Below, in pieces: positions 1 to 64,000 of a stretch of DNA of 64,000 nt. Each line of letters begins with the position of its first letter. Positions within the stretch are counted from its first letter, which is position 1. Below the pieces are notes generated by a model, which saw only the letters and a list, made by a program, of their open reading frames with translations, was not told the DNA's origin and searched no databases. The position numbers and the translations under genes are program-made. This stretch comes from Myxococcota bacterium. GTDB lineage: Bacteria > Myxococcota_A > UBA9160 > UBA4427. The stretch spans positions 6,184,918 through 6,248,917 of the forward strand of contig OZ252299.1 of assembly GCA_965250285.1 (NCBI GenBank), given 5' to 3'.

Positions 1-15500: not shown

Positions 15501-15687
15501 GCTCGGCTCCGCCACCACGTTCGCCTACCAGCGCCCGGGGGCGGCGGCCGCGCCGACCGCGCCCGCGCCGGCCCCCGTGGTCGAGGAAGAGCCGGATGGG
15601 CCGGTGCCGGCCGCCCCCGCCGATCTCGGTGGTGAGGTCGATTCGGCACGAATCGACGTGCGGGATCTCGCGAAGGGGAGGGCGTAG
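12547..15687 (+). CDS. Large TPR lipoprotein (GltD-like)
   Basis: Lipobox-like FAAAC, many TPRs ([27 protein letters not shown]) and Pro/Ala-rich linkers. The C-terminal [17 protein letters not shown] motif resembles GltD/AgmU-type proteins. Confidence 0.85.
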
Positions 15688-15689
15688 CG

Positions 15690-16325
15690 ATGACGCATCG
15701 TACGAACTCCCGCTCTGCGCGCGTCGCATTGGTCGCGTCGGGAATAGCTCTGGTCTCGCTCATCTTCGGTTGCGCGTCGGTCTTGCCCCGGCGTGGAGGG
15801 CAGATCGACATCGACCCCGAGCGAGGCTTCACGATCACCGAGACGGCGATCGCGACGCCCGAGCTACAGCTGACGTTCGATGAAGCGGTTCGGCAGCTGC
15901 GCGCTGGCAAGAACGACGAGGGCATCGCTCTGCTCGAGCAGGTCGTCGAAGTGGAGCCCAGCCTGACGGCGGCGCACATCAACCTGGGCCTGGCACATGC
16001 ACGCGCCGGCGATCTCGACAGCGCCGAAGCCAGCATGCGTACGGCGGTCTCGCTGAACCCGAAGCATCCGGTGGCCCACAACGAGCTCGGCATCGTCTAT
16101 CGCAAGCAAGGGCGCTTCGACAAGGCCCGGGACAGCTACGAAGAAGCACTGCAGGCATATCCCGACTTTCACTACGCCCGGCGCAATCTCGCCGTGCTGT
16201 GTGACGTGTACCTGGCAGACGCCAAGTGTGCCGAGAAGCACTACCAGATCTACGTCGCGCTGGTGCCCGAAGACGAAGCCGTCTCGATGTGGCTGGCCGA
16301 CCTGCGCAATCGAAAGGGGGAGTAG
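15690..16325 (+). CDS. TPR lipoprotein (GltE-like)
   Basis: Lipobox LIFGC and canonical TPRs ([26 protein letters not shown]). Confidence 0.85.
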
Positions 16326-16328
16326 GAG

Positions 16329-16637
16329 ATGACTCGACGCATCGCATCGATCCTGGCCGCACTCCTCGTCGCGACGACGAGCGCCGGGGCCCTGGCCAAC
16401 GACGGGAAGGCACCCGAGGAGAAGCTCGTCTCGGGTATGTCGATCCTCGGTAACGACGAGGCGCCCAAGTCCCTGGTCATCGTGCCGTGGAAGAGCTCCG
16501 AGCTCGGCGGCGCGCTGGATCTGTCGTACACGGAGCAGCTCGGTCCGCAGCCGGTGGATCGTGAAGTTTTCAGGCGTGCCCTCTCCTACTGGGAGATCAG
16601 GGCCGGAATCAAGGTGGCTTCGGAAGGCCACGAGTAG
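16329..16637 (+). CDS. Small secreted protein (positionally GltF-like)
   Basis: RBS GGAG, signal peptide, and GMSILGNDEAPKSLVIVPW (a short beta-strand, possibly TonB-box-like). Sits between the TPR genes and the motor genes. Confidence 0.7.
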   Translation: MTRRIASILAALLVATTSAGALANDGKAPEEKLVSGMSILGNDEAPKSLVIVPWKSSELGGALDLSYTEQLGPQPVDREVFRRALSYWEIRAGIKVASEGHE

Positions 16638-16678
16638 CAACACCAGCGCCGTGACATTCACGGCAGGAGAGAATCGCA

Positions 16679-17329
16679 ATGGGTTCGTTGTATTCGATCG
16701 TGGAGTTCTTCGTGACGGGTGGTCCGTTCATGTACCCGATCCTGATCGTGTTTGCCGTGGGTGCGGCGATCGCGGTCGAGCGGTACGTGACGCTCAGCCT
16801 CATGACGGCAAAGAACCAGACGGCATGGAAGAACGTCCAGCCGCTGCTGATGGAAGGCCAGTTCGAGGAGGCGCGTGAAGCGCTCTCCGAGGATCAGTCG
16901 ACCATCGCCCAGCTCCTGACCATGGGGCTCGCTCGCCAAGGTGCCGTGCGCCGACGCGAAGATATCGAGATCGCCATGGAAGAGAGCATGATGGAGATCA
17001 TCCCGCAGCTCGAGAAGCGCACACCCTACGTGGCGCTCGCTTCGAGCATCGCCACCCTGCTCGGCCTGCTCGGCACGATCATGGGTCTGATCCAGGCGTT
17101 TACGGCGGTCGCGAACGCGAATCCCGCCGAGAAGGCCGATCTGCTCTCGGCGTCGATCTCGGTCGCGATGAACACCACGGCCTTCGGGCTGATGGTGGCG
17201 ATCCCGCTGCTGGTGACCAACTCGGTGCTGACGGCGAAGACGAGCGAGATCATCGACAGCCTCGAAATGGCCTCGGTGAAGGCGCTCAACGTCTTCTCTT
17301 CTCGGGCGAAGCGACAGGCGGAGGCCTGA
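16679..17329 (+). CDS. MotA/TolQ/ExbB proton-channel protein (AglR-like)
   Basis: Three TM segments with GGPFMYPI, LLGLLGTIMGLIQAF and ISVAMNTTAFGLMVAIP. Confidence 0.95.
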   Translation: MGSLYSIVEFFVTGGPFMYPILIVFAVGAAIAVERYVTLSLMTAKNQTAWKNVQPLLMEGQFEEAREALSEDQSTIAQLLTMGLARQGAVRRREDIEIAMEESMMEIIPQLEKRTPYVALASSIATLLGLLGTIMGLIQAFTAVANANPAEKADLLSASISVAMNTTAFGLMVAIPLLVTNSVLTAKTSEIIDSLEMASVKALNVFSSRAKRQAEA

Positions 17330-17332
17330 TCC

Positions 17333-17827
17333 ATGCGTGGCCATCACTACAGACGGCCGCCCAAGGAGGCGCCCGAGCTCGACATGACCACCTTCATGAA
17401 TCTCATGGTGGTGCTCGTGCCCTTCCTGCTGATCACCGCAGTGTTCTCTCGAATCACGATCGTCGAGCTGAACCTTCCGAGCGGTGTCGGCGGAAGCTCG
17501 CCCGAGGAGCCGCCGTTCAGGATCGAGGTCATCGTGCGAGACACCGGGTTGGTGCTCACCGATACGAAGTCGGTGCTCGTCGATCTGCCGAGGGTGGCCG
17601 ACGAGGAGTACGACCTCGCGACGCTGTCGGAGCACGTAATCGAGCTCAAGCAGCTCCACCCCGAGGCGAAGGGTGCCTCGGTGCTGCTCGAACCCGCAAT
17701 CGAGTACGACCACTTGATCCAGGTGATGGATGCGGTGCGCAGCGCTCCCGTCCCCGTGGAGGGGGTTGAGGGCGAGTCGACGCAGCTGGCGCTGTTCACC
17801 GAGATCTCGATCGGAGACGCACCATGA
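17333..17827 (+). CDS. ExbD/TolR family protein (AglQ-like), Asn at the channel-Asp position
   Basis: ELDMTTFMNLMVVLVPFLL TM segment and C-terminal IEYDHLIQVMDAVR. Confidence 0.9.
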   Translation: MRGHHYRRPPKEAPELDMTTFMNLMVVLVPFLLITAVFSRITIVELNLPSGVGGSSPEEPPFRIEVIVRDTGLVLTDTKSVLVDLPRVADEEYDLATLSEHVIELKQLHPEAKGASVLLEPAIEYDHLIQVMDAVRSAPVPVEGVEGESTQLALFTEISIGDAP

Positions 17828-18333
17828 AGAGCTCACGCCGAATGAAGCGCATGGCGCGCAACCGGAAGAAGCCGACGCCCCTGAACCTGACGTCGCTCAT
17901 GGACGTGTTCACGATCCTCGTCTTCTTCCTGCTCGTGAACTCGGCGAACACCGAGGTGCTCGAGACGCCCAAGCAGATCAAGCTGCCCTCGTCGGTGGTG
18001 GAGGACAAGCCCCGCGAGACGGTGGTGATCTTCATCAGCCCCGAGGAGGTGACGGTGCAGGGCGAGCGCGTGATCGCGATGGATGAGCTGCTGGCCAGCG
18101 AAGACGCCCACATCTCCTCGATCGGGGAGCGTCTCGAACAGGTGAACGACAGCGTCATCGGGCTGAACACGAGAAAGGTCGCCGAGCGCCAGGAGGTCAC
18201 GATCCTGTCGGACAAGGCGGTGCCCTTCCATGTCGTGCGACGGGTGATGACGACGTGCACGAATCATGGGTTCGAACGCATTTCACTGGCGGTGCTGCAG
18301 AAGGCGCCGCAGAAGCTCGTGAAGAACGGATGA
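17824..18333 (+). CDS. ExbD/TolR family protein (AglS-like)
   Basis: LNLTSLMDVFTILVFFLL TM segment and SDKAVPFHVVRRVMTT. ATGA overlap with the previous gene. Confidence 0.92.
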   Translation: MKSSRRMKRMARNRKKPTPLNLTSLMDVFTILVFFLLVNSANTEVLETPKQIKLPSSVVEDKPRETVVIFISPEEVTVQGERVIAMDELLASEDAHISSIGERLEQVNDSVIGLNTRKVAERQEVTILSDKAVPFHVVRRVMTTCTNHGFERISLAVLQKAPQKLVKNG

Positions 18334-18339
18334 GAAGCC

Positions 18340-19710
18340 GTGAGTGCTGAATTCTCTCAGGAGCAGCAGGTCCTCCGCGCGGAGCTCGACGAAGCGCGCG
18401 AGCGACTGGATGGGCTGGCCACCGAGCTGCGCGGCATCGACGCCGAGCTCGATGCGCTCGCAGTCGAACGCCGTCAGTTCGAGATTCTCGATGACGTCTG
18501 CACGTCGATCGAGAAGCTTGGCGAGGCGGGTGGAGCGGATCTGTTCTGGGGTGGACTCCCGGGTGCGAACTTCGACGCGCACGTTCGTGCCGTGCGGAGC
18601 CGAGCCGAGGAGTTCCATCACCGAATCGCCGAGATCGATGCGAGACGCAGCGCACTCGTCGGTCGGATCGCTGACGCCGAGGATGCCTCGTTCGTCCTCG
18701 AGGACGACCTCGCAGAGGCCGAGCACCAGGAGGAGATGAAGAAGCTCGAGTGGGTCATCGAGCGCGAGGACGACTCGCCGATCTTCCAAGCCGGCCGCAT
18801 GCCGTGGGTGCACGGTGGAGAGGACGATGTCCGCTTCCGCAAGGCGCTCTTGCTCGCGATGCTGCTCAGCCTGGTGTTCGGGATCATCCTTCCGATCATT
18901 CCCCTGCCCGAACCGGATCCGTGGCAGGTGGTCGAGGTGCCCGAGCGTCTCACGCGGCTGATCAAGGAAGAGCCGCCCCCGCCGCCGCCGGTCGTGCAGG
19001 AGAAGCTCGAGCCGCAGAAGACCCAGGCGGAGACGCCCGAGGAGCCCGAGAAGCTCGCGACGGATACGAAGCCGAAGGCGGCCCCGACGCCGACGACGTC
19101 GGAGGTGGTTGCTTCGGCCGGCATCCTCGCGCTCCGCGATCAGTTCGCGGGGCTCGCCGATGGCGAGACCAGCTCGCGGCTGGGGACGAGCGCTCGCATC
19201 AACCGGACCGGTGAGTCCGCATCGGGCCAGGCTGGCCGATCGCTCGTCACTACGCAGACGCCGGGTGCGAGTGGTGGCATCGACGTCGGCTCGCTGGGTC
19301 GCGACGCGGTCGGTGGTGGCGGTCAGGCCCTTCAGGGCGTGCAGGTCGCCCGGGCCACGAGCTCGATCGGCGTGGGCGGCGGCAACGATCGCCCGCTGAG
19401 CGACGGCCCGGGGCTCTCGCGAACCGACGAAGAGATTCAGATCGTCTTCGATCGGCACAAGGCAGCGCTCTACCGGCTCTACAACCGCGCGCTGCGCTCG
19501 AACCCGACGCTGCAGGGGCAGATCGTGCTGAAGCTCGTGATCGAGCCCGACGGAAGCGTGTCGCTGTGCGAGGTGAAGTCGTCGGACATGGATGCGCCTG
19601 GCCTCGCCGCCAAGGTCGTCGAGCGCGTGAAGGTCTTCGACTTCGGCGCCAAGGAAGGCATTCCGCCGGTCTCGATCCTGTACCCGATCGACTTCCTGCC
19701 GGCGGCATAG
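18340..19710 (+). CDS. TonB-like energy transducer with AgmX/PglI-type C-terminal domain (GltG-like)
   Basis: N-terminal coiled coil, one TM helix, Pro/Glu-rich and Gly-rich linkers, and C-terminal RTDEEIQIVFDRHKAALYRLYNRALRSNPTLQGQIVLKLVIEPDGSV. Confidence 0.88.
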   Translation: MSAEFSQEQQVLRAELDEARERLDGLATELRGIDAELDALAVERRQFEILDDVCTSIEKLGEAGGADLFWGGLPGANFDAHVRAVRSRAEEFHHRIAEIDARRSALVGRIADAEDASFVLEDDLAEAEHQEEMKKLEWVIEREDDSPIFQAGRMPWVHGGEDDVRFRKALLLAMLLSLVFGIILPIIPLPEPDPWQVVEVPERLTRLIKEEPPPPPPVVQEKLEPQKTQAETPEEPEKLATDTKPKAAPTPTTSEVVASAGILALRDQFAGLADGETSSRLGTSARINRTGESASGQAGRSLVTTQTPGASGGIDVGSLGRDAVGGGGQALQGVQVARATSSIGVGGGNDRPLSDGPGLSRTDEEIQIVFDRHKAALYRLYNRALRSNPTLQGQIVLKLVIEPDGSVSLCEVKSSDMDAPGLAAKVVERVKVFDFGAKEGIPPVSILYPIDFLPAA

Positions 19711-19802
19711 CAGGGCGAAGGATGAGTGCGCACGGTGTGCGCGAGAACGAGAAGAAGGTGAAACGAGGAGAATCCGCGACGTAGGTCAGACGACGTCAAA
19801 GA

Positions 19803-19895
19803 GATTCAGACAAAGGCAAAGCCGTCGAAAGGCGGCGACGCAAAGTCACCGGTCTAACGGGCACACCGCCCCAGGACAGCGGGACTGCCGGAATC
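19803..19895 (+). ncRNA. Cyclic di-GMP-I (GEMM) riboswitch
   Basis: P1 GATTC/GAATC, then GGCAAA, P2 GCCGTC-GAAA-GGCGGC (GNRA loop), GACGCAAAG, and P3 with CCGGTCTAA...GACAGCGGG...TGCCG. All hallmark segments are in order, directly 5' of the giant gene. Confidence 0.92.
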
Positions 19896-19970
19896 GCGCT
19901 CGATGGTCGAGCGGTCTCGGTGGGTCTTCGCAGGTGCATTGCGAGAAGACGAGCACCGAGGCAGAACACC

Positions 19971-22900
19971 TTGCAGCATCAGAGCGACATCCGGGAGCAG
20001 AGGGGCTCCACCGAACGGGCGGCCACGCCGGTTCGGGCGGGGATCCGGCGCGCGATTGCGATCGCGAGCTGGGCGATCGCGCTGCTCTGTCTCTCGGGGG
20101 CCAGCGCTCAGGCGCAGCCGGTGCCAGCGACGTGTCCTGCCCAGCTCGGGACGGAGACGCTCGTTCGGCACGACATGTCGGTGAGCTTCTGCGAGCTGTG
20201 CGATGTCGGCCAGGCGACGATCGTCGTCGAGAACCCGCTGAGTACCTTCCCGGGCGACGTCGACTTCTCGGACATCACCGTCGTCGAGAATCTCCGCAAC
20301 ACGGGTCTGACCTACGCCGGTAACCCGCAGTTCTCGTTCAACAACGCGATCCCCACCGGCGCATTCGCGCCGACGGTATCCGGGACCGACGACGAGATCC
20401 TCACGTGGGATCTGCCGGCGGGCTTCACCCTGCCCGAGGTGCCCGGCTTCGGCACCAGCTCGTCGATCACGATTCAGTTCGACGTCGAACGCCAGAGCTC
20501 GTTCACCGAAGAGGGGCTCGTCACCTCGACGCCCGACCGCGACATCCAGGCGTCGGTCATTCTCGAACCGTCGTGTGCGCCCGGTGAGATCTACGGACAG
20601 TCGACCGGCTTGAACGAGCTGCCGCTGCAGGAGCCCGAGCTCAACCTTGCGCTCTCGGGTCGCAACCTCGACGCGGCGCAGGGCGGCTGGTCCGACCCCG
20701 TCTACGGTCACGAGGGTGACGACATCATCTGGCGTCTGCGCGTGCGCAACGATGGCGAAGCGCCGCTCCAGGATTTCGTCTTCGACATGGCCCTGTTCGA
20801 CAGCGTCGGCGGCCCGGGCGACTTCGAGCTGACCCACATCTGTACGACGAACGGCGCGGCGGCCGCGGCTTCGGCGGGCGCGAGCCCCGCGAACTGTCGG
20901 TCGCTCGCGGGCACCAGCAGCTCCCCGAATCTCGACATTGCGGCGCTCTTCGGCGGCGGCGCGAACCCCTACATCGTGCTCGGACCGAACTCGCAGCGCT
21001 TCTTCTACTTCGCGGGGCGCGTCAACACGAGCTGTGACGAGCTCGATGCGCTGGCCGACAACGCTCAGTGGGGCTGCCAGAGCGAGCCTCCCGTGGGCGG
21101 GATCTCTCAGAGCTCGACGGGCATCACCGACGACGGGACAGGTCTGCTGCGCACCGAGTCTGAGGAGGCTCGGCTCGACTTCGATGTCGACTTCCAGGGC
21201 GTGAACGACCCGAGCCAGCCGCTCGGCGCCCGCGGCAACGTCGTCGTCACGATCAACAACGTGAGCCGCGGAACGATCTACGGCGACACGGACGGCATCG
21301 AGCTGCAGGTCGATCTGCCGGCGCAGTACGTGGTCGACCCCTCGCTGCCGCCGATCTTCGACATGGATCCGGCGTACGGCAACTACCAGGGCATGATCGA
21401 CACCATGTCCTGGGACAACCCCGACCCGGGGACCGATCCCGATCCGTCGGCCGATCCGAACGCCCAGCTGAACAACGACAGCCTGCAGTTCACGCTGACG
21501 AGCTCGAGTCAGAACGCGCCCGGCGGGCCTTATCCGATCCAGGAGCACCTGATTCGCCACGGCGACGTCGTGACGATCACGATCCGCGTCGTTCAGATCG
21601 ATCCCACGTACTACGACCTCGACGCCGACCTCGACATCCGTCTCGAAGATCCGGCGAGCACGCCGATGCCCAACACCGACCCGACCCAGACCTTCGGGGT
21701 CACGGGCCAGGCCGATGTGTCGTACGAAGAGTTCTGCACTGGCAACAACCACCTCGTCAGCGACGTCGAATTCGATACGGCGAACCCCGAAGACCTCGAC
21801 GTCGACATGACAGGCGGCGAGCTCGTCTTCATCCTGACCGACTCGGGCGATCCGTTGCCCCTGTCCGTCGAGCTGACCAACAACGGTGGCCACGACGCCG
21901 ACGACTACCAGGCCTACGTCACCTTTGGCCAGGCCATGCAGGTCTCGACGGTGGCGCCTGGCTGTACGCTCACGACCAATCCGCCGCCGTTGCCCGAGTG
22001 GCAGCTGCCCGATCCGCTGCCCGCCACAGGGACAGTCTACATCTGTGATCGCGGAACGATCGGGCCAGGGGACACCGAAGTCTTCAACTTCGAGGTGGTG
22101 AAGAACCCCACGCCACCGTTCGACGACGACCTGACGTTCCGTGCCGACGTGATCGGCGAGAGTCATCTGGCCGACGGCACGCCGCTGTGGTTCCCCGTGC
22201 CTCAGCCTCGCGGCGACGGCATCACCGATCGCGGCAACAACTACACGGTCGACGGCTTGCGGGCCCGCGTGGTCGGCTACAACCTGCTCAAGACCCAGCT
22301 CGGCGACTGCAACGAGAACAACCCGCCGCCGGGTACGCCCGATGATCTCGTGCAGATCGGCGAGGAGTGTACGTTCCGAGTCGAATCGGGCGGATGGTTC
22401 GGCTTCGAGACGCCGGGCTTCACGTACATCGCAGTCCAGAACGTTCAGGTCGTCGATCAGAACCCCGACGGTCAGACCTACATCAGCTCGACCGATCCGC
22501 TCATCGAGAGCACGACTCAGATTCAGGGCGTGACGTTCACGCCCCCGGCGGTGCCCCTGACGGACGACTGGTTCGACTGGACCTTCAACACCGATCCGTT
22601 GACTCAGCGCATTACCGAGCTCGATCACTGGTTCCGTACGAACTTCGTGACGCGCATGATGAACGACCCGATCGACGCAGCCGGGGCGCCGAACCAGCAC
22701 GCAGCGACGAGCTCGAACGTGCTCACGTCGACGTTCGAGGCGGTCTTCTTCAACCCGTCGATCGGCGGCGAGGAGATCTTCACCCTCGGCCCGTCGACGA
22801 TCGGCTTCCCGCGTGAGGTCTTCCGTCGGGTCGACGTCACGGTGACCGAGCCTCAGCTGACTCTCGTCAAGGAGGTCTGCAACGAGACCCGCTATGGCGT

Positions 22901-25900
22901 GGGTGCGGCGTGCACGAACTTCGTGCCGCTCGCCGACGACGGCGACGCCTTCGACGAGTACGTCTACCGGATCACCGTCACCAACGAGGCAGCGGCCGGC
23001 GGCGTGCCCCGTGCGCCCGCCTACGACGTCACGGTCACGAGCGTGACCGACGCCAGCGACCAGCTCGAGGTGCTCGCGCTGACGGGCGACACGCTCGACA
23101 ACGACGGCGACGCACTCGTCGACGGCGCCGATGCGGCCGGCGAAGGCACGATCACGGACACCGTGGTCGAAAACGGCGTCCCTGCCGAAGTGATCGCATC
23201 GTACACACACAGTGACGCGCTGTTGCGCATCGATCCCGGCGACAGTGTAGTGCTGTACTACCGCGTCGACCCCGACGACGACGTGGCGCCGCTCCAGCAG
23301 CTGATCAGCAGCGTGTCCGCGACGTACGACAGCCTCGAAGGCGACTTCGGAAGTCAGTCGACGCCGCAGCAGCCGAACGGCGACGAGGCGGGTGCGCGCC
23401 AGTACACGTCCGCTCCGGTCGAGGCGACGATCCAGATCATTCCGGTCGAGGTCAGCCCGAAGGAGGTCATCAGCACCTCGAGCACGGCCGTCTCGGGGCC
23501 GGGCGTCGACCAGCCCGCGGTGATCGGCGAGGAGCTCGAGTTCGAGCTGCAGGCTCTGATCCCCGTGTCGCAGCTGCGGAACTTCACGATTCGCGACGAG
23601 CTTCCGGCTGGCCTCACCTGCGCCGAGGCTCCCGACGTCGATCTCGACGCGGCGCCCTACGACGCAGCGGGCTTCGTGCCGGGCGGCGTCTTCACGCCGA
23701 CGTGTACGGCGAACGACGTCATCTGGGACTTCGGCAATCAGACGGTGACGACGTCGAACCGCGTCGACCGACGATTCGACTTCCGCGTGCAGTTCATCGG
23801 CCGCGTCGAGAACGTGGTCGCGAACCAGGATGGGGTGTCGATCGTCAACGGCGGCGGTGGCACCGTCGCGAACGTCGAGTACATCAACGAGAGCGGTGGC
23901 GCCGTCGTGCTGCCCATCGGGGCGGCGACGGTGATCGTGACCGAGCCCCAGGTCGATCTCGTGAAGGCCTTCTCGGTCGCACAGGCCGACGCGGGGGATC
24001 TGACTCGGGTCACCGTGACGGCGACCAACAATGGCACGGCGACGGCCCACAACATCCGCGTACTCGAAGATCTCACGCATCCCGAGCTCTCGTACGCCGG
24101 CGACGTGCAGGGCACGCTGCCGCCGACCGCTGACACGGTCACGTTCGGTCCCGATCAGCCGCTCTTCACCTGGACGCCGGGGCTGACGCTCGCGCCGGGC
24201 GCCTCGGTGAGCTTCTCGTTCGCCGTGCAGGTGGGAACTGGCGTCACGCCTCATGAGGTGCTCGACAACACCATCCAAGCCGACTGGACTTCGCTGGCCG
24301 CGAATACGACGGCCCTCAACTCGACGGGGAGCATCGGCGCCGACGGCGCGGCCGACGGCATGCGCATCGGTGCGCTCCCGAACGCGGCCGACCCGCTCAA
24401 CGACTACGAATCCGAAGCGGACGCCTCGATGGAGGTGCCGCCCCTCGCGTTCACGAAGACCGATCTCGACCCCGCGCTCGCGGCGGAGATCGGCGTTCAC
24501 AAGAGCTACGAGCTCGCGATTCAGCTGCCCGAGGGCGTCACGCAGAACGTCATCATCAACGACGCGCTCGACGCGGGCGACGTCAGCTGGGTGCTCGCGC
24601 ACAACGCGACGTACGACGTCACGTATCAGTTCGATGGCATCTCGCAGGTCAATGGTCAGCCGCCGGCGGAGGCCGCGCTGCTCGCCTTCCCGAGTGATGG
24701 TGAGAGCGGGACCATCACCTGGAACATCGGCGAAGTCGTCACTCTGAGCGAAGACGACCTTACCGTGAACGCGATCACGCCGACGATTCGCGTGACGTAC
24801 TTCGCACGGATCAACAACGACACGGCGACGGACGCGGGCGATTCGCTGCAGAACATCGCGACCACCGACTATACGAACGGCGAGACGGCGGTGACCGAGT
24901 CGCTCGTGTCGGCCGCCGCTCCGATCATCGCCACCGAGAGCACGCTGACGGCGACGAAGGTGCTGGCGAACGTGACCGGCGGCAAGCTGCCGACCGATCC
25001 GCCGGCCTTCAACGACCTGCTCGAGTACACGGTGACGATCGTCAACGCCGGGATCGCGACCGCGTACGACGTCAACGTCGTCGATACGTTGCCCCCCGAG
25101 CTGACGCTCGAGGTCGCGACGACACCGACCGCGACGCTCAACTCTGTGCCGATCGCAGGTTTCGTGGCCGTGCCCGCGGGCTCACCGAGCGGCCCCTTGA
25201 TCTGGGGCAACGGCAACGGTGATGGTTCGATCGACATCCCGTCGGGCGGCTTCGTCGACCTGACGTATCGCATCCGCGTCACCACGCCGCTGCCCGACCC
25301 GAGCGTGCTCGCGAACCGCGTCTGGGTCGACTGGACGTCGCTCGATGGTGCCGACGTTCATGAGCGCACGGGCGCAGGCTGCCCCACGACGACCGCGCCC
25401 AACGACTACTGCTTCGGGCCGGCCGTCGCGAGCGGCACGTCCGTCCCCGTCCCGCCGCCCTCCGCCGTGCTGAAGGAGATCAGTCAGGCTACGGCTTCGG
25501 TCGGCGAGTCGTTCACGTACCGCATTACGGTGCCGTCGACGCCCTACGCCTTCCCGATCTACGACGTGCGCATCACCGACGATCTCGGCGCCTCGGCGGC
25601 CGATCTGCGCTTCGTGCAGGTCGACAAGGTCTCGGTCGCCGGCACCTGGACACCCGTCAACACGGGCACGCCCACGGCGCTGGTCATCGAGGACACGACC
25701 AGCGGAATCGATATCCCGGCCGGTGAGCAGATCGTCGTCGACGTGACGGTGGTGCTCGAAGACACCCCGACGAACGCAACCGGGCTGTCGTTCACCAACG
25801 CCGCCAGCCAGACGTACAACTGGGTCGATGGCGATCCGCTGAGCCAGCGCGCAGGCTTCCCCGGCGTGTCGCCTCCGATGACGATCGTCGGACCCGACAC

Positions 25901-28900
25901 GATGCTCATGGACAAGAGCGGTCCGACCCAGGCGACTGTCGGCGTGCCGGTGACCTACACCCTCGACGTCACGAACACGGGCGACGGTCCGGCGTTCGGG
26001 ATGACGCTCTCGGATCTGCTCCCCGACACCGTCGACGGCGGCACATGCGACGTCGCGCCGACGAACTTCGGCGCGGGCGTGTTCGAATCGAACGGCACGA
26101 CCCCGGTCTCGGGTCCGCTCGCGGAAGGCGCCGACTTCACGGTGACGTTCACCCCGGCGCCGACGTGCCGAGTCGACATCGCGTTCACGGGGACCAACGC
26201 CGTGGTCGGTGCGACCGAACGTCTGATCGTGACGTATGACGCCGCGCTCGACCTCGATACCTCGGATTCGGCCGCGCTCACCAACGTCGCCGGCGCCACC
26301 CAGTGGTTCAGCGCCGAAGGCGCCGACGCGCGGTCGTACACGGGTGCGCTGACCGACGGCACGATCGGCACCGACGACGAGCAGGATGCGACGACCGTCG
26401 CGACGGCACTGCCGCTCTACCGCTTCGAAAAGACGGTGATCAACGTGACGACGGGCCAGGATCCCGCCGTCGACGCGTCGCCGGGCGACACGCTGCGCTA
26501 CCGCCTCGAGGTCGAGAACCTCGGCAGCGTCGCAGGCAGCCCGTTCACCCTCGTCGACGAGCTCGATGCGCTCAACGTCGCGCCCGTCTTCGCACCGGGC
26601 AGTCTCACGATCGTCTCGGCGCCGGGTACCGACGGTTCGAGCGCGACGGGGGGTGCCAACGGCACTGGCCTCGTCAGCATCGCCGACCTGAGCCTGCCGA
26701 ACCTCGGCGATTCGCTCTTCGTCGAGTTCGAGGCGACGCTCGCACCCGTGGTGGCCGCAGGCACGGTGGTCACCAATCAGGGTCAGCTCGTGGTGGGCGG
26801 AAGTCCGTTCGCCCTGAGTGACGATCCCAACGTCGGTGCGCCCCCCGATCCGCTCGTGTTCGGCGACGAAGATCCGACGACGGTGACGATTCAGTCGGCC
26901 CCTGACTTCCTCATCCAGAAGACCTCGGCGTACCTCGACGGTGACCCGGCGGTGCTGCTCGCGGGCGAGCGCATCCAGTACACGATCACCGTGAAGAACG
27001 TCGGCAGCGACGACGCCGCCGATGCGACGCTGCGCGACGCGGTCCCGGCCGGCACGACCTACGTGCCGGGCAGTACGACCTTGAACGGGACGGCGGTGAC
27101 CGATGGAGCGGGCGGGACCTCGCCACTCGCGACCGGTCTCTTGATCTACGCGCCCGAGGATCCGACGCCGGGCGCCATGCGCGCCGACGACTCGGCGACG
27201 ACGACCAACGTTGCGACGCTCGTCTTCGAGGTGCTCGTCGACCCGGCCGCCGCGGACGGCACCGTCATCGCCAACCAGGCTTTCGTGAGCGCCGTTGGTG
27301 GAGGCGTCGTCGATCAACCCTCGGACGATCCTTCGACGCCGCTCGCAGACGATCCGACCCGAGATGTCGTCGGCAATCTGCCGCTGCTCTTCGCGTCGAA
27401 GGATGTCGTGATCGTCGTCGATGGCGGTACGGTCGGTGTCGCCGATCCGGGCGACCGGCTCCGCTACACGATCGCGGTGCAGAACACCGGCTCGATCCCG
27501 GCGACCGTCGCTCAGCTCGTGGACGCCGTGCCGGCGAACACCACCTATGTGGCGGGCAGCACGACGCTCAACGGCCTGGCCGTACCGGATGGCGCCGGCG
27601 GGACGTCGCCGCTCATCGCGGGCATCGACATCGCGTCGACGTCGGGTACGCCGCCGCTCCCGGCAGCCGGGGCGGGCGTGCTCGCGCCCGCTGAGACGGC
27701 CACGATCGTGTTCGATCTCGACATCGATGCCGGCGTCGCGTCGGGGACGATCATCAGCAATCAGGCGACGGTCCAGACGGCCGAGCTGCCCAACCTGCTC
27801 ACCGATGGCGACGGCAACCCGTCGACCGGCCCCGAGCCGACGGTCATCGTGGTCGGGGACGCGCAGGTGCTCACGATCTCGAAGAACGTCATCGTCGTGG
27901 GTGGCGGCGCAGCCCTCGCGGGCGCTGACCTCGAGTACGAGGTCATCGTCAGCAACCCGGGTACGCTGCCGGCGCAGAACGTCATCATCACCGACGATCT
28001 CGGGTTGCCGGTGCCGGGTCAGCTGACCTACGTCCCCGCCAGCGCGACCATGAACGGCCTGCCGGCCGGCATCGCCGTCGTCGGTTCGCTGATCACCGCC
28101 GACTACTCGACCCTGAATGGTCCGCTCGGACCGGGTGAATCGATCACTCTGCGCTTCCGCGCGACCCTCGACGGCGCACTCGCCATCGGGACCGTCGTCT
28201 CGAACACGGCGACCGTCGCCTGGAATGCGCCGGTCCAGACCGAAAGCGCGACCGTGACGATCACCGTTGGTGGCATGCCCGGGGCAGGTGTGTTGTCGGG
28301 TGCGCTCTGGCAGGACATCGACTTCGACCTCGTCCAGGGCGGCGCCGAGCGCGCCCTCGACGGCTGGACCGTCGAGCTGCTCCGCTCGGGCGTGGTGGCG
28401 TTCACGACGCTCACCGACGCAGCCGGCGGATGGGCGATGTCGGGGATCCAGCCGAACGACATCACGGGCGAGGCGTACGCCGTTCGCTTCAGCGCGCCGC
28501 AGGCGGTCGCGACGACCGCGTCGTTGGGCAACACCGATTCCGCGTTCACCGATGGCCCGCAGCTGATCAGCAACGTGCTGGTTTCGTCGGGCTCGGTGCT
28601 CGCCGATCTCAACCTGCCGATCCAGCCGAACGGCGTCGTCTACGACTCGATCGAGCGCGTTCCGATCCCGGGCACGGTGCTCCAGATGCGCAACGCCAAC
28701 ACGGGCGTCGCGCTGCCGAGTGCATGCTTCGACGATCCGGCGCAGCAGGGGCAGGTGACCCTGGCCGACGGCCTGTACAAGTTCGATCTCAACTTCTCCG
28801 ACCCGGCGTGTCCGAGCGGAGGGGGCTACCTGATCGACGTGACGGGCGCGGCGACGGGCTACTCGCCCGGCCTCTCGCTGGTCAACCCGCCGACGACCGA

Positions 28901-31900
28901 CGCGGCCACGGCGCCCTTCGACGTGCCCGGCTGCCCGGGTGGTCTGGGTGATGCGGTGCCGGGCACCGGCGGCGTGTGCGAGATCCAGGCCTCGGAGAAC
29001 CTGCCGCCGGCCACGGTCGCGCCGCGCACCGCGGGCAGCGTCTTCCACGCGCACCTGGTGCTCGACTCGAGCCTCGGCGCTTTCTCGGCCCAGGCCTTCA
29101 ACAACCACATCGCGATGGATCCGGCCCTCGACGCCGCGGTGGCCGTCACCAAGACGACCCCCAACACCGAAGTGGTGCTGGGTCAGCTCGTGCCCTACGA
29201 GATCACCGCGACGAATCAGCTGACCACCGATCTGCTCGACGTCGTGATCGTCGATCGCTACCCGGCCGGTTTCAAATACGTCGACGGCTCGGCCCGCATC
29301 GATGGCGTCGCCATCGAGCCGACTCGGAGCGGTCGCGAGCTGCGATGGCCCGCGATCGACATCCCGCCGGCGGGCAAGGTCAACCTGCAGCTGATCCTTG
29401 CGGTCGGTGCGGGCGTCCGTGAAGCCGAATACGTGAACCGCGCCCAGATCGTGAGCGGCACGGGCGACGTCCCGCTCTCGGGTACGGCGACGGCCACGGT
29501 GCGCGTCGCGCCCGATCCCGACTTCGCGTGCACTGACGTGATTGGCAAGGTCTTCGACGACCACGACCGCGACGGTCACCAGGACGGCGCGGAAGCGGGC
29601 CTCTCGGGCGTGCGCCTGGTGACGCCGCGGGGCCTCGTGGCCACGACCGACGATCACGGTCGCTTCCACATCACCTGCGCCATCGTCCCGGCCGACGGCC
29701 GCGGCAGCAACTTCGTGCTGAAGCTCGACGACCGCACGCTCCCGAGCGGCTATCGCATGTCGACCCGAGCCGTTCAGGTCAAGCGCGCGACGCGCGGTAA
29801 GGCGCTGCGGTTCGGCTTCGGCGCTTCGATCGACCGCGTGGTCGGCCTCGACGTCGCCGACGCGGCCTTCGAGCCCGGCGGTACGGCGCTGCGCCCGCAG
29901 TGGGAAGGCCGCATCGCGCTGCTCGTCGACGAGCTCGAAGAAGACGACTCGACCCTGCGCATCTCGTACATCGGTGACGTCGAGAGCGCCCGCCTCGTCG
30001 ATCGCCGCATGTCGGCTCTGGAGTCGCGCGTGCGCGATGCCTGGCGCGAGCGCAGCGATGCGGCGCTCACGATCGAGAACGAGATCTACTGGCGGCGTGG
30101 CGCGCCGAGTGATCGCTGGAGCCGCTTCGTCCGGCGCCTCAATCCCTGGTCGGGCGACGCCGGCGTGCCGCCCAATGCGGGTGAGATCCTCGAGGCCAGC
30201 AACGGTCAGGCGATCGAGCGCCATCTGCCGCACGACTCCAGCCCGGGTCAGTGGATGACCGATCCCGAGCTGTTCGACAAACAGCGGGGCGACCGCATCG
30301 AGCAGCGCGAGGTCATGAAGGAAGAGGCACGGACCGTCAAGCTGCGCAACGTCGTGCCGCCGATCCGCTTCGACACCGGCGAGGCCGATCTGCCGCCGAG
30401 CTACATCGACAATCTGCGCCGCGTCCTCGACGACATGCAGCACCTGTCGAATGTGCGACTGCACTTCGTGGGCCATGCCGACTCGCAGCCGCTCTCGGGC
30501 CGGCTCGCGAGCGAGTACGGCGACAACGTCGGCCTCTCGCGGGAGCGTTCGGGAGAGGTGGCCGAGTTCGTCCAGCAGGCGCTGGATCTGCAGCCCGAGT
30601 CGATCTCGTTCGCGTGGGCCGGCGACAGCGAGCCGGTCGCGACCAACTCGACGGTCGAGGGCCGCGCGCTCAACCGCCGCGTCGAGGTCGAGGTCTGGTA
30701 CGACGAGTACGACGAGAAGGTCGCGGTCGAAGACGTCGTCGTGAGCGATGACATCAAGCGGGTCAAGGTCTGCCGCGTCGAGACCGTGTGCAAGATGCGC
30801 TTCATCGAGGGGCACAACCGCCGCGCCCGCGTGCGCAACCTCGTCCCGCCGCTGCGCATCGGCGACCGCGGTCTCAGCGTGCCGCAGAGCTTCGTCGATG
30901 AGATCTCGGAGGCACTCGGCAACCTGAGCGACCACAACAACGTGACGGTGAAGCTCGTCGGCTACACCGACTCGGCACCGCTCGCGGGGCGTGAGGCACG
31001 CATCTACGGCACGCACCTCGCGCTGTCGAAGGCCAACGCCCACCGCGCGGCGCTCGCGATCAAGGATGCCCTCGGCCTGCCCAACGCAGCCGTGGCGAGC
31101 GATGGCCGCGGCTCGAGTCGGCCGGTCGCCTCGAACGAGTCGGCGCGCGGTCGCACGCTCAACCGACGCATCGAGGTCGAGTTCTGGTACGACGACCCGC
31201 TGCAGGAGCTCGATGACGATCTGCAGATCTGTCCCGAGGCACTCGGCGACACGATGATCACGAAGGTCTACGACCCGCCGTGGGGTCGCATCCCGTCGCT
31301 CTCGATCGAGGGTGGTGAGCCGAGCATCCCGGTCGATCTCGAGGGTGCGCTGCTGCGCGCGATGAACGACCTCGATGATCGCCAGAACGTGCGGCTCCGC
31401 TTCGTCGGCTATACCGGCAACGAGACCCTCGATCGGCGCACGGCGCTCGTCTACGGCGACGACGTGGGTCTCTCGACGGCGCGCGCGCGCCGCTCGATGG
31501 ATGCCGTCGTGGCCCTCATGGCGCTCGAATCCTCTCAGGCGGAGGCCGAGGGTCGGGGCTACGTCCATTCGGACGACGTCGTGAATGCGGGCTTCACCCA
31601 GGAGGCCGACTCGCTGGTGGTCGTGCAGGTCGTCTACGACGAGCCGGCCGCAAGTGACGACTACGAGGGCGTCGAGATCACGCGGATCACCCGCGAGCTC
31701 GAGCCGCAGGATCCGCTCGCGCTCAACCTGATGCGCATCACCGTCGACGGTGAGCCGGTCGACGATCGCAACCGTAGCTCGGCCGACGTGCAGCGCTGTA
31801 CCGATGTGGCGCTCGAGCGCGCGGCCGTCGAGTTCCGATTCGACTCCCTCACGGCCGACCGGCGCCTTTCGGTGGCGTCCGACGCGCGCATGGTGGCCGC

Positions 31901-34900
31901 CGGCACGGCGGGCGCCGAGGCGGGCGCCGACGCGGCGATCCGATTCAAGGCCTACACCAACTACGGCCACTACATCGAACGCACCGAGGTGCGCGTCTTC
32001 GAGCGCTCGGCTTCGCTCGAGTCGAAGCCGCTGGCCGTGATCGAGGTCGGACCCGACGGCATCGCCGAGTGGCGACCCGAGCCGCGCAACCTGAGCGGCC
32101 CGGTCGAAGAGTTGAAGTTCGTCCTGCGCGCGTATAGCGAGAAGGGTCGCTTCGACGAGACCGTGCCCCAGAGCCTCTGGATGGTGAACGGCACGAGCCG
32201 GGAGATGGCGGCGCGGGCTCCGGGGTCGCCCGCGAACGCCGCCGAGATCCGCGAGGCCGACAAGATGCTCCGCGCGGGTTACGGCGAGACCGACGTGGCG
32301 ATCGCCAACATCGATCTGGGCGGCGCCGGTACCGTGCGCGTGCTCGGGGGCGGCGTGCCCGAGGGCCACAACGTGTGGATCGCAGGCGAGCCCGTGCCAG
32401 TGGCCGAAGGCGGCGAGTTCATTGCCGAGGCCGTGGTGCCCCAGGGCCTGCAGACCGTCGAGGTCGCCATGCTCGACGAAGAGGGCAACGGCGAGCTCTT
32501 CCTGCGTGATCTCGAGGTGAAGAAGAGCGACTGGTTCTACGTCGCGATGGCCGACGTGACGCTTCAGGCCAACCTCGGTGACGGACCGTCTGAGGAGCTG
32601 CAGGGCGAGAATGGGACGATGGATCCCGATTCGTTCGCCGACGGACGCTTCGCGTTCTTCCTGACGGGTCGCTTCGGCAACGACTGGCGGCTGACCGCCA
32701 GCGCCGACACCGAAGAAGGCGAGCTGAAGGATCTCTTCACGAACTTCATGGACAAGTCGCCCGATGCGCTCTTCCGCCGCATCGATCCCGACTATCACTA
32801 CCCGACTTTCGGCGACGACGGCACGGTCGACCAGATGGCACCTTCGTCGGGCAAGTTCTTCGTGAAGCTCGACCAAGGGCCGAACCACGCGATGTGGGGC
32901 AACTTCGGCGTGAGCTACGTCGACAACGAGCTGGCCCGCGTCGAGCGCGGCCTCTATGGCGGTAACCTGCACTACGAGACCGACGCCACGACGAGCTTCG
33001 GCGAGCGGCGCGTGCAGGTCGACGGCTTCGCGGCCGACCCGGGCACGATCTCGAGCCGAGAGGACTTCCGCGGCACGGGCGGCTCGCTCTACTACCTCAA
33101 GCACCGCGACCTGCTGATGGGCTCGGAGCGGCTGCGCATCGAGATTCGTGACAAGGTCACGGGGCTGGTCACGGCGGTCACGTACCTGCAGCCCGACGAA
33201 GACTACGACATCGACTACTTCCAGGGTCGCATCCTGCTGGCGAAGCCGATCTCGGCGACCGCCTCCGACGGGTTGCTGGTGCGCAACGACGGTCTCTCGG
33301 GCAACGAGGCATGGCTCGTCGCGCAGTACGAGTACGCCCCGGGGATCGACGAGATCGATGCGCTCGCGGCCGGTGGTGAGGGCCAGTTCTGGGTCAATGA
33401 CTTCCTGAAGCTCGGCGTCACCGCGTATCGCAACAGCGAGCAGAGCGCCGACAGCAGCCTCTACGGCGCGCATCTGGTCGCGCGGCTCAGCTCGGCCTCG
33501 TGGATGAAGGTGCAGGCGGGCTATAGCGACGGCCTCGTCGGCGCGCAGCTGAGCTCGAACGACGGCGGCTTCGACTTCGACGGCACGACCGCATCGTCGT
33601 TCGCGAATGACGACGCGCTCGCCTTCCGTGGCGATCTGAGCCTCGGGCTCTCCGACGTCTCCGAGGCGCTCGAGGGCGGCCTCACGTTCTACTTCCAGCG
33701 ACTCTACGCCGGCTACTCGGTGCCTGGGCTGTCGGCGCAGAACGACACCGACTTCGTGGGCGGCACGCTCTCGGTGCCGGTGGCCGACCGGCTCGCCGTC
33801 GAGATCAAGGCCGACTACGTCGCCGAGACCGACGGGCTCGTGACCAATACGCAAGAGCTCGACGCGCACTTCGACCTCACCGACGAGATCACGGTGTCGG
33901 CCGGCGTGCGCAACGACGAGCGTGAGGACGACAGCCCGGCGCCGCCCGCGACCCAGCGCGAGGGCGGTCGCACCGACGTCATCGTCGAGGCCGGGTTCGA
34001 CGCCGGTGCGGTCTGGAGCGCCTACGCGTTCGGTCAGGCGACGGTGCGCAAGAACGGCGACCGCGAAGACAACCACCGCGGTGGCGTGGGCGGCCGGGTG
34101 CGCATCAACGATCGGCTCGAGGCCGAGGGTGAGGTGTCGTACGGTGACCAGGGGGCCACGGTCGAGGTGGGCACCAACTACCAGCAGACCGCCGAGACGA
34201 GCCGCTACCTCAGTTACTCGCTCGACAACGAGCGGGCGACGACCGGAGCGAACTCACGCCGCGGCAACCTCACGAGTGGGGCGCGCACGCGACTGTCCGA
34301 CAGCGCGAGCGTGTACCAGGAAGACCGCTACCAGCACAGCGCGTCGGCGAACGGTCTCAGCCGGGCCATCGGTCTCGACTGGGTCGTGAACGAGCGCTGG
34401 ACGCTCGGTGCCGAGTGGGAGTACGGCACGCTGATCGACCCGCAGACGCTCGCCGAGACGAGGCGCAACGCGGGTGGCGGACGCGTGAGCTACCGGTTCG
34501 AAGACCTCTACGTCTCGAGCGGCGTCGAGTACCGATCCGACGACACCCAGCAGCCCGACTCGAGCTGGTCGAAGCGGACGACCTGGCTCTTCCGCAACGA
34601 CGCTCGGCTGCAGGTGACGGACGACTGGCGTCTGCTCGGCAAGTTCAACCACTCGTTCAGCAACAGCTCACTCGGTGAGTTCTTCGACGGGGGCTTCACC
34701 GAGCTCGTGCTGGGCTACGGCTACCGCCCCGTTGCGAACGACAAGCTCGACGTCCTCGCGAAGTACACGTACTTCTTCAACCGCCCGACGACCGACCAGG
34801 TGGGCCAGAACGGGCAGTCGACCCTCTATCTGCAGCGCAGCCACGTCATGTCGGTGGACGTCACCTACGATGTGGCCCGCGACTGGACGTTGGGTGGCAA

Positions 34901-35213
34901 GTACGCCTACCGGCTGGGCGAGCTGAGCCTCGACCGCGAGAACCCCGACTTCTTCGACAACAGCGCCCATCTCTACGTCGGGCGCGTCGACTGGCAGTTC
35001 CTGTCGAAGTGGGAGATCTCGGCCGAGGGTCGCATGCTGCACATGCCGAGCCTGGGCGAGCGCAAGGGCGGCGCGCTCTTCACGCTCTACCGCTACCTCG
35101 GTAAGCACTTCAAGGTCGGCGTCGGGTACAACTTCACCGACTTCTCCGAGGATCTCACCGACCTGAGCTACGACCACCACGGTCTGTTCTTCAACATCAT
35201 CGGTACGCTCTAG
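19971..35213 (+). CDS. Giant surface/outer-membrane protein (~5,080 aa): DUF11/Ig-like repeats, SdrD-B-like domains, OmpA-like domains, C-terminal beta-barrel
   Basis: Uninterrupted 15.3-kb frame (open from 19920; probable TTG start at 19971 after GAGG). Signal peptide ends ASAQA. Repeated PGD.L.Y.I.V.N...D.VP.GT.YV.GS modules, VIGKVFDDHDRDG, and OmpA motifs GHADS..LSRER..NRRVEV and GYTDS..NRRIEV. The last ~850 aa are rich in amphipathic beta-strands. Confidence 0.92.
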   Translation: MQHQSDIREQRGSTERAATPVRAGIRRAIAIASWAIALLCLSGASAQAQPVPATCPAQLGTETLVRHDMSVSFCELCDVGQATIVVENPLSTFPGDVDFSDITVVENLRNTGLTYAGNPQFSFNNAIPTGAFAPTVSGTDDEILTWDLPAGFTLPEVPGFGTSSSITIQFDVERQSSFTEEGLVTSTPDRDIQASVILEPSCAPGEIYGQSTGLNELPLQEPELNLALSGRNLDAAQGGWSDPVYGHEGDDIIWRLRVRNDGEAPLQDFVFDMALFDSVGGPGDFELTHICTTNGAAAAASAGASPANCRSLAGTSSSPNLDIAALFGGGANPYIVLGPNSQRFFYFAGRVNTSCDELDALADNAQWGCQSEPPVGGISQSSTGITDDGTGLLRTESEEARLDFDVDFQGVNDPSQPLGARGNVVVTINNVSRGTIYGDTDGIELQVDLPAQYVVDPSLPPIFDMDPAYGNYQGMIDTMSWDNPDPGTDPDPSADPNAQLNNDSLQFTLTSSSQNAPGGPYPIQEHLIRHGDVVTITIRVVQIDPTYYDLDADLDIRLEDPASTPMPNTDPTQTFGVTGQADVSYEEFCTGNNHLVSDVEFDTANPEDLDVDMTGGELVFILTDSGDPLPLSVELTNNGGHDADDYQAYVTFGQAMQVSTVAPGCTLTTNPPPLPEWQLPDPLPATGTVYICDRGTIGPGDTEVFNFEVVKNPTPPFDDDLTFRADVIGESHLADGTPLWFPVPQPRGDGITDRGNNYTVDGLRARVVGYNLLKTQLGDCNENNPPPGTPDDLVQIGEECTFRVESGGWFGFETPGFTYIAVQNVQVVDQNPDGQTYISSTDPLIESTTQIQGVTFTPPAVPLTDDWFDWTFNTDPLTQRITELDHWFRTNFVTRMMNDPIDAAGAPNQHAATSSNVLTSTFEAVFFNPSIGGEEIFTLGPSTIGFPREVFRRVDVTVTEPQLTLVKEVCNETRYGVGAACTNFVPLADDGDAFDEYVYRITVTNEAAAGGVPRAPAYDVTVTSVTDASDQLEVLALTGDTLDNDGDALVDGADAAGEGTITDTVVENGVPAEVIASYTHSDALLRIDPGDSVVLYYRVDPDDDVAPLQQLISSVSATYDSLEGDFGSQSTPQQPNGDEAGARQYTSAPVEATIQIIPVEVSPKEVISTSSTAVSGPGVDQPAVIGEELEFELQALIPVSQLRNFTIRDELPAGLTCAEAPDVDLDAAPYDAAGFVPGGVFTPTCTANDVIWDFGNQTVTTSNRVDRRFDFRVQFIGRVENVVANQDGVSIVNGGGGTVANVEYINESGGAVVLPIGAATVIVTEPQVDLVKAFSVAQADAGDLTRVTVTATNNGTATAHNIRVLEDLTHPELSYAGDVQGTLPPTADTVTFGPDQPLFTWTPGLTLAPGASVSFSFAVQVGTGVTPHEVLDNTIQADWTSLAANTTALNSTGSIGADGAADGMRIGALPNAADPLNDYESEADASMEVPPLAFTKTDLDPALAAEIGVHKSYELAIQLPEGVTQNVIINDALDAGDVSWVLAHNATYDVTYQFDGISQVNGQPPAEAALLAFPSDGESGTITWNIGEVVTLSEDDLTVNAITPTIRVTYFARINNDTATDAGDSLQNIATTDYTNGETAVTESLVSAAAPIIATESTLTATKVLANVTGGKLPTDPPAFNDLLEYTVTIVNAGIATAYDVNVVDTLPPELTLEVATTPTATLNSVPIAGFVAVPAGSPSGPLIWGNGNGDGSIDIPSGGFVDLTYRIRVTTPLPDPSVLANRVWVDWTSLDGADVHERTGAGCPTTTAPNDYCFGPAVASGTSVPVPPPSAVLKEISQATASVGESFTYRITVPSTPYAFPIYDVRITDDLGASAADLRFVQVDKVSVAGTWTPVNTGTPTALVIEDTTSGIDIPAGEQIVVDVTVVLEDTPTNATGLSFTNAASQTYNWVDGDPLSQRAGFPGVSPPMTIVGPDTMLMDKSGPTQATVGVPVTYTLDVTNTGDGPAFGMTLSDLLPDTVDGGTCDVAPTNFGAGVFESNGTTPVSGPLAEGADFTVTFTPAPTCRVDIAFTGTNAVVGATERLIVTYDAALDLDTSDSAALTNVAGATQWFSAEGADARSYTGALTDGTIGTDDEQDATTVATALPLYRFEKTVINVTTGQDPAVDASPGDTLRYRLEVENLGSVAGSPFTLVDELDALNVAPVFAPGSLTIVSAPGTDGSSATGGANGTGLVSIADLSLPNLGDSLFVEFEATLAPVVAAGTVVTNQGQLVVGGSPFALSDDPNVGAPPDPLVFGDEDPTTVTIQSAPDFLIQKTSAYLDGDPAVLLAGERIQYTITVKNVGSDDAADATLRDAVPAGTTYVPGSTTLNGTAVTDGAGGTSPLATGLLIYAPEDPTPGAMRADDSATTTNVATLVFEVLVDPAAADGTVIANQAFVSAVGGGVVDQPSDDPSTPLADDPTRDVVGNLPLLFASKDVVIVVDGGTVGVADPGDRLRYTIAVQNTGSIPATVAQLVDAVPANTTYVAGSTTLNGLAVPDGAGGTSPLIAGIDIASTSGTPPLPAAGAGVLAPAETATIVFDLDIDAGVASGTIISNQATVQTAELPNLLTDGDGNPSTGPEPTVIVVGDAQVLTISKNVIVVGGGAALAGADLEYEVIVSNPGTLPAQNVIITDDLGLPVPGQLTYVPASATMNGLPAGIAVVGSLITADYSTLNGPLGPGESITLRFRATLDGALAIGTVVSNTATVAWNAPVQTESATVTITVGGMPGAGVLSGALWQDIDFDLVQGGAERALDGWTVELLRSGVVAFTTLTDAAGGWAMSGIQPNDITGEAYAVRFSAPQAVATTASLGNTDSAFTDGPQLISNVLVSSGSVLADLNLPIQPNGVVYDSIERVPIPGTVLQMRNANTGVALPSACFDDPAQQGQVTLADGLYKFDLNFSDPACPSGGGYLIDVTGAATGYSPGLSLVNPPTTDAATAPFDVPGCPGGLGDAVPGTGGVCEIQASENLPPATVAPRTAGSVFHAHLVLDSSLGAFSAQAFNNHIAMDPALDAAVAVTKTTPNTEVVLGQLVPYEITATNQLTTDLLDVVIVDRYPAGFKYVDGSARIDGVAIEPTRSGRELRWPAIDIPPAGKVNLQLILAVGAGVREAEYVNRAQIVSGTGDVPLSGTATATVRVAPDPDFACTDVIGKVFDDHDRDGHQDGAEAGLSGVRLVTPRGLVATTDDHGRFHITCAIVPADGRGSNFVLKLDDRTLPSGYRMSTRAVQVKRATRGKALRFGFGASIDRVVGLDVADAAFEPGGTALRPQWEGRIALLVDELEEDDSTLRISYIGDVESARLVDRRMSALESRVRDAWRERSDAALTIENEIYWRRGAPSDRWSRFVRRLNPWSGDAGVPPNAGEILEASNGQAIERHLPHDSSPGQWMTDPELFDKQRGDRIEQREVMKEEARTVKLRNVVPPIRFDTGEADLPPSYIDNLRRVLDDMQHLSNVRLHFVGHADSQPLSGRLASEYGDNVGLSRERSGEVAEFVQQALDLQPESISFAWAGDSEPVATNSTVEGRALNRRVEVEVWYDEYDEKVAVEDVVVSDDIKRVKVCRVETVCKMRFIEGHNRRARVRNLVPPLRIGDRGLSVPQSFVDEISEALGNLSDHNNVTVKLVGYTDSAPLAGREARIYGTHLALSKANAHRAALAIKDALGLPNAAVASDGRGSSRPVASNESARGRTLNRRIEVEFWYDDPLQELDDDLQICPEALGDTMITKVYDPPWGRIPSLSIEGGEPSIPVDLEGALLRAMNDLDDRQNVRLRFVGYTGNETLDRRTALVYGDDVGLSTARARRSMDAVVALMALESSQAEAEGRGYVHSDDVVNAGFTQEADSLVVVQVVYDEPAASDDYEGVEITRITRELEPQDPLALNLMRITVDGEPVDDRNRSSADVQRCTDVALERAAVEFRFDSLTADRRLSVASDARMVAAGTAGAEAGADAAIRFKAYTNYGHYIERTEVRVFERSASLESKPLAVIEVGPDGIAEWRPEPRNLSGPVEELKFVLRAYSEKGRFDETVPQSLWMVNGTSREMAARAPGSPANAAEIREADKMLRAGYGETDVAIANIDLGGAGTVRVLGGGVPEGHNVWIAGEPVPVAEGGEFIAEAVVPQGLQTVEVAMLDEEGNGELFLRDLEVKKSDWFYVAMADVTLQANLGDGPSEELQGENGTMDPDSFADGRFAFFLTGRFGNDWRLTASADTEEGELKDLFTNFMDKSPDALFRRIDPDYHYPTFGDDGTVDQMAPSSGKFFVKLDQGPNHAMWGNFGVSYVDNELARVERGLYGGNLHYETDATTSFGERRVQVDGFAADPGTISSREDFRGTGGSLYYLKHRDLLMGSERLRIEIRDKVTGLVTAVTYLQPDEDYDIDYFQGRILLAKPISATASDGLLVRNDGLSGNEAWLVAQYEYAPGIDEIDALAAGGEGQFWVNDFLKLGVTAYRNSEQSADSSLYGAHLVARLSSASWMKVQAGYSDGLVGAQLSSNDGGFDFDGTTASSFANDDALAFRGDLSLGLSDVSEALEGGLTFYFQRLYAGYSVPGLSAQNDTDFVGGTLSVPVADRLAVEIKADYVAETDGLVTNTQELDAHFDLTDEITVSAGVRNDEREDDSPAPPATQREGGRTDVIVEAGFDAGAVWSAYAFGQATVRKNGDREDNHRGGVGGRVRINDRLEAEGEVSYGDQGATVEVGTNYQQTAETSRYLSYSLDNERATTGANSRRGNLTSGARTRLSDSASVYQEDRYQHSASANGLSRAIGLDWVVNERWTLGAEWEYGTLIDPQTLAETRRNAGGGRVSYRFEDLYVSSGVEYRSDDTQQPDSSWSKRTTWLFRNDARLQVTDDWRLLGKFNHSFSNSSLGEFFDGGFTELVLGYGYRPVANDKLDVLAKYTYFFNRPTTDQVGQNGQSTLYLQRSHVMSVDVTYDVARDWTLGGKYAYRLGELSLDRENPDFFDNSAHLYVGRVDWQFLSKWEISAEGRMLHMPSLGERKGGALFTLYRYLGKHFKVGVGYNFTDFSEDLTDLSYDHHGLFFNIIGTL

Positions 35214-35220
35214 CGCCCGC

Positions 35221-35242
35221 GGAGGGGGGATCGCCCCCCTCC
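35221..35242 (+). terminator. GC-rich hairpin after the giant gene (no U-tract)
   Basis: GGAGGGGGG-ATCG-CCCCCCTCC immediately after the stop codon. Confidence 0.45.
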
Positions 35243-35382
35243 CGGCCGTGCACACAGGGGCCGGACGCACCCAGGGTGCGCTGAGCGTGGCACGGCACGG
35301 TGCGCGGCCGAATCTCGATGTCGTCACACGAAAGACGCCACCCGAGTGATAGGATCGAACTCCGGTCACCGGGAGGTCGATC

Positions 35383-36207
35383 TTGATTCGTGTTGCCCGC
35401 TTGTTTGGTTCGGTCCACTCGCGCGTGTGTCACCGGGCGGGTCGTTCGATCTTCCTCGTCCTCGCCTTCGGCCTGCTCGCAGCGACGGCGCAGGCCGATT
35501 CGCGGTCGGTCTCGTGCCTCGGCCGCCTCGAACCGGGGGAGGGCGTGCGCCGCCTCGCGAGCCCGACCGGCGGCGGCGTCATCGGCCAGCTGCGGGTGAG
35601 CGAGGGCGAGTGGGTCGAAGAAGGGCAGATCCTCGCCACCCTCGTCTCGCGCCCACGACATCAGGCCGTCGTGACTCGACTCGAAGCCGAGCTCGAGCAG
35701 GCGCAAAGCGAGGCGACGCGCCTCGGCAAGCTCGCGACCGGCAATGCGGCGTCGGCGGCGAAGTACGACTCGGCGATCATCGACGTGCGCGTCGCCGAGG
35801 CCGCGCTCGCGGCCGCAATGTCCGAGGTCGCGCTCTCGGAGGTGCGCGCGCCGATCGCGGGCGAGGTGCTCGAGATCCACGCCCGCGCGGGTGAGCGCAT
35901 CGGGCCCGAGGGCGTGCTCGAGCTCGGTGAGACCGACCGCATGGTCGCCGTCGCCGAGGTCTACGAGACCGACGTCGCGCTCGTCGAAGTCGGCCAGACG
36001 GCGACGATCAGCAGCCCGGCCCTCGGCGAGCCGCTCACCGGCCGCGTCGAGCGCGTCGGCCACAAGATCGGCCGCATGGACGTGATCGGCACCGATCCGA
36101 TCGCCAAGACGGATGCGCGTGTCGTCGAGGTGCGCATCGCGCTCGACGACGTCGAGCGCGCGCGCGCCCTCACGCACCTGCAGGTCGAGGTCGAGATCGG
36201 TCCGTGA
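35383..36207 (+). CDS. HlyD/DevB-type membrane fusion protein (start uncertain)
   Basis: VSCLGRLEP, lipoyl-like halves LRVSEGEWVEEGQIL and VRAPIAGEVL, AEVYETDV, TDARVVEVRI. Confidence 0.88.
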   Translation: MIRVARLFGSVHSRVCHRAGRSIFLVLAFGLLAATAQADSRSVSCLGRLEPGEGVRRLASPTGGGVIGQLRVSEGEWVEEGQILATLVSRPRHQAVVTRLEAELEQAQSEATRLGKLATGNAASAAKYDSAIIDVRVAEAALAAAMSEVALSEVRAPIAGEVLEIHARAGERIGPEGVLELGETDRMVAVAEVYETDVALVEVGQTATISSPALGEPLTGRVERVGHKIGRMDVIGTDPIAKTDARVVEVRIALDDVERARALTHLQVEVEIGP

Positions 36208-37361
36208 TCCGTCGGGTCCCCATCGCCTGGCTTCAGCTGAAGCGAGAGAAGCTGCGACTGCTCGCGGCGATCGCCGGCGTGACGTTCGGCGTGATCCTGA
36301 TCTTCGTCCAGCTGGGGTTCCAGGAGGCGCTCTTCGCGAGCTCGGTTCGGTACCACGAGACGCTCGGCTACGACCTCGCGCTGGTCAGCCCGAAGACCGA
36401 GTTCATCGTTCGGCCCGCGAGCTTCCCTCGCAATCGGCTGCATCAGGTGACCGGCTTCGAGGGGGTCGAGCGCGTCACGCCGGTCTATCTGGGGTCGGCG
36501 CGCTGGCGCAATCCATTCGCGCCCACCGATACACGCAGCATCTTCGTCGTCGGCTTCGACCCCGCAGACGAGGGCTTTCAGGCGCTCTTCGACCAGGCGC
36601 TCTTGGGTGAGATCACCAAGCCCGATCGCCTGCTCTTCGACGCGGCTTCGCGCCCCGAGTTCGGGCCGGTGCCCGATCGCGTGCGCGAGGACGGCTGGCT
36701 GGGCGCCGAGGTGAACGACCGCGCGGTGCGCGTCGTCGGGCTGTTCGACCTCGGCACCTCGTTCGGCATCGACGGAAGCCTGCTGACGAGCGACCTCAAC
36801 TTCATTCGGTTGTTTCCTGACCGGACGCCATCGCACATCGATCTCGGGCTGATCCACCTCGCACCGGGCGCCGACCCGGTGACGACCCGCGACGCGATCC
36901 TCGAGACATTGCCGCGTGACGTCGTGGTGCTGACACGGGACGACTTCGTCCGACACGAGATCGAGTACTGGAGCAGCTCGACTCCGATCGGCTACGTCTT
37001 CAGCTTCGGCGTGGCCATGGGTCTCGTGGTCGGAATGATCATCGTCTATCAGATCCTGTTCTCGGACGTACAGGACAGTCTGCGCGAGTACGCGACGCTC
37101 AAGGCCATGGGGTACACGCACGGCTTCCTCGTCGGCGTGGTGCTCAGAGAGGCGTCGCTGCTTGCCGTCTTCAGCTACTTGCCCGCCCTCGCGCTCTCGG
37201 TCGTGATCTACAAGCAGGCGGGTGCTGCGACCCACCTGCCCGTGGCCATGAGCCCCGAGAGAGCCGTCGGCGTCTTCGCACTCACGCTCCTCATGTGCTG
37301 TGCGTCCGCGGCGCTCGCGATTCGCAAGCTGCGGTCGGCGCAGCCGGCGGAGATCTTCTAG
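36204..37361 (+). CDS. devC: DevC-type ABC transporter permease (FtsX/MacB-like)
   Basis: IAWLQLKREKLRLLAAIAGVTF, YWSSSTPIGYVF, IIVYQIL..EYATLKAMGY, and C-terminal PAEIF. Confidence 0.88.
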   Translation: MIRRVPIAWLQLKREKLRLLAAIAGVTFGVILIFVQLGFQEALFASSVRYHETLGYDLALVSPKTEFIVRPASFPRNRLHQVTGFEGVERVTPVYLGSARWRNPFAPTDTRSIFVVGFDPADEGFQALFDQALLGEITKPDRLLFDAASRPEFGPVPDRVREDGWLGAEVNDRAVRVVGLFDLGTSFGIDGSLLTSDLNFIRLFPDRTPSHIDLGLIHLAPGADPVTTRDAILETLPRDVVVLTRDDFVRHEIEYWSSSTPIGYVFSFGVAMGLVVGMIIVYQILFSDVQDSLREYATLKAMGYTHGFLVGVVLREASLLAVFSYLPALALSVVIYKQAGAATHLPVAMSPERAVGVFALTLLMCCASAALAIRKLRSAQPAEIF

Positions 37362-38453
37362 GTGACCGCCGCCGATCCCACCGTCTCGATCGCGTTCGAC
37401 GACGTGTCGTACTTCTACGGTCGCGGTGCGCTCGAGAAGCAGATCCTGTTCGGCGTCAGCGACGCGGTGCGACAGGGTGAGATCCTGATCCTCACGGGCC
37501 CGTCGGGCTCGGGCAAGACGACGCTTTTGACCCTGATGGGCGCCCTGCGCGCGGCGCAGAGCGGCAGTATCCGGATCCTCGGCGAAGAGCTGCGCGGTGC
37601 AAAGGAAAAGACGCTCGTCGGGGTCCGAAGACAGATCGGGTACATCTTTCAGTCACACAACCTGCTGCCCGCGCTCTCGGTCGAGCAGAATGTCCGCATG
37701 GCGGTGCAGCTCGGCGAGCTGCAGAAGCTGTCTCGCGCCGAGCAGCGCGCGCGCATGGAGGAGGTGCTGGGGCGTGTCGGGATGGCCGAGCACATCGACA
37801 AGCGCGTCGATCAACTGTCGGGCGGCCAGCGGCAGCGGGTCGCGATCGCCCGCGCGCTCGTCAACCGCCCGAAGATCATCCTCGCCGACGAGCCGACGGC
37901 CTCGCTCGACAAGCAGTCGGGCCGCGACGTCGTCGATCTGATCCAGCAGCTTGCGCGAGAAGAGGGGGCGAGTGTCGTGCTCGTGACGCACGACAATCGT
38001 ATCCTCGACGTCGCCGATCGCATCCTGCACCTCGAAGATGGCCGCATCCGCCCGCTGGCCGACGCAGTGGCTTCGGACGCAGGACGCATGCTGCACATCC
38101 TGTCCGAGCAGGATCCCGAGTCGCATGCGCACCTGCTCACCTTCGCGATCGCGCTGGCCCGCGTGGCGCACGCCGACCGCGACGTGTCGGACGCCGAGGT
38201 CGAGGTGATTCGCGGTGTCTTGAACGAGACGGCCGGGCTCGGTGTGGGTGAGACCGAGTTCGTACTCGAGCTGGCGCTCGCGCAGCCGGCGAGCGGCGAC
38301 CAGGGCGGCAGCGCCTTGTCGTGTCTGCCGCCCGATCGGGCACGCCAGCTCATTGCGGCACTCGAACGGGTCGCCGAAGCCGACGGCGAGCTGACGGCCG
38401 ACGAGCGCGAAGAGATCGACCGCATCGTCGCCGAGGTCGGGGGCGCGGCCTAG
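37362..38453 (+). CDS. devA: DevA-type ABC ATPase with C-terminal TerB-like domain
   Basis: Walker A GPSGSGKTT, signature LSGGQRQR, ILADEPT and VTHD. An extra ~130 aa carry VAHADRDVSDAE and VAEADGELTADE. Confidence 0.88.
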   Translation: MTAADPTVSIAFDDVSYFYGRGALEKQILFGVSDAVRQGEILILTGPSGSGKTTLLTLMGALRAAQSGSIRILGEELRGAKEKTLVGVRRQIGYIFQSHNLLPALSVEQNVRMAVQLGELQKLSRAEQRARMEEVLGRVGMAEHIDKRVDQLSGGQRQRVAIARALVNRPKIILADEPTASLDKQSGRDVVDLIQQLAREEGASVVLVTHDNRILDVADRILHLEDGRIRPLADAVASDAGRMLHILSEQDPESHAHLLTFAIALARVAHADRDVSDAEVEVIRGVLNETAGLGVGETEFVLELALAQPASGDQGGSALSCLPPDRARQLIAALERVAEADGELTADEREEIDRIVAEVGGAA

Positions 38454-38585
38454 CGGTCCGAGCCGCTACACCCCCGCAAACCCGATACGGATCGTGCGGG
38501 ATCGTCTCGAGACCGGGCCTGGCCCGGCGCTACGCTGTTCGGCCCGACCCGACGGTCCAGCCGTCGCAGCCCCGGAGAGAACGTG

Positions 38586-39620
38586 ATGGAAGCAGCCCTC
38601 GTCACGGGCCATCACCAGATCGAGCTGACCGAGTTTCCCGATCCCGAACCGAGCGCGGGCAAGCCGGTCGTGCAGATCACGAGCTGCGGCATCTGTGGCA
38701 CCGACCTCCACGCCTACCACACCGGCGAGCCCTACAACCCGGCGATCTGCGGCCACGAGTGGACGGGGACGGTGTCGGCGGTGCCGAACGACGTGTCCCA
38801 CATCAAGGAGGGCGATCGCGTCGCGCTCGGCGTGCAGCCAGCCTGCGGTCAGTGCAACGAGTGCAAGGCGGGGGACCCCGCGCACTGTGTCGCCGTGATG
38901 ATGGGCATGATCGGCGTCGGTCCGCTTGCAGCGCCCCACGGCGGGTTCGCTCCGGCCATCGCGATCGACGGCAAGCGACTGTATGCGGTGCGCGATGGTC
39001 TCTCGGACGTCGAGGCCTCGATGCTCGAGCCGTCGAGCATCGCGATCCATGCGCTTCGGCGCACGCCGCTTCGGCTGGGTGACGCGGTGCTGGTGATCGG
39101 AGCGGGCCCAGTCGGTCTGCTCGTGCAGCAGTGTGCCAAGGCCGCCGGAGCGGGCATCGTCGTCGTGATCGAACCGAACGCGTCGCGCGGGGCGCTGGCG
39201 AAGCAGCTCGGCGCCGAGGCCGTGATCGATCCCAAGACCGAGGACGTGCAGACGCGTGTCGCCGAGCTCTGCGGCCCCCTCGGCCCCGACGTCGTCTTCG
39301 AGTGTGCCGGGATCCCGCAGACCGTCGATCAGTCGGTGAAGCTCGCGCGCCGGGGCGGCGTCGTCTCGCTCGTCGGCATGGCGACGGTGCCGGCCGAGAT
39401 CTCGCCCGGCGACTGGCTGATCAAGGAGGTGCGGCTCGTCGCCAGCCTCGGCCAGCTGCACGACGAATTCGACACGGCGATGCAGCTCGTCGCCGACGGC
39501 CGCCTGAAGCTCGAGCCGCTGCACACGAAGACCGTCAAGCTGACGGACATCGACCAGGGGTTCCAGGATCTGCTGGGCGGCGGGGATCAGATCAAGATCC
39601 TCGTCGATCCGCGTGGCTGA
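38586..39620 (+). CDS. Zinc-dependent alcohol/polyol dehydrogenase (MDR family)
   Basis: CGICGTDLH, GHE, structural Zn site CGQCNEC..C, and Rossmann GAGPVG. Confidence 0.93.
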   Translation: MEAALVTGHHQIELTEFPDPEPSAGKPVVQITSCGICGTDLHAYHTGEPYNPAICGHEWTGTVSAVPNDVSHIKEGDRVALGVQPACGQCNECKAGDPAHCVAVMMGMIGVGPLAAPHGGFAPAIAIDGKRLYAVRDGLSDVEASMLEPSSIAIHALRRTPLRLGDAVLVIGAGPVGLLVQQCAKAAGAGIVVVIEPNASRGALAKQLGAEAVIDPKTEDVQTRVAELCGPLGPDVVFECAGIPQTVDQSVKLARRGGVVSLVGMATVPAEISPGDWLIKEVRLVASLGQLHDEFDTAMQLVADGRLKLEPLHTKTVKLTDIDQGFQDLLGGGDQIKILVDPRG

Positions 39621-39644
39621 CGCGCCACGTTCGAGGGGACTTCG

Positions 39645-40034
39645 ATGTACAGCCACCTCACCGTCGGGTACACCGATTTCGAGCGGGCGCGCGCGTTCTA
39701 CGACGCGATCATGAGCGTGCTGGGGCATCCGGTGCTCTTCGTCTTCGACGAGCAGGGGCTCGTCGCGTACGGTGACGCCGCGGGGCCGAAGCTCTTCGTG
39801 GTGCCGCCCTTCGATGGCAATCCCGCGCGGCCCGCCAACGGGATGCACGCTGCGTTCCTCGCCGAGAGCCGCGAGGTCGTCGACGCGTTCCACGCGGCGG
39901 CGCTCGCCCACGGCGGTAGCGACGAGGGCGAGCCCGGGCTGCGCCCGCACTATCATCCCAACTACTACGGAGCCTACGTGCGCGATCCCGACGGCAACAA
40001 GCTCCAGGCCGTCTGCCACCGCAAGGTGGATTGA
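39645..40034 (+). CDS. VOC/glyoxalase family protein
   Basis: HLTVG..ARAFYDA, NGMHAAF, YYGAYVRDPDGNKL. Confidence 0.92.
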   Translation: MYSHLTVGYTDFERARAFYDAIMSVLGHPVLFVFDEQGLVAYGDAAGPKLFVVPPFDGNPARPANGMHAAFLAESREVVDAFHAAALAHGGSDEGEPGLRPHYHPNYYGAYVRDPDGNKLQAVCHRKVD

Positions 40035-40089
40035 GGTCGATCTCTCTTCTGGGTCGCGGCAGGCGGCCATGTCCCAGCGCAGGTCCACG

Positions 40090-40740
40090 ATGACGCGGAC
40101 GCTCCTCTTCGACCTCGACGGTACGCTGACCGACTCGGCGCCCGGGATTACCCGCTGCATCGCGCATGCGCTCGAACGCCACGGCCTCGACCCCGTGCCC
40201 GATGAGCGGCTTCGCGCCTGTGTGGGCCCACCGCTCGCCGATTCGTTTCGCGACCTGTCGGGCGGCGGCGACCAGATCGAGTCGCTGATCGCCGCGTACC
40301 GCGAGCGCTACGTCGAGACCGGGATGTTCGAGAACGTGGTCTACGCGGGCGTCGAGGCGCTGCTCGACGCGCTCGTCGATCTCGGCATCGAGATTCACGT
40401 CGTCACGGCGAAGCCGGGCGTGTACGCCGAGCGGGTGCTCGACCACTTCGAGCTGCGCGATCGGTTCGGCGGCGTGCATGGCCCCGAGCTCGACGGCTCG
40501 AAGACCACGAAGGCCGAGCTCATCGAGGCGGCGCGCCGTCGTCACGACCTCGATCCGGCGCGCACCATCATGATCGGCGACCGCGGAGTCGACATGGCGT
40601 CGGCCCGGGCGCACGCCATGGGCGCTTGGGGCGTGCGGTGGGGATACGGCTCGGATGACGAGCTGCTCACCGCCGGCGCAGAGGCATTGGTCGACCGACC
40701 GGCTGACGTGTTGTCGAGCCTCGTTCGGCTCGGGCACTGA
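40090..40740 (+). CDS. HAD-superfamily hydrolase (Gph/5'-nucleotidase-like)
   Basis: LFDLDGTLTDS, VVTAK, MIGDR..D, WGYG. The start is placed at the internal ATG, not at the start of the longer called ORF. Confidence 0.92.
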   Translation: MTRTLLFDLDGTLTDSAPGITRCIAHALERHGLDPVPDERLRACVGPPLADSFRDLSGGGDQIESLIAAYRERYVETGMFENVVYAGVEALLDALVDLGIEIHVVTAKPGVYAERVLDHFELRDRFGGVHGPELDGSKTTKAELIEAARRRHDLDPARTIMIGDRGVDMASARAHAMGAWGVRWGYGSDDELLTAGAEALVDRPADVLSSLVRLGH

Positions 40741-40931
40741 GGACGCGCCGGCTCGGGCGGCGCGCTGGGCGAGGGCGCCCGCGAAGGCGATGCTCCAAGC
40801 GAACGACCAGGGAGAAGGTCTGGCGTTCGCCGGGATGCGGCAGGGCCTTCGCGGGCGCGGCGTGGCGGCACACGCCTGTTGACTCCCCCCAACGTCACGA
40901 CCCCGACAGGCGTGGGTCGTAGCTCGATGCG

Positions 40932-42536
40932 TCAGCCCAGCGTCGCCGGGCCCTCTGAACCTGCTGCGCTCACGGCCACCGTGGCGCTGTGCGGCGGTGA
41001 TTCGATGTCTGGTACGGCCACGGGCTCGGGCGACTTGCTGCTCGAAGCGCCATCGCCCTTCGCCGGCGTCACGTCTTCGACGGCCACCGGCGTGCGCTTT
41101 CGCGCGGCCGGCGCCGTCGACTTCTCGTCGTGCAGCTCGACCCCGGCCGCATCGGCCAGGGCCATGAAGGCCTGGGCGAAGAGCGCCGTGAACGTGCCCA
41201 GATCGGGCACCAGGTCGTAGTCTGCATTCAGGCCCACGTGCAGCTTGCCGTCGTAGCTGAAGAGCGCGATGCCGAGCCCCGTGCCGTCGAGCAGCGGGAC
41301 GAGCGGCTGGAGCTCGAGGAGCTTCGCGCCGAGCATGTAGAGCGGAAACTGCGGCCCCGGCACGTTGGTGACGATCATGTTCACGGGCCCGGACGCCAGC
41401 CGCGCGCCGAGACTCAGCAGGCCGGCCGGCGCGTACTCGGCGGCCTGCATGACCATCTCGAGCCCGAGCGCCTGGTTCGACGACTTGCACTCCTCGGTGG
41501 CGGCGCGGACACCGTTCAGCCAGTCGGTGGGCTCGTCGCGTTCGATCGGGAGACGCACGATCCACGTCGAGACGCGATTGCCCATGCGCTCTTCGCCGCT
41601 GCCCCGCATGCTGACCGGCGCCGAAACCCGGAAGTCGGTTGTCGCCGGGCGCTCCCCGCGACGGATCAGGTAGTGGCGAACCGCGCCTGTGACGGTCGCG
41701 AGCACGACGTCATTGATCGTGCTGTCGAGCGCCTTGCCGACCTGCTTCACGTCACCGAGGGGCAGGGTCAGCCAGTCGGCGCGGCGATGCGGGCCCAGGT
41801 CGCCGTTGATCGGCGTCTTGGTCGATCGCGTGACGCCCCAGGTCGCGAACTCGGTCAATGCCTTGACGCGCGTCTGCAGATCCTTCGCGACATCCTTCGA
41901 GTCGACGACGAATTCGGAGAGTCCGCGCAGCGCTCGCATCGGCGCGGCCGTGAGGCGCTCGGCGGCGTCGAGAGCGAGCTCGAGGCCGCTCGGCACCGGT
42001 CGCGGCTCGAAGGCCGCCGGCTCGGCGATCTCGAATTCGGGGCTCATGCTGAAGAGGATCTGCGCGACGTTCGCCCCCGCGTCCCCGTCGATCATGCAGT
42101 GATGAATCTTGCTGACCATCGCGAACCGGTCACCCTCGAGGCCTTCGATGACCCAGATCTCCCAGAGCGGTCGGCTGCGGTCGAGCCCGCGTGTGGTGAT
42201 GCGCGCGGTCAGCTTCTTGAGCTCCTCGAGGCCACCGGGCTTCGGCAGGGCGGCGTGTCGAATGTGGTAGTCGATGTTGAAGTGCGCATCGTCGACCCAG
42301 ACGGGTCGGCCTTCGAGTGGCACGTACGCCAGCTTCTGGCGGTAGCGCGGAATGCGGTGGAGCTGCGCTTCGATGGCGCGCTTGAAGGTGCGGATGTCGA
42401 CCCCGCCGTCTCGCGTGACGAGGTTGCCCGTTTCGAAGATGCCTACGGCGGCGACGTGCAGCGGCGAGTGTTCGCTCTCGGCGATCAGGAAGCTGTTGTC
42501 CTGGGCCGTGAGTCGGTCGAATGCAGCGTGGAACAT
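40932..42536 (-). CDS. Wax ester synthase/diacylglycerol acyltransferase (WS/DGAT)
   Basis: RLTAQDNSFL, LDRSRPLWE, catalytic HHCMIDG, TINDVVLA, TNVPGP, followed by a low-complexity C-terminal tail. Confidence 0.93.
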   Translation of the reverse strand: MFHAAFDRLTAQDNSFLIAESEHSPLHVAAVGIFETGNLVTRDGGVDIRTFKRAIEAQLHRIPRYRQKLAYVPLEGRPVWVDDAHFNIDYHIRHAALPKPGGLEELKKLTARITTRGLDRSRPLWEIWVIEGLEGDRFAMVSKIHHCMIDGDAGANVAQILFSMSPEFEIAEPAAFEPRPVPSGLELALDAAERLTAAPMRALRGLSEFVVDSKDVAKDLQTRVKALTEFATWGVTRSTKTPINGDLGPHRRADWLTLPLGDVKQVGKALDSTINDVVLATVTGAVRHYLIRRGERPATTDFRVSAPVSMRGSGEERMGNRVSTWIVRLPIERDEPTDWLNGVRAATEECKSSNQALGLEMVMQAAEYAPAGLLSLGARLASGPVNMIVTNVPGPQFPLYMLGAKLLELQPLVPLLDGTGLGIALFSYDGKLHVGLNADYDLVPDLGTFTALFAQAFMALADAAGVELHDEKSTAPAARKRTPVAVEDVTPAKGDGASSSKSPEPVAVPDIESPPHSATVAVSAAGSEGPATLG

Positions 42537-42710
42537 GGGGCCTCCGTCGAGCTGCGCGCGACGGGCCACGATCAGGGCTGCCGCGACGCTGCGGTTGCCT
42601 CTATTGGAGATGCAACGCGCGTGCCAGCCGGAGAGTGCACGAGGGTGGACCCGAGTCCGGTGCTGCCTCATCGGCGGGCAGGGGGCTGCCGGATGGCCGG
42701 GCCAGCGGAG

Positions 42711-42983
42711 TCAGCCGCCGATGGATCCGACCCGCGGCGCGCGTCCGGCGCCCGGCTCGAGGGGGTGGCGCGAGCACCAGCGCAGCTCGCCCAGCTCGTA
42801 GATCGCGGCCACCAGATCCTGACCGCGGCGGGCCGTCGCCGAGAAGCGGATCGAGAGCGCGAGTGGCTCGACGGTGCAGTCTTCGAGGTCATCGGCTTCG
42901 AGCAGCGTATGGAAGGCCTTCGTCAGACCCTCCTGGGCATCGAACTCGAGCTGCCAGACGTAGGTCGAACGGTCGGGCTTCAT
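42711..42983 (-). CDS. Small hypothetical protein
   Basis: 90-aa ORF with RBS GAGG and ordinary globular composition, co-oriented with its neighbours. Confidence 0.6.
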   Translation of the reverse strand: MKPDRSTYVWQLEFDAQEGLTKAFHTLLEADDLEDCTVEPLALSIRFSATARRGQDLVAAIYELGELRWCSRHPLEPGAGRAPRVGSIGG

Positions 42984-43186
42984 CCCTCGGCACCTCCCTG
43001 CCTTCTGGGCATTCGACTTAGCAAGGACCGAGCCAGTACGAGCGCGCCCATGGCTGCGCCTCGGGCCACCACGTTGGGCGGACCGGCGCAGGCTGCACCA
43101 TTCGTGGGCAGCGCGATGAATTCGTGGGCGAGCGGCGCGACACGCGCGCCGAATTGCGCGCGGATCGGGGGGGATCGCCGGCGCTG

Positions 43187-44077
43187 CTAGCCGGACACGA
43201 GCGGCAGCACGTTCTCGATCTCATCGAGCTCGGCGCTCGTCGGCACGAGGAAGATTTCTTCACTGCCAGCGCGACGCAGGTTCTCGATCGCCTCCGCGAC
43301 GGCTCCGGGCTCATGTCGGGTCATGGTGCCTGCCACACCGTTGGCCATCGGGTCCCCGAAGACCTTCAGGTATTCGTACACGTACGTGCGTAGTCGATGC
43401 TCGGCGTCAGAGGCGAGCGAGTACCAGAAGCCGCCGACGAGCCGCGGGGGTGTGCTGCGCCCGGCCTTCTCCCACGCCTCGCGCGCCAGATCGAACATGC
43501 GCCGGGTCTCGTCGTACTCGCCGTTCATCGAGAACGAGTAGACGCCGTCGGCCCACTCGGCCGCCCGCGCCATGGCCTTCGGGCCCATCGCGCCCGCGAG
43601 AATCGGGGGGCCTTCCTTCTGCACCGGGTTCGGGCCCACGATGTCGGCGCCGTCGAAGGGGGGCTCGCCGGCCCAGATCCGCCGCATGCGCGCGATCTGT
43701 GCGTCCATCCGGGCGTGCCGGCGCGCGAACGAGGCGCCCACGGCGCGGTAGTCGACCTCACGTCCGCCGACGCCGACGGTCAGCGTCACGCGCCCGCCGG
43801 ACAGGACGTCGAGGGTCGCGATCTCCTTGGCGGCCCAGACCTCGTCGTGCATCGGCAGGACGTAGAGGCTCGGGACGATCCGCACGCGCTCCGTCACCGC
43901 TGCGGCGGCCGCGAGCAGGCCGCGCATCTCGAGCGTGTAGCCGGTGATCCGTTCGCCCGTCGAGAGGCTCGAGAAGGGGCCCTCGTCGATCGCGCGACAC
44001 CAGGCGAGGACCTCCTCGCGTCCATAGTCGCGCTCCATGTAGGGCAGGCACACACCGACGTCCATCTCGTCCTCCAT
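43187..44077 (-). CDS. LLM-class (luciferase-like) flavin/F420-dependent oxidoreductase
   Basis: LAAAAAVTERVRI, AKEIATLDVLSGGRVTLTVGVG, GPPILAG, RAAEWADG. Confidence 0.9.
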   Translation of the reverse strand: MEDEMDVGVCLPYMERDYGREEVLAWCRAIDEGPFSSLSTGERITGYTLEMRGLLAAAAAVTERVRIVPSLYVLPMHDEVWAAKEIATLDVLSGGRVTLTVGVGGREVDYRAVGASFARRHARMDAQIARMRRIWAGEPPFDGADIVGPNPVQKEGPPILAGAMGPKAMARAAEWADGVYSFSMNGEYDETRRMFDLAREAWEKAGRSTPPRLVGGFWYSLASDAEHRLRTYVYEYLKVFGDPMANGVAGTMTRHEPGAVAEAIENLRRAGSEEIFLVPTSAELDEIENVLPLVSG

Positions 44078-44297
44078 TCGCTCAGGCCGGTGCTCGGGGC
44101 CGAGCTTCGCCCCCGAGCGGCTCCCGATGGTAGGTCAGGGCGGCCCGCGCCGAGCCCCCGAAGCCGTGTCGCCGATCACGCGGCCGAGGCGCCGTTTCGC
44201 CGCTTCGAAGGGGGCGGGCGTGGGCCCGGAGAGCCTCAAGATGATCGGGTGAAGACCCGATGAGCAGGCCGCGTCAGTGCGTTTCTGGGAGATTCCG

Positions 44298-46142
44298 ATG
44301 ATGCAGTATTTCTGTCGATGGGCCGTTCTCGTGGCATGGGCCGCCGTGCTCGCCAGCATCGGCTGTGCCGGTGGTGCGTGGGAGAGCGCGCTGCGCGAGG
44401 ACACGCCGGCGGCCTACTACCGCTACATGCGCGACAACCCCGACGGCGACCACGCCGGGGCCGCGCAGGAGCGGATCGACTTTCACAAGGTCAAGCGCAA
44501 CCTGACGCTCGTGAACTATCGCTGGTTCGAGACCAAGTACCCGCACAGCGTGCTGCTCGACGATCTGCGACCCGCGATCGAGCCGAAGGCTTTCGAGGGC
44601 GCGCGGGCCGTGGGCACCGCCGAGGCCTACCGCGATTTCGCCGTCGAGTTTCCGCACGGCGAGTACGCGGCGCGGGCTGAAGCGAATGCGATGTTCCTCG
44701 ACTCGGATGGCTTCGGCGGCGACGTCCAGGCGCTCGAGCGATTCGCGGCCCAGCACCCCGAGAGTGATTTTTCGGCCGAGGCGATCCGGAGCGCCGAAGC
44801 GGCGAAGCTGCGTGCGAGCTCGCGCATCCAGCGGCTCGCGCTCGAGGTTCGCATCGATTCGAAGTCGCCCGAGCCGCGCCGCCTGACCCTGCTCTTCACC
44901 GACGCCGCCCGCAAGGCGTTCGACGGGTCGGGCATCGAGCTGATGATCGTCCCGGCGGGCAAGCGCGCCGTCGACATGCACACCCTCACGATCGAGCACC
45001 GCGAGGTGCCGGTCAGCGCCGAGATGGCCGGCCGCGAGATGTCACGTTCGGGCTGGATGGCGCAGACGCGCCTCACGATCTCGCCCCCCGATCGCGAGAG
45101 CGATCCGATCTTCCGCCGCACGTTCGATCTGCGCGTCGATGAGGACGAGCACGTCGATGGACGATCGGTGCTCTTCGGCAAGAGCGGCCCGGTCTACTGG
45201 TCGTCGTTCTTCGTGCCCGTCGCGAAGTGGGCATCGAACGCGACGGTGCGACCGCCGGTTGCGTTGAACGGGGAGGAAGAGGTAGTCGCCGTCGACGCCG
45301 CCGGCGACCGCGCGGTCGTGCTCTATGAAGACGGCCGTTTCGATCTGCTCGAGCTCTCCGACCCGCTCGAGCCCAAGGTGCTCGCGACGTATCGCCGGCC
45401 CCGCGACTTCAAGAAGTACAGCGACGTGCGCATCGTGGGGGCCCGCATCGCGATCTTCGGCGAAGACGGCATCGAGCTGATCGAGTTCACCGACGAAGGC
45501 CCGGTGGCCGTGGTGTCGCGCGATCGAGGCGACGTCGGGTCGGTGCTCGCGCTGACGCCGTATCGCGGCGGCTTCGTCGTGGCCACGGCGACCGGTCTGT
45601 ACTGGCTGCCCAGCGACCGGGATCGCCCCGAGCGACTCATGCGGCGGGTGATCCGCGGTGTCGACGTCGTCGGTGACGACCTGCTGCTGACCGATGGCGA
45701 GACCGTCTTCGTGACGAACGTCGAACTGATCAAGCAGAAGCGCGTCAAGGCGCAGCTCAAGCTCGGCAAGACCTTCGGGCCGGAGCGCGTGCGCGCCGAG
45801 GGCCACCGCGCGGTGGTGATCGGCAAGGATGGCATCCTCGCCATCGATCTGCGCGACGCGTCGAAGCCGAAGGTGACCGCCAAGATCCACAACCAGTATG
45901 TCGGCAACGTGCTCGATGCGACGCACGTGGGGCACCGGATCTTTCTGATCGGCGATCACGGTTTGCTCGTGATGGATCCGAACGCGCGCACCGTGACCGA
46001 GACCGTCGACCTGCAGCCGCGCGCGCGCGTGGCCACCATGGGACGCCACGTCGTCGCGGTCGGTGATGCGAAGCTCCAGGTCATGGATGCAACGCCGTGG
46101 CTCGGCGCAACCGCAACGAGGCCGGCTCGATCGAAGCGTTGA
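44298..46142 (+). CDS. Lipoprotein with N-terminal helical repeats and C-terminal beta-propeller-like region
   Basis: Lipobox LASIGC, repeated AY..Y/F...PxG.xA..A helical units, and LVIVD-like blades (LLELSDPLEP, AIDLRDASKP). Confidence 0.75.
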   Translation: MMQYFCRWAVLVAWAAVLASIGCAGGAWESALREDTPAAYYRYMRDNPDGDHAGAAQERIDFHKVKRNLTLVNYRWFETKYPHSVLLDDLRPAIEPKAFEGARAVGTAEAYRDFAVEFPHGEYAARAEANAMFLDSDGFGGDVQALERFAAQHPESDFSAEAIRSAEAAKLRASSRIQRLALEVRIDSKSPEPRRLTLLFTDAARKAFDGSGIELMIVPAGKRAVDMHTLTIEHREVPVSAEMAGREMSRSGWMAQTRLTISPPDRESDPIFRRTFDLRVDEDEHVDGRSVLFGKSGPVYWSSFFVPVAKWASNATVRPPVALNGEEEVVAVDAAGDRAVVLYEDGRFDLLELSDPLEPKVLATYRRPRDFKKYSDVRIVGARIAIFGEDGIELIEFTDEGPVAVVSRDRGDVGSVLALTPYRGGFVVATATGLYWLPSDRDRPERLMRRVIRGVDVVGDDLLLTDGETVFVTNVELIKQKRVKAQLKLGKTFGPERVRAEGHRAVVIGKDGILAIDLRDASKPKVTAKIHNQYVGNVLDATHVGHRIFLIGDHGLLVMDPNARTVTETVDLQPRARVATMGRHVVAVGDAKLQVMDATPWLGATATRPARSKR

Positions 46143-46280
46143 GGAATGTGCGCGGCAGCGCATGACGAACCATCCAGGATCGTCTGACGCGCCCCTGCAT
46201 GGTGGATCGACCGATCAACGCAACGAACTGTGTCCGAATCGTCGTCGGCAGCAGAAGGGCCTGCGCGCTAGCCTGAGGCC

Positions 46281-47375
46281 ATGAGTTCCGTCGGATCGAG
46301 AGCCGCTGGCGCCGCCGGACGCGTCGCTCGCTCGCCCGACCGACGCTTCCCCGAAATCCACCAGATCACCCTTCCTACGCCCTGGGAGCGCATTCCGGCG
46401 GTGGCCGTCTACCTGATCGAGTCCGAGCCGCTCACGCTGATCGATGCCGGCCTCGACGACGATGCCAGCTTCGCTGCGCTCGAAGCCGGCCTCGACGAGC
46501 TCGGTCACAGCATCGCTGACATCAGGCGCGTCGCGCTCACGCACTATCACGTCGATCGTCTCGGCGGCGTCGGTGCGCTGCGGCGTCGCGGCGTCGAGCT
46601 CGAGCTCTGCGCCCACGCCGAAGCGGTGCCGTCGATCGAGCACTTCACGGTCGAGCGCAGCGAAGACATGGAAGCGGTCGATGCGCTCTTTCACGACTAC
46701 GGCGTACCGCGCGACGTGCGGGCCACCTTCGTCTCGCACCGGCGCCGCCGACTCGCGGTGCAGCCGCCCTGGGCCGAGGCCACGACGGTCGAGCGGGCCC
46801 TGCACGACGGCGACGGCCTCGACTTCAAGGCGTTCTCGCTCGAGGTGATCCACGCCCCGGGCCATACGGCCGGGCACGTGGTCTTCCACAACCGGGCGTC
46901 GGGCAGCCTCGTCTCGGGCGACACGATCATGGACGGCGCCGTGCCGCACACCGAGAACTACTACCTCGACGGCCTGCCCGATCCGGCCGACCCCGCGCGT
47001 CGCCGGCCGCGCTTCAAGGGGCTCGTCGCCTACCGCAATTCGCTGAAGCGCCTCAAGCGCGAGAGCCTCAAGACGATCCTCCCGGGCTACGGCGGCGTGA
47101 TCAAGGCGGCCGACCGCGCGATCCGCGACGCACTGCTCTTCTACGACGTGCGCATCCAGCGCATCGAGCGAAGCCTGCGTTCGGTGACGGCGATGGGCCA
47201 ATCCGTCACCGCGTACGAGATCTGGCACGGCATGTACCCGAACGACGACGTGCGCACCGAGATGCGCGACAAGCTGCTGATGGTGATCGGGGCCCTCGAC
47301 GTGCTCGAAGCCGAGGGGCTGTGCGTGACGCGCCGCCGCGACGACGGTGTGCTCGTCCACCAACACGCCGACTGA
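46281..47375 (+). CDS. Metallo-beta-lactamase-fold protein
   Basis: LIDAG, THYHVDR, APGHTAGH, SGD, ILPGYG (non-canonical metal motifs). Confidence 0.85.
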   Translation: MSSVGSRAAGAAGRVARSPDRRFPEIHQITLPTPWERIPAVAVYLIESEPLTLIDAGLDDDASFAALEAGLDELGHSIADIRRVALTHYHVDRLGGVGALRRRGVELELCAHAEAVPSIEHFTVERSEDMEAVDALFHDYGVPRDVRATFVSHRRRRLAVQPPWAEATTVERALHDGDGLDFKAFSLEVIHAPGHTAGHVVFHNRASGSLVSGDTIMDGAVPHTENYYLDGLPDPADPARRRPRFKGLVAYRNSLKRLKRESLKTILPGYGGVIKAADRAIRDALLFYDVRIQRIERSLRSVTAMGQSVTAYEIWHGMYPNDDVRTEMRDKLLMVIGALDVLEAEGLCVTRRRDDGVLVHQHAD

Positions 47376-47400
47376 GGGCGCGGCCCCTGGGCGCCCCCGC

Positions 47401-48921
47401 TCAGCGAGAGAGCAGGTAGACCGCCACCGCCCGTCGTCCGGCGTCATCGAGATCGGGCATCGGCATGGGCGACGGCGGCGTCGCGAGCAGTGCCTCGAGG
47501 TCGCTCAGGCCGTAGCGCGTCGCCAGGCCGTCGAGCGGCTTCACCACGACCCCCTCGCCTGCGAGCTCGACCTCGTGGCAGACCCCGCACTGGTTCTCCA
47601 TGTAGAGCGCTTCGCCGCTGGCCGCGAGCCGGGCGCGCTCCGGGGCCGCGAGGTCGGCGAGCGGATCGGTCTCGGCGGCCGCCATCGCGTCGCCGCCGGG
47701 CGACGCCGCGCCCTGGCCGTCCCGGCTCACCCGCCAGATCACGTTGGCGTAGTCGTCGCTCACGTAGATGGCGCCGTCGGGCCCCTGTGCGATGTCGACG
47801 GGCCGACCGATCACGTCCTCGTCTTCGAGGAAGCCCGTGAGGAAGTCGCGTTCGGTGATCGTGCCGTCGGGCAGGAAGTGCAGCGAGACGACCTTGTAGC
47901 CATCCTTCCGGCTGCGGTTCCATGAGCCGTGCAGCGCCGCGATCGCGACGTCGCCGTCTGCGGTCAGCGGGCCGAGCCCCTCGACGAAGGCGATCCCGAG
48001 CGGCGCGTTGTGGGCGCGAAACGCGTGCACGGGGGGGATCGCCGCCGCGACCTTGGCCGGATCGCGATCGCCGAAATCGGGGTCGGGGTCGTTCATGCCG
48101 TTCACGAAGGGCCAGCCGTAGAAGCCGCCCTCGACGATCAGGTTGAGCTCGCACGGGGGGTAGTTATCGCCGAGCAGGTCGCGGCCGTTGTCGGTGCCGT
48201 AGATCTCGCCCGTCGACGGTCGCCAGTCGAAGCCGACGGTGTTGCGCAGGCCCGACGCGAAGGTCGTCTCGTTCGATCCGTCGAGGTCGAAGCGCAGCAT
48301 CGCGGCGCGACGCTCGGGCTCGTCTTCGAGGCAGACGTTGCAGCTCGAGCCGACGGTCACGTAGATCTTCTCATCGGGACCGACTCGGATCGTGCGGGTC
48401 CAGTGGTTCTTGCCGGCGGGCAGATCGTCGACCAGGCGCTCGTAGGCGCCGCCCAGCCCGGCCTGGCCGCCTTCGCCGCCCGAGCCAGGCTCGAAGGCCA
48501 CGCGCCCGAAGCCGTCGGTCTCGGCCACGTACAGCCAGCCGTCGTGGATCTCCATGCCGTGGGGGCGGTTCAGGCCCTCCATCAATACGCGCTGGCCGTC
48601 CGACCGGCCGTCGCCGCTTCGGTCGGCCTCGAGCAGCACCACCTGGCCGGCGCGGGGCCGCGTCACGAGCAGATCACCGGCCTCGGTGAACCTGAGCCCG
48701 CGGGCGCCCTTCACGTCGGTCGCCCAGAGGCCCACGCTGAAGCCCTCGGGCACCCGCATCCGATCGCTCACCTGCGCCGCGGCAGGGGTCTCGGCGCCGT
48801 CGCCCCCGAACATCATGTGCATCACCGGCGCGTTCACGGCGAAGCGCTCGGGCAGCAGATAGCGACAGGCGCCGACGAAGAGGAGGGCGCTGAGAGCGAC
48901 GACGATCAGGATGCGACGCAT
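47401..48921 (-). CDS. PQQ-dependent glucose/sorbosone dehydrogenase-like protein with C-terminal cytochrome c
   Basis: HWTR, VGSSCNVC, GLRNTVG, DNGRD, YGWP, HNAPLG, HGSWNR, GRPVD, VSDD, and C-terminal CGVCH...MP. Confidence 0.9.
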   Translation of the reverse strand: MRRILIVVALSALLFVGACRYLLPERFAVNAPVMHMMFGGDGAETPAAAQVSDRMRVPEGFSVGLWATDVKGARGLRFTEAGDLLVTRPRAGQVVLLEADRSGDGRSDGQRVLMEGLNRPHGMEIHDGWLYVAETDGFGRVAFEPGSGGEGGQAGLGGAYERLVDDLPAGKNHWTRTIRVGPDEKIYVTVGSSCNVCLEDEPERRAAMLRFDLDGSNETTFASGLRNTVGFDWRPSTGEIYGTDNGRDLLGDNYPPCELNLIVEGGFYGWPFVNGMNDPDPDFGDRDPAKVAAAIPPVHAFRAHNAPLGIAFVEGLGPLTADGDVAIAALHGSWNRSRKDGYKVVSLHFLPDGTITERDFLTGFLEDEDVIGRPVDIAQGPDGAIYVSDDYANVIWRVSRDGQGAASPGGDAMAAAETDPLADLAAPERARLAASGEALYMENQCGVCHEVELAGEGVVVKPLDGLATRYGLSDLEALLATPPSPMPMPDLDDAGRRAVAVYLLSR

Positions 48922-49181
48922 GAATCCCCCTGGGGCAAGGCGCCCCCGCAGTGCTCGGATGCCGCCTGCCCCGTCGAGTGATCGCAGGCGCCTCGGTGGC
49001 CCGCTTCCGGGTGCTGCGCCCGACGAAATTCCCGTTTCGCGGTCTTGACTTGGAGCCCCAACTGGCGGATACCTAGCGGCCCGATTTTCTCCGCGCCGGG
49101 CCCCATCGCCCCGAGCGCGCGGAGGGGCGCTCGCGCGGGTGGGCCATCGTCGCCCGCAGCCCCCTCGGAGGCAACAGTACG

Positions 49182-49508
49182 ATGAACAAGATTCGCAAGG
49201 GTGACCTCGTGCAGGTCATCTCGGGAGCCGACCGTGGCAAGCAAGGCCGCGTGATCGCGCTCGATCCCAACAAGGGCCGCATTCGCGTCGAGAAGGTGCG
49301 GATGCAGAAGCGCCACCTCAAGCCGGGCCGCCGCGGTGCCGCGCAGGGCGGCATCATCGAGGACGAGGGCTTCATCGAGCTCTCGAACGTGATGCTCGTG
49401 AACCCGTCCGACGGCCAGCCGTCGCGGGTGCGCATCGAGGATCGCGACGGTGAGCGCGTGCGTGTGTTTGCGCGCGACGGCGAGCCGGTCCCCGAACCCG
49501 TTCAGTAA
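49182..49508 (+). CDS. rplX: 50S ribosomal protein uL24
   Basis: KIRKGDLVQVISGADRGKQG (KOW motif), VEKVRMQKRH, GGIIEDEGFIELSNVML. RBS GGAGG. Confidence 0.93.
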   Translation: MNKIRKGDLVQVISGADRGKQGRVIALDPNKGRIRVEKVRMQKRHLKPGRRGAAQGGIIEDEGFIELSNVMLVNPSDGQPSRVRIEDRDGERVRVFARDGEPVPEPVQ

Positions 49509-49588
49509 CGATCTGACCCCCTCGAGCCCGGCGTCGCGCCGGGCCGACCCGGGTGGAGGCGGCTTCGGCCGCAGCGAGGAGCCACGCC

Positions 49589-49759
49589 ATGGCCAAGAAG
49601 GGCAAGCGCGAGAAGATCAAGCTCGAGTCGACCGCCGGCACCGGCCACTTCTACACCACGTCGAAGAACCGGACGAACACGCCGAACAAGCTCGAGTTCA
49701 AGAAGTACGACCCCGTCGCCCGCAAGCACGTGGTCTACAAGGAGACCAAGCTCAAGTAG
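49589..49759 (+). CDS. rpmG: 50S ribosomal protein bL33 (Zn-free, C- type)
   Basis: [21 protein letters not shown]...[15 protein letters not shown] with no Cys. RBS GAGGAG. Confidence 0.97.
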
Positions 49760-49822
49760 CCGTCCGGTCGACCCGAAACGGGACCGGCCCGAAACGGGTC
49801 CGACCCGATTCGGGCGGATGGC
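49759..49822 (+). repeat. Three tandem 16-bp mini-hairpin repeats enclosed by a stem
   Basis: GACCCGAAACGGGACC / GGCCCGAAACGGGTCC / GACCCGATTCGGGCGG, flanked by GCCGTCCG...CGGATGGC. Confidence 0.7.
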
Positions 49823-49960
49823 GAGGGCGTGGTTTCGACCCTAACGTTCTCTGCAAGCGGCCTCGGGCCGCGTGGAAGCTGAACCTGTGACCGGCTCGAA
49901 CCCGACTCCGAGCGAGCGGCCTGAGAGCGAACGGCGAAGAGAGAAACAGAGGGAGTTTCG

Positions 49961-50314
49961 ATGGCCTGGGTGATCACGAGCTTGTGCCAGGAAAAGGTGG
50001 ACATGGCCTGCGTCGAGGTCTGTCCCGTCGACTGCATCATCCAGTACACCGGGGACGACAAAGACACGTTCCCGAACCAGCTCTACATCGACCCCGATGA
50101 GTGCATCAACTGCGGCGTCTGCGAGCCCGAGTGCCCGTGGGAGGCGATCTTCGAGGACGAGCAGGTCCCCGAGGTGTTCGCGGCGACCGTCGAGCTCAAC
50201 GCGAAGGTCACCGAGATTCGCGATCAGTTCGAGGTGCCCGAGCGCGCCGACGTCGACGCGCCCTCGCCCGAAGACGTCAAGGCGAACAAGGAGAAGTGGG
50301 GCTACGACGGCTGA
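49961..50314 (+). CDS. Dicluster ferredoxin (FdxA-like, probably [3Fe-4S][4Fe-4S])
   Basis: C-x7[10 protein letters not shown] and [18 protein letters not shown]. Confidence 0.92.
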
Positions 50315-50361
50315 GCCGACGCCCCACTTGTCGCGCCCTCGATGCCGGGCGCAACGATCTT

Positions 50362-50400
50362 CCGCGCGGTCCCCTCACGGTGACCGCGCGGTTTTCGTTT
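50362..50400 (+). terminator. Intrinsic terminator after ferredoxin
   Basis: CCGCGCGGTC-loop-GACCGCGCGG followed by TTTTCGTTT. Confidence 0.75.
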
Positions 50401-51095
50401 CAGGGCCCGGATCGCCGACGCGGCCGCGATCGCGCGATCGCGAAGAGCCCTGCGCCGAGCAGGGCGGCGGTGCTGGGTTCGGGGATGACGGTGACGAGCG
50501 TGTCGCCGACGGTGGCGACCTGGTCTTCGATGTCTTCGAGCATCAGTGGATCGCCTGAGCCGATGACGAAGGCGTTCCCGGCGAACTGCAGACCGATGTC
50601 GAACATGAAGCTCCCCTCCCGGGTCGCCGTGAACGTCATGGTGCTCAGATACGCGTTCGTCGCCGTCGCGCGCGTGACGACGTCTTCGAGGATTCGCGAT
50701 GAGACGAAGCCGGTCGCGACGTTCGGAGGCCCCGTGCCGGCCCAGATGGGCGGCGGATCGCAGCAGAAGTCACTGACGTCTGATTCCAGCCACACGTCGG
50801 GATTGCCCACGCCGCCGCCCGGCGAATAGAGCACGTAGCTGGCTGCGCCCGAGAGTTCGGGTGCGTAGTCGAAGGCGCTCGGTTCGTAGCCGAGACCCAC
50901 CTGAAACGCCCAGATCCCAGATTCGCCCTGGGTGTCGAGGAAGAGGTCGAAGCTGACCGGTTCTCCGATCGCGATGGTGGTCGACGTCGTTGGGACGAGT
51001 CGCAGCTCGAACGCTGCAGCGTGGTGGGCGCAGACCAGAATGACTGCGAGCGCCACGGCGGGCAATGCGTTGAGCCTCATCGAGGGAGTTCGCAT
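50400..51095 (-). CDS. PEP-CTERM sorted surface protein (cohesin-like beta domain)
   Basis: Signal peptide and C-terminal VIPEPSTAALLGAGL plus an Arg cluster. RBS GGAGG before the ATG at 51095. Confidence 0.88.
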   Translation of the reverse strand: MRTPSMRLNALPAVALAVILVCAHHAAAFELRLVPTTSTTIAIGEPVSFDLFLDTQGESGIWAFQVGLGYEPSAFDYAPELSGAASYVLYSPGGGVGNPDVWLESDVSDFCCDPPPIWAGTGPPNVATGFVSSRILEDVVTRATATNAYLSTMTFTATREGSFMFDIGLQFAGNAFVIGSGDPLMLEDIEDQVATVGDTLVTVIPEPSTAALLGAGLFAIARSRPRRRSGP

Positions 51096-51120
51096 CGTGC
51101 GGCCTCCGGGTTGATCGAGT

Positions 51121-51822
51121 TCAGCAGGTGCGGGCCTCACGCCAGCGCCGTCGCCCCAGGGCGTAGAGCCCGGCCCCGAGGAGGGCGGCGGTCCCCGGCT
51201 CCGGGATCACGGTGACGAGCGTACTGCCGACGGTCGAGACGCTCGACGTCACGTCTCGGGTCGTCGTCTCTCCGGGCGCCGGAGTGAGAAAAAAGCCGCT
51301 CCCACCAAAGTCGAGGGAGAGGTCGAACGCATAGTCGCCGGGCGTCGTTGCCTCGAACGTCATCGTGCTGATGAGCGTGTTCGTCGCGGTCGCGGTCGAC
51401 CCGAGCCCGCCGATGATCTGGTTGGACACGAAGACCGTGATCACGTTGGGCGGCCCGTATCCATTCCAGATCTCGGGCGGGTCGCAGCAGCCGGCCGGGT
51501 CGCCTCCAGGGGTCGACGTGAGCCAGACCGCGGGTGATCCGGGGCCACCCGACGGGGTGTAGAGGATGTAGTCCGTCGCATCGGAGAAGTCGGGTCGGTA
51601 GACGAAGCCGGTCTGGTCGTATCCGAGACCGACCTGGAAGCCCAGGATCTCGGACTCGCCCTGCGTGTCGAGAAAGAGATCGAAACTGACGGCATCGCCG
51701 ACTTCCACCGTCGTCGAGGTCGTCGGAACCAGCCGAAGCTCATACGCCGAGGCGTGGGTTGCGATCAGAAGTGTCAGTGCGAGAGCGGCCACCGCCGCGC
51801 GGACGTACGAATGCAGCATCAT
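51121..51822 (-). CDS. PEP-CTERM sorted surface protein, paralogue of neighbour
   Basis: Signal peptide, shared ELRLVPTTSTT...SFDLFLDTQGES, and C-terminal VIPEPGTAALLGAGL plus RRRWR. Confidence 0.9.
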   Translation of the reverse strand: MMLHSYVRAAVAALALTLLIATHASAYELRLVPTTSTTVEVGDAVSFDLFLDTQGESEILGFQVGLGYDQTGFVYRPDFSDATDYILYTPSGGPGSPAVWLTSTPGGDPAGCCDPPEIWNGYGPPNVITVFVSNQIIGGLGSTATATNTLISTMTFEATTPGDYAFDLSLDFGGSGFFLTPAPGETTTRDVTSSVSTVGSTLVTVIPEPGTAALLGAGLYALGRRRWREARTC

Positions 51823-51905
51823 GAATCCTCCCCAGGATGCTTCGATTCTGCACGTTCGGTTCGATCGGTGTAAAGCGAATCCGCGACGTTCGAGTGAAGT
51901 CGCGC

Positions 51906-52724
51906 TCAGCCGGCCGCGTCGAATGCGTCGGCCATGACATCGGTCGGCGCCGACCTATCGGCCCAGGCTTCGAGCTGAAGCGCGCCCTGGTAGACGAGCA
52001 TCCACTTGCCCCCCACGACGTGGGCACCGGCGGCGTCGGCCTCTCGCAGCAGCCGTGTCATCGGAGGGTCGTAGACCGCGTCCATCACCACCGAGCCCGC
52101 GCGCAGCGCCGACGCCGGCACCGGCGATGCGTCGCTCTTGAGCCCGACGCTCGTCGTGTTGACGAGGATGTCGTGTTCGAAGTCGGCCAGCGCTTCGAGC
52201 GGACCCGACTCGGCACCGAATGCGCGGGCCAGCTCATCGGCGCGTGCGACCGTGCGATTCAAGACGGTCACGCGCGCGCCCGCCCGGCCGAGGCCGTAGA
52301 CGAGGGCGCGCGCTGCCCCGCCCGCGCCGAGCACGACGGCGCGCTGGCCGCGCAGCTCGCCGGCGCGCTCGAGCGCGCGAATCGCGCCCGGGCAGTCGGT
52401 GTTCGACCCGATCAGGCGATCGCCGTCGCGGACCACGGTGTTCACGGCCCCGATGCGCCGCGCCGTCTCGTCGACGTCGTCGAGCAGCGCGAGGATCGAC
52501 TCCTTGTGCGGGATCGAGACCGAGAGCTGGCGAATGCCCGCATCGCGCAGGGCCGCGAGCTTCGCTTCGAGGCCATCGGGGGGGACGTCCCAGACCTCGT
52601 AGCGCGCGTCGAGCCCGAGCGCGGCGTAGGCGGCGGTGTGCATCGCGGGCGAGCGCGTGTGGCCCGCAGGATGCAGCACGATGCCGCAGAGGGCGGGGCC
52701 GCTGTCGGCTTGGGCGTCGGGCAT
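51906..52724 (-). CDS. aroE: Shikimate dehydrogenase
   Basis: HTRSPAMH, SIPHK, IGAVNT, NTD, GAGGAAR, NRT, DAVYDP, MLVYQG. The start is placed at the internal ATG. Confidence 0.93.
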   Translation of the reverse strand: MPDAQADSGPALCGIVLHPAGHTRSPAMHTAAYAALGLDARYEVWDVPPDGLEAKLAALRDAGIRQLSVSIPHKESILALLDDVDETARRIGAVNTVVRDGDRLIGSNTDCPGAIRALERAGELRGQRAVVLGAGGAARALVYGLGRAGARVTVLNRTVARADELARAFGAESGPLEALADFEHDILVNTTSVGLKSDASPVPASALRAGSVVMDAVYDPPMTRLLREADAAGAHVVGGKWMLVYQGALQLEAWADRSAPTDVMADAFDAAG

Positions 52725-53022
52725 GGGACTCCGGGCGATCGGGTCGGTGCAGGGGGCGGCGCAAGCGCGTGCGGCGCTCGAACGTAGCGCGGGCAGACCC
52801 GTGAATTGGCGAGTGCCGCCCGGCTGGCTCGCTGCGGTCGCGTTCCAGACGGACGGCTCCATGCGTCGCAGGCGAAGCGCACCCGGTGCCCGTTGCCCAA
52901 CCGTGATCCCCCGAGTTGCCGGTGGGCTGCGTGCGCGAGAGCCCTCAAGACGGGGCCTCGTCCCCTCGATGTGAACCAAGAGGCCGCCCCCTTCTCCCCC
53001 CGGCCTCAGGAGACGCACGCCC

Positions 53023-54246
53023 ATGCGCGTTCTCGTGGCCGTCGAGGGCACCCGCGGCGACGTTCACCCGATGCTCACCCTCGCGGCCTCGCTCGAGTCG
53101 GCGGGGCATCGCGTCGCGTTCTGCGCGCCCGAAGACGCCGGCCCCGACGTGCGCGCCCGCGGCTTCGACTTCACCTCGACGGGCGAGGACATCCAGGCGT
53201 TCCTCACCACGAACGCCGACGCGCTCCACACCCGCGGACCGCGCTTCTTCGCCGCGGTCAACGAGTGGACCGACCGCTCGATCGTCTCGCAGTTTCGCGT
53301 GGTGAGCGATCTCGCGACCGAGGCCGACTTCGTGATCGCCGCAGGCACGATGATGGCCGCGTCGTCGGCCGCCGAGCTGCGCGGTGTGCCGTATCGCTAC
53401 GTGCTCTTCACGCCCGCGATGTTGCCGAGCGTGACGCACTCGCCGGCGCTGCTGCCGTGGCAGTCGTCGCGGCCTTGGGTGAATCGACTGCTCTGGTGGT
53501 GCCTGCCCCACCTCGCGCGCTTCGGCGTCGGGCGGGTCGTGAATCGACAGCGGCGCGAGATCGGCCTCGACCCGATGCGCGATGCGGTGCGCGAGCTGCT
53601 CTCGCCGCGTCCGATCCTCGCGACCGACGACGTGCTGACGCCCGGGCCCGCCGACAGCCCGATCCCGTTCGAGCAGATGCGTTGCTTCCATCCCCATACC
53701 CCGGGGCCCTTGCCCGCGAAGCTCGAGGCGTTTCTCGCCGCGGGCGAGCCGCCGGTCTACTTCGGCTTCGGCAGCATGACCGACCCGCAGCCCTACGAGA
53801 CGACGGAGTGCCTGCTCGAGACCGTCGACGCGCTCGGCGTGCGCGCCGTCGTCTCGAAGGGCTGGGCCGGGCTCGGAGAGACGAGCGTGCCCGAGGGCGT
53901 GTTCGTGACCGGGCCCGTGCCGCACGCCAGCCTCTTCGCTCGGTGCAGCGCCATCGTGCATCACGGCGGGTCGGGCACGACGCATACGGCCGCGCGCGCC
54001 GGTGTGCCGCAGGTCGTCGTGCCCCACGTGCTCGATCAGTTCTACTTCGAGCGTCGCCTGAATGCGCTCGGCGTCGCACCGCCGGGCATCCCGCGCTGGC
54101 AGCTCACGACCCAGCGGCTGGTCGAGACCCTGCGGGCCGTGCTCGACGCCGAGATCGTCGGTGAGCGTGCGCGCGAGCTGGGGGAGCGGCTGGCGGCGCT
54201 GGGCGCCACGCAGCCCGACGCCGAGCGGGTCTTGCAGGGGGCGTAG
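53023..54246 (+). CDS. GT-B glycosyltransferase (GT1/GT28, sterol/rhamnosyl-transferase-like)
   Basis: GTRGDVHP, VYFGFGSM, VHHGGSGTT, DQ. Confidence 0.92.
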   Translation: MRVLVAVEGTRGDVHPMLTLAASLESAGHRVAFCAPEDAGPDVRARGFDFTSTGEDIQAFLTTNADALHTRGPRFFAAVNEWTDRSIVSQFRVVSDLATEADFVIAAGTMMAASSAAELRGVPYRYVLFTPAMLPSVTHSPALLPWQSSRPWVNRLLWWCLPHLARFGVGRVVNRQRREIGLDPMRDAVRELLSPRPILATDDVLTPGPADSPIPFEQMRCFHPHTPGPLPAKLEAFLAAGEPPVYFGFGSMTDPQPYETTECLLETVDALGVRAVVSKGWAGLGETSVPEGVFVTGPVPHASLFARCSAIVHHGGSGTTHTAARAGVPQVVVPHVLDQFYFERRLNALGVAPPGIPRWQLTTQRLVETLRAVLDAEIVGERARELGERLAALGATQPDAERVLQGA

Positions 54247-54257
54247 CGCGTCGTCGC

Positions 54258-55115
54258 TCAGCTCGACTCGACGCGTGCGAGGACGGCCTTGAGGTCGTCC
54301 CACACGGCGCGGCGGTTTTCGGGCGTGTACTGGCGCAGCACGTAGGCCGGGTGCAGGGTCGGCATCAGCGGAATGCCCTGGTAATCGTGCCAGGTGCCGC
54401 GGATGCGCGTGATCGCGACTTCGCGCCCGAGCAAGAGACCCGCGGCGGGCTTGCCGAGAGCGACGATCACCTTCGGGTTCACGGCCTCGATCTGCCCATC
54501 GAGGAACGGTCGACACGCAGCGACCTCGTCGGGCAGCGGCGTGCGGTTTCGCGGCGGTCGGCACTTCACGATGTTGCAGATGTAGACGTCGCTGCGCGCG
54601 AGCCCCATGCCCTTCTCGATCATCTGCGTGAGCAGCTCGCCGGCGCGGCCGACGAAGGGCAGGCCCTGCTCATCTTCGCTCTGGCCGGGGCCCTCGCCGA
54701 CGAACAGGATGTCGGCGTGCGGGTCGCCGTCGCCGAAGACGATGTGCTGGCGGCCGTTGTGGAGCCCGCATCGCGTGCAGTCGCCGAGCTCGGCGCGCAC
54801 CTGTTCGAGGGTGAGGCGGGCGTTGCTCGGAGCCGGCGGCTCGGCCTCGCTCGCAACGGGCGGCGCACCGACTTCGGCGTCGCGCGACGGGCGCTGTTCT
54901 CGCGTCGTCATCGGCGTTGCCGCTGATTCGACGGGCGTGTCCTGGCTCGGGGCCGGGGCCGCCGACTCGGGCGCCTCCATCGGCGCTGCGGTCGAGGCGC
55001 GCGCGGCGTCGCGGTCGAACGACTCGATGCCTTCTTCGGCCCATTCGGCCACGACCGCGCGCGCGGCGGCGATCACGTCGCGGGCTTCTCGGGCGATGTC
55101 GGCGCGGTCGGTCAC
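54258..55115 (-). CDS. Uracil-DNA glycosylase family 4 ([4Fe-4S])
   Basis: CTRCGL, VGEGPG..ED, PFVGRAG, NIVKCRPP, TLHPAYVLR. Probable GTG start at 55115, followed by a Pro/Ala-rich linker. Confidence 0.93.
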   Translation of the reverse strand: MTDRADIAREARDVIAAARAVVAEWAEEGIESFDRDAARASTAAPMEAPESAAPAPSQDTPVESAATPMTTREQRPSRDAEVGAPPVASEAEPPAPSNARLTLEQVRAELGDCTRCGLHNGRQHIVFGDGDPHADILFVGEGPGQSEDEQGLPFVGRAGELLTQMIEKGMGLARSDVYICNIVKCRPPRNRTPLPDEVAACRPFLDGQIEAVNPKVIVALGKPAAGLLLGREVAITRIRGTWHDYQGIPLMPTLHPAYVLRQYTPENRRAVWDDLKAVLARVESS

Positions 55116-55705
55116 GGGGTCTCCCGCTGCGCAGGAAGGCAGCGGGAAACAGGTAGTCGGGTGAGGGAGCGCGTGCCAGTCGGGCGCGAAGCGAAGCCCC
55201 CGCTGGTCGGCCCCCGACCCGGAGGCGCTGGCCGTCTGGAACGAGCAGACGGCCAACGCCCGGCCGGCGTCGAGCCAGATCGCCGGCTCGCGGCGGGGGC
55301 TTCTCCGTGAAACTCTCGCGCAGTCAGCCAAGCGCGCTGAACGCGAGCCCCCTCCGCCCAGAAGCGTCAGGGCGCGGCTTCGGGCCCCAGGTGCGATCCA
55401 CCACTCGCGGGGCTGATCGGATCGCACCACGCTTCTCATCGGAAGTAGCGACGCGGGTTGCAGCGTGTCATGCCGATTCGCGGATCGACGCGAAAAGTCG
55501 CGAAGCGTTCGACTCGTCACGTCGATGCGTCGGGATCGAACGCTCGATCGAGCGGAATGCCCCCCAATGCCGATCGTCGCTAGTGTGCCCGCACGCGCGA
55601 ACACGGTGGCATCCCATCGCCGCGTCGCGGCGGCGAACGTGACGAAGGACACGCGGGCTCCGCTTGCATCCGCCGGATCGAAGATGGAGGCGGCCTCTCA
55701 CCGCA

Positions 55706-55868
55706 AAGGAGCGGGTTCATGGCGATGATCCGAGCCGACTTCGACCAAGGAGCGGGTTCATGGCGATGATCCGAGCCGACTTCGACAAAGGAGCGGGTTT
55801 GTGGCGATGATCCGAGTCGACTTCGACAATGGAGCGGGTTTGTGGCGATGATCCGAGTCGACTTCGAC
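55706..55868 (+). repeat. 41-bp tandem repeat x4 covering the RBS and first codons of the downstream gene
   Basis: A(A/T)GGAGCGGGTT(CA/TG)TGGCGATGATCCGAG(C/T)CGACTTCGAC at 55706, 55747, 55788 and 55829. Confidence 0.95.
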
Positions 55869-56873
55869 GAGGCGCGTGACCGCGTCGACACGTCGTTCCG
55901 CGCACTCGGCGTCCCCGACGCGGGCGCACGCACACTCGCTGAGATCCTGACGACGAACTCGCTCGAAGGGGTCGTTTCGCATGGGCTGCACTTCTTTTCG
56001 CTGATCCGAAACGGCCTGAAGCGCGGGTCGATCGTGCCGACCGCGAAGCCGGTGTGCGCGGCGGCGTTCGGCGCCTGGGAGCAGTGGGATGGTCGGCGCG
56101 GTCCGGGCCCGCTCTCGGCGCTCGCGGCCACCGACCGGGCCATCGAGCTGGCACGCGAGCACGGTCTGGGCGCCGTCGGCTTGCGACACACCAATCACTG
56201 GACGCGACCGGGCTACTACGGTCATCACGCTGCGCGCCGCGGCTTCGGCCTGATTTGCTGGGCGAATACGCCGGCGGTGATGCCGCCCTGGGGCAGTCGC
56301 GTGCCGCGCCTCGGCAACAACCCGATCGTCTTCGCGTGGCCAAACGGCGAGCGACCCATCGTGCACGACATGGCGCTCTCGCAATTCTCGATGGGGCGCC
56401 TGCGCACGACCGAGCTCGAGGGCGGCGTGTTGCCCGTGCCCGGCGGCTACGACGCCGAGGGCGCCCTCACCACCGATGCGGCCGCCATCTCGAGCTCGGT
56501 GCGCCCGCTGCCCGTCGGCTACTGGAAGGGCAGTGGGCTCGCGCTGCTGCTCGACCTGTTCGCCGCGAGCCTCGCGGGCGGCCACACGACGCTCGATCGC
56601 ACAGAGGCGCCTGATGTCGACGACGTCTCACAGGTCTTCATCGCGATCGACTTCGAGGGCCGGGGCGACGGCGAGGGGATGCGCGCGATGGCCGAGCGCG
56701 TGATCGACGATCTGCGCAGTACGTTCGTTCCGGCCGAAGATGCACCCGACGCCACGTTCCGATACCCCGGCCAGGGGGTCGCCGAGCGGCGCAGTGAGAA
56801 TGCGTCGGCGGGCGTGCCCGTCGACGAGCGGGTCTGGCGCAAGATCGTCGAGGTCTCCGATGCCGCGCCCTGA
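55842..56873 (+). CDS. dlgD: 3-dehydro-L-gulonate 2-dehydrogenase-like (YiaK/DlgD; Ldh_2 family)
   Basis: GVVSHG, GAWEQWDG, TNHW.R.G.YG, ICWANT..MPPWG, LGNNP, DMALSQFS, GYWKGSGL, RYPG. Confidence 0.82.
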   Translation: MAMIRVDFDEARDRVDTSFRALGVPDAGARTLAEILTTNSLEGVVSHGLHFFSLIRNGLKRGSIVPTAKPVCAAAFGAWEQWDGRRGPGPLSALAATDRAIELAREHGLGAVGLRHTNHWTRPGYYGHHAARRGFGLICWANTPAVMPPWGSRVPRLGNNPIVFAWPNGERPIVHDMALSQFSMGRLRTTELEGGVLPVPGGYDAEGALTTDAAAISSSVRPLPVGYWKGSGLALLLDLFAASLAGGHTTLDRTEAPDVDDVSQVFIAIDFEGRGDGEGMRAMAERVIDDLRSTFVPAEDAPDATFRYPGQGVAERRSENASAGVPVDERVWRKIVEVSDAAP

Positions 56874-56891
56874 TCGAGGAGTCGACCCGCG

Positions 56892-57353
56892 ATGATCGAG
56901 ATTTTCATCGACGCCGACGCCTGCCCGGTGAAGGACGAGGTCTACGCCGTCGCCGCCCGCTACGGCGTGCTCGTTCACGTCGTCGCGAATCAGCGAATGA
57001 ACGTGCCTCGCGATCTCGGCGTCGAGATGGTGCTCGTCGAGCAGGGCCCCGACGTCGCCGACGACTGGATCGTCGATCAGGTGCATCAGTTCGACGTCGT
57101 CATCACGGCCGATCTGCCGCTGGCGTCGCGCTGCATCCCCTACGGTGCCTTCGTGCTGAGCCCGGCGGGTCGTGAGTTCGATGCCGACTCGATCGGCGAT
57201 CTCGTTGCGACGCGAGATCTCAAGGCCGATCTGCGGTCAGGCGGCGCGAGCACCGGGGGGCCGCCGCCCATGACCGGCCGCGATCGATCCCGCTTCTCGT
57301 CGAAACTCGACGAGCTCGTGCAGCGCAGCCTGCGCGCGGCCGAATCGGCCTGA
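56892..57353 (+). CDS. YaiI/YqxD (UPF0178) family protein
   Basis: IFIDADACPVKDE, DVADDWI, VITADLPLA, GGPPP. Confidence 0.93.
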   Translation: MIEIFIDADACPVKDEVYAVAARYGVLVHVVANQRMNVPRDLGVEMVLVEQGPDVADDWIVDQVHQFDVVITADLPLASRCIPYGAFVLSPAGREFDADSIGDLVATRDLKADLRSGGASTGGPPPMTGRDRSRFSSKLDELVQRSLRAAESA

Positions 57354-57386
57354 TCCGGATCTGCTGCCACAGCCCGGCCGCCGAAG

Positions 57387-59840
57387 CTAGATGCCGAGGC
57401 TGACGCGAATGCCCGTCGTGCGCGGTCGGTCGTAGGCGTTGAGCAGCGGGGCGCCGAGCAGGCTCGAGCCGACGATCTTGGTCGTCGCGACGTCCTGATC
57501 GAGGGCGTTCTCGACGAAGAGGTCGACGCCGACGCGGCCGTCCTGGGTCTGCCAGCCGAGCCGGAAGTTCAGCAGCACGTACGCGTCCTGGGTGTCTTCG
57601 GGCTCGTTGGTCGGGCGGAAGAACACCTTGTCCGAGGCGAACACCTGACCGAAGGGCGTGAGGGTGCCAAAGCGGCCGAGGTCGATCGCGTAGGTCGCGA
57701 TGAACGAGCCCGAGAGCCGAGGCGCCCGGCTCAATCGATTGCCCGTGCAGTCGTCGGTCTCGAGATCCTTGGCGTCGAGGCAGCCGTCGAAGTCGGTGTA
57801 GACCGAGTTCAGGTAGGCGAACTGCGCGGTGAGCGTGAGCGGATCGGTCGGTCGCCAGGTCATCTCGGTTTCGATGCCCCAGACCCGGGCCGTCGCGGCG
57901 TTCTGGATGATGTTGGTCGCCTCGAAGATCTGGCTGACCTGCAGGTCGCGGTACCAATAGGTGAAGAGCGTGCCGTTCAGCAGCAGGCGGTTGTCGAGCA
58001 GCGTGTTCTTCATGCCGCCTTCGAGCGAGAAGATGTTCTCGGGGTCGGCGTTCGGCGGATCGAGGACCTCGCCGCCCAACAGCGCGATCTCGTTGTTCAG
58101 CGCGCCCGACTTGTAGCCGGTCGAGAAGCTGCCGTAGACGAGGTTCTCATCGGTGAGCTGATAGTCGAGGCTGATGCGGCCGCTCGGCAGCCCCCAGTTG
58201 TCGCGCCGATCGTCGTCGATCTCCGAGTAGACCCGCTGGCCGAGGATGTCTTGTTCCGGCGATTGCAGGTGCGACGCCTTCCAGTCGTGGCTGTAGCGCA
58301 GGCCGATCTCGAGCTTGGCCCTCTCGCTGAATTGCCACCATATGTTGGTATAGGCCGCGGCCGAGTAGACCTCGGAGTCGAACTCCTGGAAGAACGGGAA
58401 GTCGATCTCGAGCGGGGGCGTGTTCGGGACCCCCAGGTCGATGCGCAGCTTCGACGGAGCGTCCACGTCGCGCTGCCCTCGGCTGCCGAGGTGGAAGAGG
58501 CCGAGCAGCCAGCCCCAGTCGGCGTCGGTATCCGATGACCAGTTGATCTCACCCACCCATTCACGGGTCTGCGACGTGTCGTCGAGCCGCGCGATCAGCA
58601 TGTCGGTGTAGTCCTGGTCCGAGAACTCCTCGTCGTTGTATTTCGTGAACGAGCCGAGCAGGCGCAGCTTCGTTTCGCCGAAAAACGGCAGCTCGGGCAT
58701 CGTCCAGAGCAGGTCCGTGTTGCCGTTGATCGTCTCGATGTCGATGCTGCCCGTCGTGTCCTCGTAGACGTGACGCGGGTTCTCGGGGTTCGGCGTGGCG
58801 CCCGCGTAGATCGGCTGCTGCGCGGGGAACGGGGGTGGCAGCGGCAGGGTCACGAAGGGCGGGATCGGGCCATCGCGCTTCAGTCCGTACCCGACGCCGC
58901 GCTTGCGCGCATAGTTGACGCGCAGTGTCCACTCGACCGACTCGTCGGGCGCGAAGAGCACCTGCGTTCGGATGCCGAAGTCATCGGCGTCATCGGCGTC
59001 GTTGTACGTGCCCGCGGGCCGGTTGCAGTTGGGCGTGTTGATGTCTTCGTTGTCGTCGTCGCGGCCGTCGCAGAAGTTCTTCTGATAGCCGTCGCGATTC
59101 TCGTAGTAGCCGCTCGCGCGAAAGGCGAGCATATCTTCGGCGATCGGGATGTTGACCACCGCGCGCACGAGCTGCTGGTAGTAGTTGCCGAACTGCACGT
59201 CGCCGAAGAGCTCGAAGTCGGGGCTCGGCGGGTTCGAGATGATGTTCATCGCGCCGCCGGTCGCATTGCGGCCGTAGAGCGTGCCCTGAGGACCACGCAG
59301 CACCTCGATCCGCTGCAGGTCGAAGAAGGTGAGGGCGGTGACCGCCCGCGCCCGGTTCTGGTAGACGCCATCGATGTGCACGGCGGTCGACTGATCGGTG
59401 CCCTGACCGCTCGACACACCGCGGATCGTGATCTTCGCGTCGCCCTGCTGCTGTCCGTAGTGCAGGTTGGGGACGAGGGTCTGGATGTCCTGCACGGCGA
59501 GGATGCCGGCTTCGTCGAGCTGCCCGCCCGAGATCGCCGAGACCGCCGCGGGCACCTCTTGCAGGTTCTCGGCCCGCTTCTGGGCGGTGACGGTCAGGGT
59601 CTCGACGCCGCTGAACGGCTCGGGCTCGGCCTCGTCTTCTTCGGTCTCTTCTTCGGTCGCCAGCGACTCGTCGGGCGGAGCCGTGTCGGGTTCGGCGCCC
59701 GGAATCTCTTCGTCGGCGATCTCGTCGCCGATCTCCTCGTCTAGGGCCTGATCGACCTGAGCGAATGCCGCGGGGGACGCGAGGAAAATCAAGGCGGCCA
59801 GGAGCCCGAGCCACGCGCGTCGCTGCCGGATCGACATCAT
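57387..59840 (-). CDS. TonB-dependent receptor
   Basis: Signal peptide, acidic extension, TonB box ETLTVTAQKR, plug motif RIEVLRGPQGTLYGRNATGGA, and a barrel ending PRTTGIRVSLGI. Confidence 0.95.
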   Translation of the reverse strand: MMSIRQRRAWLGLLAALIFLASPAAFAQVDQALDEEIGDEIADEEIPGAEPDTAPPDESLATEEETEEDEAEPEPFSGVETLTVTAQKRAENLQEVPAAVSAISGGQLDEAGILAVQDIQTLVPNLHYGQQQGDAKITIRGVSSGQGTDQSTAVHIDGVYQNRARAVTALTFFDLQRIEVLRGPQGTLYGRNATGGAMNIISNPPSPDFELFGDVQFGNYYQQLVRAVVNIPIAEDMLAFRASGYYENRDGYQKNFCDGRDDDNEDINTPNCNRPAGTYNDADDADDFGIRTQVLFAPDESVEWTLRVNYARKRGVGYGLKRDGPIPPFVTLPLPPPFPAQQPIYAGATPNPENPRHVYEDTTGSIDIETINGNTDLLWTMPELPFFGETKLRLLGSFTKYNDEEFSDQDYTDMLIARLDDTSQTREWVGEINWSSDTDADWGWLLGLFHLGSRGQRDVDAPSKLRIDLGVPNTPPLEIDFPFFQEFDSEVYSAAAYTNIWWQFSERAKLEIGLRYSHDWKASHLQSPEQDILGQRVYSEIDDDRRDNWGLPSGRISLDYQLTDENLVYGSFSTGYKSGALNNEIALLGGEVLDPPNADPENIFSLEGGMKNTLLDNRLLLNGTLFTYWYRDLQVSQIFEATNIIQNAATARVWGIETEMTWRPTDPLTLTAQFAYLNSVYTDFDGCLDAKDLETDDCTGNRLSRAPRLSGSFIATYAIDLGRFGTLTPFGQVFASDKVFFRPTNEPEDTQDAYVLLNFRLGWQTQDGRVGVDLFVENALDQDVATTKIVGSSLLGAPLLNAYDRPRTTGIRVSLGI

Positions 59841-60060
59841 CAAGGTCTCCCCCCAACCGCCCGATGCGCCGCGCGAAGCGGTGTTCCGAGCGACTTGACG
59901 ACGTGTCAGATCTCCATCGTATCATGCGGCGCGCGGTGTTCGGGGCCCGATTGCGCTCGCCGGCTGGCGGGGCTCGCTTGGGTTGGGCGGGTCGATTCAC
60001 GCCCTCGGCGATGCGCTGCGCCGCGTCATCGACGCCCCAGACGTCTTCTGAATCGACGCT

Positions 60061-60660
60061 TCATGAAGTGGATGCGGCGGCGTCTCTCTGGCCGAGTCGC
60101 CACGCGATCATCGGCAGGCTGTCGATGCCCCAGAACTGCTCGTCACCGAGAAACATCGCGGGCACGCCGAACACGTCGCGCGACTCGGCCCGCGCGGCGA
60201 TCTCACCGAGGCGATGCGTGGCCTCGGGGGCACGCGCCGCCTCGAGCCATGCGTCCGCCGGTCCTTCGGCCGAGGCGATGCACTCGCGGAGCACGTCGGT
60301 CGAGGCGAGGTCGAGCCGATCGCGCCAGGCGGCTCGGAAGAGCGCGGCGTGCAAAGCGCCGAAGCGGGCGTCGCCGCCCGCGACCACGGCGAGGCGTAGC
60401 GCGAGCTCCGAGCGCACGGGGTGCGGTTTGGGCACGCGGATCTTCACGCCGTGGTACTCGGCCGTTCGGGCGGCGTCGACCGCCGTGTAGCGACGCTTGA
60501 CGTCCGAGTAGGGCAGGCCGTGCTCGTAGTTGCTGAGCAGCATGATGTCGGTGGGGTGCCACCGAAGCGTGACGCCCCGTTCGCCGGCGAAGCCCGGCAG
60601 GACCTCGGCCGCCACGTACGCAAACGGTGACCGGTAGTCGAAGTAGACGTCCATCTGCAT
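60061..60660 (-). CDS. DsbA/kappa-GST-like (2-hydroxychromene-2-carboxylate isomerase family) protein
   Basis: YFDYRSPFAY, VFGVP, FWGID. Confidence 0.88.
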   Translation of the reverse strand: MQMDVYFDYRSPFAYVAAEVLPGFAGERGVTLRWHPTDIMLLSNYEHGLPYSDVKRRYTAVDAARTAEYHGVKIRVPKPHPVRSELALRLAVVAGGDARFGALHAALFRAAWRDRLDLASTDVLRECIASAEGPADAWLEAARAPEATHRLGEIAARAESRDVFGVPAMFLGDEQFWGIDSLPMIAWRLGQRDAAASTS

Positions 60661-60756
60661 CGCGGCCCGCGCCTCCTTCTCGATCGAAATTCGCCCGGCG
60701 TTCGATCGCGCTGACTCTGCAGCCGATCGGCCGAGCGAGGGGCGTCCCCCGCCGGA

Positions 60757-61500
60757 TCAGGCGCGGCTGTAGACGCTCACGTGTGCGCGGCTCTCGGCGG
60801 TGAACGGCGCCCGGCACCAATCGGCAAAGCGCTCACGCAGCGCGAGCCCGCCGAGGCGGGCCATCAGGTCGAGCTCGGCCGGCCAGGCGTAGCGCATGGG
60901 CACGCGGTGCTGCTTCACGCCCCCTTCGCCGACCACGACGTACTGATAGTCGACCGTCTGCGTCAGCGGGTCGTGCATCGAAGCCTCGAACGTCGTTGCG
61001 CCGTCTTCGATGTGCACGGTGCGCACGGCCTGGCGATCGACGAAGCCCGACAGGTCGGGCACGTAGGTCTCGATCACGAAGTGACCGCGGGCGCTCAGAT
61101 GTCGGCCGACATTCTCGAAGAGTCTCACCTGGTCGGCCTGGGTCTCGAGGTTGAAGAGTGTGTTGAACACGAGAAAGACCAGGTCGAACTCCCCGGCGAC
61201 ATCGACGTCGGCCATGTCGCCCACGACGACCGGAATGTCCCGACCGCCGGGCTTCTCGCGCAGCTTGGCGAGCATCGGCTCGGACGCCTCGATGCCGTGC
61301 ACCTCGAGCCCCTTCGCCGCGAGCGGCAGCGCGACGCGACCCGTGCCGATCGCGAGCTCGAGCACGCGGCCGCCCGCTGCGAGCTCGGCGAGCAGGCCGA
61401 CCGCGTCGGCGGTCGACGCGTCCTGCTGGATCACGCCGTACCACGTGTCGTAGGTGGCCGCCTGGTCGGCGTCGAAGGCGCGGGGTCGGCTCTTCGTCAT
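60757..61500 (-). CDS. Class I SAM-dependent methyltransferase
   Basis: VLELAIGTGR, GDM, FDLVFLVFNT, RYAWPAELDLMA. Confidence 0.9.
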   Translation of the reverse strand: MTKSRPRAFDADQAATYDTWYGVIQQDASTADAVGLLAELAAGGRVLELAIGTGRVALPLAAKGLEVHGIEASEPMLAKLREKPGGRDIPVVVGDMADVDVAGEFDLVFLVFNTLFNLETQADQVRLFENVGRHLSARGHFVIETYVPDLSGFVDRQAVRTVHIEDGATTFEASMHDPLTQTVDYQYVVVGEGGVKQHRVPMRYAWPAELDLMARLGGLALRERFADWCRAPFTAESRAHVSVYSRA

Positions 61501-61522
61501 GGGCGCCTCGCTCGGTTCGCGC

Positions 61523-62257
61523 TCATGCCGCCCGCGCCACGACGAGCCGGTAGCCGAGGTCGAGCGACGCGCGACCGAGCAGGTCGGCATAGCGTCGCGC
61601 CCACTCCCCCGTCTCGAGGTCGTCGCGCAGTCGGCCGAGGCCCGTGTCGGCGTCGGCGATCTTCGAGAAGATCGACGTCGCGCCCCGCACCGCCGGGTCG
61701 AGGTACGCATCCGGGCGTCGCCAGTACGCGCCGAGCATGCCGTCGGTGCAGTCGTGCGGGATCGGCAGGGGCGTCACGTCGATCGGCCCGAGCAGCTCGG
61801 TGAGGGTCGCCATCGTCGGCATCCAGGCCCGGTCGAGCTCGCCGATCTCGGGCAGGTAGTCGAGCAGCCAGAAGCCCGGCAACCCGGGCTCGCACGTGAG
61901 GAGCACCACGCGCTGGCGCGCCACGCGCCGCAGCTCACGGAGGCCAGCGCCGAGATCGGGCCAATGGTGGATCGTCAGGATCGCCAGCGTCGCATCGAAC
62001 GCGTCGTCTGCGAAGGGCAGGGCGCCCGCGACGCCTCGGGCCACCGGCGCCGCGCCCGCGGCGCGTTGATCGATCATGACGCGCGAAGGTTCGATCCCGA
62101 CGACGTGCCGGTCGCGCGGCTCATACGATCCGGCGCCGGCCCCGACGTTCAGCACGCTCTGCGCCTCGCCGAGCGCGTCGCGGATCGGACGCGCGATGCG
62201 CGGCTCTTCGACGCGATGCGCCTGATAGCCCCGACCGATCGTGTCATAGACCTGCAT
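61523..62257 (-). CDS. Class I SAM-dependent methyltransferase
   Basis: YDTIGRGY, VLNVGAGAGSY, LPFADDAFD, TIHHW, YWRRP.AYLD, LDLGYRL. Confidence 0.9.
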   Translation of the reverse strand: MQVYDTIGRGYQAHRVEEPRIARPIRDALGEAQSVLNVGAGAGSYEPRDRHVVGIEPSRVMIDQRAAGAAPVARGVAGALPFADDAFDATLAILTIHHWPDLGAGLRELRRVARQRVVLLTCEPGLPGFWLLDYLPEIGELDRAWMPTMATLTELLGPIDVTPLPIPHDCTDGMLGAYWRRPDAYLDPAVRGATSIFSKIADADTGLGRLRDDLETGEWARRYADLLGRASLDLGYRLVVARAA

Positions 62258-62457
62258 GCCGCCTCCCCGCGTCGCGCGGGCTGTCAGCGAGACCCGGGGC
62301 CGGCCCGCGGAGCGAGCGGCCGTGGGTCGGCGAACGTGATGGCTCGAGGGCGCGCTTCGACACGATAGCGATGCGGCCGGTGTGCGGCCCACGGCCGCTA
62401 CTCGCCGCCGGGTGTGGTCGCCGCGTCGCTCGCGGCGTCGTTCGGTCGATCGGGCGG

Positions 62458-64000
62458 CTAGCCCCGGTCGCCCAGCTCTTCGAGGTGACGCGCGAGCTCG
62501 CGCTCGGCCCGCGCCGCCGGGTCGATCGGTGCGAAGGCCGTGCCGGCCTCGGTCAGCGGCTTGCCCGTGCCTGCTTCGATCGTGCCGTGCCGCTGACGCT
62601 CGATGTGATCCTCGACGTTGAACTCGAAGTCGGGGTCGTTCTCGGGGTCGTGGCAGCTGCCGCAGATCTGCAGGATCACGCACGAGTCACACTTGTCGCC
62701 CAGCGAGATGATCGTGCCCAGCTTCTTGGCTTCGGGCTTCACGTGCTCCCCGCCTGGCCCGTGACACGATTCGCAGCCGACCCGCGCGAGATCGGGCTGA
62801 GCGGTGTAGGGCTGCGCCGGGTCGTAGCCACCCGGCCGGCCCATCGCCGTGGTGTGGCACTCGAGGCAGGCGTCGTTCCCCGCCTGTCCGTCGGCCACGA
62901 GCGACTGGATCGACTGGCCATGGGGATGATCCACCCAAGCCGCCGCCTCGGCTTCGTGGCACCCGACGCATGCGTCGCTGCCCACGTAGTCGACATCGGC
63001 CGGCATGAGCGAGGTCGGTCGCGCGCCCTCGCCAAAGGTCTTGATGCGCTCGGCGTTCGTCATCGCCGCGATGGCGGCGTGCGAGACGTGCTGGCTGAAG
63101 GCGTCGTACTCGAAGCCGAGCGAGTGGGTCTGGTTGTGGCAGGTCACGCAGATCGGCTCGTAGTTCTCTTCGACGACGAACCCGGGCGAGAGGTGAGGGC
63201 CGCCGCGGCCGTGGCAGTTCTCGCAGCCCACGTTCTCGAGAAAACGCTGAGGGTTCTCGAACGAGTAGCCGCCGGCCTCTTCGAAGCCGACCACGTGGCA
63301 GCCCACGCACTCGACGTTGCGCTCGGCGCCGTGCGTGACGAGGGTGTCGTACGCGGTGGCGTGGCTCGTGAACGACCACGTCGCCGCCTCTTCTTCGTGG
63401 CAGACCGCGCACGCGTCGTTACCGGTATAGCCCGTCGGGTTCAGCAGCATCGGCACGGGTGCGCCGCCCAGCTTGGCGAGGTGCATGCGCATGAGCGGCG
63501 GGTCGCGGTCTTCGCGCCAGCCCTGTACGCGGTGTACGACCTCGCGATCGGGCGAGATGAGGAAGATGTCGGGCACGCCGCCCCGGACGCCGTAGGCGGC
63601 GCGCAGGTCGCCGTCGGGATCCATCAGGATCGGGAAGAAGTCGAGGCCGGCCTCCTCCATCGCTGCGCGCACGGCGATCGGTCGGTTCTGCACGCTGACG
63701 CCGAGCAGCGTGGGTCGCTGATCTTCGGGCATGTCCTCGAGCACGCCGCGCATGTAGCCGAGGGCCTCGTGGCAGTGCGGGCACGTGTGCAGGAAGAACA
63801 TGAGGATGACCGGCTTGCCGTCGAGCGAAGCGAAGTCGAATTCGTCGCCGTCGATCGTCGTGGTCTCGAACGTCGGGGCGGGCGCGCGGTCGAAGAGCGC
63901 GCCCTTCATGTTCTCGGGCTCGTCCTGAATGCGGAGCGCGACGGCGATCTCGTCACGAATCAGCTGCACCGCGTCGTCACCCTGGGTCGCAAAGTAGGGG
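62458..64000 (-). CDS. Thioredoxin-like (TlpA/redoxin) domain fused to octaheme cytochrome c (5' end outside window)
   Basis: Frame is open to the window edge. APTF...GKPVILMFF..TCPHC...GVP redoxin fold, then eight CxxCH motifs in two c554-like blocks. Confidence 0.9.
   Translation of the reverse strand, partial: PYFATQGDDAVQLIRDEIAVALRIQDEPENMKGALFDRAPAPTFETTTIDGDEFDFASLDGKPVILMFFLHTCPHCHEALGYMRGVLEDMPEDQRPTLLGVSVQNRPIAVRAAMEEAGLDFFPILMDPDGDLRAAYGVRGGVPDIFLISPDREVVHRVQGWREDRDPPLMRMHLAKLGGAPVPMLLNPTGYTGNDACAVCHEEEAATWSFTSHATAYDTLVTHGAERNVECVGCHVVGFEEAGGYSFENPQRFLENVGCENCHGRGGPHLSPGFVVEENYEPICVTCHNQTHSLGFEYDAFSQHVSHAAIAAMTNAERIKTFGEGARPTSLMPADVDYVGSDACVGCHEAEAAAWVDHPHGQSIQSLVADGQAGNDACLECHTTAMGRPGGYDPAQPYTAQPDLARVGCESCHGPGGEHVKPEAKKLGTIISLGDKCDSCVILQICGSCHDPENDPDFEFNVEDHIERQRHGTIEAGTGKPLTEAGTAFAPIDPAARAERELARHLEELGDRG

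Follow-up and report, generated by a model that had tools for sequence, protein, structure and literature searches.

Results

The window, a 64,000-nucleotide stretch of a Myxococcota bacterium contig, carries a nine-gene block, a riboswitch aptamer and one very long reading frame, in that order and on the same strand (Table 1). The frame encodes 5,080 amino acids without an internal stop. Residues are numbered from a GTG at 19920, which makes the TTG start residue 18. A hydrophobic stretch followed by an AxA site at residues 63–65, judged by eye, indicates a Sec signal peptide; both this signal and the single chain had been called in the first-pass annotation. One contig of run X1, which may be the source sample, covers 19400–35400 with 0 differences, and no indels were listed for this interval in the four runs compared. 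The fusion is no assembly artefact, because 114 of the 120 long homologues among those listed keep the whole SdrD-DUF11-SdrD-4xOmpA-barrel order in a single chain. Large opposite-strand frames of 1,582 and 2,964 amino acids were set aside as Arg-rich shadows of a GC-rich gene. A downstream DevBCA exporter was likewise rejected as part of the system, a DevB match being found at one locus only (L001).

Table 1 Features of the locus; positions are those of the window.
Feature	Position	Strand	Evidence
195-aa secreted protein opening the motor operon	10063–10650	+	No Pfam/NCBIfam match; first of the block in L022, L025, L028 and L029
632-aa TPR protein, GltC-like by size and order	10652–12550	+	Pfam TPR; kept in the block
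1,046-aa TPR protein with lipobox-like Cys, GltD-like by size and order	12547–15687	+	Pfam TPR, sequence; kept in the block
211-aa TPR lipoprotein, GltE-like	15690–16325	+	NCBIfam gliding_GltE, E 2.5e-13, below curated cut-off
102-aa small secreted protein of the motor operon	16329–16637	+	No family match; kept in the block
AglR-like MotA/TolQ/ExbB proton-channel subunit	16679–17329	+	Pfam PF01618, E 1.4e-25
ExbD/TolR subunit 1 (AglQ/S-like)	17333–17827	+	Pfam PF02472
ExbD/TolR subunit 2 (AglQ/S-like)	17824–18333	+	Pfam PF02472
GltG-like TonB-type transducer, AgmX/PglI C-terminal domain	18340–19710	+	NCBIfam NF033768, 57 bits (cut-off 40)
c-di-GMP-I riboswitch aptamer, 79 nt before the start codon	19805–19892	+	Rfam RF01051
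Adhesin-barrel reading frame	19971–35213	+	
TTG start and Sec signal peptide	19971–20114	+	Sequence, judged by eye
Variable head, 7–8 divergent Cys-rich DUF11-type repeats (residues 66–1175)	20115–23444	+	Own HMM
Stalk, 10 CLIPPER/DUF11 repeats with Lys-Asp(Glu)-Asn triads	23445–28229	+	Pfam DUF11, TIGR01451, TIGR04226; triads by eye
SdrD-B domain 1, interrupted by a Cys-containing domain	28230–29120	+	Pfam SdrD_B, E 2.2e-10
Conserved passenger end	29121–30104	+	AF2 pLDDT 89.8; 9IFR CLIPPER Z 12.5, rmsd 2.7; kept in split loci
Fusion junction, short variable Pro/Gly/Ser-rich linker (residues 3396–3420)	30105–30179	+	Stop codon and new signal peptide here in relatives
Three OmpA-like domains (OmpA1–3; residues 3447–3595, 3636–3760, 3795–3910)	30258–31649	+	Pfam OmpA, hhalign, residue conservation
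Strand-helix-strand element, beta-sandwich and Ig-like domain (predicted periplasmic or plug)	31740–32522	+	AF2 secondary structure
Predicted 40-strand outer-membrane barrel (residues 4204–5097)	32529–35213	+	AF2, strand count, amphipathic pattern, fold searches

The upstream block holds one TolQ-like gene, two TolR-like genes and a TonB-like GltG, the set by which an Agl–Glt core complex is recognized. The transducer also matches the gliding_GltG model (E 2.8e-13, below its cut-off). Three TPR proteins are of fitting size for GltC, GltD and GltE, and no GltC or GltD model matched at E ≤ 0.01. The 195-residue protein probably corresponds to the core complex's 'additional gene', a name that we take from the excerpt consulted of Luciano et al. 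2011 (PMC3169522). Nothing else in the genome closely resembles the AglR-like gene; its next-best match has 34% identity.

Motor operons lie directly upstream of the adhesin-barrel gene in the window and at 13 other loci. This adjacency is confined to one barrel clade (SH-aLRT 82 in a quick, unfinished tree of 53 rows). Of 41 gammaproteobacterial genomes with a barrel match, 18 gave no motor-gene match at E ≤ 1e-35, as did 18 of 32 such genomes from the same phylum as the window. In the gammaproteobacterial sample, the motor stands next to the barrel in 5 of the 68 genomes with a motor match, and most core complexes are unlinked. It had been suggested that export of such a passenger needs an energized motor; as a general rule, this does not survive these counts.

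The aptamer reaches 83 bits, above the gathering score of 35, and spans model positions 1–87, as a full aptamer does. Neither it nor the fusion junction described below had been picked up in the first-pass annotation. It is the only c-di-GMP-I match found in the genome and lies behind the motor operon; neither a sigma-70-like promoter nor a same-strand terminator was found within 19600–20100. A copy occupies the same place in 7 related loci, so that 8 of the 14 motor-linked loci have it and 6 do not. Both G residues at the start of P1 are invariant in the 8 copies and may include the counterpart of Vc2 position 20. In Vc2, G at this position goes with c-di-GMP and A with c-AMP-GMP (PMC6140456).

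With the same topology, the motor could itself be the point: the core complex would move or retract a barrel-anchored fibre for surface motility or reversible attachment, as the Myxococcus Agl–Glt system moves its adhesin. Consistent with this, the complete nine-gene block stands directly upstream both here and in relatives from several phyla, and a dedicated AglR paralogue (61–84% identical) accompanies the barrel, with a more distant second copy elsewhere in four genomes (G121, G332, G384 and G415). Within the bacterium's own family, moreover, motor and barrel genes are both present in 3 of 6 genomes and both missing from the other 3. However, the three extra OmpA-like domains on motor-linked barrels would pin them to the cell wall instead of leaving them free to move, and a c-di-GMP switch fits attachment better. 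The core complex alone, according to the part consulted of Luciano et al. 2011 (PMC3169522), does not drive gliding, and we consider a motile fibre unlikely.

The passenger (residues 66–3395) comprises 16–17 DUF11/CLIPPER repeats, two SdrD-B domains and a trimmed OmpA-like domain, OmpA0. Our own HMM and Pfam DUF11 delimit 16 DUF11-type units at E < 0.002 between residues 84 and 3205, and one further unit probably lies at about 420–630. Tandem DUF11 domains thus follow the signal peptide (Pfam DUF11, E 3.9e-28 and 3.2e-19), as in CLIPPER/DUF11 adhesins, and TIGR04226 matches the stalk with 79.8 bits (cut-off 30). The variable head was found in 39 of the 120 long homologues among those listed. 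The repeat region had been described as about 2,800 residues long; its repetitive nature holds, but the passenger runs for about 3,240 residues to the end of the second SdrD-B domain. The TTLNGxAVxDGAGGTSPL motif, 18 residues long and ascribed to two repeats, was located at 27075 and 27561. A calcium motif (DNDGDALVD) noted as DxDxDG-like is present, but its form is DxDGD; the one strict DxDxDG is at residue 3214, inside the second SdrD-B domain. Both SdrD-B domains that the first pass had placed at ~28290 and ~29535 were recovered, the first by a Pfam match at about 28305 and the second (29520–29834) from its model fold.

The mature passenger has 27 cysteines and the OmpA/N region 4; the barrel has none. 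A search for isopeptide triads, which the first reading had proposed, found Lys-Asp-Asn by eye in 11 repeats. The repeats have the triad that marks CLIPPER adhesins, from which the bond itself is predicted. The conserved passenger end consists of the last CLIPPER repeat (3068–3200), a second SdrD-B/CnaB domain (3201–3305) and OmpA0 (3306–3395). In the last repeat, K3078/D3112/N3173 align with the triad region of the solved CLIPPER structure 9IFR (sequence E 0.078, fold Z 12.5); across 38 rows, the Asp is invariant and the Asn at least 90% conserved. A search of PDB sequences with three stalk repeats returned nothing under E 0.04.

Residues 3420–5097 match a free-standing protein of about 1,700 residues that has its own signal peptide, three OmpA-like domains, small beta-domains and the barrel. 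Of the 81 listed proteins of 1,550–1,800 amino acids, 77 align from residues 3401–3430 to the end, and nearly all of these begin with a signal-peptide-like sequence. Judged from these alignments, the reading frame is a fusion of two genes that usually stand side by side. The first-pass suggestion that homologues might be split was borne out: the passenger gene, with a match to the second SdrD-B domain, lay directly upstream of the barrel gene at all 30 split loci examined, and OmpA0 also matched in 22 of them. These loci were chosen from match lists, and kin among them are not independent; genomes G392 and G087 were left unplaced on contigs of 3.5 and 6.8 kb. Two-gene versions occur in cultured non-pathogens: Sinorhizobium meliloti (T073, accessory plasmid A) and Sulfitobacter guttiformis (pSG53), both motor-free, Phyllobacterium, and Lentisalinibacter, of which the isolate L. 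salinarum X77 is motor-linked. The barrels of Sinorhizobium, Sulfitobacter and Phyllobacterium have no OmpA match, and their passengers keep OmpA0. A covariance analysis of the anchor module against the barrel (188 paired rows, effective number 158) gave no usable signal: its leading pairs marked clades, and strands known to be neighbours did not emerge.

Upstream of the DUF11-SdrD-B module, passengers vary from 1,200 to more than 6,000 residues and include Calx-beta, BppU Ig and DUF7507 domains. This bears on whether the repeats leave the cell. They might stay in the periplasm as a scaffold bracing the outer membrane or the motor, the barrel being a gated pore for other large cargo. No threading would then be necessary; a Sec signal and OmpA-like domains alone give a periplasmic protein, and the motor resembles plug-opening TonB/Tol systems. 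Against such a scaffold stand the range of passenger lengths with exchangeable N-terminal domains, the constant pairing of passenger and barrel at the split loci and the reports of CLIPPER repeats from surface adhesins. An Ig-type domain is 4–5 nm long, and about 20 of them would measure 80–100 nm, too long for the periplasm. We regard a periplasmic scaffold as distinctly unlikely.

Four OmpA-like domains lie between the passenger and the barrel, in line with the three to four first proposed, and NRR(V/I)E is carried by two of them, OmpA1 (30672) and OmpA2 (31161). OmpA3 aligns with OmpA1 at an hhalign probability of 100%. OmpA0 aligns with OmpA over 40 columns only (hhalign probability 75%, E 2.5e-5) and is modelled by AF2 as beta-alpha-beta-alpha-beta; when the anchor alignment was compared with OmpA1 as a single sequence, the hhalign E was 0.078. 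At the Asp and Arg positions that we take to be the peptidoglycan-binding pair, OmpA1 keeps D in 204 of 208 and R in 208 of 208 sequences, and OmpA0 keeps D in 121 and R in 124 of 125. Only two of the four domains look fully able to bind, because here OmpA2 has Asn in place of an Arg kept in 157 of 207 homologues, and OmpA3 is without the Asp.

The retained residues of OmpA0 bear on a further alternative, in which the exported passenger is later released by cleavage, or passes the membrane while BAM assembles the barrel, leaving the barrel as a one-use exporter and no lasting anchor. Retained adhesins elsewhere are released by proteolysis under c-di-GMP control. Type V passengers cross by way of a BamA hybrid barrel (review PMC13721041). 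However, the conserved block showed no protease gene and OmpA0 keeps its binding residues; we judge a one-use exporter highly improbable.

About 260 residues of small beta-domains separate OmpA3 from the barrel. The C-terminus, first described as about 850 beta-rich residues with far more than 12 strands, is beta-rich and models as a barrel of 40 strands, but the barrel is about 895 residues long. AF2 models the region with pLDDT 82.9 and pTM 0.79. The strands alternate in hydrophobicity, long loops follow the odd-numbered ones and mostly short turns the even-numbered ones, and a 49-residue helical loop and a beta-domain of about 105 residues are predicted as inserts in the outer loops. Small barrels align across model residues 288 to 1178, an indication that strands 1 and 40 lie next to each other; closure, the width of the pore and the place of a plug are read from secondary structure and alignment ranges. 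Conservation is highest at loops and strands near the strand 1/40 seam (0.57–0.63, against 0.38 mid-barrel), and 51 of 63 aligned sequences terminate in Phe or Tyr.

In the fold search no solved structure exceeded TM 0.21 over the model, searches of PDB sequences gave nothing under E 0.04, and Pfam and NCBIfam returned no named family, with a weak OMP_b-brl match (E 1.8e-5) below cut-off. Matches in the ESM Atlas were unnamed or OmpA/MotB-labelled clusters only. The barrel matches 3,199 clusters at 50% identity. Relatives are mislabelled as 'flagellar motor protein MotB' or, for several in RefSeq, 'TonB-dependent receptor'. A TonB-dependent receptor has a 22-strand barrel with an N-terminal plug, whereas here 40 strands were counted and TM to Cir and BtuB was 0.14–0.15 over the query.

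Fold searches also raise the possibility of an usher-like assembly platform, with the long chain as a pre-polymerized pilus and small DUF11 proteins added through the same pore in other clades. The usher FimD was the top VIA row (Z 14.2), Gram-positive pilins headed the Foldseek list for the anchor module, and small DUF11/DUF7507 genes flank barrel relatives at two loci (L019/L039) and on an Acinetobacter haemolyticus plasmid. Yet the FimD match has an rmsd of 15 Å and 9% identity, no chaperone gene is nearby, and small DUF11 genes were found neither beside the gene nor elsewhere in the genome at E ≤ 1e-6. We consider an usher very unlikely; it departs from the reading that we favour mainly for clades with small subunits.

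Discussion

We favour the view that this protein is a surface adhesin threaded through its own predicted pore and held by peptidoglycan-binding domains, a topology and export route that we think probable from domain order and modelling. Fibre and pore genes are joined in one chain, and the fibre therefore likely passes out through its own pore.

High c-di-GMP would set expression through the aptamer, as for attachment and biofilm genes. Sec would export the chain, and the repeats would fold in the periplasm and lock by disulfides in the head and Lys-Asn isopeptide bonds in the stalk. The last 895 residues are predicted to form the barrel, about 73–75 Å across the backbone, which would fit folded Ig-type domains. 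Strand parity would place its N-terminal side (the Ig-like domain, beta-sandwich and OmpA1–3) in the periplasm. OmpA0 closes the passenger gene in split relatives; here about 25 residues join it to OmpA1, and the two domains therefore share one compartment. The membrane crossing would fall upstream of OmpA0, at or close to the conserved DUF11-SdrD-B module, OmpA0 would serve as a retention plug, and the four OmpA-like domains likely fix the base of the fibre to the cell wall. In this clade, the neighbouring proton motor may pull the barrel or fibre base via GltG and the TPR lipoproteins, which would speed export, open the plug or tension the fibre. Export as such would not need the motor, because most other clades are without one. 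In those clades about 20 folded domains must leave without a motor, which we count against our own reading.

DUF11/CLIPPER repeats build the stalks of fibrillar adhesins on the cell surface, which in Proteobacteria carry an OmpA-like 'anchor' at the C-terminus (PMC12617251, PMC10952558). Gram-negative members such as Acinetobacter silvestris B9T28_05395 (Costa et al. 2025, PMC12617251; PDB 9IFR; Barringer et al. 2023, PMC10952558) share the signal peptide, variable tip, stalk with Lys/Asp/Asn triad and disulfides, and C-terminal OmpA-like domain, but the chain here runs on into three more OmpA-like domains and the barrel. Their export route goes unnamed: 'barrel' and 'secretion' do not occur in PMC12617251, nor 'secretion' in PMC10952558. 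A fibre passing through its own pore, with cell-wall-binding domains inside, was not found described in print.

As supposed at first, the protein is no classical type Va autotransporter. It shares with that type a passenger N-terminal to the barrel in one chain, but has 40 strands over 895 residues rather than 12, and four OmpA-like and three further domains replace the short pore-filling linker. Like type Vb two-partner secretion, the split loci pair a dedicated cargo with an adjacent pore; the pore differs, however, with 40 strands against 16 and no POTRA or Omp85 match in Pfam or NCBIfam. About 900 residues of predicted periplasmic domains between passenger and barrel, and an Ig-type passenger that is likely folded before export, set the system apart from both types.

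SprA of the type IX translocon is a giant barrel in a single chain that passes folded cargo, carries a link to a proton motor via TPR lipoproteins and serves cargo with a conserved module at its C-terminus; the system proposed here would resemble it in each respect. SprA (PDB 6H3I, 8GL6) aligned over the most residues of any chain (646; Z 12.6, rmsd 13.2 Å, 10% identity). It was not listed in profile searches of PDB sequences, the SprA-family model TIGR04189 matched 2 of 34 barrel members weakly (E 0.035), and the neighbours scanned with Pfam and NCBIfam included no PorV or PorKLMN. SprA has 36 strands and more than 2,100 residues, in contrast to 40 and 895 here, where there is one dedicated cargo, retained or fused, and a different motor family. 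LapA and MpIBP, retained type I adhesins under c-di-GMP control, likewise hold giant repeats in a pore by a periplasmic end domain. The protein here differs in being Sec-dependent, in its opposite polarity (C-terminal end inside) and in having a single-chain barrel rather than TolC, with no conserved ABC exporter.

The Agl–Glt core complex of non-gliding bacteria, in the excerpt consulted of Luciano et al. 2011 (PMC3169522), has the same operon of TolQ-like, two TolR-like, TonB-like GltG and TPR proteins and an extra gene. That excerpt gives it no function and no outer-membrane partner, and its function was left open in 2011; the operon here, in contrast, is linked to an adhesin-barrel.

More tentatively, and with somewhat less confidence than an even chance would warrant, we propose a widespread secretion class: a single-chain 40-strand barrel would export folded isopeptide-locked adhesins, recognized by their C-terminal DUF11-SdrD-B module and retained by an OmpA-like plug, and one clade would have recruited an ancestral Agl–Glt motor to drive or tension them. 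Such a barrel would be larger than any solved one that we know of and would extend the known size range of outer-membrane proteins. Its single-chain fusion with the fibre constrains topology, and the partner barrel is a concrete candidate for the outer-membrane crossing of Gram-negative DUF11 adhesins. A constant partner and a c-di-GMP switch can now be assigned to one clade of Agl–Glt core complexes. If the proposal is true, the fused form here would be a one-gene version of the whole machine, and the Agl–Glt motor would gain its long-missing job, with a step towards myxobacterial gliding brought into view.

A single chain that joins two genes

The first-pass annotation described an adhesin, OmpA-like domains and a barrel in one chain, and this observation was confirmed: the reading frame is free of stops, the stretch is spanned with 0 differences by a single contig of a public run (possibly the source sample), and the same segments recur in long relatives. 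No indels were listed over the ORF stretch in four runs, and the ORF is single-copy in a one-contig genome of 6.25 Mb. A search found 146 long relatives. Among the 120 listed, including the window's own protein, the SdrD, last DUF11, second SdrD and barrel segments are matched in every one, and all four OmpA-like segments in 114. The closest loci that carry a name are annotated as Myxococcota, deltaproteobacteria or uncultured Spirochaetales.

Coordinates of the features discussed; residues are numbered from the GTG at 19920.
Feature	Nucleotides	Residues	Remarks
Tyrosyl-tRNA synthetase gene, then rRNA operon	84–7028		16S, two tRNAs, 23S, 5S; ends about 3 kb before motor operon
Motor operon (+)	10063–19710		nine genes
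c-di-GMP-I aptamer	19805–19892		83 bits (Rfam)
Likely start, TTG	19971	18	GAGG 9 nt before
Adhesin–barrel ORF (+)	19971–35213		no stop
Last CLIPPER/DUF11 repeat		3068–3200	end module
Second SdrD-B/CnaB domain		3201–3305	end module
OmpA0		3306–3395	end module
Strand-helix-strand element	31740–31847	3941–3976	before beta-sandwich
Predicted barrel strands		4204–5095	40 strands
Inserted outer-loop beta-domain	33039–33359	4374–4480	
DevBCA-type ABC exporter	35383–38453		ATPase with C-terminal TerB-like domain
Locus L039 (= L019), Rhizobiaceae	10078–13222		three 300–340-aa DUF7507/DUF11 genes before passenger–barrel pair
Locus L065, Acinetobacter haemolyticus plasmid p4	8165–20530		distant ~2,000-aa family

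Shorter relatives numbered 3,345. Of the 120 listed, 81 are 1,550–1,800 aa long, and 77 of these align from residues 3401–3430 through to the end; nearly all begin, by eye, like a signal peptide. We examined 68 loci (20 nearest loci, 42 regions hand-picked from hit lists and 6 of 25 plasmid records, some covering one place twice), with five too short for a split or fused call (L002, L004, L006, L016 and L067). Homologues are indeed often split into separate genes: at all 30 distinct split loci the barrel gene directly follows a gene with a match to the second SdrD-B domain close to its end, and at 22 this gene has an OmpA0 match as well. Judged from these sequences, the adhesin–barrel protein is a fusion of a passenger gene and a barrel gene. 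The junction in fused relatives is a variable linker rich in Pro, Gly and Ser, and fused forms are scattered over several separate parts of a quick tree. Upstream of the end module, passenger lengths range from about 1,200 to more than 6,000 aa, and the repeats are of DUF11, DUF7507, SdrD-B, Calx-beta or BppU-Ig type.

Several loci showed further arrangements. At L010 and L017, frame breaks (sequencing error or decay) interrupt the passenger, with the junction to the barrel still fused, and an 11,777-aa open frame in another genome (G254:C2, L050–L051) ends in the same barrel. The distant family of L065 and L041–L045 combines DUF11, SdrD-B, OmpA and barrel in one chain, and stands among small DUF11 genes and ahead of further ones, resembling a pilus operon.

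Passenger repeats and OmpA-like domains

An HMM built for this analysis recognized 16 DUF11-type repeats in the passenger, along with a partial 17th. The 340-aa end module was predicted at pLDDT 89.8 as a CLIPPER domain, a CnaB/SdrD-B domain and a beta-alpha-beta-alpha-beta domain. Fold searches returned SdrD, Gram-positive pilins and the solved CLIPPER domain 9IFR (Z 12.5, r.m.s.d. 2.7 Å, 117 residues); these searches barely probed the third domain. The available text of Costa et al. 2025 (PMC12617251) reports a Lys-Asp-Asn isopeptide bond in 9IFR; K3078, D3112 and N3173 align with these residues, the Asp count being off by one from the number in that text. Across 38 aligned rows D3112 is invariant and N3173 is conserved in at least 90%. 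By eye, 11 repeats have the triad, one of them with Glu, and most head repeats lack it and have Cys pairs instead.

OmpA1 retains the Asp (204 of 208 homologues) and Arg (208 of 208) at the positions that we take to serve peptidoglycan binding. OmpA2 keeps the Asp (203/207), with Asn replacing the Arg that 157 of 207 homologues have, and OmpA3 lacks both the Asp and the NRRVE motif. Equivalents of both residues are kept in OmpA0 (Asp 121/125, Arg 124/125), which aligns with OmpA1 over 40 columns at a probability of 75%. The OmpA0 model is one strand short of the usual OmpA fold, and the strand-helix-strand element, folded alone, came out at low confidence (pLDDT about 50–78); in these models the two might complete each other's fold.

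A predicted barrel of 40 strands

Residues 3920–5097, with 63 sequences chosen from 123 for the size limit, gave a model at pLDDT 82.9 (79–83 over five models) and pTM 0.79. We counted 40 membrane-type strands; this number excludes a ~105-aa beta-domain that follows strand 7 as an insertion, and a single loop hairpin. Loops after odd strands are long and turns after even strands mostly short, which by the usual barrel pattern suggests that both termini are periplasmic. Geometry gives a backbone diameter of 73–75 Å at an assumed shear of 44–48; closure of the barrel and the position of a plug are putative, read from secondary structure and alignment ranges. Foldseek returned generic barrel matches only (best TM over query 0.21 for SlpA, 0.18 for SprA), and VIA-align ranked FimD (Z 14.2, r.m.s.d. 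15.3), mitochondrial barrels and SprA (Z 12.6, 646 residues, r.m.s.d. 13.2) at the top. The SprA model TIGR04189 matches 2 of 34 family members weakly (E 0.035), and SprA was not listed in profile searches of PDB sequences with the barrel. The family is large: clustering at 50% identity leaves 3,199 clusters that match at E ≤ 0.001, and 919 of them match at E ≤ 1e-30.

The inserted beta-domain, in the 32529–33599 region, matches a neck protein of phage DT57C (8HQO chain R; Z 8.0, r.m.s.d. 2.0, 69 residues), and a phage tail-tube model matches 4 of 34 homologues (E 0.0024); two methods weakly hint at a phage-protein likeness.

Motor operon and riboswitch

The nine genes upstream match the Agl–Glt core complex of Luciano et al. 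2011 (PMC3169522), with putative GltC, GltD and GltE counterparts; the available text of that study leaves the function of the complex open. This block lies directly upstream of the adhesin–barrel gene in the window and at 13 loci, five of which have only gltG, or gltG and exbD, in view. In the quick tree, made before the careful search was complete, motor-linked barrels group in one 22-row clade (SH-aLRT 82; 96 with the sister row); this leaves aside three duplicate loci, and L028 and L029, which have no barrel in view. Outside this clade, no gltG match was found upstream at 19 loci with the passenger start in view.

The first-pass annotation had suggested that looping the passenger out through a large pore could explain a need for an energised motor. 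Among 351 gammaproteobacterial genomes, 41 had a barrel match, 68 an AglR match (E ≤ 1e-35), 23 both and 5 both adjacently; among 121 own-phylum genomes the numbers were 32, 49, 14 and 3, and one own-phylum family had the barrel in 10 of 10 genomes and an AglR match in 0 of 10, all counts using one query per gene on partly incomplete genomes, so that a missing match means not found rather than absent. Because many genomes have a barrel without an AglR match, these sequence counts speak against the proposed need: the family as a whole appears not to require the Agl–Glt motor. Apart from the barrel locus, five genomes (G121, G125, G332, G384 and G415) have a second, more distantly related AglR-type gene, which indicates core complexes of at least two kinds.

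The c-di-GMP-I aptamer, its ligand putative (compare the available text of PMC6140456), occupies this position in 8 of the 14 motor-linked loci and in 0 of 19 others; no second match was found among 150 of 164 candidates scored in the genome. A long hairpin predicted to span the start region (z −3.3) would fit translational control. A DevB match follows the adhesin–barrel gene elsewhere only at L001. Motor-less pairs at L061 and L062 have signalling genes nearby: in Sinorhizobium a GGDEF gene lies downstream, and in Eleftheria genes of the response regulator, FecR and CHASE2 types lie upstream.

Comparison with known systems and a proposed topology

Parts of the system are already known, namely the core complex and CLIPPER adhesins with an OmpA 'anchor' (available text of PMC12617251 and PMC10952558). 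Open-licence PMC and bioRxiv main texts yielded no publication describing the barrel or the passenger–barrel pair, and the available text of two reviews (PMC13067283 and PMC13721041) yielded no such system. The protein differs in defining features from type Va autotransporters, and its predicted barrel from type Vb pores and TonB-dependent receptors. The first interpretation is partly supported: it holds in departing from type Va and, in the model, in its outsized barrel, and a need for a motor finds no support across the family. By analogy, drawn from sequence and models, the system would come closest in its way of working to a combination of type IX secretion with retained type I adhesins.

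Fusion places the last passenger domain and the first barrel-protein domain in one compartment, so that if OmpA1 binds peptidoglycan the passenger end is periplasmic. Two arrangements fit: the 20 domains would all remain inside, or the chain would cross the membrane upstream of OmpA0. We favour crossing of the outer membrane by the repeat chain through its own predicted barrel, given the length, variable tips, isopeptide stalks, riboswitch and, at every split locus examined, pairing with a predicted pore of very large width. The best explanation, to which we lean with some reserve, is a surface adhesin that would be threaded through its own pore and held by peptidoglycan-binding OmpA-like domains.
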